From positions 50,918-114,917 of the forward strand of contig JAQWOT010000148.1 of NCBI GenBank assembly GCA_029245725.1: a stretch of DNA of 64,000 nucleotides. Direction: 5' to 3'. Of the stretch, positions 1 through 64,000 are shown piece after piece (positions within the stretch are counted from its first letter, which is position 1; every line of letters starts with the position of its first letter). The DNA is from SAR324 cluster bacterium (GTDB lineage: Bacteria > SAR324 > NAC60-12). A program made the translations under genes and the position numbers. The notes beneath the pieces are model-generated. The model ran no database searches. It was not told where the DNA came from and worked only from the letters and a program-made list of their open reading frames with translations.

Positions 1-251
1 ACCGCAGTTTTTGGTTGGTAAATACAAGGCATACGATACGGAGTGAGGTGAAATGCGGCTTGGGCGTTTGGGGAAAAGCTTCATTAACGACTGGAATTGT
101 CTGATGAGCTAACATGTGCACTGTGAGTGCCGTACGACGAACCAAATTTTAGCAGAACTTTTAAAGTTGTGGTGGGAGAAAGTTCAAATAACAAGGAAGA
201 AAAACTGGTTAGACTCAGCTAGGTAAGCTCTCCAGATCGCAGTTGGAAGTT

Positions 252-1004
252 TTAATCTCCCCATAAATCCAAACTTGCCAGCACCACCATCCGCATGGCC
301 AGCAGCGTCAACACCCATTTGAGAACCACGCGAAATCGTTGATCACTGATCTTGGAGAGGACACGCTGTCCGAGGATATTGCCCGCCACAGCACCCATCA
401 AGAGGGCCAGAATGATCTGCCAATAGGCCAACAGTTCAAAACCAATCAGACCAAAGGCCAAGGTCTTGAACCCATGTTGGAAGCTCATTGCTGCGCCATG
501 GCTGCCCACCACCGATTGTTTGGGCCAATCATCATTGGGTACCACTGACATGACCAGTGGACCTGTGGCACCAAAGAGCATGGACAAGGCTGAAGTGATA
601 GCCCCTGAAAATGCTGGATGCCAACGAAACAGTTTCAGCCATTGGGTGCGCCAGGTGGCGATGAGAATGAACGCCCCTAGGAACAGACCTGCGGATCTCC
701 CGCCCAGCAGCGACACCAATGGCAACACCATGAGTGAACCTGCCGCAGAGCCTAGGAAAAAACCTCTGAGATAATCCCATTCCAGATAGGCACGATGGAC
801 ATAGGCCCGCCCGATATTAGAGAAAAACTGGCCCACTCCATGGATCGGGATCAGCGCTACAGGTGGTAGGATTTGACCGAGCAAGGCAAGCAACAAGACA
901 CCGCCACCTAAACCCAAAGAGGCGGTGATCAGTGAGGTGATGGCCGAGGCCACCCCCACAAAGATCACGTCAAACATCAGAATTAGCAACGTCGCAGGCC
1001 ACAA
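252..1004 (-). CDS. TauE/SafE (TSUP, DUF81) family anion/sulfite exporter-like membrane protein
   Basis: 250-aa polytopic hydrophobic protein with Gly-rich TM helices (LGLGGGVLL, GLIGFELL) typical of the TSUP/TauE family. Its 3' end overlaps the GFA pseudogene remnant. Confidence 0.65.
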   Translation of the reverse strand: MWPATLLILMFDVIFVGVASAITSLITASLGLGGGVLLLALLGQILPPVALIPIHGVGQFFSNIGRAYVHRAYLEWDYLRGFFLGSAAGSLMVLPLVSLLGGRSAGLFLGAFILIATWRTQWLKLFRWHPAFSGAITSALSMLFGATGPLVMSVVPNDDWPKQSVVGSHGAAMSFQHGFKTLAFGLIGFELLAYWQIILALLMGAVAGNILGQRVLSKISDQRFRVVLKWVLTLLAMRMVVLASLDLWGD

Positions 1005-1502
1005 TCCTCATAAATTGTAGCTGCACAGATGGGGAGCAAAAGATGGATTCTTGTCCTCGCTGATCCAGATTTTCCATCATTGCTCCAATTCTTTCAATAA
1101 CAGCTGATTCTTCAAAAGATTCCTTAAGACATCCGTTGTCACGTATCCAAGTTACCTTGTAATTTGTGAATATTTCTATCTTTGGTTCAAATTGTAGAGA
1201 ATCATCAAAAGTTCCCAATGGAATCAACTGAAAGCCATCTAAAAACTCAGGTCTAACAAAAATGCGAGTTGCACAGTTAGCACATGAAAAATAGTGAACA
1301 GGCAGGCCACTTCCTCCAGGGGTTACAAACTCATGGATAGGACCATTTATTTCTAATTCCTCTTTCCCATAGACAGTGAAACCAAAACGGTTCCTCCCAT
1401 TCTTCTACAACGCTGGCAATTGCACTGATAAACCAGCAAGGGATCAAATTCTGTCTGGAAGCGCACTTGCCCGCAGTGACAACTACCTTGATGCTTAATC
1501 AT
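970..1502 (-). pseudogene. GFA (glutathione-dependent formaldehyde-activating / CENP-V) family paralog, disrupted by a frameshift
   Basis: The reverse strand from the ATG at 1502 reads MIKHQGSCHCGQVRFQTEFDPLLVYQCNCQRCRRMGG..., then hits a stop. The rest of the domain (TVYGKEELEINGP...FSCANCATRIF...IPLGTFDDS...NLDQR) continues in another frame and becomes the 970..1227 ORF. The intact paralog at 2537..2989 aligns over its whole length. Confidence 0.6.
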
Positions 1503-1542
1503 AAAAATCCTTGTTTATAGCCTAAATCACTGAAACCAGTTT

Positions 1543-2457
1543 TCAGACTCTGTAGTTTTTTGCCCCAGGAAATAAGCCAGCAACATCTGGGTTGTTTGTT
1601 TCAGAAGGGTCAGGCAGTTCAGCATCAAGGTCATATTGAATCACAGGTTGTGACATGATATCACGACATCGTTTTGCTGCTTCAACACCTGAAAAATCTC
1701 CACTTGGTAGCTCACCATTAGTATCAGTAAAACCATAATCTATAGCTAATTCTGCAGTATGAATGACTTTGCCATTTAGTTTAGCTAAATCTTCTTTCGA
1801 GGCTTTGTTAAGGAGAGCTGCAACAGCTCTTCCCGAAAAGATAGCAGTTTCACCACCTGGAAATGCTGTCACCTCGGTTACCGCAGCTCCAGGATACAAG
1901 GTGATAGCCTGAACACCATGAGGTTTCAGTTCAGCTGCCATATCAGTTGTGAGCCTATCCAATGCGGATTTGCCTACTCCATATCCTATATCAAATAGGT
2001 ACTGAACACCTCCGAAACTAGAAACTTGAACCATTAAGCCAGATTTCTGTTTTACCATTACCGGAGCCAACAAACTACTCATCACGTAGGAGCTTCTAAG
2101 CCCAGTCTTGATGGATGCATCAAAAACAGAGATGGGACGTTCCCAAAAAGGTTTACCACAGTGCGGTGCTATAGCGATAAGGCCTGCATAAGCGCTATTC
2201 ACCAATAAATCGATTTGATTTTCTTTTCCCGCGACCTCCTTCACAAAAGTTTGAGTAGCCTGATCATCATTTTGATCTAGCGCATAGGGAATCACACTAC
2301 CATTACCACTGGAGACCTCATCTGCAAGAGCTTCAAGTGCTTCTTTATCTCGAGCAGCTGCATAAACCCTACATCCTTCTTCTTTTGCTAAAACGAGTGC
2401 GATTCCACGCCCCATACCTCTTGAAGCTCCAGTAACTATACAGATCTTTCTATCCAT
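1543..2457 (-). CDS. short-chain dehydrogenase/reductase (SDR) family oxidoreductase
   Basis: N-terminal TGASRGMGRGIA Rossmann motif (TGxxxGxG), a NSAYAG-like segment and a YxxxK-type catalytic region. 304 aa. Confidence 0.8.
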   Translation of the reverse strand: MDRKICIVTGASRGMGRGIALVLAKEEGCRVYAAARDKEALEALADEVSSGNGSVIPYALDQNDDQATQTFVKEVAGKENQIDLLVNSAYAGLIAIAPHCGKPFWERPISVFDASIKTGLRSSYVMSSLLAPVMVKQKSGLMVQVSSFGGVQYLFDIGYGVGKSALDRLTTDMAAELKPHGVQAITLYPGAAVTEVTAFPGGETAIFSGRAVAALLNKASKEDLAKLNGKVIHTAELAIDYGFTDTNGELPSGDFSGVEAAKRCRDIMSQPVIQYDLDAELPDPSETNNPDVAGLFPGAKNYRV

Positions 2458-2536
2458 TATTTTCTACTCTGTTTTGTAATTTTTTTAATTGGCTATAGGG
2501 CACTTTTCTTTGATGAAAGTACCCTTTTTGTTTTCC

Positions 2537-2989
2537 TTAATTGCGCTGATCCAAGTTTTCCATTAGTGCTTGCATTCTTTCGACAACGGCAGCCTCCTTA
2601 AAAGACTCCTCGACACAACCATCATTAGTGAGCCAATCTAAGCCATAGTTTCTATAATATTCAATTCGGGGCTTCAGTTCTCTATTATCATCAAAAGCTC
2701 CAATTGGCAGGAACATAAAACCATCAAAAGCATCAGCATAAGCATGTGTACGAGTTCCACATTCTGGACAGAAATGTAAATGCATTGGCATTCCACTGCC
2801 ACCCATAAAGTCATAGCTTTTGGATTCACCTGTCACTTCAATATCACTTGAACCGTAGATAGTATAGACTCCTACGGTACCCATTAATCTTCTACAGCGG
2901 TTACAGTTGCACTGGGAAACCAACATCGGATCATACTCAGTTGTGAATCTAACTTTCCCACAGTGACAGCCACCTTGATGCTTGATCAT
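2537..2989 (-). CDS. GFA family protein (glutathione-dependent formaldehyde-activating enzyme-like, Zn-binding Cys cluster)
   Basis: 150 aa with CHCGKVRF...CNCNRCRR...CPECGT Cys motifs characteristic of GFA/CENP-V. Intact paralog of the 970..1502 pseudogene. Confidence 0.8.
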   Translation of the reverse strand: MIKHQGGCHCGKVRFTTEYDPMLVSQCNCNRCRRLMGTVGVYTIYGSSDIEVTGESKSYDFMGGSGMPMHLHFCPECGTRTHAYADAFDGFMFLPIGAFDDNRELKPRIEYYRNYGLDWLTNDGCVEESFKEAAVVERMQALMENLDQRN

Positions 2990-3191
2990 TCTTTGTCTCC
3001 AACACTAGTTAATGAATTAGTCCCATAACTTAGAAGATTCTCTTTAAAGCTATGGACTGTGATTTCACTACTAACCTCATCAACACAAGATCTTAGCAGT
3101 GAGTAAGGTTCTTTTGTGTTCTGGACTAAGACCTCTCATCTAGTCGATCAAATAATAGAAAAAATGCTACCATCAGGCATCCTAGCCATCC

Positions 3192-4562
3192 TCACTTCAC
3201 ACGAAAAATGAGCATCGTTTGATCATCCTTAAGCGGTTCCGTTCCACGATAGTTCTCGATGGCAATCGAGATGTTATTGGCAACTTTCTGTGGAGAGTGA
3301 TCACTCCAAATTTGTAAAGACTTCGTCAACTGGTGCTTACCGAACAGCCTTGGATTTTCCCCTTCATTCATCACATCGGTGATGCCATCGGTGTACATCA
3401 CAAAGATCTGATCCTGCACAGGGATTAGGCTGGTTTTGAATGCATAATTGAGTGGCACTCGCACACTCCCTACAGATTTTCGGTCCCCCTTCAATTCCTC
3501 AACTTGCCCATCTCCGGAGATCACCAGCATACCGTTGCGGGCACTGGCGAATGAAAGTTCTTTCTGCTCACGATGGTAGATGCAGATACTGCCATCAAAA
3601 CCCTCATCTGAAGTCGATTCGGCTTTGTCATGCTGATTCAAAATGTTTTTGATCAATTGATGGACAGTGGTTAGGTATTGTCCTGCGCTCTTAACCGCTG
3701 GATCGTTCATCGCTCGGTCAAAAGCAGCACTCGTGATTGTGGACAGCAGCGCACCGGGAACCCCATGACCCGTGCAGTCCAACACAGCAATCACCACGTC
3801 ATCTCCAAGATCTTCCAGAATGTAGATATCGCCACCAACAATGTTCAGCGGCTTCCAGACAATACTCACATCCAGATCCGAAGGAATTTTCTTCGGCAGC
3901 AAAGCGTTCTGAATACGAGAAGCCGAGCGGATCGACTTATGAATCTCCTCACGGGCTTCCTCAACAAGTTGTCGTTGACGAGCCACTTCCTTGGTGAGGT
4001 TGTTGCTGAGCTTAGCCTTCAGATTGAGACGTGCGATTTGCTTACTCAGTTGCTGGACCTCGGCCAGAGCCAGAATTTTTTCGGTCACCATCTTGGCAAG
4101 CCCATTCAGTAACTCGATCTGCTCTGAAACTGGGCTGGTTTGAGGAGTGCCGCTGATGCCAAAGAGGGTTCCGATCGCTAGGCCTTCCGGATTGATCAGA
4201 GGCACCCCCACATAAAATCTGCGCTGGATCTCCAGATGGTTTTCAGTGCCATCATTTCGTTCGTCTTTCTCCCAATCCTCAATGACCAGGCTATCCAGCA
4301 TGTTCATAGTCAGATTGCAGATGGAGCCGGTCCTCGGAGTCTCTGTCTTGTTCAATCCGGCTTCAGCCAGGAAATGTTGCTTGGTCTCATCTAGAATTGA
4401 GATACCCGCTGCTTCTACACCCAGCAGGTTCTTGATCAACCCAGGCACAACCTGAATTTCACTTTTGCGCAACTTGTCCAGATTGCCAAGATTTGAGATC
4501 GACTCTAGGCGCTTGATTTCCTGCTGCTTGAGCAGTGCTGCCTGATCCAGTTCTGTTTCCAT
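3192..4562 (-). CDS. GAF domain + PP2C-type (SpoIIE/RsbU-like) serine/threonine phosphatase, SiaA-like partner-switch phosphatase
   Basis: N-terminal GAF-like region, a central coiled-coil linker and C-terminal PP2C motifs (GGDIYILED, VLDCTGHGVPGAL, MYTDGITD). No TM segments, so it is cytoplasmic. Confidence 0.8.
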   Translation of the reverse strand: METELDQAALLKQQEIKRLESISNLGNLDKLRKSEIQVVPGLIKNLLGVEAAGISILDETKQHFLAEAGLNKTETPRTGSICNLTMNMLDSLVIEDWEKDERNDGTENHLEIQRRFYVGVPLINPEGLAIGTLFGISGTPQTSPVSEQIELLNGLAKMVTEKILALAEVQQLSKQIARLNLKAKLSNNLTKEVARQRQLVEEAREEIHKSIRSASRIQNALLPKKIPSDLDVSIVWKPLNIVGGDIYILEDLGDDVVIAVLDCTGHGVPGALLSTITSAAFDRAMNDPAVKSAGQYLTTVHQLIKNILNQHDKAESTSDEGFDGSICIYHREQKELSFASARNGMLVISGDGQVEELKGDRKSVGSVRVPLNYAFKTSLIPVQDQIFVMYTDGITDVMNEGENPRLFGKHQLTKSLQIWSDHSPQKVANNISIAIENYRGTEPLKDDQTMLIFRVK

Positions 4563-4592
4563 AACCCTCTGAAGTACTCTAAATCATCTAGT

Positions 4593-5648
4593 TCAATTTC
4601 GGTTTTCTGTTGAATTCACAACAAGATGTCTCGCCTGCCGTAGTAAATCCTGAAGCGCCGCACTGACCTCTGGGGAGAGTTGGCTAGGATCAATCTCCAA
4701 GTCCAAACCTGGAGCATGAAGGGCTAAGGCCTGGGTGCGGTCCTGTTCAATACTCTCCTGGACCACATAGGTCTGGATCGGACGAGCAAAGCCCTTGACC
4801 TGGATTACCTCTTTGGGAACACAGTTGAAGTGATCCTGCACCAGCAACATTGTCTCCTCACTGATCAGCACCTCGCCTAGCTTGGCTGCTGATTCCAGTC
4901 TTGATGCCAAGTTGACGTGATTCCCGATCGCCGTGTAATCCAGCCGATTCTCAGAGCCGAAGTTCCCGACTGTGCAGATTCCCGAGTTGATCCCACAACG
5001 AATGCGGAAAGGACGAGAAACTCCCATTGTACGCAAGGTCACATTCAACTGATCCGTCTTGCTCTGCATCGCCATCGCCATCGCCACACAGCGGGTCGCA
5101 TCCTGTTGTGGGCCATCTGTCTCAGGATCGCCAAAGAAAGCCATCACCGCGTCACCGATGTACTTGTCGATGGTGGCACCATGAGAGATCGCTATCTGGG
5201 CCATCTCATTTAAGTAGGCATTGAGAGATCGAGTGAGGATTTCTGGTTCAAGCTGGTCAGTAATCTCCGTGAAGGAAGCAATATCTGAAAAGAAGACAGT
5301 CAGGAACTTGCGATCCGCTCCTACTCTTACTTCCGCTTTACCTGAAAAAATCGATTCGTAGACTTGGGGAGAGAGGTACTTGGAGAGCTTGACCGAGAGC
5401 GATTCCAGCTTCTCATTTTGATCACTGAGGGTAGCGTTGAGGAGAGATTGCTCATCTGAAAGGCGGCGAATTTCTGCTTCACTGCGATCCGACATCTTGA
5501 TCAGTCGGCGTGTGCGCTTGAGCAATTTTTCATAGCCCTTCAGCAGTGCTGAAAAAGCCTCTGGGGTCAGATCCTCTGCCTGAAGATGCTGCTCAGCCTG
5601 CTCGAGGATTTGTTTTTCCGTAGCAAAAAGGTCATTGCTCATAACCAT
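4593..5648 (-). CDS. class III adenylate/guanylate cyclase (CHD domain) with an N-terminal coiled-coil region
   Basis: CHD signature motifs FFSDIASFT, IGDAVMAFFG, RCGINSGICTVGNFG and NLASRLE. About 110 aa of coiled coil precede the catalytic domain. Start chosen at MVMSNDL; the ATG two codons downstream is also possible. Confidence 0.85.
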   Translation of the reverse strand: MVMSNDLFATEKQILEQAEQHLQAEDLTPEAFSALLKGYEKLLKRTRRLIKMSDRSEAEIRRLSDEQSLLNATLSDQNEKLESLSVKLSKYLSPQVYESIFSGKAEVRVGADRKFLTVFFSDIASFTEITDQLEPEILTRSLNAYLNEMAQIAISHGATIDKYIGDAVMAFFGDPETDGPQQDATRCVAMAMAMQSKTDQLNVTLRTMGVSRPFRIRCGINSGICTVGNFGSENRLDYTAIGNHVNLASRLESAAKLGEVLISEETMLLVQDHFNCVPKEVIQVKGFARPIQTYVVQESIEQDRTQALALHAPGLDLEIDPSQLSPEVSAALQDLLRQARHLVVNSTENRN

Positions 5649-5756
5649 TCCAACCCTAAAAAACCACACATAAGTTGATGCCTCAACACACCTAGTCCAT
5701 ATAAGACAGCATTCTCTCCTTCGTGTTTGCCATGATCATCGGCAAAACGATTCACA

Positions 5757-6284
5757 TCAACTGGAAGCTTCCTTGATCCAGACCTTGAAGACAAAGAGTA
5801 GTTCCATGGATCCCACAAAATCAAACTCGAATCGATCTGCTTTACGGGCCATTTCAATAAAACCCAAACCAGCTCCTTTGCTGCCCTCAGGTGGTCCATC
5901 ACGTAAGCGTTGCTTGTAGGCCTTGCGCAGCTCCTTGCTGTCCATCGCTTTCAATTCTGCCAAGTTCTGTCGGAGGTTCTCTACATTTTGCTCATCCATC
6001 GGGTTGATCGCTTCAACCAGGAAACCATCTTCAGCCCGGCTGATGGCAACCGTACCAGTCCCTCCAGTGGCAATCCGTTCCTTGGAGTAGCGAATCACGT
6101 TCTGGGCTTGCTCAACAAAGATGCCAAAGACTCGCTTGGTGATTTCAGCATCATCCTCCATCTCGTTCACCTGCTCACGGACAATGCCAGAAAAAGTCGA
6201 CAGCACGTCCTCAGAAAGGAGTCCGGAGTAGCAGAAGAAGGTTCTACGCTGTTCTAGCAGTTTATGGAAATCCTGAGACTGCAT
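5757..6284 (-). CDS. SiaB-like small protein kinase (GHKL-like ATP-binding fold, RsbW-type partner-switch kinase)
   Basis: 175 aa, soluble, with a G2-box-like GAGLGF motif and an N-box-like EQAQNVIRY. It sits between the DUF1987 gene and the cyclase, as siaB does in siaABCD. Assignment from motif plus context; family membership not verified. Confidence 0.5.
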   Translation of the reverse strand: MQSQDFHKLLEQRRTFFCYSGLLSEDVLSTFSGIVREQVNEMEDDAEITKRVFGIFVEQAQNVIRYSKERIATGGTGTVAISRAEDGFLVEAINPMDEQNVENLRQNLAELKAMDSKELRKAYKQRLRDGPPEGSKGAGLGFIEMARKADRFEFDFVGSMELLFVFKVWIKEASS

Positions 6285-6307
6285 GGAAACTCTCTCTTGG
6301 GGTTGGT

Positions 6308-6667
6308 TCAGATTTCGACGATTTGATATTGCGCGTGTTCGAAGTCTTCCTCGAAGTCCTCTCCAGCTTCCTGCATGGAACTATCATCAGCCCGGTAGCA
6401 CCAATCAATGGAGATCTGCTTGCCTGATTCGGCGGCCTCCTCCAATTCCTCAAAGAAATCAAAGAGGAATTTTGCAGAGGAGCTGTTGAAGTAATAGAGT
6501 TCAATCCGCACCTGAAAGGATTCCACACTTTCTAACTGGTCTCTCAAGGCTTGCATCACCGGCTCTGCAAACGCGGTGATGTCTTCCGGATAGCACTCGC
6601 CCTTCATTTCTATCCCTGTTAAAGATACCGAGACCGCCGGGGTACGATTCGTCGCGTCTAGCTGCAT
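6308..6667 (-). CDS. DUF1987 / SiaC-like phospho-acceptor regulatory protein (STAS-like)
   Basis: 119 aa from the internal start MQLDATN. Motifs GECYPED, YYFNSSS (Ser cluster matching the SiaC phospho-Thr position), FLFDFFEELEE and ISIDWCY fit the SiaC/DUF1987 pattern. The ORF track extends it upstream to 6751 using an earlier ATG. Confidence 0.65.
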   Translation of the reverse strand: MQLDATNRTPAVSVSLTGIEMKGECYPEDITAFAEPVMQALRDQLESVESFQVRIELYYFNSSSAKFLFDFFEELEEAAESGKQISIDWCYRADDSSMQEAGEDFEEDFEHAQYQIVEI

Positions 6668-6899
6668 ACAATCACTCCAAATTCTGGATGGTTTTTCTGC
6701 TTCGTGCTTCTTGTAGGTAGCCTTTGATAAAATAGCAAACCCTAGTTGCAAATGGCAGCTTGATGAGTTTAATTTTTTGATTTCTCAAGCAATCAAGGTT
6801 TGGTCACCACGTTAGTTGACTGCCTTAGCAGGCTGTTGGATTGTCGCTCACTTGGCTTTATTACAGAAGCAGAATTTCGAAGGGTTTTGGGGAATCGTT

Positions 6900-6918
6900 T
6901 GGTCTACTATATAGACCA
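6900..6918. promoter_or_regulatory. inverted repeat TGGTCTA-ctata-TAGACCA
   Basis: Perfect 7-bp arms with a 5-nt spacer in the 260-bp non-coding stretch between the lipoprotein operon end and the Sia-like operon start. Confidence 0.25.
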
Positions 6919-7013
6919 CAAAAATGGCTTGGTGAGTGTCCAAAGATGTAAAAGAACTGCAATAAAATTGGGTAACATACTTATTGATTTACAAGAACAA
7001 AATCCTCAAAAGC

Positions 7014-8651
7014 CTATTCCATAAAATTACAGTTGACTTGAGCAGAATTCGGGACCCAATTACAACTCTCAGAGATGACATTAATTGGATTGCACGCTGT
7101 AAGCTGAAGGCTAACGCTGCCAAAGTAGTCCCAGTTATCAACATTGAGGATAGTTTCCACGTAACCACTTTGATTAACCGTTGCATTGATCAAAACTGGT
7201 TTGATGGATTCTTGAAGTTCTTGTGGGGGATTGATGGCCCAGTATGTACTCAACGAGGCAATATCATCATCAGAGACCGTACCCCTCACAGCAATCGTAT
7301 TTTCACTGGTTGGTACCAGTGAAATAGACAGGATAATCGGATCGAATTGCACTGAGACACCATCAGAAAACTCACACAAAATATTTTGGACAGCGTTAAA
7401 GGCTTGTTGGTTTAATTCGTCGAATTCAGAAAGCAGGGCTTCTTCAACAACCTGATCATTATTTGGAAGTAATTCCACAAGACCGGCTGTTAAACCAGTT
7501 AGCTGTAAATTCAGAGCAAGCTTGCTTTCCTCAGTCAAAATTCTAGAGATTTCGGGATTACTGAGAGTTTCATCCACAGCTTGACCGACCAGTGAAGGGA
7601 GATCTTCCGAGATAGATCTTTCCCCACCTTGAGCTAATTTATTTGCAAGGATTGACAATGCGCTGAATTGTTGTTGAGTGCTCTGTATGATTGGGTTTGA
7701 GCCACCTACCAACAACATCCAATAGGCCTCTGTCACCTTGGCAAGTTTCAAAAGTGCTCCTGGAATTCCTTGCGGAGAAGCAATATCTGCACGCCAGTCT
7801 CCACTCTGCGCAAAGATGCTTTCTAGAGCAGGATCTGCTGTAACCAGAGTAGTCAGTGGAGTGATATGCACTTCTATTTGTCTATCCTCAGGTAGCGTGG
7901 CCAACATGGGGGCAGCTGGAATATAAACACCTGAAGCTCCGAGTCTGACCCCCCCTACTGTAGTAAGGACATAGTCAAGATAGTCTGGTGCTAAATCGTA
8001 TTCGCCAACTGGACCAGAAATAGTAAAATTTTCATCTTCATCCAACTTCTGATTTATGCTTCCATCTGGCTCAATCCGATCTGCCCAGACATTTGCTCCC
8101 ATCACATAGTTTTGGGCTAGCCTTCCAGACAATTGACGGGCCAATTGAATAGAAAGTATTGAGGATCTCTCGCCATTGATTATCAAGGTGCTTTCCGTAT
8201 TAGAAACAGAGAAAACCTCACTTTTACCGAAATCAATTGGATTTAAGAGTGGTGATTGCCCAAGCAGCCACTGCTCCAGTTCAAAGGACGTGTGATTTTC
8301 CTGGAAACGGTAGATGAATAGGTAGAGTTTTTCATTGGTTGGGAGGAGCAGTGAAACCGTGTTGTCAAGAGTCTTGACCCTATTCCAATCTAGGACATCA
8401 CTCAAGTCAGGGCCGTGTTCAGAAAATTCTGTCCTGGTCCGCACAACGACTGCCAATTCCGAACCTCTGGTTTCCGTTCCACTTCGGCTTAATTTTGAAG
8501 GGGCACTGGATTGAAGACTCAGGTGAAGTTTCACCCAACTATTTTCTATTTCTTTTGGAAGTTCACCACAGGAGTATAGGAGGAATGCAAGTGTCCAAGT
8601 TAGCAAATACAAGATCACTCTGTCGAGTGATCTTAAGACTTGAGGGACCAT
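7014..8651 (-). CDS. lipoprotein of unknown function (paralog A of a tandem pair)
   Basis: Signal peptide with lipobox LLYSC. Shares long blocks with the 8786..10021 product (GANVWADR / GAQVWFDRF; AAPMLATLPEDRQ...ITPLTTLV / AAPMLAPLPSEGQ...ITPLTTLV; SGDWRADIAS / LGDWNSDIAAS; FDPIILSISL / FDPIISKITL). Confidence 0.7.
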   Translation of the reverse strand: MVPQVLRSLDRVILYLLTWTLAFLLYSCGELPKEIENSWVKLHLSLQSSAPSKLSRSGTETRGSELAVVVRTRTEFSEHGPDLSDVLDWNRVKTLDNTVSLLLPTNEKLYLFIYRFQENHTSFELEQWLLGQSPLLNPIDFGKSEVFSVSNTESTLIINGERSSILSIQLARQLSGRLAQNYVMGANVWADRIEPDGSINQKLDEDENFTISGPVGEYDLAPDYLDYVLTTVGGVRLGASGVYIPAAPMLATLPEDRQIEVHITPLTTLVTADPALESIFAQSGDWRADIASPQGIPGALLKLAKVTEAYWMLLVGGSNPIIQSTQQQFSALSILANKLAQGGERSISEDLPSLVGQAVDETLSNPEISRILTEESKLALNLQLTGLTAGLVELLPNNDQVVEEALLSEFDELNQQAFNAVQNILCEFSDGVSVQFDPIILSISLVPTSENTIAVRGTVSDDDIASLSTYWAINPPQELQESIKPVLINATVNQSGYVETILNVDNWDYFGSVSLQLTACNPINVISESCNWVPNSAQVNCNFME

Positions 8652-8785
8652 GAAGGTGGGTCATTTAGCAAGTGACAGAAATTCAAACAAATTCCATGGA
8701 TCCATTATTGAAATCATTCGCTGAGAAATTTACAAATTGTCAGATTTATTCATGTTATTACAAGTGCAGTATTCTTGATATACTC

Positions 8786-10021
8786 TCATCTGCTAAGATA
8801 ATCACAAATCGTCGGATTACTCCCGTTATCCCAGGTGCAGTATTCAGTGACACTAGTCTCTCTGTCATCTGTAACTCGCCAAATGACTGTGAGACTGGAG
8901 TTATCGAAGTTTCCCAAGCGGGAGTTTGCTGAAAAGCGATCAACCAAATTTAACGCAGGACTTGTATCCCAACGATATGAAAGTGTGCTGGGTCGTTCAT
9001 CTGAAGCTTCTCCTGAGATATATAAAGTACCGTCTGTCAATTGAAGAGTAATTTTGGAAATTATTGGATCAAATTCAAGGCCGAATCCACCAATTGAAAT
9101 TGTTACCTGCTGATCAAGTTCATTCTCAATCGCTGCCTTGATCTCCGTTCGTTTTTTTTCAATCTCACTCACCACTTCACTTTCAACCACTTGTCCTGAT
9201 TCAGGAATTGCATTTGTGATTGAAGTCACCAGGGAATTCATTGAATCTCTAATTTCATTTTTTACATTTCCGCCCAAAGGGTTCACCAGAGTTTGATCTT
9301 CCAGAATTAGATCAAGAGCGGTTGTGCTTGCCTGGACCAGCGAGTCTGTGGATGTCAGCTCTTCTGAAGGCAAAGTGGACAATTGACTTGCGAAAATCTC
9401 TATGGAACGAAGCTGAGCTGATTGATTCAATGCAATCGAACCCTCCCCTTGCCCCAGCATTCCCGCAAGCCCCTCTACAGTCTTTGCAATGCGGAGAAGA
9501 GGTGCTGATGTCCCTGTAGATGCCGCTATGTCACTGTTCCAGTCTCCTAAAGACTGCAGAGTCTCCTTCAACTCAGGTTCATAAGCCACTAGAGTGGTTA
9601 GAGGTGTGATGTTGGTCACTGCTTGTCCTTCGCTTGGTAGAGGAGCGAGCATCGGCGCTGCCTCTACCTTTTGGCCTGCTGCGTCCAAATAAGTACCTCC
9701 AATAGACATCAGGACTCCTTCACCGGCACCGACCGTTAAGGTATAAGATCCATCATTCCCTGATGTTGTATCTGGCTCACCAGGGTCACGCTGAAAATTT
9801 CCAGTACCGTCTGCTGAGAAACGGTCAAACCAGACTTGGGCGCCTCCCACATAGCCTTGTGCCAACTTACCTTGGACTTTAACAGAGGTAGCTGAGTTTG
9901 ACTCATTTTCCTCTGCTTTACTGCTTGAACCACCACCACCTCCGCCACCACATCCAAGGGAACTCAGCAGACAAATTAGAGAGGCTCCAAGTATTATGTT
10001 ATTGAGCTGCCGTTTCATCAT
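8786..10021 (-). CDS. lipoprotein of unknown function (paralog B), Gly-rich linker after the lipobox
   Basis: Signal peptide with lipobox SSLGC followed by a GGGGGGGSS linker. Paralogous to 7014..8651. Overlaps the stop of the upstream giant lipoprotein by 23 nt. Confidence 0.7.
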   Translation of the reverse strand: MMKRQLNNIILGASLICLLSSLGCGGGGGGGSSSKAEENESNSATSVKVQGKLAQGYVGGAQVWFDRFSADGTGNFQRDPGEPDTTSGNDGSYTLTVGAGEGVLMSIGGTYLDAAGQKVEAAPMLAPLPSEGQAVTNITPLTTLVAYEPELKETLQSLGDWNSDIAASTGTSAPLLRIAKTVEGLAGMLGQGEGSIALNQSAQLRSIEIFASQLSTLPSEELTSTDSLVQASTTALDLILEDQTLVNPLGGNVKNEIRDSMNSLVTSITNAIPESGQVVESEVVSEIEKKRTEIKAAIENELDQQVTISIGGFGLEFDPIISKITLQLTDGTLYISGEASDERPSTLSYRWDTSPALNLVDRFSANSRLGNFDNSSLTVIWRVTDDRETSVTEYCTWDNGSNPTICDYLSR

Positions 10022-12665
10022 AGTAACTGAATATGTAGAATACTCCTACACCACCAGTGACATAGGCGAAATAATAATCATTAGGTTCAGTGAGTGCTGG
10101 AAGCCCAGTGTAGTACTTGACGGTTGTGTTGTAATTCTCATCTTCACGCGCAGTGGTTTTGACACCACTATTAGTGGGATGAATTATTGTATTGATGTCA
10201 GAAGATTTCCTCAGCGTAAAATTGATATTAGGATCAGTCGAAGTGGTTTCAACTGTAATTGAATCAGGAGCTGTGACATTCAATCTAAACGAGTCAGCAT
10301 CTTCCTCATAGAGATAGGACGCTCTACTCTTTCCACTAGGTAAGGGGAGAACAAATTCTCTATTATCATCAGCAACAAATGCTAATCCTGTTGTTAGGTC
10401 ACAAATTATATTGCCGTAGGTTGGAAGTATTGTGTTTAAATCACAGGCAACATTGGAAAAGGTTGTTCCACTCGCTTTATCAAACCAAGTAGTACTGAGA
10501 TCTGCACCAGTCATTGAAATATTGGCTAAACTTGTTGAAACAAAACTCGTCCCAATCAAATTTGTATCAGCAAAAGAGCCCCCTGAAATAGTGCTTTCGA
10601 CAACATCATTATTTTGAAACTGACCTGTAGCAGTCATTCCATTAAAAGTTGAGTGATAAATTAGGTTTTCGTTCATCTGAAGGTTTATGAACATGGAGTT
10701 TTGTATATCAAGCTTGGCCGTTAAACCTGTCAGGGTCAAATTTGAACCTTCTGTCCCTAAAAAAGCTAAATTTGTGTATGGTAAGTTCTGGGTAGTGGGC
10801 GAGTAATCCTCAGGTGAAAATACTGCATCATTGACTGTTGAATCTCTGAAAGTTGTGTTGTAGATCAAAGAATTGATGAATTGTGATCCATCAAAAACAG
10901 AGTTACTAATTTCAACATTTCTCAGGTTAGCACCCTGAAAATTTACATTTGTGAAACTGACATCATCCAAAAAGCTATTTTCAAGCGTAGCATATTTTAA
11001 GTAGCCTCCTTGAAGAATTGCTTTTGTGCCAGGATCTCCAATGCTCCAAGTACCACGATCAAAATATTTTGATTGGAATCCAAGAGCACCGTCTCCATCA
11101 TAGTCACTCCAAGTATGATAATGGCGCCAAACAACTGGTTCGTTTGGATTAGCTATGTTTTGCAAGTCACAATGGTTACAAATACCATCCACTAACAATG
11201 TTCGCCAATTATCCCACGGCAGACTGTTTTTTGGCTTACCGTAAGCTGGCAAAGGATATTCTGAAGCATAAACAAATCCAGTGGATCTATGTACAAAATT
11301 TAATCTCAGATTAGCCGAATAGAGGTCATTCTTATCTATTAGCCCAGAAACTGTTTTCTCAGTTCTTCCATCATCAGTATTTGTAATTTTCAGATAAGGA
11401 GCAGGGAACCCAAGTGGTGTAACTTCCTGGTAATCTAAGTTTGCATAAATCTCTATTTCACTAGACAAGCCCTGAATCTCAAAATCGTAGTATAAATCTG
11501 CGCTATCTGGTGTCATTTCGTATATTAAAGAGATATTATTCAAAGTTGGCATAAAAACTATTTGACTACTTTGGTCAATTGTATCGCCGAAGATATCAAA
11601 GGTGATTTGATTACTTAAACCCAGAGCTTCTGATTTTGTCGAATCTCTTTGGCTAAGTGTGATACTTACACTGAGCTGTACGGGTGGATTTGCAGGTAGT
11701 TGAAATGTCCCTGCAGTGTAATTTTGGACAATCTTACCAGTATTAGAGACACACCAATTTGGATCAGCATCTTTTTCTGCTTGCGAAAGAACAGGGCAAA
11801 CTCTTATCAGATCATTTTCGCCTTTTTCTGCAAATGTAATCGTACCAAATACGTCTTCACACATCCCTTGGTCTCTCGCCTCTGTTGTACAAGTTCCTGT
11901 GACTGTTCCATTGAGTTCGATCAGGTACCCTTGGGGTCCTTTAAACTCAACAATGAAGTTTAGGTTTTGACTTGCTGAATACCTATCGGGTCGATCAATT
12001 TTGGAGATATATGGTATGGCACCAAATCTTGCTTCAGGCTTTAGAATCGGCATCATACGTAGCTGCAAGGGATTCGTGCCGGCTTGAATTTGAAAAGTAT
12101 CAACAGATCCCTCAAAAAGATTTACTGTGAAGTATGTGTTGTCTCCATCGTTATAAGGGGCACTTCCCTCAGCTTTGGGTTCATAGTCGTAGTATGACCG
12201 CCAGCAGCTCCAGAATAGAGTTTCTTGAAATGGAGCTGTAACATCAATTTGCTCCCGACAATCTGATATTTCTGCTTCAGTTGGTGCATCATACGCGACA
12301 GCAGCAAAATCGTAATTTGCTCCAGGAATCACTTTCTCCAACGTACCCACCCAAGCTGAAGTAGGAGTTAAGTCTGCACCAAAGCCGGTAGTCACCAACT
12401 GTAGTTCAATTGTGTCAGTCACCCCCAGTCCATCACTTCTACCATAGGTTAAACTGACCCCAGTCACCTCAAGATAAGTGCCAATATAGCGGCCAGTTTT
12501 GGTCGGCAGTTCCCCAAGAATCACAGTCACGGCTTGTGACTCAGGTTGTTGCTCAACAGATCCTTCCTGCTGGTTGCCATGATCCACACAACTACTCAAC
12601 AGGAGCGTCAGCAGAAAAACGATCGGCCCGATCAGTGTGCGGTGCTTCTTGTTAACTGATTGCAT
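9999..12665 (-). CDS. large (about 888 aa) surface lipoprotein with a pentapeptide-repeat domain
   Basis: Start at MQSVNKKHRTLIGPIVFLLTLLLSSC (lipobox LLSSC). A beta-rich N-terminal region of about 550 aa, then pentapeptide repeats (FTNVNFQGANLRNVEISNSVFDGSQFINSLIYNTTFRDSTVNDAVF..., continuing for about 170 aa). Confidence 0.75.
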   Translation of the reverse strand: MQSVNKKHRTLIGPIVFLLTLLLSSCVDHGNQQEGSVEQQPESQAVTVILGELPTKTGRYIGTYLEVTGVSLTYGRSDGLGVTDTIELQLVTTGFGADLTPTSAWVGTLEKVIPGANYDFAAVAYDAPTEAEISDCREQIDVTAPFQETLFWSCWRSYYDYEPKAEGSAPYNDGDNTYFTVNLFEGSVDTFQIQAGTNPLQLRMMPILKPEARFGAIPYISKIDRPDRYSASQNLNFIVEFKGPQGYLIELNGTVTGTCTTEARDQGMCEDVFGTITFAEKGENDLIRVCPVLSQAEKDADPNWCVSNTGKIVQNYTAGTFQLPANPPVQLSVSITLSQRDSTKSEALGLSNQITFDIFGDTIDQSSQIVFMPTLNNISLIYEMTPDSADLYYDFEIQGLSSEIEIYANLDYQEVTPLGFPAPYLKITNTDDGRTEKTVSGLIDKNDLYSANLRLNFVHRSTGFVYASEYPLPAYGKPKNSLPWDNWRTLLVDGICNHCDLQNIANPNEPVVWRHYHTWSDYDGDGALGFQSKYFDRGTWSIGDPGTKAILQGGYLKYATLENSFLDDVSFTNVNFQGANLRNVEISNSVFDGSQFINSLIYNTTFRDSTVNDAVFSPEDYSPTTQNLPYTNLAFLGTEGSNLTLTGLTAKLDIQNSMFINLQMNENLIYHSTFNGMTATGQFQNNDVVESTISGGSFADTNLIGTSFVSTSLANISMTGADLSTTWFDKASGTTFSNVACDLNTILPTYGNIICDLTTGLAFVADDNREFVLPLPSGKSRASYLYEEDADSFRLNVTAPDSITVETTSTDPNINFTLRKSSDINTIIHPTNSGVKTTAREDENYNTTVKYYTGLPALTEPNDYYFAYVTGGVGVFYIFSYYDETAAQ

Positions 12666-12804
12666 CTCACATCTCTTTTCAAGGGGTTTTTTCTCATTTA
12701 TAAGAAACAATAAAATTCAACTAGATGATTGGTTTGCTTACAACAATATCCTTGCCAAAGCAATTTATTTCACTCCTTATTGAAAAATATTGGGATTTGA
12801 TCTG

Positions 12805-13272
12805 TTACTCCACCAACCTGCGTTCAATTCGGCTCTTGGATACCAGACAAAGCATGTAGAGGATGATTCCGTAAAAAAGCGTGATGAGTGAAATTGCGAC
12901 AGCTGGGAAGAGGGTGTCCTGGCTGAGAACACTCTCCATCTCACGGAGTATCAGGATTGCTCCCAAAAAGGTTCCCAGAATTCCCCAGATCAAGGAAAGG
13001 TTCCAAAGATCTCGCAGACACAACCTCGTGGGCTCCAATTGGCTTTTATCGATGTTCTTGACACTGCCCAGCAGAGCTTTCTAGCTATTGCCGTAGCTCT
13101 TCCAGCCATGCACAGAGATCGTGTAGTAGATGGTGGGCAAGACAACAATGATCAGTGAAGGAATATCGAGGACATACTGGATTTTTTCTGGCATCAGCGC
13201 CAAACGCATGAAATCAAACGTACAGGCAATGAAGATCAGCGCGAACCCAAGCAAATGAGCGATTACCATCAT
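12805..13272 (-). pseudogene. small polytopic membrane protein, with an MotA/TolQ/ExbB-like LGTFLGAILIL helix, interrupted by an in-frame TAG
   Basis: ORFs 13081..13272 and 12805..13038 are in the same frame, separated only by a TAG at 13081-13083. The downstream part has no ATG (TTG only). The joined product is about 155 aa with four predicted TM helices. Confidence 0.4.
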
Positions 13273-13306
13273 CTTTCCCCCTTGATTAAATAGTTTTGGG
13301 GGCTGC

Positions 13307-13600
13307 TTATTGCTCCTGCACTACTGGACCCGAGATGGGGTCCGTTACTCCAAGTTCAGGGCTGATCTCCTCCAGCATGTGCCGGACACTATCCAGAAAG
13401 CCGACCATCGCAGGACGTGCATTGATCAGGGACTCCTGGTTGTCCCACTCGCCGACAGAACAATAGGTGAGCTCTCCTGTTTGGATCAGCCTACCCATCT
13501 GGTATCCAGACGGTCTTTCGAATTCAGCAAATTTACTGACGATCACGTCTTTAAATTCTGGTTTCACACGAAACCGGACGACGTTCATATATTTCGACAA
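13307..13600 (-). CDS. ABM (antibiotic biosynthesis monooxygenase)-like / dimeric alpha+beta barrel protein
   Basis: 97 aa. MNVVRFRVKPEF...ELTYCSVGEWDNQESL pattern resembles the ABM domain. Weak assignment. Confidence 0.45.
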   Translation of the reverse strand: MSKYMNVVRFRVKPEFKDVIVSKFAEFERPSGYQMGRLIQTGELTYCSVGEWDNQESLINARPAMVGFLDSVRHMLEEISPELGVTDPISGPVVQEQ

Positions 13601-13722
13601 CGTTGTCTCCTAAATGCAGGGACGTCAAAGCCCATTGACATATTCTGTAAATCCAGCTCCCATCGCACCAAACATTTCCTTATCCCACCCGAAAAAGCTT
13701 AATATTTGATTAAACGATAAAA

Positions 13723-14058
13723 TCATTTAGTGGGCGCCTGATATCCACTAGACACATCACGCGCCATCGTACAGGCCTTAACCCAGTCTTCAACCGAGAG
13801 CAACTGGATCGTATTGATTCTTGAGCATCCACCAGATGACGCAACTTGAGCCGCAATTGCTGCAGCTGCAACATCATCTGGAAGTTCACAAATTACAATC
13901 GCGTCATCTTCCCCAAAAGCCATCAGGAAGTGAAGCATCTTTCCACCAAAGGTTTCACAGGCCTTGGCGATCATTCCAGATCGGTCAGTTGGATTCTCAA
14001 CCATCGCTTTGATAGAAGCCGACGTGTACGTCGCTTTGTACATGTAGAGTGACATCAT
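13723..14058 (-). CDS. GYD domain protein
   Basis: 111 aa. Y.Y.ATYT...ETFGGKMLHF...GEDDAIVICELPDD..AAAA pattern typical of the GYD family. C-terminal tail SSGYQAPTK. Confidence 0.65.
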   Translation of the reverse strand: MMSLYMYKATYTSASIKAMVENPTDRSGMIAKACETFGGKMLHFLMAFGEDDAIVICELPDDVAAAAIAAQVASSGGCSRINTIQLLSVEDWVKACTMARDVSSGYQAPTK

Positions 14059-14118
14059 TCTCCCTGTTTATGTTGATAGACGGAAACCAATCGACACTAC
14101 AGTCGATTGGTTTATCCA

Positions 14119-14397
14119 TTATTTATTCGGTGCCTGGTACGCAGAAACCACTTTATTAGCAGTTTCCATCGCGGAAGTCATCGATTTGGAATCAATGACT
14201 TCAATCCCTTCAAATCTGGTAAAAGTTCCTGTAGACATCGTTACCATTTCCTCAGCTGTCATACTTTCTGTGTTGCTTTCTGCAATCACTACAATCTCTG
14301 CAGTACTCACACTAAAATAGACACTTTGCATATCGACTCCAACTGCGGCAAAGAGTTTACGAGCAGCAGCTTCTCGGTCTTGTGGGCTATCCACCAT
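14119..14397 (-). CDS. GYD-like domain protein
   Basis: 92 aa. Similar C-terminal architecture and tail VSAYQAPNK, as in the neighbouring GYD proteins. Confidence 0.45.
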   Translation of the reverse strand: MVDSPQDREAAARKLFAAVGVDMQSVYFSVSTAEIVVIAESNTESMTAEEMVTMSTGTFTRFEGIEVIDSKSMTSAMETANKVVSAYQAPNK

Positions 14398-14471
14398 TCC
14401 TTTAAATGCTACATTGCTGTACTTTCCTCTGACAAGATATAAAGATATCTTTTACTCCAAATTAGTAATGA

Positions 14472-14927
14472 TTAGTTATCTATTTTATAGCAATCGTAAG
14501 AAACCTTTCCTGGAGACAACTTACCTTTTGCTACACAAAACAGATTATTTAAGTACTTATACTTTTCTGAAGAAGTTTGCATTCTTGGATTAGTGAATGC
14601 GTAATGATCACCATATTCTGTAGAAATCTCTCCGGCAAGTGCTTTTTGGGTTTTTTCATTAATTACCCAACGACCTGTATACTCTAAATAGATAAGAGCC
14701 CCATCATCAGTTTCTAATGTTAGTCTGACATCTAAAACTAGGCATCCAGAATCATTAATTGTGCCCCACTCTCCACCCATAGAATTTCGCACTATACCTT
14801 GAATACTCGGACCTTTGAATGTTCCACCTGCAGTTTCAATAAACATTCTGTGACCAGTAGGTAAATCTCCCATATCATATGAATGCGGTAGATTAACTGT
14901 CATCTCAAAAAGTTTTTCAAAATTCAT
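14472..14927 (-). CDS. DUF3237-like small beta-barrel protein (tentative)
   Basis: 151 aa. GDLPTGHRMFIETAGGTFKGP...LETDDGALIYLEY pattern recalled for DUF3237. Not verified. Confidence 0.45.
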   Translation of the reverse strand: MNFEKLFEMTVNLPHSYDMGDLPTGHRMFIETAGGTFKGPSIQGIVRNSMGGEWGTINDSGCLVLDVRLTLETDDGALIYLEYTGRWVINEKTQKALAGEISTEYGDHYAFTNPRMQTSSEKYKYLNNLFCVAKGKLSPGKVSYDCYKIDN

Positions 14928-14953
14928 CTTAAGATACTCCTTTTTATACCAAT

Positions 14954-15283
14954 TTAGGACTCTTTGCCGGGGGCTTTATAAACTCCAGAAAACTTGTTCA
15001 TTGTGCCAATAATTGTGTCCAAATCCACAACTGGATAGAACATGATCTCTTCGAACACACCAGACATCTGAATCACCTGCTTCAGTCCCAGAGCTGTTGA
15101 CCAATCAGGCACTTCCATCGTCACACAGACATCCAAGTCTCCTCCCAGAAAATCACAATCAATCAGCTTGGAATCAATTTGAGAGGCCATCCCCTCAATT
15201 TGCTTTACACGGGCTACGTAGCTTGAATCTTTCATTCCTTTGACAGCATCTTCTGAATAGACTCCCAAAATCTTTATTTTCAT
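14954..15283 (-). CDS. GYD-like domain protein
   Basis: 109 aa, C-terminal tail SGVYKAPGKES. Similar size and composition to the other GYD paralogs. Confidence 0.5.
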   Translation of the reverse strand: MKIKILGVYSEDAVKGMKDSSYVARVKQIEGMASQIDSKLIDCDFLGGDLDVCVTMEVPDWSTALGLKQVIQMSGVFEEIMFYPVVDLDTIIGTMNKFSGVYKAPGKES

Positions 15284-15373
15284 ATTTCTCCTTTGCGGAT
15301 GATGAAGCTCTCACTAGCAAGAAAATTAGTGAGAGCTGGTTAATCTGTTATTGTGAGGACTTCTTTATTAGTC

Positions 15374-15778
15374 TTAAGCCCAGTGCCAAATCTCCCACTT
15401 GGCATTTCCGCTTGGATCTACATCCCACTCGTAAATCATTGCTTTGCCATTGAGGCTCATGAGTGAAGGAGCAGTGGTTTCGAAGTAGCAGGCACCGCGG
15501 AATTTAGAGCCACCATCTTCCGTCATTCCACCTGATCCAGTCGCTCGGAAAGTAGCCACTCCGTCAGCAGCCATCACAATACCTGAATTTGGCAATTCTC
15601 CGTACATACTGCCATCTGCCCGCATTTCCGCATAGTAGGTCGACATTGTTTGAACCTGGACACCTGCCAATGTTCCGCTCCCTTGAACAGCCACCTCAAA
15701 CTTGGGTAAGGTGCCCTGGGTGGGGAGGACTTTGTTTGCTGCAGTACAGGTCATCGATCCCATCTTTTCACCTAACAT
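15374..15778 (-). CDS. hypothetical protein (Gly/Thr-rich, predicted beta-rich)
   Basis: 134-aa ORF with coding-like composition and no recognisable motif. Start uncertain (MGSM is an alternative). Confidence 0.45.
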   Translation of the reverse strand: MLGEKMGSMTCTAANKVLPTQGTLPKFEVAVQGSGTLAGVQVQTMSTYYAEMRADGSMYGELPNSGIVMAADGVATFRATGSGGMTEDGGSKFRGACYFETTAPSLMSLNGKAMIYEWDVDPSGNAKWEIWHWA

Positions 15779-15845
15779 AAGAATCTCCTTGGTTTGTATG
15801 AATCAATCGTTTTCAAGCACATATTAGATAGTGCTCTCAGGCAAT

Positions 15846-16193
15846 CTAGTCTGCCATACTCCCAACCACTTCTCCATGCATGATCATTCCCACGGAATAG
15901 TTTGCAATCACCTTTTCCAACATGACTCCAATGTCTTGCCAACCTGCTGAACTTTCCATGTGTGCCTGGCTTCCTTCTAGACCACGGTAGACCTCAGTCA
16001 ATGCCATCATTGTATGACCAGTTGTACCTTCAGAAGGGTCCAAAGGATTTTTCAATTCCGAGGCTTTTGAGATCGTGTAGACCAAAGGGCTAGGCTCAGC
16101 CGGCCCCTGGTGGGTTGCCCGCATCCACTTCTCATGACTGGTAGCCAGAATGGCTTCCACTTCTGGCACTTCGGCGTCGGGTACACGAAACAT
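15846..16193 (-). CDS. hypothetical protein
   Basis: ORF from MFRVPDAEV, about 115 aa. No recognisable motif. Confidence 0.4.
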   Translation of the reverse strand: MFRVPDAEVPEVEAILATSHEKWMRATHQGPAEPSPLVYTISKASELKNPLDPSEGTTGHTMMALTEVYRGLEGSQAHMESSAGWQDIGVMLEKVIANYSVGMIMHGEVVGSMAD

Positions 16194-16260
16194 GAAATTA
16201 AAGGTCCGACAACTTTTATTGATCATTTGTTTCTCCAGTTTGAGATGAAAATAGGAGTGA

Positions 16261-16533
16261 TTATGGCTTCAAAGTCTCTGAGAGCGTTGCAGCTGCATCG
16301 GCATCCGTACCGACAGGAGTCACTTCCAGGTGACAGGTGCGGTTCCATTGTTGGCAATATTTCATGACTGCCTGGTAATCATCCGTCTCCACTACCATGA
16401 AGCCTGTGCTGGATGGCTCATGCCAGCGACCGATCAGCTTCATGCCGTACCATTTTTCCTCTCCACCGGCGAACTGAGTCTGAGTGACATGAATCAGTTC
16501 TTCCTTGATGGAATAAGAGATCTTGAACAACAT
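16261..16533 (-). CDS. DUF3303-like small protein (tentative)
   Basis: 90 aa. GRWHEPSSTGFMVVETDD...EVTPV motif pattern recalled for DUF3303. Not verified. Confidence 0.4.
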   Translation of the reverse strand: MLFKISYSIKEELIHVTQTQFAGGEEKWYGMKLIGRWHEPSSTGFMVVETDDYQAVMKYCQQWNRTCHLEVTPVGTDADAAATLSETLKP

Positions 16534-16612
16534 TTTTCATCCTTTGCATTGAGAGTGTGAATGAGGTCAACATTCCCAATTGAGGGAATGCACTGAAAAT
16601 CGACGCTTCGTT

Positions 16613-16972
16613 TTAGCCTTTGGCGTAAGTGGCTGCCGTAGAACCCTCGAATTCGTAGGCGATCACTTCCTCATCCCCAACAACCCAACCATCGTGACCA
16701 GGACCAAAAACATAGAAATCACCTGCCTTCACATCCAACTCGGAACCATCATCTGAAATTACATGGAGTTGACCTTGTTGAATGAAACCAACATGTGATT
16801 TCTGACAAGACTCAGTTCCAGCCAGTGGTTTGATACACTCAGACCACTTCCAACCTGGTTGCAGGCGGAGCTGAGAGGCCATTTGGCCATTCAACTCAAC
16901 CACTGCCATCCGAGTCTTGTCTGGAGTACGAACGTCTTGAGAGTCCGCAAAATTGGCTTTCATCAAACTACT
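16613..16972 (-). CDS. cupin domain protein
   Basis: About 120 aa from MSSLMKANF. The G(X)5HXH-like SHVGFIQQGQLHV stretch and the GDFYVFGPGHDGW beta-strand region fit a cupin barrel. The ORF-track upstream extension is probably not translated. Confidence 0.55.
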   Translation of the reverse strand, partial: SSLMKANFADSQDVRTPDKTRMAVVELNGQMASQLRLQPGWKWSECIKPLAGTESCQKSHVGFIQQGQLHVISDDGSELDVKAGDFYVFGPGHDGWVVGDEEVIAYEFEGSTAATYAKG

Positions 16973-17099
16973 CATTTGTTTCTCCTGTAATGAGGAAGGG
17001 GAGGGCCCCTGGCATAGAAGGGGGAGGACTATGCCAAGGGCGGAGTGCCTGCAACCACAAAGAGCAGCAGGCAGACACAGCCAAAAGATTGATGTGAAA

Positions 17100-17450
17100 T
17101 CAACTTCCTGGTTTAGAATAGGTAGAAGCTTCCTGCAACGCCTTTGCTCGTTCGAAGAGCGGCACTGCATCTGCAGCTCGCAATGCTGGAAGAGTGGTGA
17201 TTGATTCAATAGCGCCTGATCCTCGAACCAACAAAGCATCAATCAAACTGAGTTCGTTGACATTTTGATCATCAGGAAACTCACTGACGATAATGAAATC
17301 GATCCCACCATTGAGCAAAAAATAGTAGTCAATCAACTTACCACCCAAAGCATCTACCATTTTTCCGAGCGCTTCTGCACGGTTTTCTGGTTTTGCAGTC
17401 AGCCCATTGAGGCCCTCTTTGCTCATCTTGCCATAGGTCACATAGATCAT
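17100..17450 (-). CDS. GYD domain protein
   Basis: Start at MIYVTYGKMSKEG. ALGGKLIDYYF...GIDFIIVSEFPDD fits the GYD pattern. Confidence 0.65.
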   Translation of the reverse strand: MIYVTYGKMSKEGLNGLTAKPENRAEALGKMVDALGGKLIDYYFLLNGGIDFIIVSEFPDDQNVNELSLIDALLVRGSGAIESITTLPALRAADAVPLFERAKALQEASTYSKPGS

Positions 17451-17479
17451 TGTACTCTCCGCAGTTGGTTGGTTTTGTA

Positions 17480-17752
17480 TCAATCTGCTAGGGGAACCAT
17501 TACGGTCGATTCAACAATGTGTCCTGCTTTTTCAATAGTGGCGGCGTTCTCTGGACTCTGCATGAAGGCCTGCATTGTGGCCATGTCTGCCACTTCAAAC
17601 ATCAAATGGACTTTCTGCAGATTAGCAGCCTCGACACCTACGAAAACGTCTTTGATATTGGCAGCGTCTCTGGCGGCTTTGTGTTCATCAAAGACTGCTT
17701 TCCACTCAGCATAACTTTTGGAGATTTCAAAATTGATCAAGAGTCTCATCAC
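17480..17752 (-). CDS. hypothetical small protein (ferredoxin-like fold family suspected)
   Basis: 90-aa ORF. Its stop lies just upstream of the GYD gene start. Confidence 0.4.
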   Translation of the reverse strand: MMRLLINFEISKSYAEWKAVFDEHKAARDAANIKDVFVGVEAANLQKVHLMFEVADMATMQAFMQSPENAATIEKAGHIVESTVMVPLAD

Positions 17753-18125
17753 TCACTCAGTAGAAAAGTTTGGTTTATAGAAAATTAAGATTTGGTTAGG
17801 AATAAGGTGCAATGAGTTCAACAAATATCTTTGAAAGAAATAGAACTTGGCTAGAAAAAATGAAAATATCTGTTTTTATTCAATTTCTGCCTCTTGATAT
17901 TTCATGTCTATACGGTGTGAAAAATTGCGATACGTTTTTTTATCAGGCTTTTTGTACCGACTGAGAGATAGACAGTCAATCAAAAATCTAGAAGTATTTC
18001 AAAAGAACCAATCGGGAAGCTTTTCTGTGGAATGTGGAATGGGCATCATGAGAGGATCGTCCGATTGGTTGAACCAATCGGACTGCAAAATAAGCTTTTT
18101 GGCGGAGCCAAAAGTTCTGGGGGTT

Positions 18126-18698
18126 TCAGGCGCTAGGAGAACCCTGAAGATTTGCGACAACTTGGTTCATTGTGCGCTGGTAGAAATCCAACCCCTGTCC
18201 CTGTGCGTAGAGAATCGCACCCTTCATGGAGGACAGGACAAGGTTTGCTTGATCCTTGGTTTCACCTACAAAGAACAATTCCTCGCTGGATCGGCCATCT
18301 TCGAGAATCGAGGTCAGCATAGATATCTCAGTCTCTTCAATCTTGGTCAGCACTCCCTTCATTTCTTCGTTAATGTTCCAACGATCTGCTTGGAATGAAC
18401 TCACAGGACAGATTTTTTTCTCTTCAATCGATTTGACTCCCAGATCCAAAAAAGCCTGAAGCTTCTGGAGGGAATTCATTCTGGAATTCCTTAATTGATT
18501 TTCAATATCTTTAGCGAGCTCGAATCGATACTTCAAGTAAGCCAAACCCAGTTCCTGCTTTTTCGGGAAATGGTGGTGGATACTGGCCTTACGGATCCCC
18601 AGCCGCAAGGATAAATCATTATAGCTGAAGCTGTCATAGCCTTTGGTCTGAATCATTTCCCCAGCTAGCATGAGAATTTCTGACTGCCTCTCTCTCAT
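18126..18698 (-). CDS. TetR/AcrR family transcriptional regulator
   Basis: N-terminal HTH GYDSFSYNDLSLRLGIRKASIHHHFPKKQEL is the TetR signature. 190 aa. Confidence 0.85.
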   Translation of the reverse strand: MRERQSEILMLAGEMIQTKGYDSFSYNDLSLRLGIRKASIHHHFPKKQELGLAYLKYRFELAKDIENQLRNSRMNSLQKLQAFLDLGVKSIEEKKICPVSSFQADRWNINEEMKGVLTKIEETEISMLTSILEDGRSSEELFFVGETKDQANLVLSSMKGAILYAQGQGLDFYQRTMNQVVANLQGSPSA

Positions 18699-18733
18699 AT
18701 TTCTCCGTTTACTTCCAATGTGTGTTGAATGAT

Positions 18734-18778
18734 ATTGATTAGTTTGAAATCAATTATCCTAACTACTAAGTAGTAGTT
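18734..18778. promoter_or_regulatory. two inverted repeats upstream of the TetR gene (candidate operators)
   Basis: ATTGATT-agtttga-AATCAAT (18734-18754) and AACTACTA-ag-TAGTAGTT (18761-18778), 40-80 bp upstream of the TetR start in an AT-rich intergenic region. Confidence 0.35.
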
Positions 18779-18883
18779 TTCTCTCATACTAACAGAAAAA
18801 TTGTGATATTTGAATATGTTTTTATATCTCTCCCTTAATTTATTATAATAAATATTAAGCTCTCTTTCATTATACTCATAATA

Positions 18884-20287
18884 TCAAGTAACATTAAAAA
18901 CACCTCCCATTCCTGAGATATGGTGCTCCAACATATGGCAGTGGAAGAGCCAAAGCCCAGGATTGTCTGCCACGAAAAAGAGGTGGGCCTGCTCTCCCGG
19001 ATCCATCAAATAAGTGTCTCTTTTTTGTGGCAAAATGGTTCCTTTTCCCTCAATCCAAAAGTGATGTCCATGTAAGTGTATCGCATGTGGCCAAGCCGTA
19101 TCATTCCAGAGTTCCAAAGCCACCCATTCTCCCAGCTCAAGGTCCGCAATGCGGCTGGTCGCCTGCATCATTTGACCGTTGAAAGCCCAAACTTTCTGGT
19201 GTTGTCGCACGGCTTCCTGAAGCGGAATGGTTTCTCCCTGGTATGTTACCTCACGCAAATTGCCCATTGCTCCCCCCTGCATATGAATGGGAATACGCCG
19301 GGCCTGCTGCAACTCCAACTTCGGTAGTGGCACCGATGGCAAGCGCAGTGCCGGCCTTGGGAAGGAAAATCGAGTGGTTACATCCGGAACAAAAGAGGCA
19401 GCAGTCAGAGTTTGGCTCGTGCTGACTTCCTGTAACTTAAATACATCAGGTCCTGCATCCACCAAAACATCCATCCGTTGAGCGGTCGCCAACTCTAACC
19501 CACGCTCATCAAGGGGAAAGGGCTCACAGGGGTAACCATCCAGCGCAATCACTGTTCCCTGAGAACCTTCCAGCTTTAGCCGAAGAACTCGAGCATTGGC
19601 AGCGTTGATCAGGCGCAAGCGTAAGCGGCTCCCACCAGAGATAGGAAATTGAGGTTGTAGCCGCCCGTTGATCGTGAACCAACTTCCCAATCTGCCGTTG
19701 TGAGACCAGTCGTGCATATTGCGGAAGGACGCTTCATCAATCTGCGCATTCTCATCTAGCCGCCAATCGTCCATGATCAGCACCAACTCCTGGTCAACTT
19801 CGATATCATCGTTACCCTGGACAATCAACGGACCATACAACCCACGAGCAACCTGCTCCCAGGCCATCGTATGAGCGTGATACCAGTAGGTCCCGGCATC
19901 TTTCAACGGTACGGTGTAAGTGAATTCACCACCGGGCGGCACTGGATCCTGTGTCAAACCGGCGACTCCGTCCATCGCGTTGACATTCCGGATCCCATGC
20001 CAGTGAATGGTGCTGGGAACAGATAGCTGGTTCCGAAAGCGTACTTGCAACAGGTCACCCTGGTGGGCTTTCAGGAAAGGGCCACCCAGCCGATCATTGT
20101 AGAGCCAGAGACGAGTATCCGGATTATCTGGGCCAGCCAAGTTCTGCACACTCTCCTTGGCGGTGAGATCAAATTCTACGATTCGTTGTGATGCCTCAGC
20201 TCGAACAGAAGTGTGTTTTAGGAAGGGAGTCGTGGCGAGTAGACCAGACCACTTTAAAAGATCTCTGCGTTTCAATGGCTTTCTCAA
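18884..20287 (-). CDS. multicopper oxidase (CueO/CopA-like), Tat-secreted
   Basis: Tat signal RRDLLKW. Copper-site motifs HWHG, HAHT and HCHMLEHHISGM. 467 aa. Confidence 0.9.
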   Translation of the reverse strand: MRKPLKRRDLLKWSGLLATTPFLKHTSVRAEASQRIVEFDLTAKESVQNLAGPDNPDTRLWLYNDRLGGPFLKAHQGDLLQVRFRNQLSVPSTIHWHGIRNVNAMDGVAGLTQDPVPPGGEFTYTVPLKDAGTYWYHAHTMAWEQVARGLYGPLIVQGNDDIEVDQELVLIMDDWRLDENAQIDEASFRNMHDWSHNGRLGSWFTINGRLQPQFPISGGSRLRLRLINAANARVLRLKLEGSQGTVIALDGYPCEPFPLDERGLELATAQRMDVLVDAGPDVFKLQEVSTSQTLTAASFVPDVTTRFSFPRPALRLPSVPLPKLELQQARRIPIHMQGGAMGNLREVTYQGETIPLQEAVRQHQKVWAFNGQMMQATSRIADLELGEWVALELWNDTAWPHAIHLHGHHFWIEGKGTILPQKRDTYLMDPGEQAHLFFVADNPGLWLFHCHMLEHHISGMGGVFNVT

Positions 20288-20363
20288 TTGTCCTGTTGTG
20301 TTTCAGATGAAAATTGAACTTGAAATTAGAATAGCAGTTCATCATTGTAAGACGCAACAATAT

Positions 20364-20383
20364 ACCCTATACGGGTATAGGGT
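20364..20383. promoter_or_regulatory. perfect palindrome ACCCTATAC-gg-GTATAGGGT in the divergent MCO/copC promoter region
   Basis: 9-bp perfect arms with a 2-nt spacer, centred between the MCO start (20287) and the copC start (20463). Confidence 0.4.
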
Positions 20384-20462
20384 TCATGAATGATGATCTA
20401 GAAGCTTTGCACTAAAAAAGTATTTTCAATTCGAATACACAAACCCCACAACGAAATAGCTC

Positions 20463-20834
20463 ATGGCAAGCCTCACTAAAAAATGGTCCAATTTTCAGCT
20501 CCTAGTCACAAGTATCCTAGTGCTTTTTTGGGCTGGGTTGGGCTGGGCTCACTCCAAGCAGGAATCCACAGTTCCAGCTAACAATGCGGTTCTAATGGAA
20601 GCTCCAGCAGAGTTGGTTCTGAATTTCGACAAACCCATGCGGATCACCAAGCTAGCGTTATCTGATCAATCTGGCAAAGACTACGAAGTTCAACGCACCG
20701 ATCAGATGAAGCATGTTCTGAAGCTAGTTGCTCAATTGGATCCTGTGCCCAATGGTGAATACAAGGTAGATTGGAGGGGACTTTCAGAAGATGGGCATCC
20801 AATGAAAGGAACCTTCTCTTTCACCCTGAAGTGA
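20463..20834 (+). CDS. copC: CopC periplasmic copper-binding protein
   Basis: Signal peptide, then mature N-terminus HSKQ.. . CopC-fold motifs including WRGLSEDGHPMKGTFSF. 123 aa. Immediately followed by copD. Confidence 0.75.
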   Translation: MASLTKKWSNFQLLVTSILVLFWAGLGWAHSKQESTVPANNAVLMEAPAELVLNFDKPMRITKLALSDQSGKDYEVQRTDQMKHVLKLVAQLDPVPNGEYKVDWRGLSEDGHPMKGTFSFTLK

Positions 20835-21718
20835 TTCTGCAAGAGATCTGGTTGGCCTTGGAGGCTCTCGATGAATTTTCTCTCAGTACTATCGCTGCTA
20901 AGACGCTGGCCTACTGGACCACTCTAGTGGCTGCTGGCTCAGCGCTGAATTTGCTCTGGCTCCATGAAACGGCTCCTCAAGTGATCCCGCTGCTTCGTTG
21001 GTTTGGCCTAATCTGCGCTGTCCTTGCGTTGCTTCTCAACTTCTCACTGATACCCTTACAAGCAAGCTACTTGATGGGAGAATGGTACGCCTTTCAAGAC
21101 CCGATGATGCTCCAGGTTGCCTGGGAAAGTCCCCTTGGTGACAGCCTCCTTTTACGGGGGATTGGGCTCCTATTACTGCTTTTCATCATTCGTCCAAGCA
21201 CGTTGACTCGGGGTATCTCTGTTCTTGGATGTGGTCTGATTGCCCTCTCCTTTGCCTTTCAAGGACACTCTCTCTCTGAACCACGCTGGCTACTAGTGAG
21301 CTTGATCACTCTTCATCTGCTTGGTTTGAGTTTCTGGATTGGGGGATTTGCTCCCTTGGCAAAACTGGCCAAACTACAAGAATCCGTGACAGGAGCAGCT
21401 GCTCAACAATTTGGAAAGATTTCCGTTTGGAATGTACTTTTGCTAGCGCTGGCAGGATCTGCATTACTCTGGTTTTTGACGGAGGGCAATTGGAATGTCC
21501 TGTGGACCGCTTACGGTCAACTTTTTGTTCTCAAGCTTCTTGGATTTCTGGGGTTGCTTGGACTGGCTGCATTGAACAAACTGGCTCTGACTCCAGCTTT
21601 GCTGCGAAATGATCCAAAAGCCTACGGTAGACTTCGTCTGTCCATCTCCATTGAGATGTTTTTTGCTCTATTAATTCTGGTGATTACGGCAACGCTAACC
21701 ACCGTAGGAATAGAATAA
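20831..21718 (+). CDS. copD: CopD copper resistance inner-membrane protein
   Basis: Polytopic membrane protein. An in-frame GTG at 20831 overlaps the copC stop (GTGA). The ORF-track ATG at 20771 would overlap copC by 64 nt. Confidence 0.75.
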   Translation: MILQEIWLALEALDEFSLSTIAAKTLAYWTTLVAAGSALNLLWLHETAPQVIPLLRWFGLICAVLALLLNFSLIPLQASYLMGEWYAFQDPMMLQVAWESPLGDSLLLRGIGLLLLLFIIRPSTLTRGISVLGCGLIALSFAFQGHSLSEPRWLLVSLITLHLLGLSFWIGGFAPLAKLAKLQESVTGAAAQQFGKISVWNVLLLALAGSALLWFLTEGNWNVLWTAYGQLFVLKLLGFLGLLGLAALNKLALTPALLRNDPKAYGRLRLSISIEMFFALLILVITATLTTVGIE

Positions 21719-21836
21719 AATAAATAGTTACAATCAAAACAACTGCTTTGTTGAAGAGATCTTTGTCGAATTTTAACAATACAGTGGTGCGGGATTATTA
21801 TTTTTCACTGCCTTTAATTCATTTTCCATATTCATC

Positions 21837-22190
21837 GTGAATATCACTTCTACTACTTATTTTCGCCTGTTAGTGGTGCTGCTAGTTTTCAATGCAAACT
21901 GCATTGCACCGCCCATCTCAAAAGGATCTTTCTCGGCATATCAGGATCTGACTGTGGCAGCTAGCAGCATGCATCACAATTCAGAGAGCGAACACGATTC
22001 TAGTCCTAACAGTCACTCAGCTCAGCAACACAATCATTCTGTATCTTGCGCAGATTGCCCACTGATTGAAGCCATTCAACCAGTCCAAATTATCTTCCAG
22101 AAGATTCTAATAATTTGGGGGATCAAGCCATCCCTAATTTCCATACCTTACGAAAACATCACACCTCCCCCTGAAAGACTCCGTTTCTAA
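21837..22190 (+). CDS. small secreted His-rich protein with a CADC motif (putative metal-binding, DUF2946-like?)
   Basis: 117 aa with a signal-like N-terminus, His-rich segment HHNSESEHDSSPNSHSAQQHNHS and CADC. Lies inside the copper island. Confidence 0.35.
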   Translation: MNITSTTYFRLLVVLLVFNANCIAPPISKGSFSAYQDLTVAASSMHHNSESEHDSSPNSHSAQQHNHSVSCADCPLIEAIQPVQIIFQKILIIWGIKPSLISIPYENITPPPERLRF

Positions 22191-22280
22191 TTGTGTGCGG
22201 CACTTGCCGTTAATCCTATTCTGAACACGGAGCTATCTATGTCGATTCTGGATTTTCGTGTGGGTCCACGAGGCCTGCGC

Positions 22281-23624
22281 ATGACTGCAGTACTGTGTGT
22301 ACTGTTGCTCTTCAAAGTCCAAACTGTTTCTGCACAATCTACCTGGCAAGATGCCAACCGCCTTGTAGATGCCCTGGGCGGTTGGCGCACTTACCTCCAG
22401 GAGCGTGCAACTGCACCTGAAAATTATCCTAAAATTCCAAGCACTGAGGAGATGATACGTCTCAAAGAGGTGCTTGAATTCCCTAACTCTACTGTTGAGC
22501 GAGTTGCCCAGCGTCGGCTGGAAAGTGAGCGGGCAAGAATTCGTTCTGCTCCCCTCTCTCCACCAACATTGAGTTATGCAGTCACTGAAAGTGAGGATGA
22601 ACGCAGTCAGGAGTGGGGCATTCATCTTCCTATTGGGGCGTGGTTTGAACGCTCCAGCAGCCTAGCTTCTGATGATCGTAGCTGGGGAACTGCATTATCA
22701 GAAGCATTGCGGTTGGAAAGTCTTCACAGTCGTTCGCTGTCCTACGCTGAGGCTGTAGCTGCCAAAGCAGAACTGATTCAGACACTCGACCGACTGGAAA
22801 TCAGCAGAATTTTGGAAGAATTCCTGAAACGTCAACGCTCAATTCAAGCAATTCCTGAAGGTGAGCTCCTAGCGATCCGAATGGAACTGGTTGATGCAGA
22901 AGCCCAGGCAGATCTAGCGAACGCTCGACTGCTACGAACGCTCGAAGAACTTGCTTATCAGCTTGGACTCTCTGTCGAAGAGACAGACTCCCTTGTAGAC
23001 AGACTCCCCCTTGAACCCGAAGTGATCCCCGAGTTGCACACTGTTCCAAAGGTAAGACTGGATCTTCAACAAAGCAGAGATCTGATTGCCTTGCGTGAAT
23101 CGGAACAGGGGCGAGCAACCGTTAGTCAATGGATGGGAGGTTTGGAACTCGGCTGGATGCAGGAACAAAGTGACGCAGGTCATGAATCACGGACGGTTGA
23201 AATTAGCTGGCGGCTGCCCTTTGGTGGAGAAGGGAGCAAGCGCTCCCAGATCAGTCAGTTTCAATTGGAAGAGGCTCAGGCCGAACTAGAATTGCGACAT
23301 TTGCAGATCAAGCAAGAGCAGCGGGAAGTTGAGCGCCAAAAAGAGATTGCAAACAACCATCTGATTCGCGCCAAAGCAGGCCAGGAAGATGCCGAACTTT
23401 GGATGGAGGAACAACTCTACCGCTACAACGGAATGCTGATTGGTCCTCATGAACTGCTCCAAGCCGCCAGTCGACTGCGTAGTGCACGGAGTCGACTGAT
23501 TCAAGCACAGCAAGGCCAATTTATCGCCCAGATCCAGGCTCATTTTAGCCAAGCCATTGCAATCAATCTACAACCTAATGCCACTGCTGCTCCAATGGAG
23601 TCTGCAGCCAGCGGTGGCCACTAA
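22281..23624 (+). CDS. outer membrane efflux protein (TolC/OEP family) candidate
   Basis: Start at MTAVLCVLLLF (signal peptide). About 447 aa with long coiled-coil-type repeats (LLRTLEELAYQLG, LELRHLQIKQEQ, LLQAASRLRSARSRL) as in outer membrane factors. Assignment moderate. Confidence 0.5.
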   Translation: MTAVLCVLLLFKVQTVSAQSTWQDANRLVDALGGWRTYLQERATAPENYPKIPSTEEMIRLKEVLEFPNSTVERVAQRRLESERARIRSAPLSPPTLSYAVTESEDERSQEWGIHLPIGAWFERSSSLASDDRSWGTALSEALRLESLHSRSLSYAEAVAAKAELIQTLDRLEISRILEEFLKRQRSIQAIPEGELLAIRMELVDAEAQADLANARLLRTLEELAYQLGLSVEETDSLVDRLPLEPEVIPELHTVPKVRLDLQQSRDLIALRESEQGRATVSQWMGGLELGWMQEQSDAGHESRTVEISWRLPFGGEGSKRSQISQFQLEEAQAELELRHLQIKQEQREVERQKEIANNHLIRAKAGQEDAELWMEEQLYRYNGMLIGPHELLQAASRLRSARSRLIQAQQGQFIAQIQAHFSQAIAINLQPNATAAPMESAASGGH

Positions 23625-23637
23625 TTCAGGAAATCAA

Positions 23638-25011
23638 ATGAACACACGAAGACAATTCTTGGGAGGCCTAGCTTTGACCGGTGGCCTCGCTGCATTGAGT
23701 CACAAGGCTTTGGCAAACATTCCTGAAATTCAGACACGCAATGAACCAACGACTGCCCAACCTGTGGTAGATGAAAGTTGTGAGGTAAATTACTTACCTG
23801 TAACTACCTTAAACGGTTGGACTCTGGAGCCACGATGCCGTGATGGATTTAAGGAGTACCACTTGGTCGCCGAACCAGTTTTGCGGGAATTGGCGCCAGG
23901 AACTGTGGCTCACCTATGGGGATATAATGGTTCTAGCCCTGGCCCTACAATCGAGGTGATCGAAGGGGACCGAGTTCGGATCTATGTGACTAATCGTCTA
24001 CCGGAACACACCAGTATTCATTGGCATGGTCAACGACTACCCAATGGAATGGATGGTGTGGTTGGTCTGAACCAAGAAGGTATTCCACCAGGAAAAACTT
24101 TTCTCTATGAGTTCGAAGCCAAACGACCTGGCACCTTCATGTACCACCCTCATGCCGATGAAATGACGCAGATGGCAATGGGTATGATGGGATTTTGGGT
24201 GACTCATCCTCGACAACCACATCCTTGGATTGAAGAGGTAGATCGAGATTATTGTTTCCTCCTCGGTGCATACGACATTGAACCAGGAGCTGCCGTGCCC
24301 AAGGTAAACACGATGCTCGAGTTCAATCTCTGGACCTGGAACAGTCGGATATTCCCCGGCCTTGATCCATTGGTGGCTGGACTGAACGAACGTGTCAGGA
24401 TTCGCATCGGCAATCTGACAATGACAAACCATCCAATCCATCTTCACGGACATGAATTTGAGGTGACCGGAACAGATGGAGGACCAACAAGACCCGAATC
24501 ACGCTGGCAAGAGGTGACCACTGACATTGCAGTCGGTCAGATGCGGCAGCTTGAATTCATTGCTTCTGAGGAAGGTGACTGGGCCTTTCATTGCCACAAG
24601 AGCCATCACACGATGAATGCCATGGGGCATGCTGTTCCTACACTCATTGGTGTGGACCATCGAGGTATAGCCGGCCGGATTGCCAGAATGGTTCCGGGCT
24701 ACATGGCCATGGGAGAACGTGGTATGGCGGATATGACAGAAATGGAGATGGCAATCCCTGAAAACACGGCGCCAATGATGACTGGAGAAGGTCCATTCGG
24801 CAGCGTCGAAATGGGAGGCATGTTCAATGTGGTCAAGGTTCGCAGTGACTTGCCCAAAGGAGTCTATAGCGACCCAGGTTGGTATGCTCAGGGACCGAGG
24901 GCAGATTTGGTATCTGTTAGTCCAAAGATTGAACGGTCAAGCCAAAGAAACCAATCCAGTGTTGTTAATGAGTATTTTGCAAGAAAACCAATGTTTAATT
25001 CGAAAGGATGA
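23638..25011 (+). CDS. multicopper oxidase (CopA-like), Tat-secreted
   Basis: Tat signal MNTRRQFLGG. Motifs HWHG, HPHADE, HLHGHEF and HCHKSHH. Confidence 0.9.
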   Translation: MNTRRQFLGGLALTGGLAALSHKALANIPEIQTRNEPTTAQPVVDESCEVNYLPVTTLNGWTLEPRCRDGFKEYHLVAEPVLRELAPGTVAHLWGYNGSSPGPTIEVIEGDRVRIYVTNRLPEHTSIHWHGQRLPNGMDGVVGLNQEGIPPGKTFLYEFEAKRPGTFMYHPHADEMTQMAMGMMGFWVTHPRQPHPWIEEVDRDYCFLLGAYDIEPGAAVPKVNTMLEFNLWTWNSRIFPGLDPLVAGLNERVRIRIGNLTMTNHPIHLHGHEFEVTGTDGGPTRPESRWQEVTTDIAVGQMRQLEFIASEEGDWAFHCHKSHHTMNAMGHAVPTLIGVDHRGIAGRIARMVPGYMAMGERGMADMTEMEMAIPENTAPMMTGEGPFGSVEMGGMFNVVKVRSDLPKGVYSDPGWYAQGPRADLVSVSPKIERSSQRNQSSVVNEYFARKPMFNSKG

Positions 25012-25538
25012 TCATGAAAAAAAGAAGTTTGCTTCTCGGGCTTAGTCTACTGACGGCTGTCTCCCCTGTTTCACTTATTGCCGGACCAGGGCATGGAAAT
25101 GAAGAGCATTCCGAAGGGTTTTTTACCCGACTCAAAAATGCAGTTTTTGAAAGTTATGGTGAACAACTTCCCTTCGGTAGGGTTGGAAAGAGCAGTGAAG
25201 TCAGTAAGAAAGTCGCAATTGAGTTGAACGATCAGTTTCGATTTTCCCCTGAGGTGATCCCGGTGGCTGTTGGAGAAACGCTTCAACTGGATTTTAAGAA
25301 TACTGGCCAAATACGACACGAATGGGTCATTGGAACTCCATTTGAAATTTCGGAACATCTAGAATTGATGCGCCGTTTCCCGGATATGGAGCATGATGAA
25401 CCGCACAATGTTCACGTCGATCCTGGCCAGTCACACACACTGGTCTGGCAGTTTAATCGTCAGGGTCGTTTTGAATATGCTTGCTTGCTGTCAGGCCATT
25501 ATGAAGCAGGCATGCGTGGATTTGCGGAGGTAAAATGA
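25008..25538 (+). CDS. cupredoxin-like blue copper protein
   Basis: Signal peptide. Type-1 Cu ligand spacing H...C(Y-A-C-L-L-S-G)H....M at the C-terminus. ATGA overlap with the upstream MCO gene. Confidence 0.65.
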   Translation: MIMKKRSLLLGLSLLTAVSPVSLIAGPGHGNEEHSEGFFTRLKNAVFESYGEQLPFGRVGKSSEVSKKVAIELNDQFRFSPEVIPVAVGETLQLDFKNTGQIRHEWVIGTPFEISEHLELMRRFPDMEHDEPHNVHVDPGQSHTLVWQFNRQGRFEYACLLSGHYEAGMRGFAEVK

Positions 25539-25825
25539 AGGCAGTTAAATCACTATTGCTACTAGGAATTTTCCTGCTTCCACAATTATTGTGGGCTCAG
25601 GAATGGGTGGATGGGACCATCCGCAGAATTGACACTTCTGGTCAAAAAATGACCATTAAACATGAGGAAATCAAGGAATTATTGATGCCTCCCATGACAA
25701 TGGTCTTTCGGCTCAAAGACCCAATGTGGACTGTTCAGTTCAAGGTAGGAGATCCTATTCGATTCCGAGTGATAGACTTGGGGAATGGACGGCTACAGGT
25801 CATCGAACTAGAGAGAAAACAATGA
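25535..25825 (+). CDS. CusF-like periplasmic Cu(I)/Ag(I)-binding protein
   Basis: 96 aa with a signal peptide. MTIKHEEIKELLMPPMTMVF matches the CusF metal-site motif. ATGA overlap with the upstream gene. Confidence 0.7.
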   Translation: MKAVKSLLLLGIFLLPQLLWAQEWVDGTIRRIDTSGQKMTIKHEEIKELLMPPMTMVFRLKDPMWTVQFKVGDPIRFRVIDLGNGRLQVIELERKQ

Positions 25826-25842
25826 CCATTTAATTTTTCTAT

Positions 25843-25884
25843 GAATGAGGCTGGTGCAGTTTAGCTTCGAAATCAGCCTCATTC
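25843..25884. terminator. hairpin between convergent genes (candidate bidirectional terminator)
   Basis: GAATGAGGCTG-(20 nt)-CAGCCTCATTC, an 11-bp stem, between the CusF-like stop and the MFS stop. Confidence 0.4.
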
Positions 25885-25987
25885 GAATGAACTGCTTATG
25901 TGTCACAGTGACTTAGATAATTTACTTATCAATCGGGCGGATTACAGCAATTCTGTCCACCAAAGGACTAGAACAAGTGCTCCCGTT

Positions 25988-27310
25988 TCATCGCCCTGGC
26001 CATTGAGGATGTAAATCGTCAATCACATAGGGATGAACATGCACTTTTTTACCCGACAGATGTGGATGGTTGCTACTCAGGTCATCATGGCGATGCTCCA
26101 GATCCATGGGGTCGATTTTGGGCCAGGCTCTCCAGGCTAGCAAGCAGCCCAATAGACATCCCAAAGCGAGAATTCCAAAAGTCAGGGACAACTCCAAGTT
26201 TTCACACAGCCAACCTACGGTCGGATAAGCAATCAACCAACAAGCATGTGATAACGAGAAATGGGCAGCAAATAGTGCTGGGCGATCCTTTGTGTGAGCG
26301 GAACGTGTCAACAAACGCCCCATTGGAACATGAATCATTGAGTACCCAAAGCCCATTATCATCCAGATGGGCAAAAGCTCGCTCCATTTCTCAATGCTTG
26401 TTGCCATCCCAAGGCTGATCACCAGCATCAAAGAGCCAAGCAACATCACATTTCGCTCTGAATACCTCTCCAGTAACTTGGGAGACACCAGCGCAACAAG
26501 CATCGAACCAATCCCAAAGACTGTGAGGGTCAGTGCCGTGTCTTGCTCATTCAGTCCAAAATGCCCCTGTACTAGCACAACCGTGTTGACAAAGACCATT
26601 GCTCCAGCGGCAGCCACTACACCGTGAAGGATCAGTCCCCCCTGCAGACGAGGTGTTGCAAGATAGATTTGCATTCCACGGGTCACCCGTTTCAGGAAGG
26701 GTAACTGAGTTTTTTTGGAAAAAGGTAGACTGACCGTGCAGACCAGGGCAGCTGAAGCCAGGAATCCGCAGAATGTGCCTGCATATAGTCCCTGCCAAGT
26801 GACTACTGCTAGGAGTAACGATGCGAGGACAGGACTCAGTAAGGTTTCCAAATCGTAGGCCAGCCGAGATAGGGAGAGAGCCTTGGTATAGTCCTCCTCA
26901 TTCTTCAGCAGATCAGGAATCGTAGCTTGGAACAGAGGGGTGAAGCCTGCAGAAGCAGCCTGTAGCAGAAAGATCAGTAAATAGATCTGCCAGATTTCAG
27001 TAACCCAGGGAAGTACCAACACAAAACCAGCTCGGACTAGGTCCAGCAGAACCAGCACTGTACGCCGAGGAAGATTCCCCAACAGCGCTTCGGCCACTGG
27101 CGCAATGGTCACATAGGCGATGATCTTGATGGCTAAAACAGTGCCCAAGATCACCCCAGCATTAGCTCCTCCCAATTCAAAGACGAGTAGTCCCAAGGCG
27201 ACAGAAGCGAGACCCGTTCCCAACAGACTAACAGCCTGTGCAGCAAATAAACGTCGATATGCTGGGTGCTGGAGAACTCCTAACAAGGAAGCGTTGCCAA
27301 GCATGACCAA
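25988..27310 (-). CDS. MFS transporter with a His-rich C-terminal tail
   Basis: About 12 TM helices typical of MFS. C-terminal tail HRHDDLSSNHPHLSGKKVHVHPYVIDDLHPQW. Confidence 0.8.
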   Translation of the reverse strand: MVMLGNASLLGVLQHPAYRRLFAAQAVSLLGTGLASVALGLLVFELGGANAGVILGTVLAIKIIAYVTIAPVAEALLGNLPRRTVLVLLDLVRAGFVLVLPWVTEIWQIYLLIFLLQAASAGFTPLFQATIPDLLKNEEDYTKALSLSRLAYDLETLLSPVLASLLLAVVTWQGLYAGTFCGFLASAALVCTVSLPFSKKTQLPFLKRVTRGMQIYLATPRLQGGLILHGVVAAAGAMVFVNTVVLVQGHFGLNEQDTALTLTVFGIGSMLVALVSPKLLERYSERNVMLLGSLMLVISLGMATSIEKWSELLPIWMIMGFGYSMIHVPMGRLLTRSAHTKDRPALFAAHFSLSHACWLIAYPTVGWLCENLELSLTFGILALGCLLGCLLAWRAWPKIDPMDLEHRHDDLSSNHPHLSGKKVHVHPYVIDDLHPQWPGR

Positions 27311-27545
27311 ACTAGATCAATGGGTTGGGGTCCTTAAATTAGGCTTGATGAAAATAGACATCAGTCGAAGAGTTTTGAGTACAATCAACAATGACAATCA
27401 GAAGGGCAATTGTTCAGAGGAGAAAGGGCAGCGCCCTCTCAAATCAAAAAGTTTCAAGGTTTAGACCTGACTTGCTGAGGATGTCAAATCAAACGGATTG
27501 AATAAAGAATCGAATTGGTATTGTAGTCAAATTCTCATCTGAGCC

Positions 27546-28634
27546 TTAGCCCAAGAGGCCATTTGCCAATACCTTCCCGTCCTTATCGAACAGGTGAAGA
27601 CTCGAGCGCTCGAGGTTCAGATGCAAGGGTTCTCCCCGTTTGACAGGGATCTGTCCAGCTTGGTGGACATTGAATGCACCAAGATCCTCAGAACGACAAT
27701 AGATATAGGTCTCGCCACCGAGTTGCTCAGTCAATTCCACAACGACAGAAGCATCTGCTTCCTCTGCATTCGCTAATTTGATGTGCTCTGGTCGAATTCC
27801 AAAAGAGCAGCTTTCTCCCTCAACCAAGTTTGGTAGGGACTTGATCCGGATTTCAGTTTGCCCAGATTTCAAAATCCACTGCTCTCCTTCGCATGCGAGC
27901 TGGGCCTGAACAATATTCATTCTTGGGGAGCCAATAAATCCAGCAACAAATAGATTTTGTGGAGTGTTATAAAGTTCCAGCGGGGGTCCAGCTTGTTCTA
28001 CTCGTCCTTGATTCAGGACCACGATTTGATCGGCAAGCGTCATTGCCTCGGTTTGATCATGTGTCACATAGATCATAGTGCCACCAATATTGGCATGAAG
28101 CGCAGCAAGTTCCTTGCGCATGGTGACACGCAACTCGGCATCCAAATTGGAGAGGGGTTCGTCAAACAGAAAAGCTTTTGGTTCCCGAACAATAGCACGA
28201 CCGATCGCAACTCGCTGCCGCTGACCACCTGATAGTGCCTTGGGGCGACGCTTCAAATAATCTGTGATTTGGAGCATCTCTGCGGCCTTGGAAACCCGTT
28301 GGTTGATCTCATCTCTGGGCATCCGAGAGTTCTCCAAGCCAAAGGCCATGTTTTGATAAACCGTCATGTGTGGGTACAGAGCGTAGGACTGAAAGACCAT
28401 GGCCAATCCGCGCTCAGAGGCGGCAACGTTGTTGACAACCTCGCCATTGATTTCCACGGCACCAGATGTCACATCCTCCAATCCAGCAACAATTCGCAGC
28501 AGTGTGCTTTTTCCACAACCCGAAGGACCAACAAAAACAACAAACTGACCGCTTTGCACCTGAAGATCAATACCATGCAACACTTCCACAGAGTCAAAGG
28601 CTTTGTAGACGTTTTTCAGCGCAATTTCTGTCAT
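27546..28634 (-). CDS. ABC transporter ATP-binding protein (MalK/UgpC-type, carbohydrate)
   Basis: Walker A GPSGCGKST, signature LSGGQRQR, Walker B LFDEPLSNLD and a C-terminal TOBE-like domain. Confidence 0.9.
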   Translation of the reverse strand: MTEIALKNVYKAFDSVEVLHGIDLQVQSGQFVVFVGPSGCGKSTLLRIVAGLEDVTSGAVEINGEVVNNVAASERGLAMVFQSYALYPHMTVYQNMAFGLENSRMPRDEINQRVSKAAEMLQITDYLKRRPKALSGGQRQRVAIGRAIVREPKAFLFDEPLSNLDAELRVTMRKELAALHANIGGTMIYVTHDQTEAMTLADQIVVLNQGRVEQAGPPLELYNTPQNLFVAGFIGSPRMNIVQAQLACEGEQWILKSGQTEIRIKSLPNLVEGESCSFGIRPEHIKLANAEEADASVVVELTEQLGGETYIYCRSEDLGAFNVHQAGQIPVKRGEPLHLNLERSSLHLFDKDGKVLANGLLG

Positions 28635-28649
28635 TTCATTCTCTTAGAT

Positions 28650-29663
28650 TCAGCGACTACGCATTTTTGCAGCCAGGGTTGGTTCTGCACGCTGCATTCG
28701 CAAAGGTGGCAACCCTTTGAGGATCTGTGCAATGTCATCCAGCATCATCTCTTGAATCCGAGCGTAGGAAGCTCGTATACCCCCTGCTAAGTGCGAGGAA
28801 AACAAAATGTGAGGTGTTTTTCGAACAGGATCATCCTTGGAGACTGGCTCTTCTGGGAATACATCAATCGCTGCCCTGAATCGTCCCTGACCCGCCAACT
28901 CAACAAATGCTTCAAAATCCACAATCTCTGCACGACTCGCCAAGACTACTGTCGCGTCTGCCGGAATGGATTCCAGCAGTGCTCTTCCCAGAAAACCTTC
29001 ATTCTCTTTAGTGACCCCAGCCAGCAAGAAGAGAAACTTTGATTTCGCCAGGATCTCGTCCAATGAAACAGGGATTAGCCCTTCTTTGCTGAGATATCCG
29101 CTAGAAAGCCACGGGTCATGCACGAGAATTTCAGGTTGGAACGGTCTCAACAGCGGCACCAGAGACTTGCCTAGATTACCGTAACCCACCATCCCCACCG
29201 TTGAATCGTAAAGACTGTAGGCTTTGGCATTGCCCCCGATTCCATAAGCTTCCTGAGTCTCTCGAAAAAGAGGATCTGCATGCCGAAGTCCTCTTGCCAG
29301 AGTGATCACCTGACCTAGGCAAAACTCCGCTACAGCAGGGGCCATCGCAGGTGCTGCAGAAAGGACGTGAATGCCCCGAGCATGTGCTTCCACGTAATCG
29401 ATATTGGGTTCCCAGTTTGCCTTCACGTTGAGAATGGCACGCAGCTTTGGGGCTTGGTCCAATCTTTCTCTGGGCATTGCTGTTTGACCAATAATCACTT
29501 GAACTTCAGGAAGGATTTTCTCGACCAACTCATCTGGTGCCCGAGATCCAAAGTGGATCACCAGGTGTCCCAGATCCCTCAATATCTTCTCTGTTGCTTC
29601 AGAAAAAACCATTTCCTGATTCCGTGGGTAAGGATCCAGAAACAATAGCGGTTTCTCACTCAT
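28650..29663 (-). CDS. D-isomer-specific 2-hydroxyacid dehydrogenase family protein
   Basis: Start at MSEKPLL (ATGA overlap with the upstream permease). NAD-binding GMVGYGNLG. Catalytic His region SSHLAGG. Confidence 0.75.
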   Translation of the reverse strand: MSEKPLLFLDPYPRNQEMVFSEATEKILRDLGHLVIHFGSRAPDELVEKILPEVQVIIGQTAMPRERLDQAPKLRAILNVKANWEPNIDYVEAHARGIHVLSAAPAMAPAVAEFCLGQVITLARGLRHADPLFRETQEAYGIGGNAKAYSLYDSTVGMVGYGNLGKSLVPLLRPFQPEILVHDPWLSSGYLSKEGLIPVSLDEILAKSKFLFLLAGVTKENEGFLGRALLESIPADATVVLASRAEIVDFEAFVELAGQGRFRAAIDVFPEEPVSKDDPVRKTPHILFSSHLAGGIRASYARIQEMMLDDIAQILKGLPPLRMQRAEPTLAAKMRSR

Positions 29664-30733
29664 TTCATACCTGAACTGGCAATGCCTGTTGTGATGAACT
29701 TTTGTAGAAAGGCAAAGACCACCACCACCGGAATCAGGGTGACAACGGTCATCGCCAAAATGTAGTGCCACTGCACGTCCAGCTCACCTTGAAAGGCATT
29801 CAAGCCAACCTGAAGAGTATAGACCTCGGATCGATTAAGTACGATCAGCGGCCAAAGGAATTCATTCCAGCGCCACATGATTGAAAAGATTGCAAGGACA
29901 GCTACCGCTGGCATCGCTAAGGGCAGAACAACTCTCCAGTAGACCTGCCACTCCGTGGCTTTATCCATCCGCGAGGCCTCAATCAGGTCCTTGGGAATCG
30001 TCAGCATGTATTGTCGTAACAGGAAAACCCCAGTTGGAGTTGCCGCTCCTGGCAAAATCACAGCCCAGAGTGAATTGACCATTCCCAGTTCGGTCACCAC
30101 CAGATATACCGGAACCAGAATCACTGTGATCGGAATCATTAGGGTGCCAATAACCAGCAGCATTACTGCATTGCGACCTTTGAACTCATAGATCGAGAGC
30201 CCGAAAGCAGCCATGGAATTAATCAGCAAAGTGATCAGGGTAGCCAGCGTCGTGACAATGACCGAATTTGTGAGGTAACTCAAAAAGTTGAAGCGCTCCA
30301 AAGGATCGAGGTAATTCTCCCAAGCCATGCGGAATTCACGAATGGGCTCTCGCTGCTTGATGGGAATCTTGTACTTGGTACTTGGCTCTGCCGGATCAAC
30401 CATCTGGCTAATGATCCCAATCCGGCGAATTTGAGCCAGATCCTTGGTAGAACCATCTTCCATTGTCACACGATACATGGGGAGTGGTTTTTCATATCCT
30501 TCAACTGCTACCACAACTTGGCCCAATGGAGCCCAGGTTGGCGGAAATTCGAGCAATCCAGCTGAAGTCTTGAACGAAGACAAAACCAACCAGACAACTG
30601 GACCGAACATCAAGAAAATTCCCAAGCCCAGGTAACCATATGTGAAAAGATCGGTCCAATGCCAGCGCTTGCCACCTCGTCGGAGGGTAAGGAACTGCCA
30701 GATGCGGGCAGGAAGAGAAGCAGGCTCAACCAT
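29660..30733 (-). CDS. ABC transporter permease (MalG/UgpE-like)
   Basis: EAA-loop region IEASRMDKATEWQVYWRVVLP. 6 TM with a large periplasmic loop. Confidence 0.85.
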   Translation of the reverse strand: MVEPASLPARIWQFLTLRRGGKRWHWTDLFTYGYLGLGIFLMFGPVVWLVLSSFKTSAGLLEFPPTWAPLGQVVVAVEGYEKPLPMYRVTMEDGSTKDLAQIRRIGIISQMVDPAEPSTKYKIPIKQREPIREFRMAWENYLDPLERFNFLSYLTNSVIVTTLATLITLLINSMAAFGLSIYEFKGRNAVMLLVIGTLMIPITVILVPVYLVVTELGMVNSLWAVILPGAATPTGVFLLRQYMLTIPKDLIEASRMDKATEWQVYWRVVLPLAMPAVAVLAIFSIMWRWNEFLWPLIVLNRSEVYTLQVGLNAFQGELDVQWHYILAMTVVTLIPVVVVFAFLQKFITTGIASSGMK

Positions 30734-31766
30734 TGTCTTTCCATCTAGTGGCTGCTAACTGCAACATGGTGAGACCAAACAAAACTACTCCCAAAATGAC
30801 GGAGGCTGCTGCAGCCAAACCAAAGTTTTGGATCTGATTCGTAAAGCCAGTATTGTAGATGTATTGAACAATGAATTGAGTGGCTGTGCCCGGACCACCT
30901 CCGGTTAGAACGTAGACCTCATCAAACGTCTGCACTCCCTTGATCAAGGCTAGCACAATCACCACCAGTAGATTGGGCCAAAGTAGGGGAAGAGTAATCC
31001 GCCAAAAAATCCGCTCTTGCTTTGTTCCGTCCATCTCCGCTGCTTCGTAAAGATCCGGAGGGATTGCCTGAAGCCCTGCAAGGATGATTAAAGTGTAGAA
31101 GCCCATGTGAGCCCAGATGGAAATGAAGATCGCCCAAAACATTGCCCATGCTGGACTAACAAAGAAAAGGATCTTGTCAAAACCCAACTCTACAAGCCAG
31201 GCGTTGAGAATGCCATCACGGAGTAAGATCCACTTCCAAATCAGCGCAACTACGACCGGGGAGAGTAAAACTGGGAAAAAATAAACTGATCGAAAGAATC
31301 CACGTGCCTGGATTTTTTTATTCAACACCAGAGCCGTGATCAACGAGAATAGAACCAGAAAGGTAAGCTGAAGGGTAATGAAGGTTGCCGTGTTGAAGAG
31401 ACCTTTCCAGAAACGATCTTCACGGCAACTCAATGGGTCGGCGTAATTTCCACAGTCCAACAAAAAAGCATACTGTTCTGTACCTGTGAAAGTGCGGTCA
31501 TCTAGATAAAGGTTTGTTCCCCCTGTCAGTGAAAAGGCGAAGTTCACAAACAAAGGCAGAACAACAAAAAGCCCAAAGAAACATAGATTGGGTAACAGAA
31601 AAACGTAAGGCATTGGGCCAAGCCCAAGCAAACTCTGGAGACGTTTCATCGGCCACTCAATGAAACGAAACAATAGGAAAAGCGGCCAAGTGATCAGAAT
31701 TTTGAGGTGGAGCTGACCCGTCTCCGCATCCTTGAACTGAGAATGTTGAGCAAGTTCTGAATTCAT
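30726..31766 (-). CDS. ABC transporter permease (MalF/UgpA-like)
   Basis: EAAEMDGTKQERIFWRITLP motif. N-terminal start ambiguous: 31766 or 31649. Confidence 0.75.
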   Translation of the reverse strand: MNSELAQHSQFKDAETGQLHLKILITWPLFLLFRFIEWPMKRLQSLLGLGPMPYVFLLPNLCFFGLFVVLPLFVNFAFSLTGGTNLYLDDRTFTGTEQYAFLLDCGNYADPLSCREDRFWKGLFNTATFITLQLTFLVLFSLITALVLNKKIQARGFFRSVYFFPVLLSPVVVALIWKWILLRDGILNAWLVELGFDKILFFVSPAWAMFWAIFISIWAHMGFYTLIILAGLQAIPPDLYEAAEMDGTKQERIFWRITLPLLWPNLLVVIVLALIKGVQTFDEVYVLTGGGPGTATQFIVQYIYNTGFTNQIQNFGLAAAASVILGVVLFGLTMLQLAATRWKDNG

Positions 31767-31895
31767 TTTGAAGCTGGGAGACTCTTTAGAGGGAAGGATC
31801 CGCCAAACCATAGGAGCAGTTGGCGGAATCAACGATAAAAAATGGAGAGTGCACGAATCCACACGGTCTGCAAATTCGTGTTTTGGTCAGCAGAA

Positions 31896-33188
31896 TCAGC
31901 TGCCTCGCTTCTTCTCAGCGATTTGTTGCTGAATATCCTGCTCCATCCGCTCATAGGCCTGGTCCAGAGTCAGTTCACCCATGATAGCTTCATTCAGACG
32001 CGAGATCAGTGCGTTGAACATCACGCGGTTGTAAACATATCCCTGCAGGTCAAAAGCGGTTGGAGAAATGCCAGGTACTGCTCCAGCGAAGGTCTCCAAA
32101 GCATGCTTCGCACGGGGATCGTCTGTATCAAAATCAACACCCTTCTCTGCCAACCCAAGATGTCCTGGAATAAACAGTGTTCGACCGTAGAACTCTGCTA
32201 GATTTTCTTCCTGAGCCAACCAGTCCATTAGTTTAGCCACCTCTTCAGGATGCTTAGTATCTTTAATGGCTACCAAGGCTGCTCCACCGGGCATGCCGGT
32301 ACAAGCTGCTGGACCACAAGGGGCAGGAACCGCCCACCAATCAAAAGCATCACCAATGTTCTTGGCAAACTGGGGAATTTGCCAAGAGCCACTCATATAC
32401 ATCACAACCTGGGCGTTGGTAAAATCCTCATTTGCACCTAAATATGCTGATCCAGAAACAGAGCCCCAGAGTTCCTTGGCCATGATTCCCTGCTGATGCC
32501 AGTCATAGAGGCGCTGTGTCATACGCTTCAAACCCTCATCAACCAGAGCTGGTTCGCCACTGCCATCAAACATTTTGGCACCCATGGCGATTGCAGGTCC
32601 TGAAACACGGTGACCAGAGCGGTCCCAGGCCATTGGAATAGGAATTTCCAATTTATCGGCAACCTGCTTGGAGGCCTTAGCCCAATCATCCCAGGTAGCT
32701 CCTTTGCCAGGCATTGGCACTTCTGCTTGCTCAAACAAGGTCTTATTGACATAGGGCCCTGTGACCGTCAACTGAGTCATGAATCCAGAAATGGCTGAGG
32801 TGTCTCCTGGTTGGCGTAACCACTTGAGAAAGGGACCAAAGCTCTTCTCCCAATAACCCGCATCATTCAGATACGGTCGGAGATCCATGTAGTATTTTGA
32901 GAGACCACCAAGATCAGTGACACGGGCGAGGTCAGGTCCATCTCCAGCAGCAAGCTGTACTGGCAAACTTTCCATGATTGATTTATATGGCACCACGTCC
33001 AAGTTGACTTTTATATCTGAGTTCTGGGCTTCAAAACGATCTAATAATGATCGCATGACTTCCCCTTCGATCCCGTCGTTATACCAAGTCATTCTCAGTT
33101 CGGTCTCGGCAAACAGGGGGGTAGCCCAAACCGCCATTGCGACTGAACCCACCGTCAAGATTCTTCTGAGTTTGTTTAGCATTCTCAC
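31896..33188 (-). CDS. ABC transporter extracellular solute-binding protein (family 1, carbohydrate)
   Basis: Signal peptide, about 410-aa mature protein. First gene of a minus-strand SBP-permease-permease-dehydrogenase-ATPase operon. Confidence 0.8.
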   Translation of the reverse strand: MRMLNKLRRILTVGSVAMAVWATPLFAETELRMTWYNDGIEGEVMRSLLDRFEAQNSDIKVNLDVVPYKSIMESLPVQLAAGDGPDLARVTDLGGLSKYYMDLRPYLNDAGYWEKSFGPFLKWLRQPGDTSAISGFMTQLTVTGPYVNKTLFEQAEVPMPGKGATWDDWAKASKQVADKLEIPIPMAWDRSGHRVSGPAIAMGAKMFDGSGEPALVDEGLKRMTQRLYDWHQQGIMAKELWGSVSGSAYLGANEDFTNAQVVMYMSGSWQIPQFAKNIGDAFDWWAVPAPCGPAACTGMPGGAALVAIKDTKHPEEVAKLMDWLAQEENLAEFYGRTLFIPGHLGLAEKGVDFDTDDPRAKHALETFAGAVPGISPTAFDLQGYVYNRVMFNALISRLNEAIMGELTLDQAYERMEQDIQQQIAEKKRGS

Positions 33189-33605
33189 TTCCTACCTTAG
33201 GGTTGGAGATAACAGGTTGCTTTACCTTTGATAGGTTATTCAGCCACCTGATGAAATCGCAAATGATCAACACCTAGCAAATCCACAAACATGTTGATCA
33301 TTTTACGAAATATTTGTTGGAAAGTTTTAATTTAACTCACCAATTTTTTTCAAAAATAAATCTTTAAATCAATGCTTTGTATGAATACATTACCTTCTAA
33401 ATTCAAAAAATGTGACTCTTTATTTGCATTTGCTACTGGCTTGAATTGCAATCATCTTAAATCAGGAAATGTTGCCGATTTAAATAAAGATTAGAAAGAT
33501 TGTCAAACAAAAACGCTCTTATGTCCTGTTTCCTTACTCTTCGGTAGGTAGTTCTTGAAATTCACTAAAGTTGACTCTTAGGAAGCCGTAATTGTCAATC
33601 TCTCA

Positions 33606-34610
33606 CTAGCCCAGTTGAACAGCCTTTTCCTGTGCTTCCAGCGCTAGCCAGCAGACTGTGAAGCAGTGCTCATGGGTCATCGTGAATTCTGTACGGTTCT
33701 GAACATCTTTTAGGAATTGTTCAAAGTAAGTGATCGGAACATCACTACAGTCGATCCGTTCATAGCGGTCTTGATTGACCAGCATCAGGTGGTTTTGCCC
33801 CTCTTCACCCAGAATATCGATGTACTTCCGTAACTCCAGGTAGCCCTCTGTTCCCTGGATAAAGAGCCGACCATCTCCCCAGGTGGGCAGAGCATCCGGT
33901 GTGTGCCAGTCCACTCGAATAAAGCCATTGGCGGTTGGGCTACGGAGGACAATTTCGCCATAGTCTTCAAACTCAGGCCAGGTCGGATTGGCGTAGTTTC
34001 CTACAGAGCTTGCGGCTATTTCTGCGTCCCTGGACCCCGTTAACCAAAGAAACTGATCAATTTGGTGGGAAGCAATGTCAATCAGGATACCCCCATACTG
34101 AGCCTTTTCATAGAACCAAGGTCGACGCAGATGGGAATTATGACGATGGGGTCCGAGTCCTACTGTTTGAACTACCTTCCCAATTGCACCTTGCTCAATC
34201 AACTCCTTGGCCTTCAGTGTTGCTGGGACTTCAAAGTGTTCAGAAAAATCTATGCTGTAACGAGCGCCAGTCTCTTCCCGAACCTGAATGACGGCCCTTA
34301 GTTGCTCCTTAGTAATCACACCTGGTTTATCGACCATCACATCCTTGCCGTAGCACATAGCCTGGATACAGATTTCCGCACGCTCTGCAGGAATACCTGC
34401 GCACACTATCAGCTGAATGTCCTCACGCTGATAGAGAAGTTCCGGTGACTCAAAACGAGGTACATCAGGAAATCGGTGAATGAAGCCTTCCAAGGGCTGT
34501 GCTGCATCTCGAGTGTAGTAACCAGCGCACTTAGCACCAGCAGCCAGCAGGCCCTCAGTCATTCCATAGATGTGGCGATGGTCCAAGCCCACGCAGGCAA
34601 ACTGAATCAT
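33606..34610 (-). CDS. Gfo/Idh/MocA family oxidoreductase
   Basis: N-terminal Rossmann fold, C-terminal alpha/beta domain. 334 aa. Confidence 0.75.
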   Translation of the reverse strand: MIQFACVGLDHRHIYGMTEGLLAAGAKCAGYYTRDAAQPLEGFIHRFPDVPRFESPELLYQREDIQLIVCAGIPAERAEICIQAMCYGKDVMVDKPGVITKEQLRAVIQVREETGARYSIDFSEHFEVPATLKAKELIEQGAIGKVVQTVGLGPHRHNSHLRRPWFYEKAQYGGILIDIASHQIDQFLWLTGSRDAEIAASSVGNYANPTWPEFEDYGEIVLRSPTANGFIRVDWHTPDALPTWGDGRLFIQGTEGYLELRKYIDILGEEGQNHLMLVNQDRYERIDCSDVPITYFEQFLKDVQNRTEFTMTHEHCFTVCWLALEAQEKAVQLG

Positions 34611-34622
34611 AAGGTCAACCTT

Positions 34623-35786
34623 TCAATAAGATTTGTTCATATCAGCAGCATCAACAGCAACGGTGGTTGTTTCTTTCCGATAGCTGCTGTTGGCGATTCT
34701 CTGTTCCAGATGGACCCAGTACTGATCACCATCTAGAGGCATCGGGACGCTCTGATTTTCGAAGGTGGAGAGCAGCATCGCATTGGCCAATTCTACGCTA
34801 TGAATACCCTCAATTGCGGGAGCTAGTAGAGGAGTTTGATCCAATACGTTATCCACAAAATTCTGCAAAATCTCACGATGTTGACCACCTTTCCCATCGA
34901 GCGGGATCTTCACTTCTTCGACGTCTGGCTTGCCAAAGGGTTGGTCTGTGTTGTGGCAAAATTCTGAGATTGGAACGCTATTCTTGAGTAGGCGTAATCC
35001 GCTTTCATCCACAATGACAGTTCCGTTTTCTGCAACAATTTCCAAGCGATTGGTCCCCGGAGTTTCACCGGTGGTCGTGATGAAGCTACACGTGGCTCCA
35101 TTTTCATAAGTCAGCAAGGCATTCACATCATCTTCGACTTCAATGTCGTGCCATTGACCGAATCGACACTGAGCCCAAACTTGAGTTGGAGTCCCAAAAA
35201 GCCACCAGAGCAGATCCAGTTGGTGTGGGCACTGGTTTAACAGCACTCCTCCTCCTTCTCCTCGCCAAGTCGCTCGCCACCCACCACTACGATAGTAGAT
35301 GTCCGGCCGGAACCAGTCAGTAATGATCCAACTCATTCGCCGCAACTCTCCCAGTTCTCCATCTCGGATCATCTGACGAACACGTTGGTAGCGAGGGTCC
35401 GTCCGTTGATTGAACATGGCACAGAAGACCTGTTCTTTTACGGGACGCTGCTCATAGGCATTGATCAACTGCTGGCAGGCGCTCTTGTGCACAGCAATCG
35501 GTTTCTCCACCAACAGGTGTAGGCCACTCTTCAGTGCTGCTTCGCCAATCGTGGAATGATCATAATGAGGGGTAGCAATGACCAGGGCCTCAATCAATCC
35601 AGATTCGATCATCTCCAAGCTGTCAGAGAAGCGAGGTATCTCTGGAGAAACTTTGCTGAGCCGATCTGGATCCAAATCACAAACCGCAGCAACTTCCGCC
35701 CTTTGAACAAATTGCTGAGTGATGGATTGATAGTGTTGGGTCCCCATATTGCCGAGACCGACTATCCCAAGTTTGAGTGGATTCAT
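34623..35786 (-). CDS. Gfo/Idh/MocA family oxidoreductase
   Basis: N-terminal LKLGIVGLGNMG Rossmann motif. 387 aa. Confidence 0.85.
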   Translation of the reverse strand: MNPLKLGIVGLGNMGTQHYQSITQQFVQRAEVAAVCDLDPDRLSKVSPEIPRFSDSLEMIESGLIEALVIATPHYDHSTIGEAALKSGLHLLVEKPIAVHKSACQQLINAYEQRPVKEQVFCAMFNQRTDPRYQRVRQMIRDGELGELRRMSWIITDWFRPDIYYRSGGWRATWRGEGGGVLLNQCPHQLDLLWWLFGTPTQVWAQCRFGQWHDIEVEDDVNALLTYENGATCSFITTTGETPGTNRLEIVAENGTVIVDESGLRLLKNSVPISEFCHNTDQPFGKPDVEEVKIPLDGKGGQHREILQNFVDNVLDQTPLLAPAIEGIHSVELANAMLLSTFENQSVPMPLDGDQYWVHLEQRIANSSYRKETTTVAVDAADMNKSY

Positions 35787-35844
35787 TGGTGTCTTTTATC
35801 AGGAGAGATTTTGGGGATCAGGACTGATGTGTACGGTGAATTCT

Positions 35845-36627
35845 TCAAGTCGTGAACAACTGTGGGTAGCTGATTTCTGGCTCAGCGATGTTTTTTGTAT
35901 ATCCGTTCATATAGCAGACACTGAGTGCTCTGCGAGGTGAGGAGGTTCGGTTCTTGTCGGAGGCATGCAGCAGGTGGTTGTGCAACACGACCAAATCTCC
36001 AGGTTTCACAAGAATCGGGACAATATCCTTCGCTGGTGCATGTTCGATGGCCTGGACCTCTGTTAAGAATCCTGAGGAATGCTCTGGATTGATCAAGCCC
36101 TTGCGGTGGGATCTACGAATGATCTGAACACACCCATTTTCAAGGGTCGCCTCATCCAATGGAATCCAAACGGTCAGCAGTGGATCTTGATCCAGAAAAT
36201 TCCAGCGGTCTTGGTGCCAGGGTAACCACGTCCCTTTGCCAGCAGCCTTGTTCATGAACATTGTCCGAAAGGAAGTAATCGGTAGGTTTAATCCATAAAC
36301 TCGCTCACAGAGTTGAACAAAAAAAGAGGACGTTATGAAATCAAGGAAGCGTTGATCCGCTTCCAAACCCTGAATCTTACGATAATCCAGAGTAGCTCCC
36401 TGAAAGCCGTTGCCTCCCCAACTCAGATCTTCGTACTTCCCGGAATCAGTATCGAGTTGCATCCAGATCTGCTCGTAGTCAACATCCACATTGCCTAGCA
36501 TGATTTGATCGATACGTTCCTGCAGGCCTGCGATTTCTGCTCTCTGAAAAAACTGCGGAAGAATGAAATAGCCTTCTTCTTCGAAGAGTTGAAAACATTG
36601 GTCCAGATCGCTTGGGTGAATCATCAT
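35845..36627 (-). CDS. phytanoyl-CoA dioxygenase (PhyH) family Fe(II)/2-oxoglutarate oxygenase
   Basis: WHQD...D and a late HNHLLHASDKN His give the 2-His-1-carboxylate arrangement. 260 aa. Confidence 0.7.
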   Translation of the reverse strand: MMIHPSDLDQCFQLFEEEGYFILPQFFQRAEIAGLQERIDQIMLGNVDVDYEQIWMQLDTDSGKYEDLSWGGNGFQGATLDYRKIQGLEADQRFLDFITSSFFVQLCERVYGLNLPITSFRTMFMNKAAGKGTWLPWHQDRWNFLDQDPLLTVWIPLDEATLENGCVQIIRRSHRKGLINPEHSSGFLTEVQAIEHAPAKDIVPILVKPGDLVVLHNHLLHASDKNRTSSPRRALSVCYMNGYTKNIAEPEISYPQLFTT

Positions 36628-36695
36628 TCAATGAGCATATCAAGTGGGTTAGTAAATTGTTCGGGCTTTAAAAAGTTAAACCAAAGCCTGACCAA

Positions 36696-37634
36696 TCAAG
36701 CTTGCTGTAATCCTGACAGAAACGAAAGCACCTGCTGGTGCGAATACTCAGTTTCAAAGTGTCCGGTTTCAGTAATCAAAAGCTGCCAACTCTCAGGATG
36801 ACCAGCAGCGTCCACCTGAGAACGCATACTTTGATCAAGGCTTTGTACACCTTCAATCGGGGTGAGGCCATCATGACGCCCTACCACGCATAGTCGAGGC
36901 CGAGGAAGCGTCAAGTGATTCACTTCCTCCGCAGAGAAGTGCTTTAACAGGGCTGGTACATAGTAATAGATCCCATGCCTATCCAAGTTCTGTTGGGCTA
37001 TCAAAGACTCATACTCAGCGAGACTATAGAGATCAATACAAGCACGAATTCTTGGTTCCAGAGCAGTACTCCAAAGAGCCATCGTACCCCCCATTGAAAT
37101 TCCCATGCTGACGATCGAGTCAGCCAGTACATCTTCCCTGACAGCCAGGTAATCAAAAGCTTTGAGGGTGTCAAAAACCATCATTCCCCAGAGAACTTTT
37201 CCCCTCCAGAGCAACTCTTTAAACACTGCTGACTCGGTACGTCCCTGCCGCTCCCCAAAACACCAGGCATCAATCGAGAGCACGGCGTAACCACGTTTTG
37301 TCAACTCTGCACCATAGGCATGACGCAAAGCATCTCGACCTTCCAATAACTCTGTCTTGCCCAAGGTATAATCACCACCATGTGCGTGATTATAGAGTAC
37401 AGCCGGAAAGGGGCCTTTTGCCTGAAGAGGCTTGAGGAAAACTCCAGGAATCGGCTCCATCTCATTCCACTCAAACAACCAGTCTTCCTGAATAAAGGCA
37501 TCCTGTTCCGTCTCACGAACTAGGGTCACTTTCGATGGAGCCTCTCTGTCCGGAAGGTCTCCTAGCAAAGCCCACAGCTTGCTCCGCTGCGCTTGCTGAT
37601 GTTCTGGTGTGATAGATTTTGGGAAGTTGGACAT
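36696..37634 (-). CDS. alpha/beta hydrolase (dienelactone hydrolase / esterase-like)
   Basis: Nucleophile elbow GISMGG plus a downstream Asp/His-containing region. 312 aa. Confidence 0.7.
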   Translation of the reverse strand: MSNFPKSITPEHQQAQRSKLWALLGDLPDREAPSKVTLVRETEQDAFIQEDWLFEWNEMEPIPGVFLKPLQAKGPFPAVLYNHAHGGDYTLGKTELLEGRDALRHAYGAELTKRGYAVLSIDAWCFGERQGRTESAVFKELLWRGKVLWGMMVFDTLKAFDYLAVREDVLADSIVSMGISMGGTMALWSTALEPRIRACIDLYSLAEYESLIAQQNLDRHGIYYYVPALLKHFSAEEVNHLTLPRPRLCVVGRHDGLTPIEGVQSLDQSMRSQVDAAGHPESWQLLITETGHFETEYSHQQVLSFLSGLQQA

Positions 37635-37882
37635 CCAACCTTGGTAAGCAAAACTTTAATGGTACTCACAAATCTGATAGGAGTGAATTTGCGTATCGAA
37701 GACTTGCATCAGACTAGCAAGTTTTCAAGTTGTTCGATTGATTTAGATGCAATTTTGAAATCTTACGACGAAAACAGCAAATTGGTTGGGCGTTTCGCTC
37801 CCTAAGAGCAAAACTTGGCAGGGGAAGGCTCAAGCACGTTTTAAGAACCTCCAACAATCTTGGATGAAACTGGCTGAGGATG

Positions 37883-38935
37883 TCAGTTGAGGCGTTTGCC
37901 TGATTGGCTACTGAAAAGGTGCAGTTTTTCTGAAATCACAGAAACCGTAATGTTCTCACCGACCTTGTGACCACTGCCCCCTGGACGGCGTATCCGGTAA
38001 TCCAATCCAGCTGAACTGACACAGTAGAGTAATTCATCTGAACCCAACTCCTCGACAAGGTCGATCTGCAAACCCATCTTGGAGGTTGACTCGAGAACAA
38101 AGTCTTCTGGACGGATGCCTACCTTTACGGGCTGGTCTGAAATCTGTGAGAAACCGGGAAGTTCAAAGCCATCCACATGGAGTGATCCCGCTTTAACTTC
38201 TCCAGAAACGATGTTGATCCTGGGGGATCCAATGAAGGACGCGACGAATTCAGAGGCTGGTTTGCTATAAACCTCCATCGGTGTGCCGATTTGCTCCAAT
38301 TCTCCATTATTCAGAACCGCCAGACGGTCTCCGACTGTCATCGCTTCAATCTGATCGTGCGTAACAAAGATCGAAGTCACTCTGAGCTGCCTTTGTAATT
38401 TGCGGATATCCACCCGCATCTGTGCCCGTAATTGAGCATCCAGGTTGGAGAGGGGTTCATCAAAAAGGAATAATTTTGGTTCCCGAACAATCGCTCTTCC
38501 CATTGCGACACGCTGGCGCTGTCCGCCAGACAGTTGTGCCGGTTTGCGCTCCAACAATTCATCCAACTGAAGCATCTGAGCCGCTTCAACCACACGCCGG
38601 TCAATCTCTGCCTTGGGGACCTTTCGGTTTTGGAGAGCGTAGGACATATTGCGACGAACAGTCATGTGCGGATAGAGCGCGTAGTTCTGGAAAACCATCG
38701 CAACATCTCGATGAGCAGGCTCTACGTCATTGATCCGAGATCCATCCAACATTAGGTCTCCAGAAGTAATTTCTTCCAGGCCCGCAATCATTCTCAGCAA
38801 CGTAGACTTTCCACATCCAGATGGCCCAACAAAAACAGTCAATTCTCCATCAAGAATCTCCAGATCGATTCCCCGCACCGCATGAGTGCCGTTAGCATAG
38901 GTTTTTTGCAAACTATTGAGTTTGAGGGTCGTCAT
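37883..38935 (-). CDS. ugpC: sn-glycerol-3-phosphate-type ABC transporter ATP-binding protein
   Basis: Walker A GPSGCGKST, LSGGQRQR. Last gene of the ugpBAEC-like operon. Confidence 0.8.
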   Translation of the reverse strand: MTTLKLNSLQKTYANGTHAVRGIDLEILDGELTVFVGPSGCGKSTLLRMIAGLEEITSGDLMLDGSRINDVEPAHRDVAMVFQNYALYPHMTVRRNMSYALQNRKVPKAEIDRRVVEAAQMLQLDELLERKPAQLSGGQRQRVAMGRAIVREPKLFLFDEPLSNLDAQLRAQMRVDIRKLQRQLRVTSIFVTHDQIEAMTVGDRLAVLNNGELEQIGTPMEVYSKPASEFVASFIGSPRINIVSGEVKAGSLHVDGFELPGFSQISDQPVKVGIRPEDFVLESTSKMGLQIDLVEELGSDELLYCVSSAGLDYRIRRPGGSGHKVGENITVSVISEKLHLFSSQSGKRLN

Positions 38936-39786
38936 TTATCGCTCTCGAGAAGGCCCTTGATGAACCAGCGTTGGAAGAGAATTACAATCAGTACAGGGGG
39001 AACCAGAGCGAGGATTGCCAGAGCAAAACCGCGGTTGTATTCAGGTAGTCGATTGCCATCAATCGTCTGCATCACAGACTTGATGCCCAGCACGATTGTG
39101 CTGTAGCTCTCATCAGTAGTCATCAACAAAGGCCACAGATATTGGTTCCAGCCGACCACAAACATGATGATGAAGAGGGCCGCCATCATCGTTCGAGATA
39201 AGGGCAACAGAATGTCAATGAAAAATTTCCAAGCTCCGGCACCATCCAACTTTGCAGCTTCCAGTAGTTCATCAGGAACTGAACGGAAGAACTGGCGGAA
39301 ATAGAACGTCCCTGTGGCTGAGGCTATTAGTGGGATGATTAGGCCTGAGTAGGAATTGAGCATTCCCAGATCTGCTACGACTTTGTAAGAAGGAATGATC
39401 CTGACTTCTAGCGGAAGCAGTAGAGTGGTGAAGATGATCCAGAAAAGGAGAGTTCCTATTGGAAATCGAAAGTAGACAATAGCGTAGGCCGCAGTCATCG
39501 AGACGATAATCTTGCCAACCGCAAATCCTACCCCAAGGATCATGCTGTTGATCATCATCATCGAAGCAGTCACCTGCTCTGTGAAACCTTTTTTTTCTGT
39601 TAACACCCCCAGATAGGTTTCAAAAAACTGATCACTCAAATTCAACTGCATTCCATCACGAATAATCGTAGCCGGGTCATGAGTTGAAGAAGCAAAAACC
39701 ATCCAGAGTGGTAGGGCTAAAAACGCAACACCCAAGATAAGCAGCAGATGGTTTAATAATTGGTAGCGAACCCAAAGTACCTTCAT
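38932..39786 (-). CDS. ugpE: ABC permease UgpE-like
   Basis: EAA loop LEAAKLDGAGAWKFFIDILLP. ATGA-type overlaps on both sides. Confidence 0.8.
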   Translation of the reverse strand: MKVLWVRYQLLNHLLLILGVAFLALPLWMVFASSTHDPATIIRDGMQLNLSDQFFETYLGVLTEKKGFTEQVTASMMMINSMILGVGFAVGKIIVSMTAAYAIVYFRFPIGTLLFWIIFTTLLLPLEVRIIPSYKVVADLGMLNSYSGLIIPLIASATGTFYFRQFFRSVPDELLEAAKLDGAGAWKFFIDILLPLSRTMMAALFIIMFVVGWNQYLWPLLMTTDESYSTIVLGIKSVMQTIDGNRLPEYNRGFALAILALVPPVLIVILFQRWFIKGLLESDK

Positions 39787-39788
39787 AA

Positions 39789-40673
39789 TTAGTAATGAAT
39801 CTTCTTTTCAAGGTAACGAAACTGGACCACTGTAAGTGCGAGTACGAAAAGCATTAAAACTACCGACTGAGCTGATGAGCCACCAAGATCAGCACCTTTG
39901 AATCCGTCTACATAAACCTTGTAGACCAAACTAGCTGCGCCAGCTGGTGGACCAAAGGGAAAGACCGTATCAATAATGGCGAAAGTCTCAAAGAAGGCGT
40001 AACTGAAATTAATCACCATCAGGAAGAACAGCGTTGGAGCAAGCAAGGGGAACGTCACGCTCCAGAACCGACTGAATCCACTTGGATTGTCAATTCGTGA
40101 GGCTTCTAACACGGATCGAGGAATAGACTGCAAGCCTGCCAACAGGAAGATGAAGTTTACGCTTACCTGCCGCCACACAGCACCTGAGGTGATGACAACC
40201 CAAGCATCGATTGAATCTAAAGCTGGCTCAAACCAGGGTGGTTCACCATCTGGGTTCAGCAAGTCATAGATTGGTCCAATTTGAGGGCTGAAGAGGAAGC
40301 GGGCAACCAAGCCTGCAACAGCTGGAGCAATAGCGTAAGCCCAAGTGATCAGTGGACGGTAGGTTCCTCCACCACGCAATAACCCATCCACCTGCACCGC
40401 CAGCAACATCGCCAATCCAAGGGATAGGAAGGTCACACTGATCGAGAAAATCAATGTAGCGATCAGCGTTCCCACATATTCAGGATCCTCAAAGATGGTC
40501 TGATAATTTTCAAACCAGACAAACTCATTGGATAGTCCCCAGGGATCCTCAAGATAGAATGAGAGTTTGATCGCCTCAAAGGAAGGCCAAAGGAAAAAGA
40601 CTGCAATGATCGCAATCTGTGGCAAGACAAACAGGTAGGGGATCGGGGAGTGAGAGAAGGTAACGCGTTTCAA
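39789..40673 (-). CDS. ugpA: ABC permease UgpA-like
   Basis: EAA loop LEASRIDNPSGFSRFWSVTFP. Confidence 0.8.
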   Translation of the reverse strand: MKRVTFSHSPIPYLFVLPQIAIIAVFFLWPSFEAIKLSFYLEDPWGLSNEFVWFENYQTIFEDPEYVGTLIATLIFSISVTFLSLGLAMLLAVQVDGLLRGGGTYRPLITWAYAIAPAVAGLVARFLFSPQIGPIYDLLNPDGEPPWFEPALDSIDAWVVITSGAVWRQVSVNFIFLLAGLQSIPRSVLEASRIDNPSGFSRFWSVTFPLLAPTLFFLMVINFSYAFFETFAIIDTVFPFGPPAGAASLVYKVYVDGFKGADLGGSSAQSVVLMLFVLALTVVQFRYLEKKIHY

Positions 40674-40726
40674 ATTATTGTCTTTTCAGAACCGGACCCA
40701 GAATGGGTCCGGTATGATAGAAAGGG

Positions 40727-42037
40727 TTATTTGTAGGTACGTGCAAATTTGACGAGCAATTTGTTCGCACCATCTTCAATGTTGGCTAAGGCAGTCTTTG
40801 CATCCTGCTTGCCAGCGAAGAGCTTGTCGTATTCCGCATACATCACCTCACGCACCTGGACGTAGAAGCCCAACTGATAACCCTTGGAATGGTCACCACC
40901 AGGGAGGTTCAGTTGAAGGATTCCGATCTCTGCATCGGGATTGTCCTTGTAATACCCCTCACTTTTAGCCAAGTCATATGCAGCGTTGGTGATCGCCACA
41001 TAACCAGTTTCCCGGTGCCACATGAACTGCACTTCTGGCTCGGTCAGGTACTCAAAGAAGTTTGCAACACCCTTGTATTCAGCATCACTATGACCAGACA
41101 TTACGAACAGTGCAGCACCACCGATGAAGGTGTTGGTCGGCTTGTTCGTAACCGCATGCCAGTAGGGCAGGTAGGTTGTTCCAAATGGGAACTTCGCAGT
41201 GTTCTTCAGTCCACCGAAGGAACCAGATGAACCCAGCCAGATGCCAACTTCCTGATTCACGAAACCGTTCTGGTTATCACCCCAGGCTCGTCCATAGTAC
41301 TTGTAGAAGCCCTTGTCTTGCCATTCCTTCAACTTTGACCAGTGGGTCACCATTCCTGGATTGTTGTAAAGAATTTTGGTCTCCAAACCACCGAAGCCAT
41401 TATTGTTGGTAGCCATCGGCAGGTTGTGACGAGAATGGAAATTCTCTGAGAAAATCCAAGGACTGTGTGATTGGGCCAACGGCACGTAACCAGCGTCTTT
41501 GAGCGCCGGGGCCACTCGCATTTCAAAATCTTCCCAAGTCGCTGGAGGAAGGGTCAAACCAGCTTTCTGGAAAGCATTTTTATTGTAATACATCACTGGT
41601 GTGGAACTATTGAACGGCATTCCAACCATCTTGCCGCTGCTGTCCGCGTAAAAAGAGCGAACACCGCTGATGTAGTTGTTGGCATCAAAGCCAACACCGT
41701 GCTTGGAGAGCAGATCCTGTACGGGGAAGACAGCTCCCTTTGCATTGATAATCGTAGCCGCACCAGCATCAAAGATCTGGATGATGTGTGGCTGCTGCTT
41801 CGCACGGAAAGCTGCGATTCCAGCGGTCATGGTGTCTTCATAACCACCTTTGTACACCGGGGTGAGCTTGTAGGTCGACTGAGATGCATTGTAGTCTCTG
41901 GCAATTCGATTCACGGTCTCGCCAAGAGCACCTTCCATCGCATGCCACCACTGAATTTCAGTTTGAGCCCATGCAGATGGGGTGAACACAACGAAGGTAG
42001 CCAGCAACACACTGGCTATCAAGTTACGGAATTTCAT
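40727..42037 (-). CDS. ugpB: sn-glycerol-3-phosphate-binding periplasmic protein UgpB-like
   Basis: Start at MKFRNL (AAGG RBS 6 nt upstream). Long blocks match E. coli UgpB as I recall it: WHAMEGALG, YKGGYE..TAGIAAFR, FNSSTPVMYYNKNAFQKAGL. Confidence 0.8.
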   Translation of the reverse strand: MKFRNLIASVLLATFVVFTPSAWAQTEIQWWHAMEGALGETVNRIARDYNASQSTYKLTPVYKGGYEDTMTAGIAAFRAKQQPHIIQIFDAGAATIINAKGAVFPVQDLLSKHGVGFDANNYISGVRSFYADSSGKMVGMPFNSSTPVMYYNKNAFQKAGLTLPPATWEDFEMRVAPALKDAGYVPLAQSHSPWIFSENFHSRHNLPMATNNNGFGGLETKILYNNPGMVTHWSKLKEWQDKGFYKYYGRAWGDNQNGFVNQEVGIWLGSSGSFGGLKNTAKFPFGTTYLPYWHAVTNKPTNTFIGGAALFVMSGHSDAEYKGVANFFEYLTEPEVQFMWHRETGYVAITNAAYDLAKSEGYYKDNPDAEIGILQLNLPGGDHSKGYQLGFYVQVREVMYAEYDKLFAGKQDAKTALANIEDGANKLLVKFARTYK

Positions 42038-42726
42038 GGTCATCCTTATCTTCAAGCGGTTAAAAGCACTGACCAAGGTCAGGCACATCAAGAATGTCTG
42101 CTCCATTTCCTCAATTCTTTCAGGCTGCATCCAACTTAATTTCAATTATTCTGATCAATTCAACCTGCTGATCAAAGAATTTTTTTTCGAAAAATTCGAT
42201 GACCTGGCTTCCTCCCATTGATCAAATTGATGCGATAGCCTCCCAAACATGAACCAATTGTATTAGAGTCTACAAACGTGATCAAAGCCGACCGATTCCA
42301 ACAAATGATAATCAATTTTGCAAATGATTTTTTCCCAAGAGACATTCTTCTGATTTTCCATTTTGAAAAATGGAGAGATTTTTTAAGAAAGTTCAGCGGA
42401 AACGTCGACAAGATGATTACCAAATATTCGCTTTAATTTGGTTTGGTTAGCAAATGATGAAGAGTTGTCTGCAAATTAGTTAGAGCATGGATAATCATGT
42501 TCTGTGTGAACATTATTTGAATGATTTTTGGACGAAATGTAGGGCCTGATTGATGAACCTACCTAGCGCGTTAACCCCCTAAAGATTTCATCTCATAAAC
42601 TTGACTACCCTTGCCGGATCAGTAAGTTTGCAAAGAAAGAATTTTTTGGACTGACCAAGAGGGTTGGCAGCATCCCCGTCTCATCACAGTCCCCCTTCTC
42701 AAAAATCAAGAAATCCAAGGAAGAAT

Positions 42727-44100
42727 ATGCTCGAACAGGGACAACTCGAAAGCTGGGATCGGGAGAGTTTTTTTCACCCGAACACCCATCTTGGTCAATT
42801 TGTGCGCAAGGAAGCCCCCCAGGTTGTGATGAAGGGTGGAGAGGGGGTTTATGTCTACGACAGCAACAGTAATAAATTGCTGGATGGCTTTGCTGGACTG
42901 TACTGTGTCAACATCGGCTACGGACGCCAACCCGTGATTGATGCGATCAGCAAGCAGGCCCAGGAACTGGCCTATTACCACGCCTACTTTGGTCATGGTA
43001 CCGAGGCGAGCATCACCCTCTCCAAGATGGTCCTGGAACGAGCTCCAGAGCACATGAGCAAGATCTACTTCGGGGTCTCGGGTTCTGACGCAAACGACAC
43101 CAACATCAAGCTCACGTGGCACTACCAGAACATCCTCGGACGTCCTCAGAAGAAGAAGATCATCTCACGCTGGCGAGCCTATCACGGTTCCGGCCTGATG
43201 AGCGGATCCCTAACTGGCCTGGATGCCTTCCACAAGAAGTTCGACCTGCCCCTACCGATGGTCAAACACACTGTGGCCCCCTACTACTATCGGCGGCCTA
43301 CCGAGTTGGAGAATTTCAGCGAGGAGGAATTCAGCGTCCACTGTGCCAAGGAATTGGAAGCCCTGATTGCCCAAGAAGGAGCCGACACAATCGCTGCGAT
43401 GGTCGCTGAACCTGCTTTGGGCACCGGAGGGCTTGTGCCCCCACCCAAGGGCTACTGGGAAGCCATCACGCCCATTCTCAAGCAACACGATATCCTACTG
43501 ATAGCCGATGAAGTTGTCACCGGCTTCGGGCGGCTTGGGTCGATGTTCGCCAGTCCTTTCTATGGCTTGGAGCCTGACTTCATGACGATTGCCAAGGGCG
43601 TGACCAGCGCCTACCTGCCCCTTTCAGGTTCTCTCATCTCCGGGAAAGTCTACGATGTCCTGATGCAGGGTACCGATGAAAGTGGACCGATTGGGCACGG
43701 CTGGACCTACTCCGCACATCCGATTTGTGCTGCTGCTGGAGTAGCCAACCTGAAGCTGATTGACGAGATGAACATCGTTGCTAATACCGTTGAAGTTGGA
43801 CCCTATTTATTGAAGGAGCTGCAATCAGCGCTGGGGGATCATCCAAATGTGGGGGAAATTCGTGGAGAAGGCTTGCTCGCAGCTGTTGAACTGGTTGAAG
43901 AAAGAGCCGGACGGAGGTTCTTTGATCCTTTGAAAAAAGTCGGACCCACGCTGGCCACCAAGATCCGTGAAAATGGTGTGATCGTCCGTGCGATGGCTCA
44001 GGGAGACATCCTCGGTATGGCCCCACCACTTTGCCTCAGCCGAGAAGAAGCTGACGTAATCGTCAAAGCTATCCATCAAGCGGTAACCAGTTACTTCTGA
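42727..44100 (+). CDS. class III (omega) aminotransferase, PLP-dependent
   Basis: Start at MLEQGQLESWDR. Motifs GLYCVNIGYGR and LLIADEVVTGFGRLG, with the catalytic Lys in TIAKG. Confidence 0.85.
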   Translation: MLEQGQLESWDRESFFHPNTHLGQFVRKEAPQVVMKGGEGVYVYDSNSNKLLDGFAGLYCVNIGYGRQPVIDAISKQAQELAYYHAYFGHGTEASITLSKMVLERAPEHMSKIYFGVSGSDANDTNIKLTWHYQNILGRPQKKKIISRWRAYHGSGLMSGSLTGLDAFHKKFDLPLPMVKHTVAPYYYRRPTELENFSEEEFSVHCAKELEALIAQEGADTIAAMVAEPALGTGGLVPPPKGYWEAITPILKQHDILLIADEVVTGFGRLGSMFASPFYGLEPDFMTIAKGVTSAYLPLSGSLISGKVYDVLMQGTDESGPIGHGWTYSAHPICAAAGVANLKLIDEMNIVANTVEVGPYLLKELQSALGDHPNVGEIRGEGLLAAVELVEERAGRRFFDPLKKVGPTLATKIRENGVIVRAMAQGDILGMAPPLCLSREEADVIVKAIHQAVTSYF

Positions 44101-44132
44101 ACTTTTATTTCCTTCTAATAAGCTACAGACGT

Positions 44133-44166
44133 GCTCCCAATCATTCCATGGGAGCCCTGTTTTGCC
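44133..44166 (+). terminator. rho-independent terminator candidate downstream of the aminotransferase
   Basis: GCTCCCA-atcattcca-TGGGAGC stem-loop followed by CCTGTTTTGCC. Confidence 0.45.
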
Positions 44167-44310
44167 ATTAATTGAAATATTCTGAACTAGTGAGCACCTC
44201 AAGCTTGATTCCTCTGCAAGTGCAGATTTAATTATTGTTATCCGCTTGCTTATAAGCAAATGATGAGTTGCTCATCCTATCCAACCTTTTCTTTCTCAAC
44301 GAGCGAATCA

Positions 44311-44811
44311 ATGGCTGAGATTTCATGGCGAGGACTGATCGTCAACACAGAGGGCGAAATGCCCCAGATAGGCAGTAAAGCTCCAGATTTCATGCTGGCA
44401 GCAAAAGATCTAAGTGATCTGCAACTAATTGACTTTGCTGGGAAAAATCTGATCCTGAACATCTTCCCCAGTATCGACACACCAACTTGTGCCACCTCTG
44501 TGCGAACTTTCAACGTTAGGGTTGCTGACCAGAGCAATACCGTGGTGCTCTGCGTGTCTGTTGATTTGCCCCAAGCACAAGCTCGCTTCTGCGGTGCAGA
44601 AAATATTGAGAATGTACAAACAGGCTCAGCCTTCCGTTCCCCAGATTTTGGGAAGGACTATGGGGTCATCATCAAAGACAGCTTCCGACGAGGTCTGATG
44701 GCTCGAGCCATCGTAGTGATCAATGGCAATGGTATCGTCAAGCACACCGAGTTGGTTCCCGAAGTTGCCCAACAACCTGACTACGATGCGGCTTTGGCTG
44801 CTGCCTCTTAA
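44311..44811 (+). CDS. tpx: thiol peroxidase (atypical 2-Cys peroxiredoxin)
   Basis: Start at MAEISW. FPSIDTPTCATSVRTFN peroxidatic Cys motif and a resolving Cys in LCVSVDLPQAQARFCGAE. Aligns end to end with Tpx. Confidence 0.9.
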   Translation: MAEISWRGLIVNTEGEMPQIGSKAPDFMLAAKDLSDLQLIDFAGKNLILNIFPSIDTPTCATSVRTFNVRVADQSNTVVLCVSVDLPQAQARFCGAENIENVQTGSAFRSPDFGKDYGVIIKDSFRRGLMARAIVVINGNGIVKHTELVPEVAQQPDYDAALAAAS

Positions 44812-44850
44812 GTTAGAAGAGTCACTGCCGACATTTTAAAAAAATCAGAG

Positions 44851-44879
44851 AACTATGATCGAAATTATCGATCATAGTT
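44851..44879. repeat. inverted repeat AACTATGATC-(9 nt)-GATCATAGTT downstream of tpx
   Basis: Perfect 10-bp arms. No following T-tract, so it is either a weak terminator or a protein-binding site. Confidence 0.3.
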
Positions 44880-45103
44880 AAAGTAAATTCTTTACTTGCT
44901 GTACTAGAAATTACTAGGACGATCGAGTTATGTTGCAATCAGTTGAACTGGCCTTCACACTCTGACTAATTTGCTTGCCAAGACTGATAGTATGACTAAA
45001 ACTTATTCTGTTGTCTTTAACGAGATTGACAAAGAGCTATTCAGCAAAATGAAGATAAACTTTGTCCGAAGTCTCTGCCTAGAACCTATAAAAAAGAGGA
45101 TTT

Positions 45104-45478
45104 ATGAAAACCGCTGAATCTGCTTTGAGTGCTGCAAACGCAGTGGTACCAAAAATCAGTGTTGCTGATGGAATCCAAAAGCATGCCGACGGAAATAGTG
45201 TTTTTATCGATGTGCGAGACGGTCTTGAAATCCAAGAAACAGGTACAATTCAAGGTGCCTTGAAAATACCAAGAGGATTTATTGAATTTGCTGCTGATTC
45301 AAGTACCCCCTACCATGCCGAGAAGCTTCAAAAAGATGCCCAGATCGTCTTAGTGTGTGGTGCTGGTGGCATGGCCGCTTTAACAGGACACACTCTTGTG
45401 GAAATGGGCTTCAAGAATGTTTGTAATGTTGGTGGGTTTGCTGATTGGAAAGAGAACGGCGGGCCTGTTGGAGCATAA
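45104..45478 (+). CDS. rhodanese-like domain protein (sulfurtransferase)
   Basis: 124 aa. Active-site Cys loop VCGAGGMAA in a single rhodanese fold. Confidence 0.7.
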   Translation: MKTAESALSAANAVVPKISVADGIQKHADGNSVFIDVRDGLEIQETGTIQGALKIPRGFIEFAADSSTPYHAEKLQKDAQIVLVCGAGGMAALTGHTLVEMGFKNVCNVGGFADWKENGGPVGA

Positions 45479-45933
45479 TTCTAATTAAATAGTCTACGCT
45501 AAAATATGATTCAGAAAGATTGCCCAACCTCATTTATGGCGAGGGATTTTCTGTATGATATTGATATGGTTGATTTGTGAGCTCAATAACTTTTCAACCA
45601 AAGGGGTGGTCGCCTTCATAAGGCTCTGCTGAGCAAATATGGTTCAGCGAGCCTATATGTCGCAGCCTGCCATGAAAAGTGGCCGATATTTAGCACCCAG
45701 TAACTTATCCAGCGGTTCAACTCTCCCATTTGCAATAGGATCTTTTCTATTCGAATCAAAGATCTATTTTCTATTTTCCTCCCAGTAACAATAATCTTCA
45801 TCCCAAAAGACATTTTGGGATTTATAAGTTGTAGCCATAGGGCTTGAGTCCAAGGATAAGCCTGCCACAAACAAATCAAATCACTTTATCAGCAAGCAAC
45901 AACTCGTCTTAATTATATTTGAAATTCTTAAAA

Positions 45934-46593
45934 TCAGGCAGACATATCGGTAGGAAGGACATTCAGCAGCACAGCAAAGAAATGAGCCGTGCTACCTCCG
46001 AGGACAAAGAGGTGCCAGATAGCATGATGGTAGGGAAGCCGGTGCCAAGAATAGAAAATCACACCCACACTGTAAGAAATTCCACCCACAAAGAGCAAAA
46101 CTAGGCCAGAGGGCTCAATGGTCTCCCACATTTGTGGAAAGACAATCAGGCAGAGCCAGCCCATTACCAGATATGTCACAGTCGAGGCTTTGGGGAGTTT
46201 GCCCACAAAAAAGACCTTGAAGACAATTCCCAGCAGCGCCATGCCCCAGATCACCCCAAAGAGGCTCCAGCCCCAAGTGCCACGGAGGTTATCAAGGAGA
46301 AAGGGCGTGTAGGTTCCTGCAATCAGCAAGAAAATCGCAGAGTGATCAAGGATTTTGAAGATGCGTTTGGCTCGCTGATTTTGCAGGCCATGATAGAGGG
46401 TAGATGCGAGATATAGCAGAATCAGCGAACTGCCATAAACAGTAACGCTGACAATTTGCAAGGTATCCCCTTGCTGGGAAGCCAACGTGACCAGCAGTGT
46501 GAGAGCCGCAACACTTAAAGCTGTTCCAATCCCGTGGGTAATGCTGTTGGCAATCTCTTCGCCGAGGCTCTGGGTTTTGCTTTTTGAAGTCAA
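45934..46593 (-). CDS. hemolysin III / PAQR family membrane protein
   Basis: 7-TM protein with conserved motifs NSITHGIG, DHSAIFLLIAGTYTPF and HHAIWHLFV. Confidence 0.9.
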   Translation of the reverse strand: MTSKSKTQSLGEEIANSITHGIGTALSVAALTLLVTLASQQGDTLQIVSVTVYGSSLILLYLASTLYHGLQNQRAKRIFKILDHSAIFLLIAGTYTPFLLDNLRGTWGWSLFGVIWGMALLGIVFKVFFVGKLPKASTVTYLVMGWLCLIVFPQMWETIEPSGLVLLFVGGISYSVGVIFYSWHRLPYHHAIWHLFVLGGSTAHFFAVLLNVLPTDMSA

Positions 46594-46699
46594 TCTTGGA
46601 TGTCAGAGATAATGTTCCAGGATTTCTAAACGCTGGCAATTGGCACTTTCACCTAGTTGTACACGATCTCTTTCCAGAGCACAAACTTATCAGGTCAGC

Positions 46700-47689
46700 T
46701 TACATGCCCCAGCGTAGCCCTGCTGTGTGAACAGGTGCATCCCAGAGTCCCAGTAATTCGTCATCAACCAGATTCAGCGTGATCGAGCATCCGGCCATTT
46801 CCAAAGAAGTCACATAATTACCAACCAGTGAGCGGGCAATCGTTATTCCACTTCCAGCCAACTCCTTTTCAACACAGTGGTGCATTAGGTAAAGTTCCAT
46901 CAAAGGAGTTCCCCCAAATCCATTTACCAACAAGATGGCATTGCCCTTGGCCTGATCTCCAAAATCCTTGCGGATAGCTCCAATCATTTCTGCAGCAATA
47001 TCCTTGGCTTCAGCAAGTGCAACTCGTTTTCTTCCTGGTTCACCGTGAATCCCGACCCCCATCTCCATTTCATTTTCACCAATCTGGAAGGTCGGACTGC
47101 CGGCGGCTGGAACCGTACAGCTTGTTAGGGCGACCCCCATTGATCGCATCTGCTGATTGACACGATCCCCCAGAGTCTTCAAGGCTGCCAAGTCTCCACC
47201 TTGCTCTGCTGCAGCACCAACGATCTTCTCGACGATCATGGTTCCTGCGACACCCCGTCGGCCTGTTGAATAAGTTGAAGTCTCCACTGCCACATCGTCG
47301 TCAGTCAATACCGTGGTGACCTCACACTCTGCCATCTCGGCAGCCATCTCGAAGTTCATCACGTCACCTTCGTAGTTCTTGACGATCAGTAGCACCCCAC
47401 CACCACTTTCGGTAGCTTGCATTGCTTCCAGCATTTGATCTGGAGTCGGTGAGGTAAAGACCTGTCCAGGACAGGCAGCATCCAGCATTCCATGCCCAAC
47501 AAAACCACCATGCAGGGGTTCATGACCGCAACCTCCCCCAGAGATCAATACTGGCTTACCAGGCTTGAGTTGCTTGCGGCGTACAAATTTCCCCTCAGCC
47601 CCGAGTTCCAGCAAATCGGCATGTACGGAGACAAAACCACTTAAGCTTTCGGTAAGTACTTGATCGGGGTTATTAATTAATTTTTTCAT
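46700..47689 (-). CDS. dhaK: dihydroxyacetone kinase subunit DhaK
   Basis: Start at MKKLINNPDQ. ISGGGCGHEP loop containing the substrate His. About 330 aa. Confidence 0.85.
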   Translation of the reverse strand: MKKLINNPDQVLTESLSGFVSVHADLLELGAEGKFVRRKQLKPGKPVLISGGGCGHEPLHGGFVGHGMLDAACPGQVFTSPTPDQMLEAMQATESGGGVLLIVKNYEGDVMNFEMAAEMAECEVTTVLTDDDVAVETSTYSTGRRGVAGTMIVEKIVGAAAEQGGDLAALKTLGDRVNQQMRSMGVALTSCTVPAAGSPTFQIGENEMEMGVGIHGEPGRKRVALAEAKDIAAEMIGAIRKDFGDQAKGNAILLVNGFGGTPLMELYLMHHCVEKELAGSGITIARSLVGNYVTSLEMAGCSITLNLVDDELLGLWDAPVHTAGLRWGM

Positions 47690-47737
47690 GGTCTCTCCCA
47701 CTGAAGAAATGAGGATGGGGAACAGATCAGCACGCTT

Positions 47738-48178
47738 TCAGGAGCGCTCAGAAATCTGTAGCAGGTGACTTAACCGACGAGCAGTTTCCAGGATCAGGTC
47801 ATCGAGTTCTTTGTTGGCTTCATCGCTTCCCAGATCTGGCAAGTACAACATCATCCGACGAAAGCGCAGCCCCTCTTGATGCGCCTCATGGTGCTGGTAA
47901 TGTGGACCGTGACGTCTACCAGGGTGTGCCTGGTCGTAGTAGTACAAGAAGTCTCGACGAGCTTTTTCAGAGAAATGGCAAACCTCAAAGATGATATCCA
48001 GATGACGAGCCGGGATGGGTGTGGCGTAGCTGGGATTGGAAATCTGGGAGATAAAACTACGATTCTTGCGCAGCATTGTCGCCAGTCGCTGTCGGGTTCC
48101 AGAAGGGCGATTGCTCAGCATCTCTGCGAGGATCTGCTTATACTGGGCAACCAACTTGGCTTTTAAATCCGTTGTCAT
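47738..48178 (-). CDS. hypothetical protein with an N-terminal HTH (XRE-like)
   Basis: Start at MTTDLKAK, ATGA overlap with the enzyme I stop. TRQRLATMLRKNRSFISQISN resembles an HTH. Lies between ptsI-like and dhaK. Confidence 0.4.
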   Translation of the reverse strand: MTTDLKAKLVAQYKQILAEMLSNRPSGTRQRLATMLRKNRSFISQISNPSYATPIPARHLDIIFEVCHFSEKARRDFLYYYDQAHPGRRHGPHYQHHEAHQEGLRFRRMMLYLPDLGSDEANKELDDLILETARRLSHLLQISERS

Positions 48179-49776
48179 ACCCCCTCCAGATTGGTTTCCC
48201 GAATGGTCCACTTGGTCTTCCCCAAGCGAGCTGGTGCCACTGACAAATTACGCAAGCCTGCTTCCAGTAACTGTGCGATGAAATTCGGATCGCTACCCAT
48301 ATCTCCGCAAAGGCTCAGCTCTTGGCCGGAACAATCGCAATGCTCCACCAATTCTCTAATAACTCGCAAGACTGCTGGATGGCCAGGATCTGCCAGATAT
48401 GCAACATGATGAAGGTCACGGGAACTTGCTGTCAAATATTGAACCAGATCATTACTACCAATCGAAAAAAATGCTGCATCAGTAAACAACTCAGGAGCCA
48501 AGGCTGCGGCGGGGACTTCTACCATCATTCCGAGAACTGGCTTGTGGAATTCGATACCTTCTGTCGTGAGTTCTGCACAAACATCTTCCAACAATTCTCT
48601 GGTTGAATGTAGTTCGTCAGGAACAGTGACCATCGGCACCATTACCTTCAGATTTCCATGAACAGCAGCCCTGCATAGTGCACGGAGTTGAGTGCGGAAG
48701 ACCTCTGGTTGTCGTAGAGAAAGTCGGAGTCCTCGTAAACCAAGAAACGGGTTACTTTCAGCTGGTTGCGCCAGCCCGGGCAGAGGCTTGTCACCACCCG
48801 CATCAAGAGTGCGAATCGTTACTGGCTTTTCTCCAGCCCATTCCAAGAGTTTTCGATAGGATCGGTACTGTGATTCTTCGCTGGGTAGCCCATGATGAAA
48901 CAGAAACTCTGAACGCATCAGGCCGATTCCATCACAATGCGCTGAATTGAGTTTTGCCAATTCTTCTGGCAGCGCCACATTGATCAGCACCTGAACTGCT
49001 GTTCCGTTCACAGTTTTTGCGGGTTGATCCAATACAGTGGCTAGTCGTTCTGCTTCCTCTTTAGCTATTTGAAGCTTATGCTCAAAGGCTTGAGTTTCCT
49101 CTGCGGAAGGATCTACGTGCAGCACACCTTCATACGCATCCAGCAACAATCTGGTTTGATCTGGGAAAGCTCCAAGTGGTAGGTCTTCGATTCCAACTAG
49201 CATCGGCACCCCACGGGAACGTGCTAGCATGGCTACATGACTCGAAGGGCTACCTTCCCGCAAGACCACTCCTCCACCTTTATTCCAATCTAGGCCCAGA
49301 AATCGACTGGGAGTTAAATCCGTTGCGAGCAGGATCGCTCCCTCAGGAATCCCGGCTTCTGTTTCTCCACGTAGGATCCTGAGGACTCGGTCACGAATAT
49401 CGCGTAGGTCACTGGCTCGTGCCTGAAAGTACTCGTCTTCGCTTTGCTCGTAGTCCGTTACATGTTCGTCCAACGTTTGTTGCCAGGCTTCGATCAATGT
49501 CGTACCTGCTGTAAAAGCCTGACATACTGGATCACTGAGTGCTTCATCTTCGAGCATCACAAGCTGGAACTCGAGAATTTCTACCTCTTCTCCCTCGACT
49601 CGCTCCATCAACTCCACCAACTGGCTACTGGCTAACGCCAGGGCTTCTGATAGATCAATCGTGGGTTTCAAGGAGTCAGCAGAACGTCCTACGGCAGACG
49701 CCTCCACCCAGAATGCGGCACCCTGAGCAAGACCAGGAGCTGCACTGATTCCTCTAAGCTGAGGCTGACTGGGCAT
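48175..49776 (-). CDS. ptsI: phosphoenolpyruvate-protein phosphotransferase (PTS enzyme I)
   Basis: Start at MPSQPQL. Phospho-His region GSPSSHVAMLARSRGVPMLVG and a C-terminal PEP-utilising TIM-barrel domain. About 533 aa. Confidence 0.85.
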   Translation of the reverse strand: MPSQPQLRGISAAPGLAQGAAFWVEASAVGRSADSLKPTIDLSEALALASSQLVELMERVEGEEVEILEFQLVMLEDEALSDPVCQAFTAGTTLIEAWQQTLDEHVTDYEQSEDEYFQARASDLRDIRDRVLRILRGETEAGIPEGAILLATDLTPSRFLGLDWNKGGGVVLREGSPSSHVAMLARSRGVPMLVGIEDLPLGAFPDQTRLLLDAYEGVLHVDPSAEETQAFEHKLQIAKEEAERLATVLDQPAKTVNGTAVQVLINVALPEELAKLNSAHCDGIGLMRSEFLFHHGLPSEESQYRSYRKLLEWAGEKPVTIRTLDAGGDKPLPGLAQPAESNPFLGLRGLRLSLRQPEVFRTQLRALCRAAVHGNLKVMVPMVTVPDELHSTRELLEDVCAELTTEGIEFHKPVLGMMVEVPAAALAPELFTDAAFFSIGSNDLVQYLTASSRDLHHVAYLADPGHPAVLRVIRELVEHCDCSGQELSLCGDMGSDPNFIAQLLEAGLRNLSVAPARLGKTKWTIRETNLEGV

Positions 49777-50071
49777 CCTGAGATTCCTCAAAATCCTGAT
49801 TGACCAAATCAATCAAAGCCTCCACTGCAGGCTGAGCATCTGTTCCAGTGGCTCTCAATTGCAGAATGGTTCCCTGCGGCATCTTGGCTCCCATCACCTT
49901 GACAATACTTTTGGCATCGATCCACGGCCCCTCAGAGTCAGCAGCGATTTCAATCTGTGCCGAGAAGCGCTTGGCGAGCTTGGTCAACTTGACAGAGGGC
50001 CGAGCATGTAGACCTACATCATGAGTAATTTCTACCGCACCCTCAGAAGTCCAGGTATTTTCTTCAGTCAT
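49754..50071 (-). CDS. HPr-like phosphocarrier protein
   Basis: GLHARPS phospho-His motif. 105 aa. 23-nt overlap with the enzyme I start. Confidence 0.7.
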   Translation of the reverse strand: MTEENTWTSEGAVEITHDVGLHARPSVKLTKLAKRFSAQIEIAADSEGPWIDAKSIVKVMGAKMPQGTILQLRATGTDAQPAVEALIDLVNQDFEESQDAQSASA

Positions 50072-50077
50072 GCCCCC

Positions 50078-50458
50078 TCACATTTCTTCTGCTGAGCTTT
50101 TGACTTCTTCCAGGCTTGCACCGCCAGATGCTTCCGAAGCTGCTATGACACTCCCTTCGACAATCGGCGCATTGCAGATCACTACCTTCTTTTGTCTTTC
50201 GGCAGGTAGCATTTCAATCGCCATTTCGCTATTCGTTTCAGCACCACCAAGATCAACCATTACGGCTACTCCAGAATCTGACCATGCTTTAGAGATGGCT
50301 TCCATGATTGCTTCCACACTTGTCCCCAAACCACCGTCAGGGTTGCCACCACACCAGGCAAGAGGAACTTCATCTCCCACCATCTGTAGCACCATTTCAG
50401 CCGTACCCGCAGCGACCCACTGAGAATGCGAAACGATCACAATGCCCACGTTACTCAT
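50078..50458 (-). CDS. dhaM: DhaM phosphotransferase subunit, EIIA(Man)-like domain
   Basis: IVIVSHS phospho-His motif typical of the DhaM N-domain. 126 aa. Separated from the HPr ORF by 6 nt. Confidence 0.7.
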   Translation of the reverse strand: MSNVGIVIVSHSQWVAAGTAEMVLQMVGDEVPLAWCGGNPDGGLGTSVEAIMEAISKAWSDSGVAVMVDLGGAETNSEMAIEMLPAERQKKVVICNAPIVEGSVIAASEASGGASLEEVKSSAEEM

Positions 50459-51081
50459 GATTTCTCTTCCAGAAGTTGACAGATAGTTTGAATTATCAAT
50501 GTAGAGGAACAGGCCCCAGGGTCCATGTGTCCAATCGAGCGATCACCCAGGAAAGAAGCCCGTCCACGAGTTGCTTTCATTGGAATTGTGGCTTCTGCGG
50601 CTTGCTGGGCAATGGCAGAGATCTCTGCCATTGATTTATTTGCTTCCAAGGCTTGCTGAACTGGAGCCAACACATCTAACATGGTCTTGGCTCCAAGATC
50701 TGCTTTTCCTCGTTTCTTCAAAGCTTCGATGGATGCCACAAGCATCTGACTCAATTTCGCAGAATCCAACTCATCGTCAGTGGGCCATTCCTTACCCAGC
50801 GTCATCGCTAGAGTGCCGTAGAGTGGACCAGAGGCCCCCCCAACTTTCATCACCATGGTCATTCCCACTGCTTTAAGGGTCTCAGCTGGTGGTTTGGCTG
50901 TGATATTGTCCAAATCAGCGAGCACGTTCTCCAGGCCTCTCTTCATATTGATGCCATGATCGCCATCACCAATAGCTTGATCCAAAACCGTGAGGTGTTC
51001 AGCCTGGGCAATCACTGCTTCTGCAGTTCCTTGAAGTAACGATCTAAGTAAGTCTGGAGTCATCTGTAGCTTCTCCATCAA
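50455..51081 (-). CDS. dhaL: dihydroxyacetone kinase ADP-binding subunit DhaL
   Basis: IGDGDHGINMKRG motif. 208 aa. Confidence 0.85.
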   Translation of the reverse strand: MMEKLQMTPDLLRSLLQGTAEAVIAQAEHLTVLDQAIGDGDHGINMKRGLENVLADLDNITAKPPAETLKAVGMTMVMKVGGASGPLYGTLAMTLGKEWPTDDELDSAKLSQMLVASIEALKKRGKADLGAKTMLDVLAPVQQALEANKSMAEISAIAQQAAEATIPMKATRGRASFLGDRSIGHMDPGACSSTLIIQTICQLLEEKS

Positions 51082-51093
51082 GTTGCCTTGCCT

Positions 51094-52119
51094 TCAGGCA
51101 GACAAACGATTTCCAGATTGGTCAAAGAAAAGAGGTTGCACCAATTCAAGGGCTACCCCGTCACCTTCCTTCAGCAAAGTTGCTGGATCTGCCAGCAAGG
51201 TGAGATCTTGTCCTGCACAGAGCAGATGCAGGTAAGTCTGGTCGCCAAGATATTCAACACGTTGCACTTGGGCTGGTACAGTGGCCTTGGTCTGCTTATC
51301 TACAGAATGCAACTGAACATGGTCTGTCCGCAATCCAAGCTGTGTGGTGTTGGCAGGAGCATGTACGGGCCATTCACTGCTCAATGGAACGAGATTGATC
51401 GAGGGTTGACCCAATCGCTCAGCCACATAGGTGTTGTTTGGCTGTTCAAAAATTTCCTTGGGCGTGCCCAGTTGTACCAGTTCCCCCTCTCGGAGCACTC
51501 CAATGCGATCAGCCAGAGTCATTGCTTCCACCTGGTCGTGGGTCACATAAAGGATCGTTGCCCCAAGATTCTGTTGAATGTGCTTCAGCTCCACTCGCAG
51601 TTCAGTTCGCAGCTTCGCATCCAGGGAAGAGAGCGGTTCATCCATCAGATAGATGGTTGGCTTTCGTACCAGTGCCCGTCCTATCGCGACGCGTTGCATC
51701 TCTCCACCGGACAAGGCCGTTGCTTTATTTTCAAGCTTGTGGTTAATCTGCACCATCTTCGCTATTTCCTCAACCCGACTGGCAACAGCGTCTTCAGAAA
51801 GGCCGGATACTGGCGAGCGAAGCGGGAAGCTCAAATTGTCTCGAACCGTCAAGTGTGGGTACAAAGAGTATTGCTGGAAAACAAACGCAACATCTCTTTC
51901 AGCAGGTTGAGACTTCGTCATGTCCAGACCATTGATCCGAATACTCCCAGAATCTGCCTCCTCCAATCCAGCAATCAAACGGAGAGTGGTTGTTTTGCCA
52001 GCTCCCGAAGGGCCCAACAAAACAACCAGTTCTCCATCTCCAATGGTCAACTCGAAGTTGTTGATTGCAAGCGTGTCCCCGAAGCGCTTCTGTATTCCCT
52101 GGAGAGCTATCTCAGCCAT
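51094..52119 (-). CDS. ABC transporter ATP-binding protein (MalK-type; second ATPase of the system)
   Basis: Start at MAEIALQG. GPSGAGKTT, LSGGEMQR. Confidence 0.85.
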   Translation of the reverse strand: MAEIALQGIQKRFGDTLAINNFELTIGDGELVVLLGPSGAGKTTTLRLIAGLEEADSGSIRINGLDMTKSQPAERDVAFVFQQYSLYPHLTVRDNLSFPLRSPVSGLSEDAVASRVEEIAKMVQINHKLENKATALSGGEMQRVAIGRALVRKPTIYLMDEPLSSLDAKLRTELRVELKHIQQNLGATILYVTHDQVEAMTLADRIGVLREGELVQLGTPKEIFEQPNNTYVAERLGQPSINLVPLSSEWPVHAPANTTQLGLRTDHVQLHSVDKQTKATVPAQVQRVEYLGDQTYLHLLCAGQDLTLLADPATLLKEGDGVALELVQPLFFDQSGNRLSA

Positions 52120-53206
52120 GAGCAACCTCCATGGACAGTGCTTTTCCATCACTCTTATCAAATAGAGAGGCCCTCTGAGCAGCAAAATTCAATCGCACTG
52201 ATTGCCCTTCTCCAAATGAATGAGTGCTACGAACGCGAGAAAGTGCTTGTCCATAAGGAGTCTGGATCATCAGGATCTGGGTAGTTCCCATGTATTCCAC
52301 GGCACTGATTTCTCCCGGCAGGGGGCCTTTCTGCTCTGGAAGTATGTGTTCCGGGCGAACACCCAAGACAAGATTGCCAGCTTGAACACCCTGTATTGAC
52401 GCAGGACAACGAAGTGTTCCACAGCTGTTACCTGGCAAAGTGATCTCCGTTTGTCCAGGCTCCAGAGCATTGGGCAACGTGAGCAAATTCATCGGTGGTG
52501 ATCCGATAAAACCAGCAACATACATGGTTGATGGTGTATTGTAGATCTCGCTTGGTGTCCCCAACTGCTCAATCACACCATGATTCATCACCGCAATCCG
52601 GTCAGCCATGGCCATCGCCTCCAGTTGGTCATGCGTGACGTAAGCCGTCGTTGCCTCAATTCGGTCATGCAATCCCTTCAGTTCCTGGCACATCAAATTA
52701 CGAAATTCAGCATCAAGAGCACCAAGAGGTTCATCCATCAGGAAGGCTTTAGGGCGACGAATGATAGCTCTTCCGAGAGCTACGCGTTGACGATCACCAC
52801 CAGATAGCCCTGAGACAGAACGATTCAGCAGATGATCGATTCTCAGTAGACGAGCCGCTTCTTCAACTCGCAGCTTGATTTCTGAAGAAGGAGTCCCAAT
52901 GCACTTTAATGGGAAAGCCAGATTCTTCCGCACATTCATGTGGGGATAGAGCGCAAACAACTGGAAGACAAAAGCAATGTCTCTTTGAGACGCTGGCAGG
53001 AAGGTGACTTCTTCCTGATCAAGCCGAATCTCACCAGAAGTGGGCAACTCCAGTCCAGCAATCATCCGCAACGTCGTTGTTTTCCCACACCCAGAGGGCC
53101 CCAACATCACGAAGAATTCACCGTTTTGAATCGTGAAGCTGGAGTCTTGGACCGCAACGAAATCCCCGAAGGATTTTTTCAGGCGACTGACTTGAATCTC
53201 GGCCAT
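52112..53206 (-). CDS. ABC transporter ATP-binding protein (MalK-type; first ATPase of the system)
   Basis: GPSGCGKTT, LSGGDRQR, TOBE-like C-terminus. Confidence 0.9.
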   Translation of the reverse strand: MAEIQVSRLKKSFGDFVAVQDSSFTIQNGEFFVMLGPSGCGKTTTLRMIAGLELPTSGEIRLDQEEVTFLPASQRDIAFVFQLFALYPHMNVRKNLAFPLKCIGTPSSEIKLRVEEAARLLRIDHLLNRSVSGLSGGDRQRVALGRAIIRRPKAFLMDEPLGALDAEFRNLMCQELKGLHDRIEATTAYVTHDQLEAMAMADRIAVMNHGVIEQLGTPSEIYNTPSTMYVAGFIGSPPMNLLTLPNALEPGQTEITLPGNSCGTLRCPASIQGVQAGNLVLGVRPEHILPEQKGPLPGEISAVEYMGTTQILMIQTPYGQALSRVRSTHSFGEGQSVRLNFAAQRASLFDKSDGKALSMEVAHG

Positions 53207-53209
53207 TTG

Positions 53210-53404
53210 CTATTCCGGGAAGTGGCTCACGATAATGAACAAAACGGTGCCTGTGAGGATCACCACGAAGGAGTAGGTGTAAAGCACTAGCAAAAAGGGC
53301 TGCATCAACATCACCACCCCAAGCAGGATGATCACTGTAGCAATCCACTCCCAAAAATTTCTTCGAAAGTAGCGCTGAAGGCTCGATGTTGTGTTCTCTG
53401 ACAT
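53210..53404 (-). CDS. small integral membrane protein, DUF2160-like (GlpU-like)
   Basis: 64 aa, two TM helices, between the ATPase and permease genes. Placement and size match the DUF2160 component of rhizobial glycerol ABC transporters (glpSTPQUV). Recalled, not verified. Confidence 0.5.
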   Translation of the reverse strand: MSENTTSSLQRYFRRNFWEWIATVIILLGVVMLMQPFLLVLYTYSFVVILTGTVLFIIVSHFPE

Positions 53405-53415
53405 CAGGCTCCTCT

Positions 53416-54354
53416 TTATTTGCGGACGGCGCCGAAAGTGATTCCACGTAGCAGATGCTTGCGGAGCATGATCGTGAAGAACACGATGGGTACCAGAAAG
53501 AGTGTTGCGCCAGCTGCTACTGCAGGCCAGTCTAGCCCTCCTTCCCCAATGATAGTTGGAATAAAAGGTGGTGCCGTCTGAGCGGTGCCTGAAGTTAGTA
53601 AGAGGGCAAAGGCATATTCATTCCAACTGAAGATCAAACAGAAGATCGCAGTTGCGGCTATACCTGTAGTTGCCTGGGGCAAGACCACTTTACGGAAAGA
53701 CTGGAAACGAGAGTAGCCATCGATCATCGCAGCTTCCTCATATTCCCGTGGAATCTCATCAATAAAGCCCTTCAGAAGCCAGACTGCCAAGGAGATGTTG
53801 ACAGCCGTATAGAGCAGGATCATTCCTAGGTGCGTGTCTGCCAAACCCAACTTGCGATACATCAGGAAGATGGGAATCGCCACAGCGATTGGCGGCATCA
53901 TCCGGGTAGAGAGGATGAAAAACATCAGGTCATCTTTGAGCGGGATCTTAAAGCGTGAGAATGCATAGGCCGCCAGGGTTCCCAAGAAGACCGAAAGAAA
54001 CGTAGAACCGAAGCCAATGATGATAGAATTGAGGAATCGCTGACCAAATTTGGAAGGGCCTGCGATCACCATGCTTCGTGAACGAACCAACTCATCGTAC
54101 CAGGTTTCTGGAGGCGGCAATGTTTCCATGTACTCTGGAGTTTGCCGAGTTCGGGTAGTGAAGACGTTTACATAGCCTTCCATGGTTGGGGAGAACACCA
54201 TCTTTGGAGGATAGCTGATCGAATCCGGGGGAGACTTGAAGCCAGTTAGGAAGATCCAAATCAGTGGGATGATGCTGACCAATGCATACACAATGACTAA
54301 TCCAGCAGCTAATCGCTTGCCCCAGAGCTTTTCGTGTGGAGGTGTGGAACTCAT
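53416..54354 (-). CDS. ABC permease (UgpE/MalG-like)
   Basis: Start at MSSTPPHEK (ATGA overlap with the upstream permease). EAA loop YEEAAMIDGYSRFQSFRKVVLP. Confidence 0.85.
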   Translation of the reverse strand: MSSTPPHEKLWGKRLAAGLVIVYALVSIIPLIWIFLTGFKSPPDSISYPPKMVFSPTMEGYVNVFTTRTRQTPEYMETLPPPETWYDELVRSRSMVIAGPSKFGQRFLNSIIIGFGSTFLSVFLGTLAAYAFSRFKIPLKDDLMFFILSTRMMPPIAVAIPIFLMYRKLGLADTHLGMILLYTAVNISLAVWLLKGFIDEIPREYEEAAMIDGYSRFQSFRKVVLPQATTGIAATAIFCLIFSWNEYAFALLLTSGTAQTAPPFIPTIIGEGGLDWPAVAAGATLFLVPIVFFTIMLRKHLLRGITFGAVRK

Positions 54355-55313
54355 CGTTGCTTCACTGCATTGAGAGCTTTGACGTAGATGTTCGCCACGC
54401 CAAAGACCGTCACAAAAAGGATAATGGCAAAAGCTGAAGAGTAGCCAGTCCGCCACTTCTCAAAGGCCTCTCGCTTCAAGTTGATTGAAGCCAGTTCGGT
54501 CACTGATCCTGGACCACCGTTGGTCAATTCCACCACGAGGTCAAACATCTTGAAGTTCTCAATTGCTCGAAACAACACGGCCAACATCAAGAAAGGTAGA
54601 ACCATCGGGACTGTAATCGACCAGAATTGACGCCACTTTGAGGCCCGATCGACTTCTGCTGCCTCATAGATATAATCAGGAATCGAACGCAGCCCAGCCA
54701 AGCAAATCAGCATGATGTATGGTGTCCACATCCAGGTATCAACGATCACAATAGACCAGGGTGCCAAATTGACATCCCCCAGCATCTGAAAAGACGAAGG
54801 ATCTGCACCTGTGAAGAAAGCAATGATGTAATTGAAAAGCCCAATCTGGGGTTGATAGAGAAAGCGCCAGAAATTTCCCACTACTGCCGGCGAAAGCATC
54901 ATCGGCAGCAAGATCAGCGTGGTCCAGAAAGAGTGTCCTTTGAATTGCTTGTTCAGTAGCCAAGCTAGGCCAAAGCCAAGTAGTACCTGCAGCAGCATCG
55001 TCCAAATCAGAAAATGTGCGGTCGTCTGCAAGGTGATCCAGATATCTGCATCACCCAGCACACGCTCGTAGTTCCTGAGCCCAATGAACTTTTCACCGCG
55101 GGCAGCACGGTTAGCTTTGTAATTGGTAAAGGACAGTTGGATGGTCCAGATCAACGGGAAAATGTTGATCGCCAACAACAGTAGAATGGTTGGAGTCACA
55201 AAGAGCCAGGCAATGGCTCGATCTGATAGTCCTCTTACCTGTCTGACAACGGGCGCAGGTGTAGCAACAGCTGCAGAGGTGACAATTTTTTGGAGTATAG
55301 AAGGACGAGACAT
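54351..55313 (-). CDS. ABC permease (UgpA/MalF-like)
   Basis: Start at MSRPS (ATG). EAA loop YEAAEVDRASKWRQFWSITVP. Confidence 0.85.
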   Translation of the reverse strand: MSRPSILQKIVTSAAVATPAPVVRQVRGLSDRAIAWLFVTPTILLLLAINIFPLIWTIQLSFTNYKANRAARGEKFIGLRNYERVLGDADIWITLQTTAHFLIWTMLLQVLLGFGLAWLLNKQFKGHSFWTTLILLPMMLSPAVVGNFWRFLYQPQIGLFNYIIAFFTGADPSSFQMLGDVNLAPWSIVIVDTWMWTPYIMLICLAGLRSIPDYIYEAAEVDRASKWRQFWSITVPMVLPFLMLAVLFRAIENFKMFDLVVELTNGGPGSVTELASINLKREAFEKWRTGYSSAFAIILFVTVFGVANIYVKALNAVKQR

Positions 55314-55384
55314 CGGGCTCCTTTTAAACACAACTGGTCACAGGAATTCACTGTTATTTACAGTTGAATTCCTGTGAATTCATC

Positions 55385-56725
55385 CTAGAGCTTGCCTTCG
55401 TCTTCAAAGGTCTCTGTCCAGTCTTCAATCAGCTTGTCGAGTGCTTCCTGAGCGGTTCCTTGATCAGCCACCACAAAGTCATGCACACGCTTCTGCATCG
55501 CCAACAGCAGCTCTGCGTAAGCAGGCTCCTGCCAGAAATCCTGAACTCCGTCCATCGCCTTCAGGAAGTCTGCAGCAAACGGCTGGGTGTTGGCAAAGCC
55601 CGGATCCAAAAGAACAGACTTATGGCAGGAGTATCCACCCAATGACCACCACTTCTTCTGAACTTCAGGAGAAGCGAACCACTTGATGTACTCCAAGGCC
55701 TGATCTTTGTTCTCGGAGTAGGAAACCACAGAGATTCCCTGCCCACCCAATGTAGAAGCTTCCACTTTTTGACCTGGATTCACGAAGAAACCGATCTTGT
55801 CACCGCCAACCACAGGATCTTTGTGGAGCCCGGGGAAGAAGGCGAACCAGTTCATCATCATGGCAACTTGCCCGGACTTGAAAGCATCTAGTCCTTCTTC
55901 CATGTAGCTATCGGTGTAGCCTGGAGGAGTACAGCACTTGTAGAGATCCTTGTAGAATTCCAACGCTGCTACAGCGTCTGGTGAATTAACAAAGCCTTCC
56001 ATGTCATAAGGCTTGTTTGGATTCTGGTACTGGAAACCCCAGGAGTAGAGAGCACCAGTCGCACCCATGGTGATTCCCTCAGATCCACGTTCGGTGAAAA
56101 TCGCAGCGCCATAGACACGCTTCCCATCGATATCTCGCCCCTGGAAGAACTCACCAATGTCTTTCATCTCTGTCCAGGTCTTTGGCGGCTCCAGATCACG
56201 TCCGTACTTAGACTTGAATTCTGAACGTAGTGCTGGCCGTGAGAACCAGTCCTCTCGGTAGACCCAGCCATTGGCATCACCCATCGCTGGCAGAGCCCAG
56301 TAGTTGGGGCTTCCTTTTGGCCAGGTGGAGTAGGCGTAAACGGTTGCCGGCAGGAAGTCATCCATTGAAATGCCTTCCTTATCAAAGAAGCTGTTTAGCT
56401 TAACATAGTGTCCGTTCTCAGCAGAACCACCAATCCACTGACTGTCTCCAATAAGTAGGTCACAGAGTTTACCGCCGGAGTTCAGTTCGTTTAGCATTCG
56501 GTCAGCATAATTGGGCCAGGGCACGAACTCAAAATTCATTTCGATTCCGCTCTGGGCTGTGAAGTCCTTGGACATCTCAACCAAAGCGTTTGCAGGGTCC
56601 CACGCTGCCCAGCAAAGAGTGAGGCTTTGGGCTTGAGCCTTCTGGCTTGGCGCTGCCATGACCGTCAGCGCCAGTGTAGCGCCAGCTGCGGTCTGCAGCA
56701 TTGACTTGATCCATCCCTTTTTCAT
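55385..56725 (-). CDS. ABC transporter solute-binding protein (carbohydrate/polyol, GlpV-like)
   Basis: Signal peptide, 446 aa. First gene of a seven-gene minus-strand transporter cluster. Confidence 0.8.
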   Translation of the reverse strand: MKKGWIKSMLQTAAGATLALTVMAAPSQKAQAQSLTLCWAAWDPANALVEMSKDFTAQSGIEMNFEFVPWPNYADRMLNELNSGGKLCDLLIGDSQWIGGSAENGHYVKLNSFFDKEGISMDDFLPATVYAYSTWPKGSPNYWALPAMGDANGWVYREDWFSRPALRSEFKSKYGRDLEPPKTWTEMKDIGEFFQGRDIDGKRVYGAAIFTERGSEGITMGATGALYSWGFQYQNPNKPYDMEGFVNSPDAVAALEFYKDLYKCCTPPGYTDSYMEEGLDAFKSGQVAMMMNWFAFFPGLHKDPVVGGDKIGFFVNPGQKVEASTLGGQGISVVSYSENKDQALEYIKWFASPEVQKKWWSLGGYSCHKSVLLDPGFANTQPFAADFLKAMDGVQDFWQEPAYAELLLAMQKRVHDFVVADQGTAQEALDKLIEDWTETFEDEGKL

Positions 56726-56940
56726 GATTCCTCTCTTGTTAAGGAGATCCCATCACCCGATCTGAAATGATTCAGGGTGAACAGTTGTCGCTTGTTCCAG
56801 GCTCCGGAATCGACTCCGGTCTGTTGCGCAAGGCGCTAAATTAGTAAACTTAAAACTAAACAAAAGAAAGAAAAAAATACGCCGAACACAAATTTCGCAC
56901 TTGCACAATCAGATATAATGAGGATTGGAAAGGAATAATG

Positions 56941-58119
56941 TCAGCTGTTTAATGAAGTCCACACTCCACCATTTTTGTGGGAACGCAACACGGCATCAAC
57001 AAAACGCATCCCTTGTAGACCTTCTTCCAGATCGGGGAAAATTACCTCGTTCAGCTGATTTTTTCCGTTGCGCTTGGCTTCAATTGCATCAGCCACTTCA
57101 CGATAGATGGTAGCAAATCCTTCGAGGTAGCCCTCTGGATGCCCTGGTGGAATTCTGGTGACCCTTGCAGCAGCACCTGTAAGGCCAGGACCGCCTCGTC
57201 CAAGCAAGCGAGAAGGCTCCCCAAGAGGGGAGAACGTTAAATAATTCGGGTTTTCCTGAGACCAACTCAGGCCAGCTTTGTCTCCATAAATCCGCAGACG
57301 TAGCCCATTTTCATTACCAGGGGCCACTTGACTAGCCCAAAGCATACCTTTGGCGCCCCCTTCAAAGCGCAGCAACACGTGGACGTTATCATCAAGTTGC
57401 CTTCCTTCAACAAAAGAATTCAGGTCTGCCAACACACTCGCCGGTGTTAGTCCCGAGACGAAACAGGCTAGATGGAAGGCATGGGTTCCAATATCTCCAA
57501 GACATCCACCTCCTCCGGCCTGATTTGGATCTGTTCGCCAGGAAGCTTGCTTTTGCCCGGTGTCTTCCAACTTTTCGCTCAACCAATCCTGGGGATATTC
57601 CGCTTGAACCACCCGAATCTTTCCAAGCTCTCCACTAGCGATGATTTCACGAGCATGTCGAATCAACGGATAACCGCTGTAGTTGTAAGTTACAGCAAAA
57701 AGACAACCCTTCTCCTTGACCAGTTCAGATAGTCCCTCCGTATCCGCAAGGTGAGCAGCCAACGGTTTATCACAAATCACATAGATTCCAGCTTCCAGAA
57801 AGGCCTTGGCAATCGGGACATGCAGATGGTTTGGAGTAACAATCACGACTGCCTCAATTCCATCAGGACGAGCCGCTTCCTGCTGAGCCATTTCGTGGTA
57901 GCTTCCGTAACAACGATCCGCAGCAATTCCAATCGCTTGACCGGAACGCTTTGAACGCTCGGCTTCTGAACTCAAAGCTCCTGCAACCAGCTCAAAACGG
58001 TCATCAATGCGAGCTGCAATGCGATGCACTGCTCCAATAAAGGCACCTTCACCACCACCCACCATTCCATAGGGAATGCGGCGGAAGTTCGAATTGGTTT
58101 CATATGCTTCAATCGTCAT
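56941..58119 (-). CDS. Gfo/Idh/MocA family oxidoreductase
   Basis: Rossmann N-domain (GMVGGGEGAFIGAVH) and a typical C-domain. 392 aa. Confidence 0.8.
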   Translation of the reverse strand: MTIEAYETNSNFRRIPYGMVGGGEGAFIGAVHRIAARIDDRFELVAGALSSEAERSKRSGQAIGIAADRCYGSYHEMAQQEAARPDGIEAVVIVTPNHLHVPIAKAFLEAGIYVICDKPLAAHLADTEGLSELVKEKGCLFAVTYNYSGYPLIRHAREIIASGELGKIRVVQAEYPQDWLSEKLEDTGQKQASWRTDPNQAGGGGCLGDIGTHAFHLACFVSGLTPASVLADLNSFVEGRQLDDNVHVLLRFEGGAKGMLWASQVAPGNENGLRLRIYGDKAGLSWSQENPNYLTFSPLGEPSRLLGRGGPGLTGAAARVTRIPPGHPEGYLEGFATIYREVADAIEAKRNGKNQLNEVIFPDLEEGLQGMRFVDAVLRSHKNGGVWTSLNS

Positions 58120-58163
58120 GTAATCCTCTAAAAATTTGTTGTAGTGATGAATAGATTCTTTGA

Positions 58164-59060
58164 TCAGTGGTAGGTTGTCGGAGCCAACAGGCAGTTTGAT
58201 TCTTCGAGCGAGGATTCAAGCTGGATGGTTGCATGCTCAATCTCAAATTGATCATGCAGATGCTGCTGGATCTGGTGGAGCAAGGAGTTATCCAGTGATT
58301 GCTGATGTACCACCAAATGAACGGTCAGTGCGACCTCACTGGTACTCAACGGCCAAACATGAAGATCATGCAGACGGTCTACCTGATCCAAGTTAGCCAG
58401 ATACTGTCGAATGCCCTGTACATCAATGTTTCGAGGTACTGCATCCAATGCGTAATTCAGGGAATCTTTGAGTAAACCCCAACTGCTGAAAATGATGAAA
58501 CTAGCCACCAGCAGACAAGGGGCTGGATCAACCCAGGGCAATTCCTGCCAAAGCATTAGCAGGCCACCAAGCATTACCGCCAGTGAGATCCCTGCATCAG
58601 CCACCATGTGCAGAGATGCAGCCCGCAAATTGCGGTCATGGTGTTGACCACTCACGAACAGGAGGGCCGTCACTGTATTGACCAGCACTCCAACTCCAGC
58701 TACCACAATGATGGTCAAGCTTGTCACCGATTGTGGTGCAAAGAGTCGCTGAAAGGCTTCCCAGCCAAGGGCATCTGTGGCAACCAGAAGCATCAACGAA
58801 CTCAACAAGGAGGCCATCACAGGGACCTTACGCCACCCGTAAGTTCGATTTGCTGTGGCAGGAGCTTTTGCCAGATAACTTGCTCCCCAGGCAAGCAGTA
58901 GTCCTGCAACATCACTCAGGTTATGACCAGCATCTGCCAGTAAAACGAGCGAATCTGAGAGTAACCCGAAAAAGAATTCCACGAACACGAATCCCAAGTT
59001 CAGGGTTACCCCAAGCGCAAAAGCTCAGTTGTAATTACCAACATGGTGATCGTGTGCCAT
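58164..59060 (-). pseudogene. cation diffusion facilitator (ZitB/CzcD-like) Zn/divalent-metal efflux gene with an in-frame TGA near the N-terminus
   Basis: The ATG at 59060 gives MAHDHHVGNYN, then an in-frame TGA at 59025-59027, then AFALGVTLNLGFVFVEFFFGLLSDSLVLLADAGHNLSD... This mirrors the ZitB N-terminus MAHSHSH...AFGVTAGFMLVEVVGG. The ORF track reinitiates at a TTG at 58997. Confidence 0.6.
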
Positions 59061-59086
59061 TGTGTTTTCAGTAGCCAGACAGCCTT

Positions 59087-60142
59087 TCAGGTCAATCCCA
59101 GCATCCGCTGATTCGCTGCTTCATCAGTTCCACCATCTGCGAAGTCATCAAATGCCTTTTCAGTGACCTCGATGATATGACGTTGAATGAAGGGGGCACC
59201 TTCTGCAGCACCATGTTCGGGATGCTTCAGACAGCATTCCCACTCCAGCACTGCCCAGCCTGGAAAGTCGTACTGGGCCATCTTGGAGAAGATCCCTGGG
59301 AAATCAACCTGTCCATCCCCGAGAGAACGGAAACGGCCTGCACGGTTGACCCAGGACTGATAACCGCCATAAACTCCTTGTCGACCAGTCGGGTTGAATT
59401 CTGCATCCTTGACATGGAAAATCTTGATCATGTCGTGATAGATGTCGATGTGCTCCAAATAGTCTAAGGCTTGCAGGACATAGTGACTGGGATCATAAAG
59501 CATTCGACAGCGTGGGTGATTGCCAGTTCGCTCTAGCAGCATTTCAAAGGTCACTCCGTCATGGAGATCTTCACCTGGATGAATTTCGTAGCAAACATCA
59601 ACTCCGGCATTCTCAAATACATTTAGGATGGGGGTCCAACGCTTGGCCAACTCGTCAAAGGCTGTCTCGACAAGCCCAGAAGGTCGCTGTGGCCAGGGAT
59701 ACATGTAGGGCCACGCCAATGCTCCTGAGAAGGTAGCATGCGCAGTCAGTCCAAGGTGTTGGGAAGCCTGAGCTGCCATAAACAACTGATTGACGGCCCA
59801 CTCTTGTCTCGCTTGTGGGTTACCACGAACTTCAGGGGCTGCAAACCCGTCGAATGCGTCATCATAAGCTGGATGAACGGCCACGAGTTGGCCTTGTAAG
59901 TGCGTGGAGAGTTCAGTGATTTTCAGTCCATAAGAAGCCGCAACACCTGCGACTTCATCACAGTAGGTCTTGGAAGCTGCTGCTTTTTCCAGATCGAAGA
60001 GACGCTTGTCCCAACTCGGCACCTGAACTCCTTTGTAGCCGAGACCGGAAACCCACTGACAGATACTGTCAAAGCTGTTGAATGGTGCCTGATCACCCGC
60101 AAATTGGGCTAGGAAAATAGCGGGACCTTTGATGGTTTTCAT
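59087..60142 (-). CDS. sugar phosphate isomerase/epimerase (xylose isomerase-like TIM barrel)
   Basis: Start at MKTIKGP. AP-endonuclease-2/xylose-isomerase-like TIM-barrel features (E..HPGED, FHVKD, LEWEC). Confidence 0.7.
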   Translation of the reverse strand: MKTIKGPAIFLAQFAGDQAPFNSFDSICQWVSGLGYKGVQVPSWDKRLFDLEKAAASKTYCDEVAGVAASYGLKITELSTHLQGQLVAVHPAYDDAFDGFAAPEVRGNPQARQEWAVNQLFMAAQASQHLGLTAHATFSGALAWPYMYPWPQRPSGLVETAFDELAKRWTPILNVFENAGVDVCYEIHPGEDLHDGVTFEMLLERTGNHPRCRMLYDPSHYVLQALDYLEHIDIYHDMIKIFHVKDAEFNPTGRQGVYGGYQSWVNRAGRFRSLGDGQVDFPGIFSKMAQYDFPGWAVLEWECCLKHPEHGAAEGAPFIQRHIIEVTEKAFDDFADGGTDEAANQRMLGLT

Positions 60143-60325
60143 GAGAAACCCCACAGTTGGCGTGATGCAATTTCTTCCCGAAGGATTAAGTCCCCGGGAT
60201 AGGTTGAGAGGAGAAGCTCACAAGGGAGCAAACGGCCGAATCGTAGCGCTCTGGACGAAGGAAGGCAACGCCCAAATCAGAGCAAACGCTACGATTTGCA
60301 ATTTTTCCTCAGAAAGAGTTAAAAA

Positions 60326-61576
60326 ATGGATCCGTTAGCCAAGTTGCTGCGCCCCAAAAAACTAGAGGAGGTCTTTGGTCAGGAGCAGATCTTGGCCCAT
60401 CAACAGGCACTTTTGCAAAAAGGATCCTTCATCCTTTGGGGTCCACCCGGCTGTGGCAAGACCACCATCGCACGGATCATCGGGGAGCAGCCAGGTATTC
60501 AATTTTTTGCCATCTCTGCAGTCTATGACGGTGTCGCAGAGTTACGAAAGGTTTTTCATCAGGCCGAGGAAGTATCTCTACTTACTGCAAAATCAATCCT
60601 CTTCGTTGATGAAATTCATCGTTTCAATCGAGGTCAGCAAGATGCGCTACTCTCAGTGATTGAGGAAGGACTACTCCGGTTGATCGGGGCCACCACAGAG
60701 AATCCCTCATTCTCATTGAATGCCGCCTTGCTCTCGCGCACTCAGGTACTCACTCTCAAGCCACTGGAGGAGGATGCACTTGAATCCCTGCTGAAGCGTG
60801 CGGCAGATTACATCAAGCGACCACTTCCGCTCGAGGCAACTGCTCGTGAAAAGTTACTGCAGCTGGCTGATGGAGATGGACGTTACCTACTAAATCTGGC
60901 AGAAATTCTCTATGATCAACCAGAAGCCACAACGCTGAACACAGAACAAATGTTGGAGTTAGTGCGCCATCGGGCACCACAGTATGATCGAGCTGGTGAT
61001 CAGCACTACAATTTGATCTCGGCACTACACAAATCCTTGCGAGCCTCTGATTGTGACTCTGCCCTGTATTGGTTGGCGAGAATGATGATTGGTGGTGAAG
61101 ACAAGGCCTATATTCTGCGAAGATTGACCAGGATAGCGGTTGAAGATGTTGGGTTGGCGGCCCCTGAAGCAATGGGCCGAGCCTTGGAAGCTTGGAATTG
61201 TTATGAGCGATTGGGTAGCCCTGAGGGAGATCTAGCTTTGGTGCAACTTACAATTTTCCTGGCCACTGCCCCTAAATCTAACGCTGCCTATCTGGCTTGG
61301 AAACAGGCCCAGCAACTAGCTCAGCAGTATGGTTCGCTCATGCCACCCAAGCACATTTTGAATGCTCCGACGAAGTTGATGCGTGAGGAAGGATACGGTC
61401 TGGGCTACCAGTATGATCACGATGATCCAGATGGGTTTTCGGGACAGAATTGCTTTCCGGATGAAATTCCTCGTAAACAATTCTATGCGCCTGTGGAGAG
61501 AGGATATGAAAGAGAAATTGCCAAACGCCTAGCTTACTGGCAAAGGCTGCGTGAACGTAAAGCAAATCAGGGCTGA
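60326..61576 (+). CDS. rarA: replication-associated recombination protein A (AAA+ ATPase)
   Basis: Walker A GPPGCGKTT, Walker B LFVDEIHRFN, and the MgsA C-terminal domain (DQHYNLISALHKSLR). Confidence 0.9.
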   Translation: MDPLAKLLRPKKLEEVFGQEQILAHQQALLQKGSFILWGPPGCGKTTIARIIGEQPGIQFFAISAVYDGVAELRKVFHQAEEVSLLTAKSILFVDEIHRFNRGQQDALLSVIEEGLLRLIGATTENPSFSLNAALLSRTQVLTLKPLEEDALESLLKRAADYIKRPLPLEATAREKLLQLADGDGRYLLNLAEILYDQPEATTLNTEQMLELVRHRAPQYDRAGDQHYNLISALHKSLRASDCDSALYWLARMMIGGEDKAYILRRLTRIAVEDVGLAAPEAMGRALEAWNCYERLGSPEGDLALVQLTIFLATAPKSNAAYLAWKQAQQLAQQYGSLMPPKHILNAPTKLMREEGYGLGYQYDHDDPDGFSGQNCFPDEIPRKQFYAPVERGYEREIAKRLAYWQRLRERKANQG

Positions 61577-61659
61577 ACAATATTGGTGTATGAAACCTAT
61601 TACAAATACGATTTTTATCCTTGGTTGAATAAACATTGAAACAGTATGGAGAATTCGTC

Positions 61660-62142
61660 ATGACGGTCGAGGTTGGAGTCATCATGGGTAGCAAATCGGA
61701 CTGGGAAACCATGCGGCACGCCTGTGAGGCTCTCACACAGTTTGATGTGCAATTTGAAAAACGCATTGTTTCAGCTCATCGCACACCTCAATTGATGACA
61801 GAATACGCGAATCAGGCTGACAAAAGGGGCCTAAGGATTATCATCGCTGGGGCTGGGGGAGCCGCACATTTGCCAGGAATGGTTGCAGCCCAAACTCTGG
61901 TTCCCGTGATCGGGGTTCCTGTCAAATCTTCATCATTGAGCGGATTGGACTCACTTCTTTCCATTGTGCAAATGCCACGTGGAGTTCCTGTCGCCACTGT
62001 TGCGATCGGTGAGGCTGGCGCTTTCAATGCTGGTTTGCTCGCTGTCCAGATGCTTGCTGTCTATAAGCAGGATCTGCGCGCTCGCTTGGAGGACTGGCGG
62101 AACCAAACCCGTGACACTGTTATAGCGACAGAATTACCATGA
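61660..62142 (+). CDS. purE: N5-carboxyaminoimidazole ribonucleotide mutase
   Basis: Start at [11 protein letters not shown] with a GGAGA RBS. Motifs GSKSDW and SAHRTP. Confidence 0.9.
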
Positions 62143-63275
62143 TAGGCCCAACCATCGGACTACTGGGAGGTGGTCAACTTGGACAAATGCTGATTCTGGC
62201 GGGTCTCCCTCTCGGGCTACGCTTTGTCGTTTGGGATCCAGATCCTGAAAGTCCTGCTGGTAAGCTTTCTACCAGACATTTTTGTGAACCTTACGATTCA
62301 AGAGAAACCCATAAGGAATTCGCTAGGCTTTCCGACTTGGTCACCTATGAATTCGAGAATATTCCTTATCCACTAGTTGCGGAATTAGAGCAGAAGGTTT
62401 CTTTGCCACAGGGCAGCTCCTTGCTATCGACCTGCCAGCATCGCATTCGTGAGAAGCAAACTTTGAAACAGCTTTCAATTGCGACAGCCCCTTTTCAGAG
62501 TGTGGCTTCTACTCGAGCATTAGAAGAATGCTTCCAGCAATGGCAGACCCCCATTCTGCTCAAGACCTGTATGGGCGGCTATGACGGCAAAGGCCAAAGG
62601 AAGGTGGATAAAGTAGCTGATGCAGAGGCTGCTTTTCAGGACTTACAAGGTGACCAACGAGAGTTGATTGCTGAAGGTTGGCTACCTTTTGAGCGAGAGA
62701 TCTCATCGCTAGTTGCTCGATCGACCACGGGTGAAATTCATTGTTTTCCAGTTGTGGAAAATGTTCACGAGGCAGGGATTCTGGCAAGTTCACTGGTGCC
62801 TGCCCGGATTAGTGAAGACTTGAATCGAAAAGCACAGGACATTACAACTCAAATCGCTCAGGGCTTGCAACTACACGGCATGCTTGCCATCGAGATGTTC
62901 GTGATGCCAGATGGCCAATTATTGGTCAATGAACTCGCTCCAAGACCACATAATTCCGGACATTACACTCAGGATGGCACTAATGTTTGCCAATTTGAGC
63001 AGCACCTCAGAGCTATCTGTGGCTGGCCTCTCAGAGAACCAAAGTTACACTCTCCAACGGTTATGTTGAACCTGCTTGGTGAGCACATCTCAGCTCTTCA
63101 AGCCTGGCATCTTGGTCTGCCAGCTGAAGCACATCTACACTGGTATGGAAAAGCCGAAGCACGACCCGGACGTAAAATGGCTCACCTCAATCTTTGTGCG
63201 GCGTCCTTGGACGAAGCGTTGGAAGAGTTAGAAAAGTGGAAGCTCCGCTCTCCTCCCAAGGGAATTTACACCTGA
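62139..63275 (+). CDS. purK: N5-carboxyaminoimidazole ribonucleotide synthetase (ATP-grasp)
   Basis: [13 protein letters not shown]-terminus, ATP-grasp core. ATGA overlap with purE. Confidence 0.9.
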
Positions 63276-63388
63276 TAAAGACCTTGACTTGCCATGCAAA
63301 CTTCAACGGAATGAATGAAATAGCATTCTACCCGGACACCCCAAATTTTCCGGTTCTTCCGCACTCTTACTCAGCGTATTGAGGTTCC

Positions 63389-64000
63389 ATGTCCGCTTCT
63401 GGCTCTTTTCCCTCCAATCCCAGCAACAGCATCATTGTACGGCTTAAAATCACTAACAAGATCGGCATGTTGGCCAAGATCACTAACATCATTTCCGAAA
63501 TGGGTGGCAATCTGGATGCGATCGATATCGTCAGACCGACCTCCGATGCTCTAGTGCGGGACATCAGCATCTTTACCCATAGTGAAGATCATGGATCAAA
63601 AATTGTGGAAGCGCTCAAGCAATTGGAGAACGTAGAGTTCATTCGATTCTACGATCGAACGTTTCTCGTTCATGAAGGTGGAAAACTATCCGTTGAGAGT
63701 CGATTACCCCTGAAGTCACGCAACGATTTGTCTCTCGCTTACACTCCGGGAGTCGCACGTGTCTGCATGGCCTTACATCGCAATCCCGAGGACACTTATC
63801 GCTACACCATCAAGGGGAATTGTGTGGCAGTCGTAACGGATGGGACCGCAGTGCTTGGACTCGGAAACATCGGCCCAAAAGCTGCGATGCCCGTGATGGA
63901 AGGTAAGGCGATGCTGTTTAAGGAATTTGCAGGAATTGACGCATGGCCCATCTGCCTGGACACACAAGATACCGAGGAGATCATCCGGATCGTCAAAGCG
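63389..64000 (+). CDS. NAD(P)-dependent malic enzyme with an N-terminal ACT domain (5' partial; continues beyond the window)
   Basis: My translation from the ATG at 63389 (GAGG RBS) reads [31 protein letters not shown]..., an ACT-like domain, then [13 protein letters not shown]...[38 protein letters not shown], the malic-enzyme signature. There is no stop before 64000, so it is absent from the ORF track. Confidence 0.8.

Follow-up and report, generated by a model that had tools for sequence, protein, structure and literature searches.

A recurrent three-gene lipoprotein cassette of deep-ocean SAR324 that may encode a surface-exposed binding complex with an exchangeable head

Three minus-strand open reading frames at positions 7014-12665 of a 64,000-nucleotide stretch of SAR324 DNA (the window), which we call A (888 aa), B (411 aa) and C (545 aa), are a previously undescribed, recurrent cassette in deep-ocean SAR324. 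Judged by its sequence, A is a member of an unannotated lipoprotein family that combines a shared N-terminal Ig-like module (the N-module) with interchangeable heads, and B and C are a second unannotated family, built of a beta-sandwich, a five-helix bundle and a PKD-like domain. The real constant of the system is the N-module paired with B-family lipoproteins, not the pentapeptide repeat. We give about an even chance to the view that the cassette forms an outer-membrane, probably surface-exposed, binding complex, for which adhesion or surface binding would be the most plausible role. The features of the locus are as follows:

12717-12804, no strand: upstream edge of the hypervariable island, from blastn HSP boundaries
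9999-12665, minus strand: gene A, 888-aa lipoprotein, the 'variable-head' component; the ORF spans 9999-12710, with the ATG at 12665
12588-12665, minus strand: A signal peptide and lipobox LLSSC (Cys26), from a rule-based check, followed by an acidic/polar linker
11982-12536, minus strand: A residues 44-228, Ig-like N-module, common to large lipoproteins adjoining B-like genes in other lineages
11631-12011, minus strand: A residues 219-345, second Ig-like beta-sandwich, AlphaFold pLDDT about 70-84
11226-11630, minus strand: A residues 346-480, third domain, beta-rich; domain-wise identity shows good conservation within the A family
10446-11021, minus strand: A residues 549-740, pentapeptide-repeat right-handed quadrilateral beta-helix
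10002-10388, minus strand: A residues 760-888, C-terminal beta-sandwich, AlphaFold pLDDT about 70-87
8786-10021, minus strand: gene B, ORF for a 411-aa lipoprotein, founding member here of the B family
9641-9883, minus strand: B residues 47-127, beta-sandwich of the carboxypeptidase-regulatory or transthyretin-like type, motif GKLAQGYVxGAxVW.D
9110-9604, minus strand: B residues 140-304, five-helix bundle
8801-9064, minus strand: B residues 320-407, PKD/Ig-like C-terminal domain with a conserved Cys pair (395/406)
7014-8651, minus strand: gene C, ORF for a 545-aa lipoprotein, whose orthologues follow B in all SAR324-type loci
8136-8567, minus strand: C residues 29-172, beta-rich N-terminal extension of ~145 aa
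6819-7013, no strand: downstream edge of the island, from blastn HSP boundaries

The 888-aa form of A is an exact match to MDG2196627.1 at NCBI, annotated as 'pentapeptide repeat-containing protein' in a SAR324 cluster MAG, and B is MDG2196626.1 of the same MAG. The G+C content of gene A is 40.5%, compared with 47.5% for the whole window. A and B overlap by 23 nt (9999-10021); because 134 nt lie between B and C, an earlier note on this DNA was fully right to call the genes tightly packed only for the first two. All three proteins, with lipoboxes LLSSC in A, SSLGC (Cys24) in B and LLYSC (Cys28) in C, pass a PROSITE PS51257-style rule that we coded for this analysis. In alignments, S25 and C26 are invariant within the A family, and the lipobox cysteine hardly varies in the B family or among 50 N-module proteins. 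A poly-Gly/Ser linker follows Cys24 of B, and Asp at +2 is absent in A, B and C. Each mature protein has an even cysteine count and the beta-helix of A is bracketed by conserved Cys pairs (496/499 and 741/755), which, together with the lipoprotein signals, fits an oxidising extracytoplasmic compartment. A, B and C thus look like lipoproteins and are very probably extracytoplasmic, and the earlier observation of three lipoprotein genes at this position was confirmed in every part.

The N-module of A, which had no Pfam match and is modelled by AlphaFold with low confidence, carries the motif GRY[LI]GTYxEVxGVxLxY ... W.G ... Y.F.A.AY ... LF.G ... L.LRM.P ... IPYISKIDRP and, in its SAR324 type, a Cys-containing insertion at A residues 128-180. 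Two conserved Cys pairs (259/269 and 290/305) lie in the second Ig-like domain, and the third has the consensus F.PVI ... VSDD ... L ... W (alignment A5). A profile of B also picks up some N-module proteins, by their third domain, and A residues 346-480 may be the counterpart, by position, of a PKD-like third domain common to the B C terminus and other N-module proteins. The pentapeptide-repeat region noted earlier is present as a beta-helix of about 38 pentapeptides (~190 aa), with one loop at 618-629 and a pI of about 4.05. Residues 760-888 are a candidate PPC-like (pre-peptidase C-terminal) domain, with a weak Pfam PPC match below the cut-off (E 0.029). Homologues of A fall into 11 clusters at 39-92% identity.

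A search of 1.84e9 representatives with an N-module HMM (A residues 44-228) retrieved 135 clusters at E<=1e-3 and 51 at E<=1e-10, and we take the family size as about 135 clusters at 50% identity. The matches are almost always N-terminal, right after the lipid-anchored cysteine, in proteins mostly of 300-1666 aa; many of the shorter matches are fragments. Heads among 50 long members are diverse: RCC1 propellers (8), NHL (4), SBBP (3), Big_5 (3), Laminin_G_3 (2) and pentapeptide repeats (2), with Kelch, C-type lectin, DUF285, EPTP, Lcl_C and others occurring once each. At B-linked loci they are pentapeptide repeats, Big_5, RCC1 (three times), DUF285 or unknown. By their predicted folds, these heads are binding or scaffold domains, not enzymes. 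The pentapeptide repeat, whose fusion to a large surface lipoprotein the earlier note called unusual, is present in A but is just one of the many heads that the conserved N-module can carry.

The paralogy of B and C seen earlier is borne out by BLASTP (33% identity over 309 aa, E 2e-44). The lack of an assignable motif also holds: neither protein had a match in Pfam, NCBIfam, PADLOC or PHROGs. Homologues of the B family fall into 132 clusters, nearly all from marine metagenomes. B is modelled at a pLDDT of 85.9, and C corresponds to the B-family core over residues about 173-545 (B-profile match E 6e-126). Conservation in the family peaks in the five-helix bundle, in the motifs NITPLTTLV, GDWNxDIA and LLRIAKTVE, and such extreme conservation of the helical region is expected for a protein-protein interface held constant while heads change.

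Reading outward from B-family genes, we surveyed 97 loci in 30 dereplicated groups and found an N-module gene within about 840 nt of the B-family gene or genes in 17 of them; the other 13 give too short a flank for a verdict, with all their contigs ending within about 2.1 kb of the B genes on one side or both. This near-obligate adjacency comes in several gene orders (N>B>C, B>N, N>B>B and B>C with a divergent N), so the link between the N-module and B is more than inherited synteny. No other neighbours were conserved across lineages in the comparison of B-family loci. At least six dereplicated SAR324-like groups have a pentapeptide-repeat A followed by B and then C, and the edges of the island described below coincide with the trio, in agreement with the earlier suggestion that the three genes are a unit. 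Adjacency alone is not proof of an A-B-C complex.

Compared with SAR324 relatives, the flanks of the cassette are mostly 89-97% identical at the protein level, whereas A is 39-41%, B 53-57% and C 60-72% identical. The flanks have a dS of 0.3-1.2, mostly 0.4-0.8; for A and B, dS is at or close to saturation (five of six comparisons give no defined value and the sixth gives 3.5), as in a replacement-type island. The dN/dS ratio against the closest relative is 0.21-0.23 in the cassette and 0.03-0.12 in the flanks, well below 1, so a direct signal of positive selection is absent. At the downstream edge, blastn identity to relatives drops from 86-89% on the SiaC side to 67-76% in gene C. No nucleotide similarity was detectable by blastn across gene A, and relatives align again, at 81-85%, from about 12780-12803, the end of the MotA/ExbB-like gene. 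These boundaries enclose exactly A, B and C, with the gene for the MotA/ExbB-like membrane protein on one side and a SiaC / DUF6272 / PP2C / cyclase signalling module on the other. Two loci, L001 and L033, carry a relic copy of the upstream-boundary sequence downstream of gene C. The island pattern shows old alleles and recombination and is silent on their cause. According to PMC4033161, replacement islands such as this usually code for exposed structures.

We propose that Sec would export A, B and C, that each would receive its lipid at the lipobox cysteine, and that sorting would probably place them in the outer membrane. One component would be A, lipid-anchored, with an N-module conserved across many marine lineages and a distal exchangeable binding head, which in the SAR324 copy would consist of the extra Ig-like domains, the disulfide-capped pentapeptide-repeat beta-helix and the C-terminal beta-sandwich. 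The paralogues B and C would be its conserved partner, probably binding the N-module and holding A as a stalk, with the variable head facing outward as a ligand- or particle-binding surface. Whole-cassette alleles would be swapped by recombination between otherwise near-identical SAR324 genomes, and very old divergent alleles would be kept in the population because the structure is exposed, probably to phages, grazers or niche-specific ligands.

Several observations bear on which way such a complex would face. The SAR324 cassette encodes no outer-membrane translocator; in Proteobacteria-like diderms the lipoproteins of the outer membrane mostly point into the periplasm, and it is there that BamB and other beta-propeller lipoproteins act. 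An unlikely reading, though one that deserves weight, is a periplasm-facing envelope complex, embedded in the outer membrane or lying against its inner face and serving envelope homeostasis or stress sensing with a YjbI-like role for the pentapeptide repeats. It would suit the position between the MotA/ExbB-like gene and the signalling module, although these signalling neighbours are conserved only within SAR324-type synteny. JGI annotates A-cluster members as 'YjbI with pentapeptide repeats', and an extracytoplasmic beta-helix with two flanking conserved Cys pairs is one of three conserved YjbI features (PMC12864828). However, propellers, lectins and Ig domains replace the pentapeptide-repeat head in homologous cassettes, so the shared function cannot depend on the chemistry of the repeat. 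Moreover, A, unlike YjbI, ends in a ~130-aa beta-sandwich after the beta-helix, and A, B and C are the most divergent genes of their syntenic region, a place not normally taken by housekeeping envelope factors. Scarcely credible is a DNA mimic of the Qnr/MfpA/AlbG kind that protects topoisomerases, or the DNA mimicry at the surface raised by the earlier note. NCBIfam scores were far below cut-off for Qnr (20.9 against 240) and MfpA (17.7 against 360), and we rejected this candidate. Gyrase is cytoplasmic, and the repeats, as part of an 888-aa lipoprotein that starts with a signal peptide, sit between disulfide-type Cys pairs, a topology that effectively refutes the idea; acidity is the same in mature A, B and C and so does not single out the beta-helix of A. 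Of the earlier interpretation, the three-gene unit and its lipoproteins stand, but DNA mimicry and the repeat as the defining feature do not.

Self/non-self (kin) recognition or a contact-dependent module, in which polymorphic A, B and C mediate homotypic recognition or aggregation of SAR324, would account for ancient, highly divergent alleles between conserved flanks and for an architecture rich in Ig, PKD and lectin-type domains. The adjoining Sia-like module (Pfam matches) is presumably related to a system controlling aggregation in Pseudomonas, and hypervariable Ig-protein gene modules have been proposed for self/non-self recognition (PMC8416519). The logic would resemble that of these modules and of polymorphic surface receptors. 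We nevertheless hold this to be quite improbable: profile searches including Pfam and NCBIfam detected no toxin, immunity or exchange machinery, the RCC1/NHL propeller and C-type lectin heads suggest heterotypic ligands, and the reading overlaps surface display, differing only in the ligand. We are just as doubtful that these are three co-located, functionally independent lipoproteins, linked only by co-regulation or shared PKD-like ancestry and forming no complex. The PKD-like domain common to B, C and many N-module proteins means that part of the clustering could be local duplication, and the gap between B and C fits independence. Against it, the N-module gene and B adjoin in every one of the 17 groups in which an N-module gene is seen, although gene order, orientation and head vary, the island encloses only this trio, and an N-module kept across unrelated heads calls for a constant partner. 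An outer-membrane binding complex is the reading that we prefer.

Among known systems, Qnr, MfpA and AlbG have the same fold as the beta-helix of A; each of these is a separate cytoplasmic protein of about 200 aa, dimeric in the case of MfpA and Qnr, whereas A is exported and fails the NCBIfam cut-offs. The YjbI-type secreted pentapeptide-repeat proteins include Caulobacter crescentus YjbI and the orthologue Rfr32 (PDB 2G0Y). Caulobacter YjbI, a modulator of outer-membrane composition that silences envelope-stress two-component systems, is small and stand-alone, with a charged C-terminal tail required for function; in A the helix is internal to a large lipoprotein, precedes a beta-sandwich and is swappable with non-pentapeptide heads. 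The surface lipoprotein assemblies of Bacteroidota (SusE/F-type, BtuG and the utilisome) likewise have a lipid anchor and an N-terminal Ig-like stalk followed by binding domains, and are encoded in cassettes with partner proteins, with propeller-type heads in BtuG. This likeness is a functional analogy only: profile and structure comparisons found no sequence or whole-chain structural relationship, neighbour-gene annotation shows no TonB-dependent transporter or SusD-like gene in the cassette, and the organisms are not Bacteroidota. The Thermococcales module (PMC8416519) pairs a large hypervariable Ig-domain protein with variable partners and is proposed for conflict or self-recognition; it is archaeal and of other architecture, and homology is not expected. 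The replacement flexible genomic islands of aquatic prokaryotes (Lopez-Perez et al. 2014, PMC4033161) share with the SAR324 island a constant position, conserved flanks, very divergent content and excess synonymous divergence; they are tied to exposed structures, as the SAR324 island would be. Classical replacement islands hold glycosylation/O-antigen clusters, flagellin or pilin, or giant proteins, whereas that of SAR324 holds a compact three-gene lipoprotein cassette of unknown families.

Three adjacent minus-strand genes, A, B and C, which together we call the cassette, occupy positions 7014-12665 of the window:

9999-12665, minus strand, gene A, an open reading frame (ORF) of 888 aa counted from its ATG
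8786-10021, minus strand, gene B, an ORF of 411 aa (MDG2196626.1, annotated 'hypothetical')
7014-8651, minus strand, gene C, an ORF of 545 aa

By these ORF calls, A and B share 23 nt, and 134 nt lie between B and C. A TTG at 12710 would allow a longer frame for A. Counted from the ATG, the 888-aa protein exactly matches MDG2196627.1 from a SAR324 cluster MAG, and the N termini of homologues agree with its start. All three proteins begin with a basic n-region and a hydrophobic stretch followed by a lipobox (LLSSC, SSLGC and LLYSC, respectively). The earlier note's proposal that each carries a lipobox signal peptide held when we applied a regular-expression implementation of a PROSITE PS51257-type lipoprotein rule (positive n-region, hydrophobic h-region, lipobox [LIVMFWSTAG]2-[LIVMFYSTAGCQ]-[AGS]-C, cysteine at about position 15-35), which was passed by A at C26, by B at C24 and by C at C28. 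The residue at +2 is valine in A and glycine in B and C. Many members of the B family, which comprises B, C and their relatives, have a near-canonical lipobox that fails the strict pattern, yet retain the cysteine followed by poly-glycine. The mature proteins contain even numbers of cysteines (10 in A, 2 in B and 4 in C), and the pairs in A are conserved among its homologues, with C496/C499 and C741/C755, which bracket the repeat region, invariant in 12 homologues. Even numbers and conserved pairing are expected for disulfide-bonded extracytoplasmic proteins, and A, B and C show extracytoplasmic hallmarks. Scans for promoters and terminators gave no signal above shuffled expectation, and neither RNA families nor tRNAs were found in the window. 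The G+C content of A is 40.5%, compared with 47.5% for the window.

Pfam identified pentapeptide repeats in A (PF00805, 39.6 bits against a cut-off of 20.2) and in all 12 members of the A family, and a PDB profile search with A matched pentapeptide-repeat proteins (PRPs). In an AlphaFold model of A (mean pLDDT 64, rising to ~80-95 across most of residues 549-740), residues 549-740 form a right-handed quadrilateral beta-helix of ~38 pentapeptides with a single loop at 618-629, in agreement with Foldseek; three beta-rich Ig-like regions are predicted to precede the helix and a ~130-aa beta-sandwich to follow it. The Ig-like region just past the lipid-anchored cysteine (residues 44-228), which we call the N-module, is modelled at low confidence. 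Domain-wise Pfam searches at E<=10 added only a weak match of the C terminus to PPC (PF04151, E 0.029, 15.7 bits against a cut-off of 25.9). The model of B, built from 36 homologues, reached a pLDDT of 85.9 and contains a beta-sandwich (residues 47-127), a five-helix bundle (residues 140-304), in which most of the invariant residues of the family are located, and a C terminus that may be PKD/Ig-like (PF18911 or PF22352 in Pfam). No whole-chain match for B was found among solved structures, and a PDB sequence-profile search with the B family returned nothing meaningful. C consists of the B-family core preceded by a ~145-aa beta-rich extension and is 33% identical to B (E 2e-44), which bears out the paralogy proposed in the earlier note. 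B and C were also said there to lack any assignable motif, and neither matched a family in Pfam, NCBIfam, PADLOC or PHROGs.

Large lipoproteins adjoining B-like genes in unrelated loci have an N-terminal module in common with A and differ in the remainder, which we call the head. The module starts shortly past the lipid-anchored cysteine, bears the motif GRY[LI]GTYxEVxGVxLxY ... W.G ... Y.F.A.AY ... LF.G ... L.LRM.P ... IP.I.KI.RP and has no family in Pfam. A word-indexed homology search with the N-module alignment recovered only nine fragments, so an exhaustive search was needed: an HMM run against 1.84 billion representatives found 135 clusters at E<=1e-3, 51 of them at E<=1e-10. Nearly all matches lie at the N terminus of proteins that are mostly 300-1666 aa long, and many of the shorter matches are fragments. 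The lipobox cysteine is nearly invariant in 50 long members. Among these 50, Pfam recognised RCC1 propellers (8), NHL (4), SBBP (3), Big_5 (3), Laminin_G_3 (2) and pentapeptide repeats (2, A included), as well as Kelch, C-type lectin, DUF285, EPTP, Lcl_C, Flg_new_2 and polysaccharide deacetylase heads (one each). N-module proteins have modular heads, and the pentapeptide repeat is one among many.

Homologues of B formed 132 clusters, almost all marine-metagenomic, with SAR324, Cellvibrionales and 'Proteobacteria' as the named sources. Profile-guided scans located 13 loci in species genomes (SAR324, uncultured proteobacteria, Deltaproteobacteria NP72 and Desulfobacterales) and 80 in metagenomes. 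We called ORFs in 97 loci, searched them with HMMs of both families and dereplicated them at 85% identity into 30 groups. A gene encoding an N-module protein (N gene) lay within ~840 nt of the B-family gene or genes in 17 of these; in the other 13, which include L096 and L097 with 1.7 kb downstream, all contigs extend less than ~2.1 kb on at least one side of the B genes. The SAR324 type, to which the window belongs, is ordered N>B>C; other loci have this order with a divergent RCC1-type N gene added after C, or else B>N (at times with two or three successive N genes), N>B>B or B>B>N. Heads in these B-linked loci were of PRP, Big_5, RCC1, DUF285 or unknown type, and no further neighbour common to different lineages was found. 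The N-module and the B family are two previously unannotated families that, viewed from the B-family loci, are near-obligately adjacent. The PRP-type trio occurs in at least six dereplicated groups, contrary to the outcome, never co-occurring elsewhere, that the earlier note had named as refuting the unit. A literature search found no earlier description of the cassette.

Several loci show further features. A second PRP-type N gene follows C in L026 (2936-5740), and three successive N genes, two of them RCC1-type, lie downstream of one B gene in L046 (1687-7499), which suggests head arrays served by one B partner. In B>N loci, B is preceded by an extra conserved gene (L007 745-1704, L088 8574-9794, L089 8309-9424 and L084 1-978). 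Its product has no Pfam match and begins with a signal peptide, continues with a long, charged linker of low complexity and ends in a ~180-aa C-terminal region with many alternating aromatic and polar residues. This region looks like a small outer-membrane beta-barrel; should it be one, it would link the cassette to the outer membrane. Very large proteins of 630-1897 aa (L013 4330-10020, L017 1341-6248, L012 and L014-L016) from Pseudogemmobacter, Loktanella, Marinobacter, Francisella-like, Campylobacterales and Planctomycetota genomes also contain the N-terminal beta-sandwich of B (GKLAQGYV.GA.V), which therefore represents a wider, unannotated domain.

We compared the window with three syntenic SAR324 relatives, L001, L033 and L034.

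Protein identity and synonymous divergence (dS) relative to L001, L033 and L034
Flanking genes: identity mostly 89-97%; dS 0.3-1.2, mostly 0.4-0.8
A: identity 39-41%; dS saturated (undefined, or 3.5 versus L034)
B: identity 53-57%; dS saturated (undefined)
C: identity 60-72%; dS 1.0-2.7

The less conserved flanking genes are orf97 and a GYD gene (81-88%) and the DUF3237 and GFA genes (~58-65%). Nucleotide alignment with the relatives runs at 81-91% up to ~6818 and resumes from ~12780-12803; between ~6818 and ~12780, C aligned at 67-76%, B only in patches of 66% and A not at all. All domains of A have diverged, most of all the Cys-rich insertion, the second Ig-like domain and the linker that precedes the helix. 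Relative to the closest relative, L018 (~90% identity), simple pairwise NG86 estimates put dN/dS at 0.21-0.23 in the three cassette genes and at 0.03-0.12 in the flanking genes. Right after C, L001 contains a degenerate 76-nt direct copy (15794-15869) of the 3' end of the MotA-like gene upstream of the cassette, 81.6% identical to window 12809-12884, and L033 retains a 28-nt relic of the same end just downstream of C (11800-11827, 93%), so that the cassette is bracketed by a repeat in both; the window itself has no detectable copy of this kind. These relics are consistent with the cassette being exchanged whole. It behaves as a hypervariable replacement island, and such islands are described as typically encoding exposed, phage-targeted structures (PMC4033161).

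The genes on either side of the cassette are as follows:

3192-4562, minus strand, SpoIIE/PP2C phosphatase
4593-5669, minus strand, class III adenylate/guanylate cyclase, in place of a diguanylate cyclase
5757-6284, minus strand, DUF6272 protein that may correspond to SiaB
6308-6751, minus strand, SiaC, downstream of C
12805-13272, minus strand, small MotA/ExbB-like membrane protein, directly upstream of A
13723-14058 and 14119-14397, minus strand, GYD-domain paralogues
14472-14927, minus strand, DUF3237 protein (65%, unusually divergent compared with its neighbours)

The first four (3192-6751) form a Sia-like partner-switching module, whose conservation beside the cassette is confined to SAR324 relatives. 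The MotA/ExbB-like protein is 154-155 aa long in relatives (Pfam MotA_ExbB, E 4.8e-7 for the L001 orthologue). The window copy, otherwise 92-95% identical to them, has an in-frame TAG at 13081-13083 where all relatives encode tryptophan (GNS*KALL versus GNSWKALL); the gene could be a pseudogene or polymorphic here, or the stop could stem from an error in sequencing or assembly. Further upstream, a run of small genes (13307-15778, minus strand) that includes the GYD paralogues, the DUF3237 gene and small ORFs without a family is also present in SAR324 relatives. We considered the MotA/ExbB-like, SiaC, DUF6272, PP2C and cyclase genes as further members of the cassette and rejected them because their co-occurrence with it is limited to SAR324-type synteny.

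The reading that we prefer, with confidence evenly balanced, is that A, B and C are putative outer-membrane lipoproteins: B and C would bind the conserved N-module, the head would be displayed outward and bind some ligand, and exposure would both maintain old alleles and drive their exchange. Its main rival, a periplasm-facing envelope role, is possible though doubtful; the helix of A resembles those of YjbI-type secreted PRPs in its secretion signal and two flanking cysteine pairs, but A is missing the essential C-terminal tail of YjbI, and the replacement of the PRP by propellers or lectins argues against PRP-specific chemistry as the shared function. Kin recognition, which amounts to surface display with a homotypic ligand, seems unlikely, and so, to the same degree, do independent lipoproteins with no common function, which the adjacency statistics disfavour. 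DNA mimicry, which the earlier note raised as a possibility at the surface, or gyrase protection is so improbable that we rejected it, given a topology in which the helix lies behind a lipoprotein signal and NCBIfam scores far under the cut-offs. An origin from a prophage or defence system was also rejected: no PADLOC profile matched A, B or C, PHROG matches of the three proteins were confined to generic PRP regions of A, and scanning viral contigs with the B family turned up no relatives.

Surface display of an exchangeable head can be extended to a more specific proposal, which we advance only tentatively and consider rather improbable: that the B family is a dedicated docking, possibly surface-translocation, partner of modular lipoproteins recognised through the N-module. 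It may constitute an undescribed display system of marine diderms (SAR324 and gamma- and delta-proteobacteria-like lineages), in which recombination swaps the heads; swapping of PRP helices, propellers and lectins may then be how populations respond to pressure from phages or grazers, or to the diversity of particles and ligands.

SAR324 is uncultured and ranks among the dark ocean's most abundant bacterial lineages; its cell surface is, to our knowledge, almost uncharacterized. What had appeared to be an isolated oddity, a pentapeptide-repeat lipoprotein, becomes two definable and so far unannotated families in strict genomic partnership, and the N-module and the B-family core offer curators two new domain families. 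The logic of the cassette is a conserved stalk with an exchangeable head, and its population genetics bear the mark of an exposed structure. If the preferred reading is true, it would offer a way into how bacteria of the SAR324 type bind to particles, prey, hosts or phages. It would also point to a candidate phage-receptor locus in SAR324 and add a further example of an extracytoplasmic pentapeptide-repeat helix with a structural or binding role in place of DNA mimicry.

Among known systems, Qnr and MfpA are cytoplasmic, stand-alone proteins of ~200 aa, whereas the helix of A is embedded within an 888-aa protein that carries a signal peptide and lipobox, and A scores only 20.9 bits against a cut-off of 240 and 17.7 bits against 360 with their NCBIfam equivalogs (NF033086 and NF000349, respectively). 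YjbI-type secreted PRPs are characterized by a secretion signal, two conserved cysteine pairs around the beta-helix and a charged C-terminal tail that spans the outer membrane (PMC12864828). Instead of this tail, A ends in the modelled beta-sandwich; like the YjbI type, it carries a secretion signal, in the form of a lipoprotein-type signal peptide by the rule-based check, and cysteine pairs on either side of the helix that may form disulfides.

Follow-up and report, generated by a model that had tools for sequence, protein, structure and literature searches.

A putative dihydroxyacetone importer encoded in one operon with a PEP-dependent dihydroxyacetone kinase in a SAR324-like marine genome

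Introduction

Dihydroxyacetone (DHA) kinases of the DhaKLM type, as described in Escherichia coli and Lactococcus lactis, are phosphorylated from phosphoenolpyruvate (PEP) along the chain PEP, enzyme I (EI), HPr, DhaM, DhaL-ADP and finally DHA. DhaM is a single-domain protein in Gram-positive bacteria, and the regulators known for these kinases include the AAA+ activator DhaR and the DhaS/DhaQ proteins. DHA is also the intermediate of the classical route from glycerol to dihydroxyacetone phosphate (DHAP), and the substrate range of Dak-family kinases can extend to other small ketoses and to aldoses. CUT1 importers such as MalEFGK2 and UgpBAEC2 combine an SBP_bac_1/8 binding protein and two BPD_transp_1 permeases with a homodimer of a MalK/UgpC-type ATPase carrying a TOBE tail. 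The glycerol ABC transporters of rhizobia and Cupriavidus consist of a binding protein, two permeases, a small membrane protein and two ATPases (PMC7912956), and the R. pomeroyi glpVSTPQ genes have been verified on glycerol as a glycerol uptake system (PMC10130141). Here we compare with these systems a locus in which an importer and a DHA kinase are encoded together.

Results

The stretch of DNA analysed, hereafter the window, comprises 64 kb of a SAR324-like marine genome. Between positions 46700 and 56725 its minus strand, on which all features given below are located, harbours an operon of 12 closely spaced genes encoding, in this order, a binding protein, two permeases (perm1 and perm2), a 64-aa protein, ATPase 1, ATPase 2, DhaL, DhaM, HPr, EI, a helix-turn-helix (HTH) protein and DhaK. 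Neighbouring genes adjoin or share 4-8 nt, as expected of a single operon, while promoter and terminator scans revealed no enrichment, which we count against our best explanation of the region. All the genes listed in a preliminary description were recovered on this strand and at these positions, and their family assignments were upheld by Pfam and NCBIfam profiles except for the small protein and the HTH protein discussed below.

The binding protein (55385..56725, 446 aa) matched SBP_bac_8 and SBP_bac_1, carries a Sec signal peptide (...AQA/QS) and shares 74-86% identity with orthologs from Alpha-, Beta- and Gammaproteobacteria. Perm1 (54351..55331; BPD_transp_1) is a MalF/UgpA-like permease, 72-87% identical in related loci, whose top NCBIfam matches were MalF and UgpA, neither reaching its cut-off. 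Perm2 (53416..54354; BPD_transp_1), a MalG/GlpQ-like permease of 312 aa whose start overlaps the perm1 stop through an ATGA motif, is likewise called as a 312-aa gene on a TARA contig. ATPase 1 (52112..53206, 364 aa; ABC_tran, OB_MalK, TOBE_2) is of the MalK/UgpC type with an OB and TOBE tail, scored 388 bits against the UgpC subfamily profile (cut-off 432), and its translation showed the Walker A (GPSGCGKT), signature (LSGGD), Walker B (LMDEP) and H-loop (THD) motifs. These motifs are also intact (GPSGAGKT, LSGGE, LMDEP and THD) in the translation of ATPase 2 (51094..52119, about 341 aa; ABC_tran, TOBE_2), a MalK-type protein 40% identical to ATPase 1, and the start of its gene overlaps the end of that for ATPase 1 by 8 nt, identically in two related loci (L006 and L008). 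The importer thus shares its basic components with CUT1 systems but differs in having two distinct ATPase genes instead of a homodimer, and in an extra conserved 64-aa membrane subunit. The preliminary description had considered both features atypical for sugar ABC systems, which stands, although the small subunit is not the DUF2160 protein it was taken for.

This small protein (53210..53404, two predicted helices, unnamed family) is preceded by a strong ribosome-binding site AAAGAGGAG. In 74 loci its reading frame separates perm2 from ATPase 1; the alignment has a mean column identity of 65% and the core motif RRGPWE..AT.LIALGV.MLMQPF.L.LYTYSF...L.GTVMF.IVSHFPE, and this conservation shows it to be a real gene. 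Marine metagenome contigs have gene calls for a protein identical to it. It had no match in Pfam or NCBIfam. When 39 orthologs, the protein itself and 38 others, were scanned at E<=10, DUF2160 was absent from the 25 listed of the 36 Pfam families found, and hhalign gave 1.4% probability for the alignment of the family with that of DUF2160, while in the positive control PF09928 was found in all GlpU homologs. The identification as DUF2160 was consequently rejected.

We then compared the transporter with the GlpSTPQUV glycerol system (R. leguminosarum/johnstonii pRL9; R. pomeroyi SPO0608-0612; C. metallidurans Rmet_2229-2234), whose architecture it had been said to match. The inventory does agree, as the pRL9 glp operon encodes the same six kinds of subunit. 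GlpV and GlpQ were the closest among the relatives compared to the binding protein and perm2: of five other CUT1 binding proteins, only GlpV was detectably similar (99 bits), and perm2 scored 129 bits against GlpQ versus 62-75 bits against three other MalG-type permeases. Nevertheless, membership in the Glp system was rejected. The binding protein shares just 24% identity with GlpV, which is 574 aa long as opposed to 446. The ATPases are not orthologs of GlpS and GlpT (159-194 bits, versus 247-267 bits against ordinary MalK-type ATPases), and the small protein is unrelated to the DUF2160 protein GlpU. Glp operons begin with the ATPases whereas here the binding protein comes first and the ATPases come last among the transporter genes, and the genes linked to them are glpR, glpD and glpK rather than a Dak kinase. 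The evidence from the binding protein is mixed, since its closest solved structure is a trehalose/maltose-binding protein (1eu8, E=7e-20) and its nearest solved relatives in general are binders of trehalose/maltose and oligosaccharides, an affiliation that we count against import of DHA. The transporter instead constitutes a separate, distant sister family of the Glp system. Both systems occur together in the genome of Rhizobium sp. WYJ-E13.

The genes downstream of the transporter were borne out by profile matches and, for the HTH protein, by a fold search. DhaL (50455..51081; Dak2), the ADP-binding subunit, scored 232 bits against the equivalog TIGR02365 (cut-off 138). DhaM (50078..50458; EIIA-man), a single-domain EIIA-Man-type phosphoryl donor of 126 aa with the N-terminal histidine motif IVSHS in its translation, reached 141 bits (TIGR02364, cut-off 98), and the HPr-family phosphocarrier (49754..50071; PTS-HPr), with the translated histidine motif GLHARP, 63.8 bits (TIGR01003, cut-off 47.9). 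EI, the PEP-protein phosphotransferase (48175..49812, probable start about 49776), is full length (PEP-utilisers_N, PEP-utilizers, PEP-utilizers_C), lacks a GAF domain and scored 383 bits (TIGR01417, cut-off 342). The DHA-binding subunit DhaK (46700..47701, probable start M5 at 47689) matched Dak1 (E=6e-123) and TIGR02363 (464 bits, cut-off 406). All five proteins therefore exceed curated cut-offs, those of the DhaK, DhaL and DhaM equivalogs among them, and DhaM shares its single-domain form with the Gram-positive proteins. The operon departs from DhaKLM in possessing its own full-length EI and HPr, joined to an ABC importer, and in having a small XRE-like protein in place of DhaR or DhaS/DhaQ.

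The proposed tie between the transporter and a PTS-dependent DHA kinase with a dedicated EI/HPr pair also held evolutionarily. In 80 related genome loci, a Dak kinase directly follows the transporter wherever the downstream sequence recovered sufficed. It takes one of two forms, the PTS module with the small HTH protein or, in other genomes, a single ATP-type Dak with a LacI regulator that replaces the whole module; this two-domain kinase best matched the ATP-dependent glycerone kinase, at 502 bits against an equivalog cut-off of 575. The kinase module is hence a non-orthologous swap around an invariant transporter. The 12-gene order is identical in Pelagibius, Stappia and B. diazoefficiens (blr3566-blr3577), where the block is co-regulated (PMC5017801). 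A plasmid island of Agrobacterium vitis, flanked on both sides by type IV secretion genes, carries nothing beyond LacI, the transporter and the kinase. The gene set is widely distributed and represents an unusual, uncharacterised sugar-type ABC importer within a self-contained, portable cassette.

The HTH protein (47738..48178, 146 aa, or 146/157 aa), whose gene start overlaps the EI stop as ATGA, had no sequence match in Pfam, NCBIfam or the PDB, and its 1177 'hypothetical' homologs all lack a Pfam domain. Its AlphaFold2 model (pLDDT 86.7) matched in Foldseek the lambda cI N-terminal domain, C.Esp1396I, 186 CI, ClgR and SinR, with probabilities mostly of 0.8-0.99 but weak E values (0.3-2), and so the protein models as an XRE/lambda-repressor-like fold of an unnamed family. 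Across the 80 loci its gene is confined to those of the PTS type and always lies between EI and DhaK. A candidate operator, GTTTAGT-N9-ACTAA followed by TTTAGC (56835..56861), was located some 136 nt ahead of the ATG of the binding-protein gene, and GTTTAGT occurs there and nowhere else in the 64-kb window. In the 300 nt preceding the binding-protein gene, this 7-mer or its complement was present in 37/37 PTS-type loci as opposed to 0/31 of the ATP type, at 6.9/kb in upstream regions versus 0.105/kb locus-wide, figures that refer to the same related loci of shared ancestry on which the motif was found. LacI-type palindromes showed the opposite distribution (22/31 ATP-type, 0/37 PTS-type). The modelled fold, the restriction to PTS-type loci and the co-occurrence with GTTTAGT suggest that the HTH protein is the probable regulator of the operon, where it would act at the GTTTAGT-type putative operator in the binding-protein promoter region.

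Discussion

We propose that the region encodes a binding-protein-dependent ABC importer and a PEP-dependent DHA kinase acting in sequence. The periplasmic binding protein would capture a small neutral solute, most likely DHA itself, which would cross the membrane through the MalF/MalG-type permease pair with its additional two-helix 64-aa subunit, powered by a heterodimer of the two different MalK-type ATPases, both with intact catalytic motifs. In the cytoplasm DhaK would bind the solute and DhaL-ADP/ATP phosphorylate it to DHAP, with DhaM recharging DhaL at the expense of phosphate delivered by the operon's own HPr and EI and ultimately by PEP. Taken as a whole, including the mechanistic steps, DHA as substrate and the regulator, we give this reading a probability of about 0.5. 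The literature searched contained no experiment naming the transporter's substrate. Direct import of DHA is the most economical solution because a Dak kinase always comes next and the A. vitis island adds only LacI to the transporter and the kinase. The distant but specific kinship of the binding protein and perm2 to GlpV and GlpQ fits a three-carbon solute.

The preliminary description had offered glycerol or DHA as the imported compound; the second is favoured by the kinase linkage and the A. vitis island. Import of glycerol, which a dehydrogenase encoded elsewhere or the neighbouring Gfo would have to oxidize to DHA before DhaKLM could phosphorylate it, is improbable, even though the subunit inventory, the kinship just mentioned, the classical route through DHA and a Gfo oxidoreductase adjoining the operon speak for it. 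In line with the preliminary description of the locus, the 64-kb window lacks a glycerol dehydrogenase and a glycerol kinase: tblastn of the window and Pfam scans of the tested ORFs found no homolog of glycerol kinase, GlpD, Fe-alcohol dehydrogenase, GlpR or LacI, nor do a glycerol dehydrogenase, GlpK or GlpD recur in the flanks of related loci. Moreover, the experimentally verified glycerol ABC transporters are of the GlpV type and lie beside glpK and glpD, Rhizobium sp. WYJ-E13 retains a Glp system in addition to the Dak-linked one, no oxidoreductase of any kind is encoded on the A. vitis island, and the Gfo, missing from about 60% of the loci, has a more specific affiliation (see below). 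Another small ketose or polyol (L-/D-erythrulose, erythritol/threitol, xylitol, glyceraldehyde), phosphorylated as ketose or aldose by the Dak-family kinase, is an unlikely substrate. DhaK, DhaL and DhaM of the window lie above DHA-kinase cut-offs, the flanks hold no recurrent follow-on enzymes for C4/C5-phosphates (isomerases, aldolases), and the product of the minimal A. vitis island would require further enzymes. In its favour stand the existence of erythrulose kinases in the Dak family (M. smegmatis LerK, DerK), the score of the two-domain kinase below its glycerone-kinase cut-off, and an SDR and a XylB-type xylulokinase that each accompany some loci (7-11 loci). These two neighbours and the wider substrate range of Dak-family kinases also count against DHA.

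A 3-keto-glycoside pathway has to be weighed on account of two recurrent neighbours. The Gfo/Idh/MocA oxidoreductase (56941..58119; Pfam; PDB 3v5n, E=4e-155) is 57-60% identical to the hydratase-adjacent Gfo of Phaeobacter and Agrobacterium T29, and a xylose-isomerase-like TIM barrel (59087..60154) matched over its full length AtHYD, the A. tumefaciens 2-hydroxy-3-keto-glucal hydratase (PDB 8RO4, E=8e-187), with 76% identity to the Agrobacterium sp. T29 ortholog (BLASTP). The TIM barrel is an ortholog of AtHYD, and the Gfo an ortholog of its partner reductase. In the non-hydrolytic glucoside pathway of A. tumefaciens (GlycDH, AtOGE, AtHYD and a Gfo reductase), the last two enzymes turn keto-glucal into glucose (PMC10628242). 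The transporter might accordingly be supposed to import a 3-keto-sugar, keto-glucal or glycoside, the hydratase and Gfo handling the sugar and the Dak kinase a keto-product or aglycone. The pair adjoins the transporter in 31/80 loci, which show three arrangements and include both kinase types; it sometimes lies within the transporter's own operon and directly follows the kinase in L058, L064 and L072. The nearest solved relatives of the binding protein bind glycosides. We nonetheless regard this possibility as quite unlikely. The pair is missing from over half of the loci and from the A. vitis island, which is mobile, tblastn found no eliminase or glycoside 3-dehydrogenase homolog in the 64-kb window, and the LacI of the transporter loci belongs to another ortholog group than the LacI that accompanies the hydratase where the glycoside locus is complete. 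No 3-keto-glycoside product is known to be a Dak substrate. Import of DHA, for its part, assigns no role to the hydratase and Gfo neighbours, which counts against it. In Phaeobacter and Agrobacterium T29 the same pair stands beside a one-ATPase sugar transporter, whereas here it is found beside the Dak-linked transporter.

Gene content of the operon

The minus strand carries twelve ORFs with nearly no intergenic space at 46700-56725, which were assigned to families with Pfam and NCBIfam profiles. The first six encode an ABC importer: a family-1 periplasmic binding protein of 446 aa with a signal peptide (55385-56725; SBP_bac_1/8), a MalF-like permease, perm1 (54351-55331; BPD_transp_1), a MalG-like permease, perm2 (53416-54354; BPD_transp_1), a 64-aa protein of no family whose ORF has a strong ribosome-binding site (53210-53404), and two ATPases with TOBE tails, one of the MalK/UgpC type (ATPase 1, 52112-53206) and one of the MalK type (ATPase 2, 51094-52119), both matching ABC_tran and TOBE_2. 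They are followed by DhaL (50455-51081; TIGR02365, 232 bits, cut-off 138), a single-domain DhaM (50078-50458; TIGR02364, 141 bits, cut-off 98), HPr (49754-50071; TIGR01003, 63.8 bits, cut-off 47.9), a full-length enzyme I, EI (48175-49812; TIGR01417, 383 bits, cut-off 342), a 146-aa protein of no family (47738-48178) and DhaK (46700-47701; TIGR02363, 464 bits, cut-off 406). Overlaps of 4-8 nt, the usual sign of translational coupling, join perm1 to perm2, ATPase 1 to ATPase 2, DhaL to DhaM and EI to the 146-aa gene.

The Pfam and NCBIfam matches give the transporter the composition that defines the CUT1 group: the binding protein is of family 1, one permease is MalF-like and the other MalG-like, and the ATPase is MalK/UgpC-like and ends in a regulatory/TOBE domain. 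Direct reading of the translations revealed intact Walker A, signature, Walker B and H-loop elements in both ATPases. The kinase is of the PTS-dependent dihydroxyacetone (DHA) type, with DhaK, DhaL and DhaM all above their curated equivalog cut-offs and with the EI and HPr phosphoryl supply of DhaKLM systems. The translations also retained the phospho-histidine motifs of EI (SSHVAMLAR), HPr (GLHARP) and DhaM (IVSHS). Probing the 64-kb window by tblastn for GlpK, GlpD, Fe-alcohol dehydrogenase, GlpR, LacI and FGGY kinase returned none of them, and they were likewise absent from Pfam scans of the other window ORFs tested. The gene set and the missing glycerol dehydrogenase or kinase step recorded in the preliminary description were therefore borne out, and only its identification of the small membrane protein as DUF2160 failed. 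A 398-aa ORF lies antisense to ATPase 2 (51088-52284, plus strand); the high-GC relatives often have comparable ones, and all of these were treated as non-coding.

Comparison with the GlpSTPQUV glycerol transporter

The importer had been likened to the rhizobial glycerol transporter GlpSTPQUV, the architecture of which had been described correctly: in the annotated record, the glycerol operon of Rhizobium johnstonii 3841 pRL9 opens with glpR and glpD, continues with the genes for two ATPases and two permeases, and ends with those for a DUF2160 protein of 93 aa and a binding protein of 574 aa, followed by glpK. A GlpV-type system of Ruegeria pomeroyi, located beside glpK and glpD, is an experimentally verified glycerol transporter (PMC10130141). 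Nevertheless, the window system does not belong to this group. Its binding protein (446 aa, against about 574 aa) shares just 24% identity over 442 aa with R. johnstonii GlpV by BLASTP, whereas plasmid GlpV orthologs are 59-100% identical to one another. In a BLASTP panel, the ATPases scored 247-267 bits against ordinary MalK-type proteins and 159-194 bits against GlpS/GlpT. The linkage to glpK, glpD and glpR that characterizes Glp systems was found neither in the window nor in any of the 80 related loci, the only FGGY kinases in those loci being XylB-like, at 24-30% identity. On these grounds, together with the nature of the small subunit, orthology to GlpSTPQUV was rejected.

Regarding that subunit, the 64-aa protein had no Pfam match at E<=10, DUF2160 (PF09928) included, and 39 of its orthologs matched 36 Pfam families, of which the 25 listed did not include DUF2160; as a positive control, PF09928 was present in all the retrieved GlpU homologs. 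BLASTP against GlpU gave E=3.4, that is, no similarity, and profile-profile comparison (hhalign) of the 64-aa family with the GlpU/DUF2160 family gave a probability of 1.4%. The DUF2160 identity was consequently discarded, and we read the two small subunits, from their sequences, as probably unrelated or diverged beyond recognition.

Some affinity to Glp was nonetheless apparent in two other components. Among six CUT1 binding proteins in the BLASTP panel, GlpV was the only one detected by the window binding protein (99 bits), and the MalG-like permease was nearest to GlpQ (129 bits, compared with 62-75 for the others). We therefore regard the window system as a distinct family, which is a distant sister of Glp as far as the binding protein and one of the permeases are concerned. 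A search with R. johnstonii GlpV itself (19989-21713 of the retrieved locus, L009) matched no solved structure at E<=0.001. Moreover, Rhizobium sp. WYJ-E13 holds both a GlpU/DUF2160 system and the Dak-linked one, a coexistence that argues against redundancy. Dak-linked transporters should not be named glycerol (Glp) transporters, nor their small subunit DUF2160.

The 64-aa protein is kept in 74 loci with the core motif RRGPWE..AT.LIALGV.MLMQPF.L.LYTYSF...L.GTVMF.IVSHFPE, which we read as two hydrophobic helices preceded by a basic N-terminus and followed by an invariant motif at the C-terminus. Because its position between perm2 and ATPase 1 is fixed, it is predicted to be an accessory membrane subunit of the transporter.

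The transporter and a Dak kinase are linked in a widespread gene set

All the window proteins were mapped onto 80 genome loci, in which the six transporter genes were directly followed by a Dak kinase wherever enough downstream sequence had been recovered. The carriers comprise rhizobia, roseobacters, Roseibium, Burkholderiales and the SAR324-like marine genome, and binding-protein orthologs are 74-86% identical across Alpha-, Beta- and Gammaproteobacteria. About half of the 80 loci contain the PTS form in the order seen in the window (DhaL-DhaM-HPr-EI-small protein-DhaK), and the remainder, for example those of Roseibium, Rhodobacter, Tabrizicola, Variovorax and Ruegeria conchae, a single two-domain kinase whose best model was ATP-dependent glycerone kinase (502 bits, under the cut-off of 575). 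Both forms are present in two loci, L033 and the plasmid pT136c of Rhizobium sp. T136 (L093, 18633-24674), where the two-domain ATP-type Dak precedes DhaL-DhaM-HPr-EI-small HTH protein-DhaK. On an Agrobacterium vitis plasmid, type IV secretion genes flank an island made up of LacI, the transporter and the kinase, with no other metabolic gene. The identical 12 genes exist in B. diazoefficiens as blr3566-blr3577, which were induced and repressed as a block, with no substrate given (PMC5017801); the transporter corresponds to blr3566-3571, the 64-aa protein to bsr3569 and the 146-aa protein to blr3576, and S. fredii NGR234 also has orthologs of the transporter genes. The cluster is thus widespread and has been noticed before; no substrate assignment or function for the Dak-linked transporter was found in the literature searched. 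The locus joins a CUT1 ABC importer to a DHA kinase, both of familiar type, and contains two unnamed protein families, the 64-aa ABC subunit and the 146-aa XRE-like protein, as well as a predicted regulator-operator pair. We consider it highly probable that the operon constitutes one functional import-and-phosphorylate unit.

The nearest relatives of the window cluster were found in marine MAGs and TARA contigs (L010, L011) with binding proteins 98-99% identical; one of these carries the label Deltaproteobacteria. The name SAR324 cluster bacterium is borne by a homolog of the 146-aa protein (P0125). As the remaining carriers are all Alpha-, Beta- or Gammaproteobacteria with identical gene order, these data suggest that the cassette, with its own EI and HPr, was acquired horizontally.

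A predicted regulator and its candidate operator

More than 1100 homologs of the 146-aa protein were retrieved, all of them annotated as hypothetical and none with a Pfam domain. The gene is confined to PTS-type loci, always between EI and DhaK, and the alignment contains an invariant segment, RPSGTRQRL...L.KNRSF.SQI.NP. Sequence searches of Pfam, NCBIfam and the PDB gave nothing significant (HTH_19 at E=0.13). An AlphaFold model built from the alignment reached a pLDDT of 86.7, and its top Foldseek matches were the lambda cI N-terminal domain, restriction-modification controller proteins, phage 186 CI, ClgR and SinR, with probabilities mostly of 0.8-0.99, target TM-scores mostly of 0.55-0.68 and weak E-values (0.3-2). 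The protein may thus have the five-helix DNA-binding fold of lambda-repressor-like (XRE) regulators, in keeping with its initial labelling as HTH.

Cis elements were compared in the 300-nt stretch preceding the binding-protein gene in 37 PTS-type and 31 ATP-type loci. GTTTAGT or its complement ACTAAAC occurred in 37/37 of the former and 0/31 of the latter, the motif having been discovered and counted on the same set of related loci. Conversely, a LacI-like palindrome, TGAnnTRCGYAnnTCA, was found in 22/31 loci of the ATP type, which invariably contains a LacI gene, and in 0/37 of the PTS type. Perfect 16-bp palindromes of this kind, TGAGGTACGTACCTCA or TGACATACGTATGTCA, often in two copies, lie within these 300 nt in, for example, the loci L008, L032, L034, L038 and L046. 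The usual layout of the PTS-type element is an inverted repeat, TTGCnnnGTTTAGT-N11-12-ACTAAAC, frequently with a third copy, and the 7-mer reaches a density of 6.9 per kb upstream of the binding-protein gene compared to 0.105 per kb across whole loci. The 64-kb window has a single GTTTAGT, which occupies 56855-56861 and precedes the binding-protein ATG by 136 nt; ACTAA and TTTAGC come after it. A promoter and terminator consensus scan was uninformative, with counts at or below the shuffled expectation. We infer that the 146-aa XRE-like protein is the probable regulator of the operon and that the GTTTAGT element, overlapping the promoter, is its predicted operator, which together make a testable regulatory pair.

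The transported substrate

That the importer takes up the substrate of its own kinase is the simplest reading, since the module travels alone and the product feeds straight into glycolysis; this favours DHA over glycerol. Of the glycerol-or-DHA import proposed in the preliminary description, the DHA half is therefore the stronger and the glycerol half the weaker; the interpretation given there is, as a whole, partly supported. Clustering of all the flank ORFs of the related loci, all against all, after discarding many long antisense ORFs from high-GC loci, showed that glycerol dehydrogenase, aldolase and glycerol kinase do not recur there; the only recurrent families were LacI, a hydratase, a Gfo oxidoreductase, an XylB-like kinase and an SDR. 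We put the probability that DHA is the transported solute at about one half. Bacterial DHA entry is usually ascribed to glycerol facilitators and we know of no dedicated uptake system that has been characterised; the Dak-joined ABC importer is thus a concrete candidate for what may be the first. Confirmation would suggest that DHA is a metabolite exchanged both in seawater and in the rhizosphere.

The main evidence against simple DHA import comes from two genes upstream of the operon, to which it gives no role. A Gfo/Idh/MocA oxidoreductase is encoded at 56941-58119 on the same strand, and a TIM-barrel protein at 59087-60154 (minus strand) is a full-length ortholog (E=8e-187) of PDB 8RO4, the Agrobacterium tumefaciens 2-hydroxy-3-keto-glucal hydratase; a cation-diffusion-facilitator transporter gene (58164-58997) lies between them. 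Acting with a Gfo reductase, the A. tumefaciens hydratase yields glucose from the elimination product of 3-keto-glucosides (PMC10628242). A hydratase-Gfo pair adjoins the Dak-linked transporter in 31/80 loci. Three arrangements occur, both kinase types are represented and the pair lies directly after the kinase in some loci; in Roseibium denhamense, for example, it shares the operon. This linkage is too recurrent for chance. Left unexplained by DHA import, it would fit an undescribed pathway scavenging an oxidised (keto) sugar or keto-glycoside, in which transporter, kinase, hydratase and Gfo would act together, the Dak enzyme would phosphorylate a new substrate instead of free DHA, and the 64-aa subunit and XRE-like regulator would be new pathway parts. 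We judge this unlikely. Out of the four-activity 3-keto-glucoside pathway of A. tumefaciens, the window has orthologs of the hydratase and reductase and not the full set: no eliminase homolog was detected in it, and the Phaeobacter candidate 3-dehydrogenase gave only weak Gfo paralog matches (22-24% identity). The window pair is orthologous to pairs in the glycoside loci of Phaeobacter and Agrobacterium T29, where the adjoining sugar transporter is of the ordinary kind with one ATPase and is accompanied by another TIM barrel and another Gfo. The LacI of Dak-linked loci falls in a different ortholog group from that of complete glycoside loci. The Gfo was also considered as a glycerol dehydrogenase and rejected, since it is orthologous, at 57-67% identity, to the reductase that accompanies the hydratase in the glycoside loci.

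In 11 loci (L006, at 2474-4791, L013-L015, L018, L021, L025, L028, L029, L060 and L070), an XylB-type xylulokinase (TIGR01312, 408 bits, cut-off 380) lies beside a LacI-hydratase-Gfo unit, accompanied in seven of them by an SDR dehydrogenase; these neighbours may hint at a linked polyol route.

Other loci in the window

Two further CUT1 sugar-type ABC transporter loci, with single ordinary ATPases, are found at 27546-42145 (minus strand), interleaved with two Gfo/Idh/MocA oxidoreductases, a PhyH-family dioxygenase, an esterase-like protein and a 2-hydroxyacid dehydrogenase. A 903-aa protein with pentapeptide repeats in its middle is encoded at 9999-12710 (minus strand), and the large ORFs neighbouring it (7014-8651 and 8786-10021) had no Pfam match. 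Finally, a copper-handling cluster at 18884-25538 comprises two multicopper oxidases, a CopD-like protein, an outer-membrane efflux protein and a cupredoxin-like protein.
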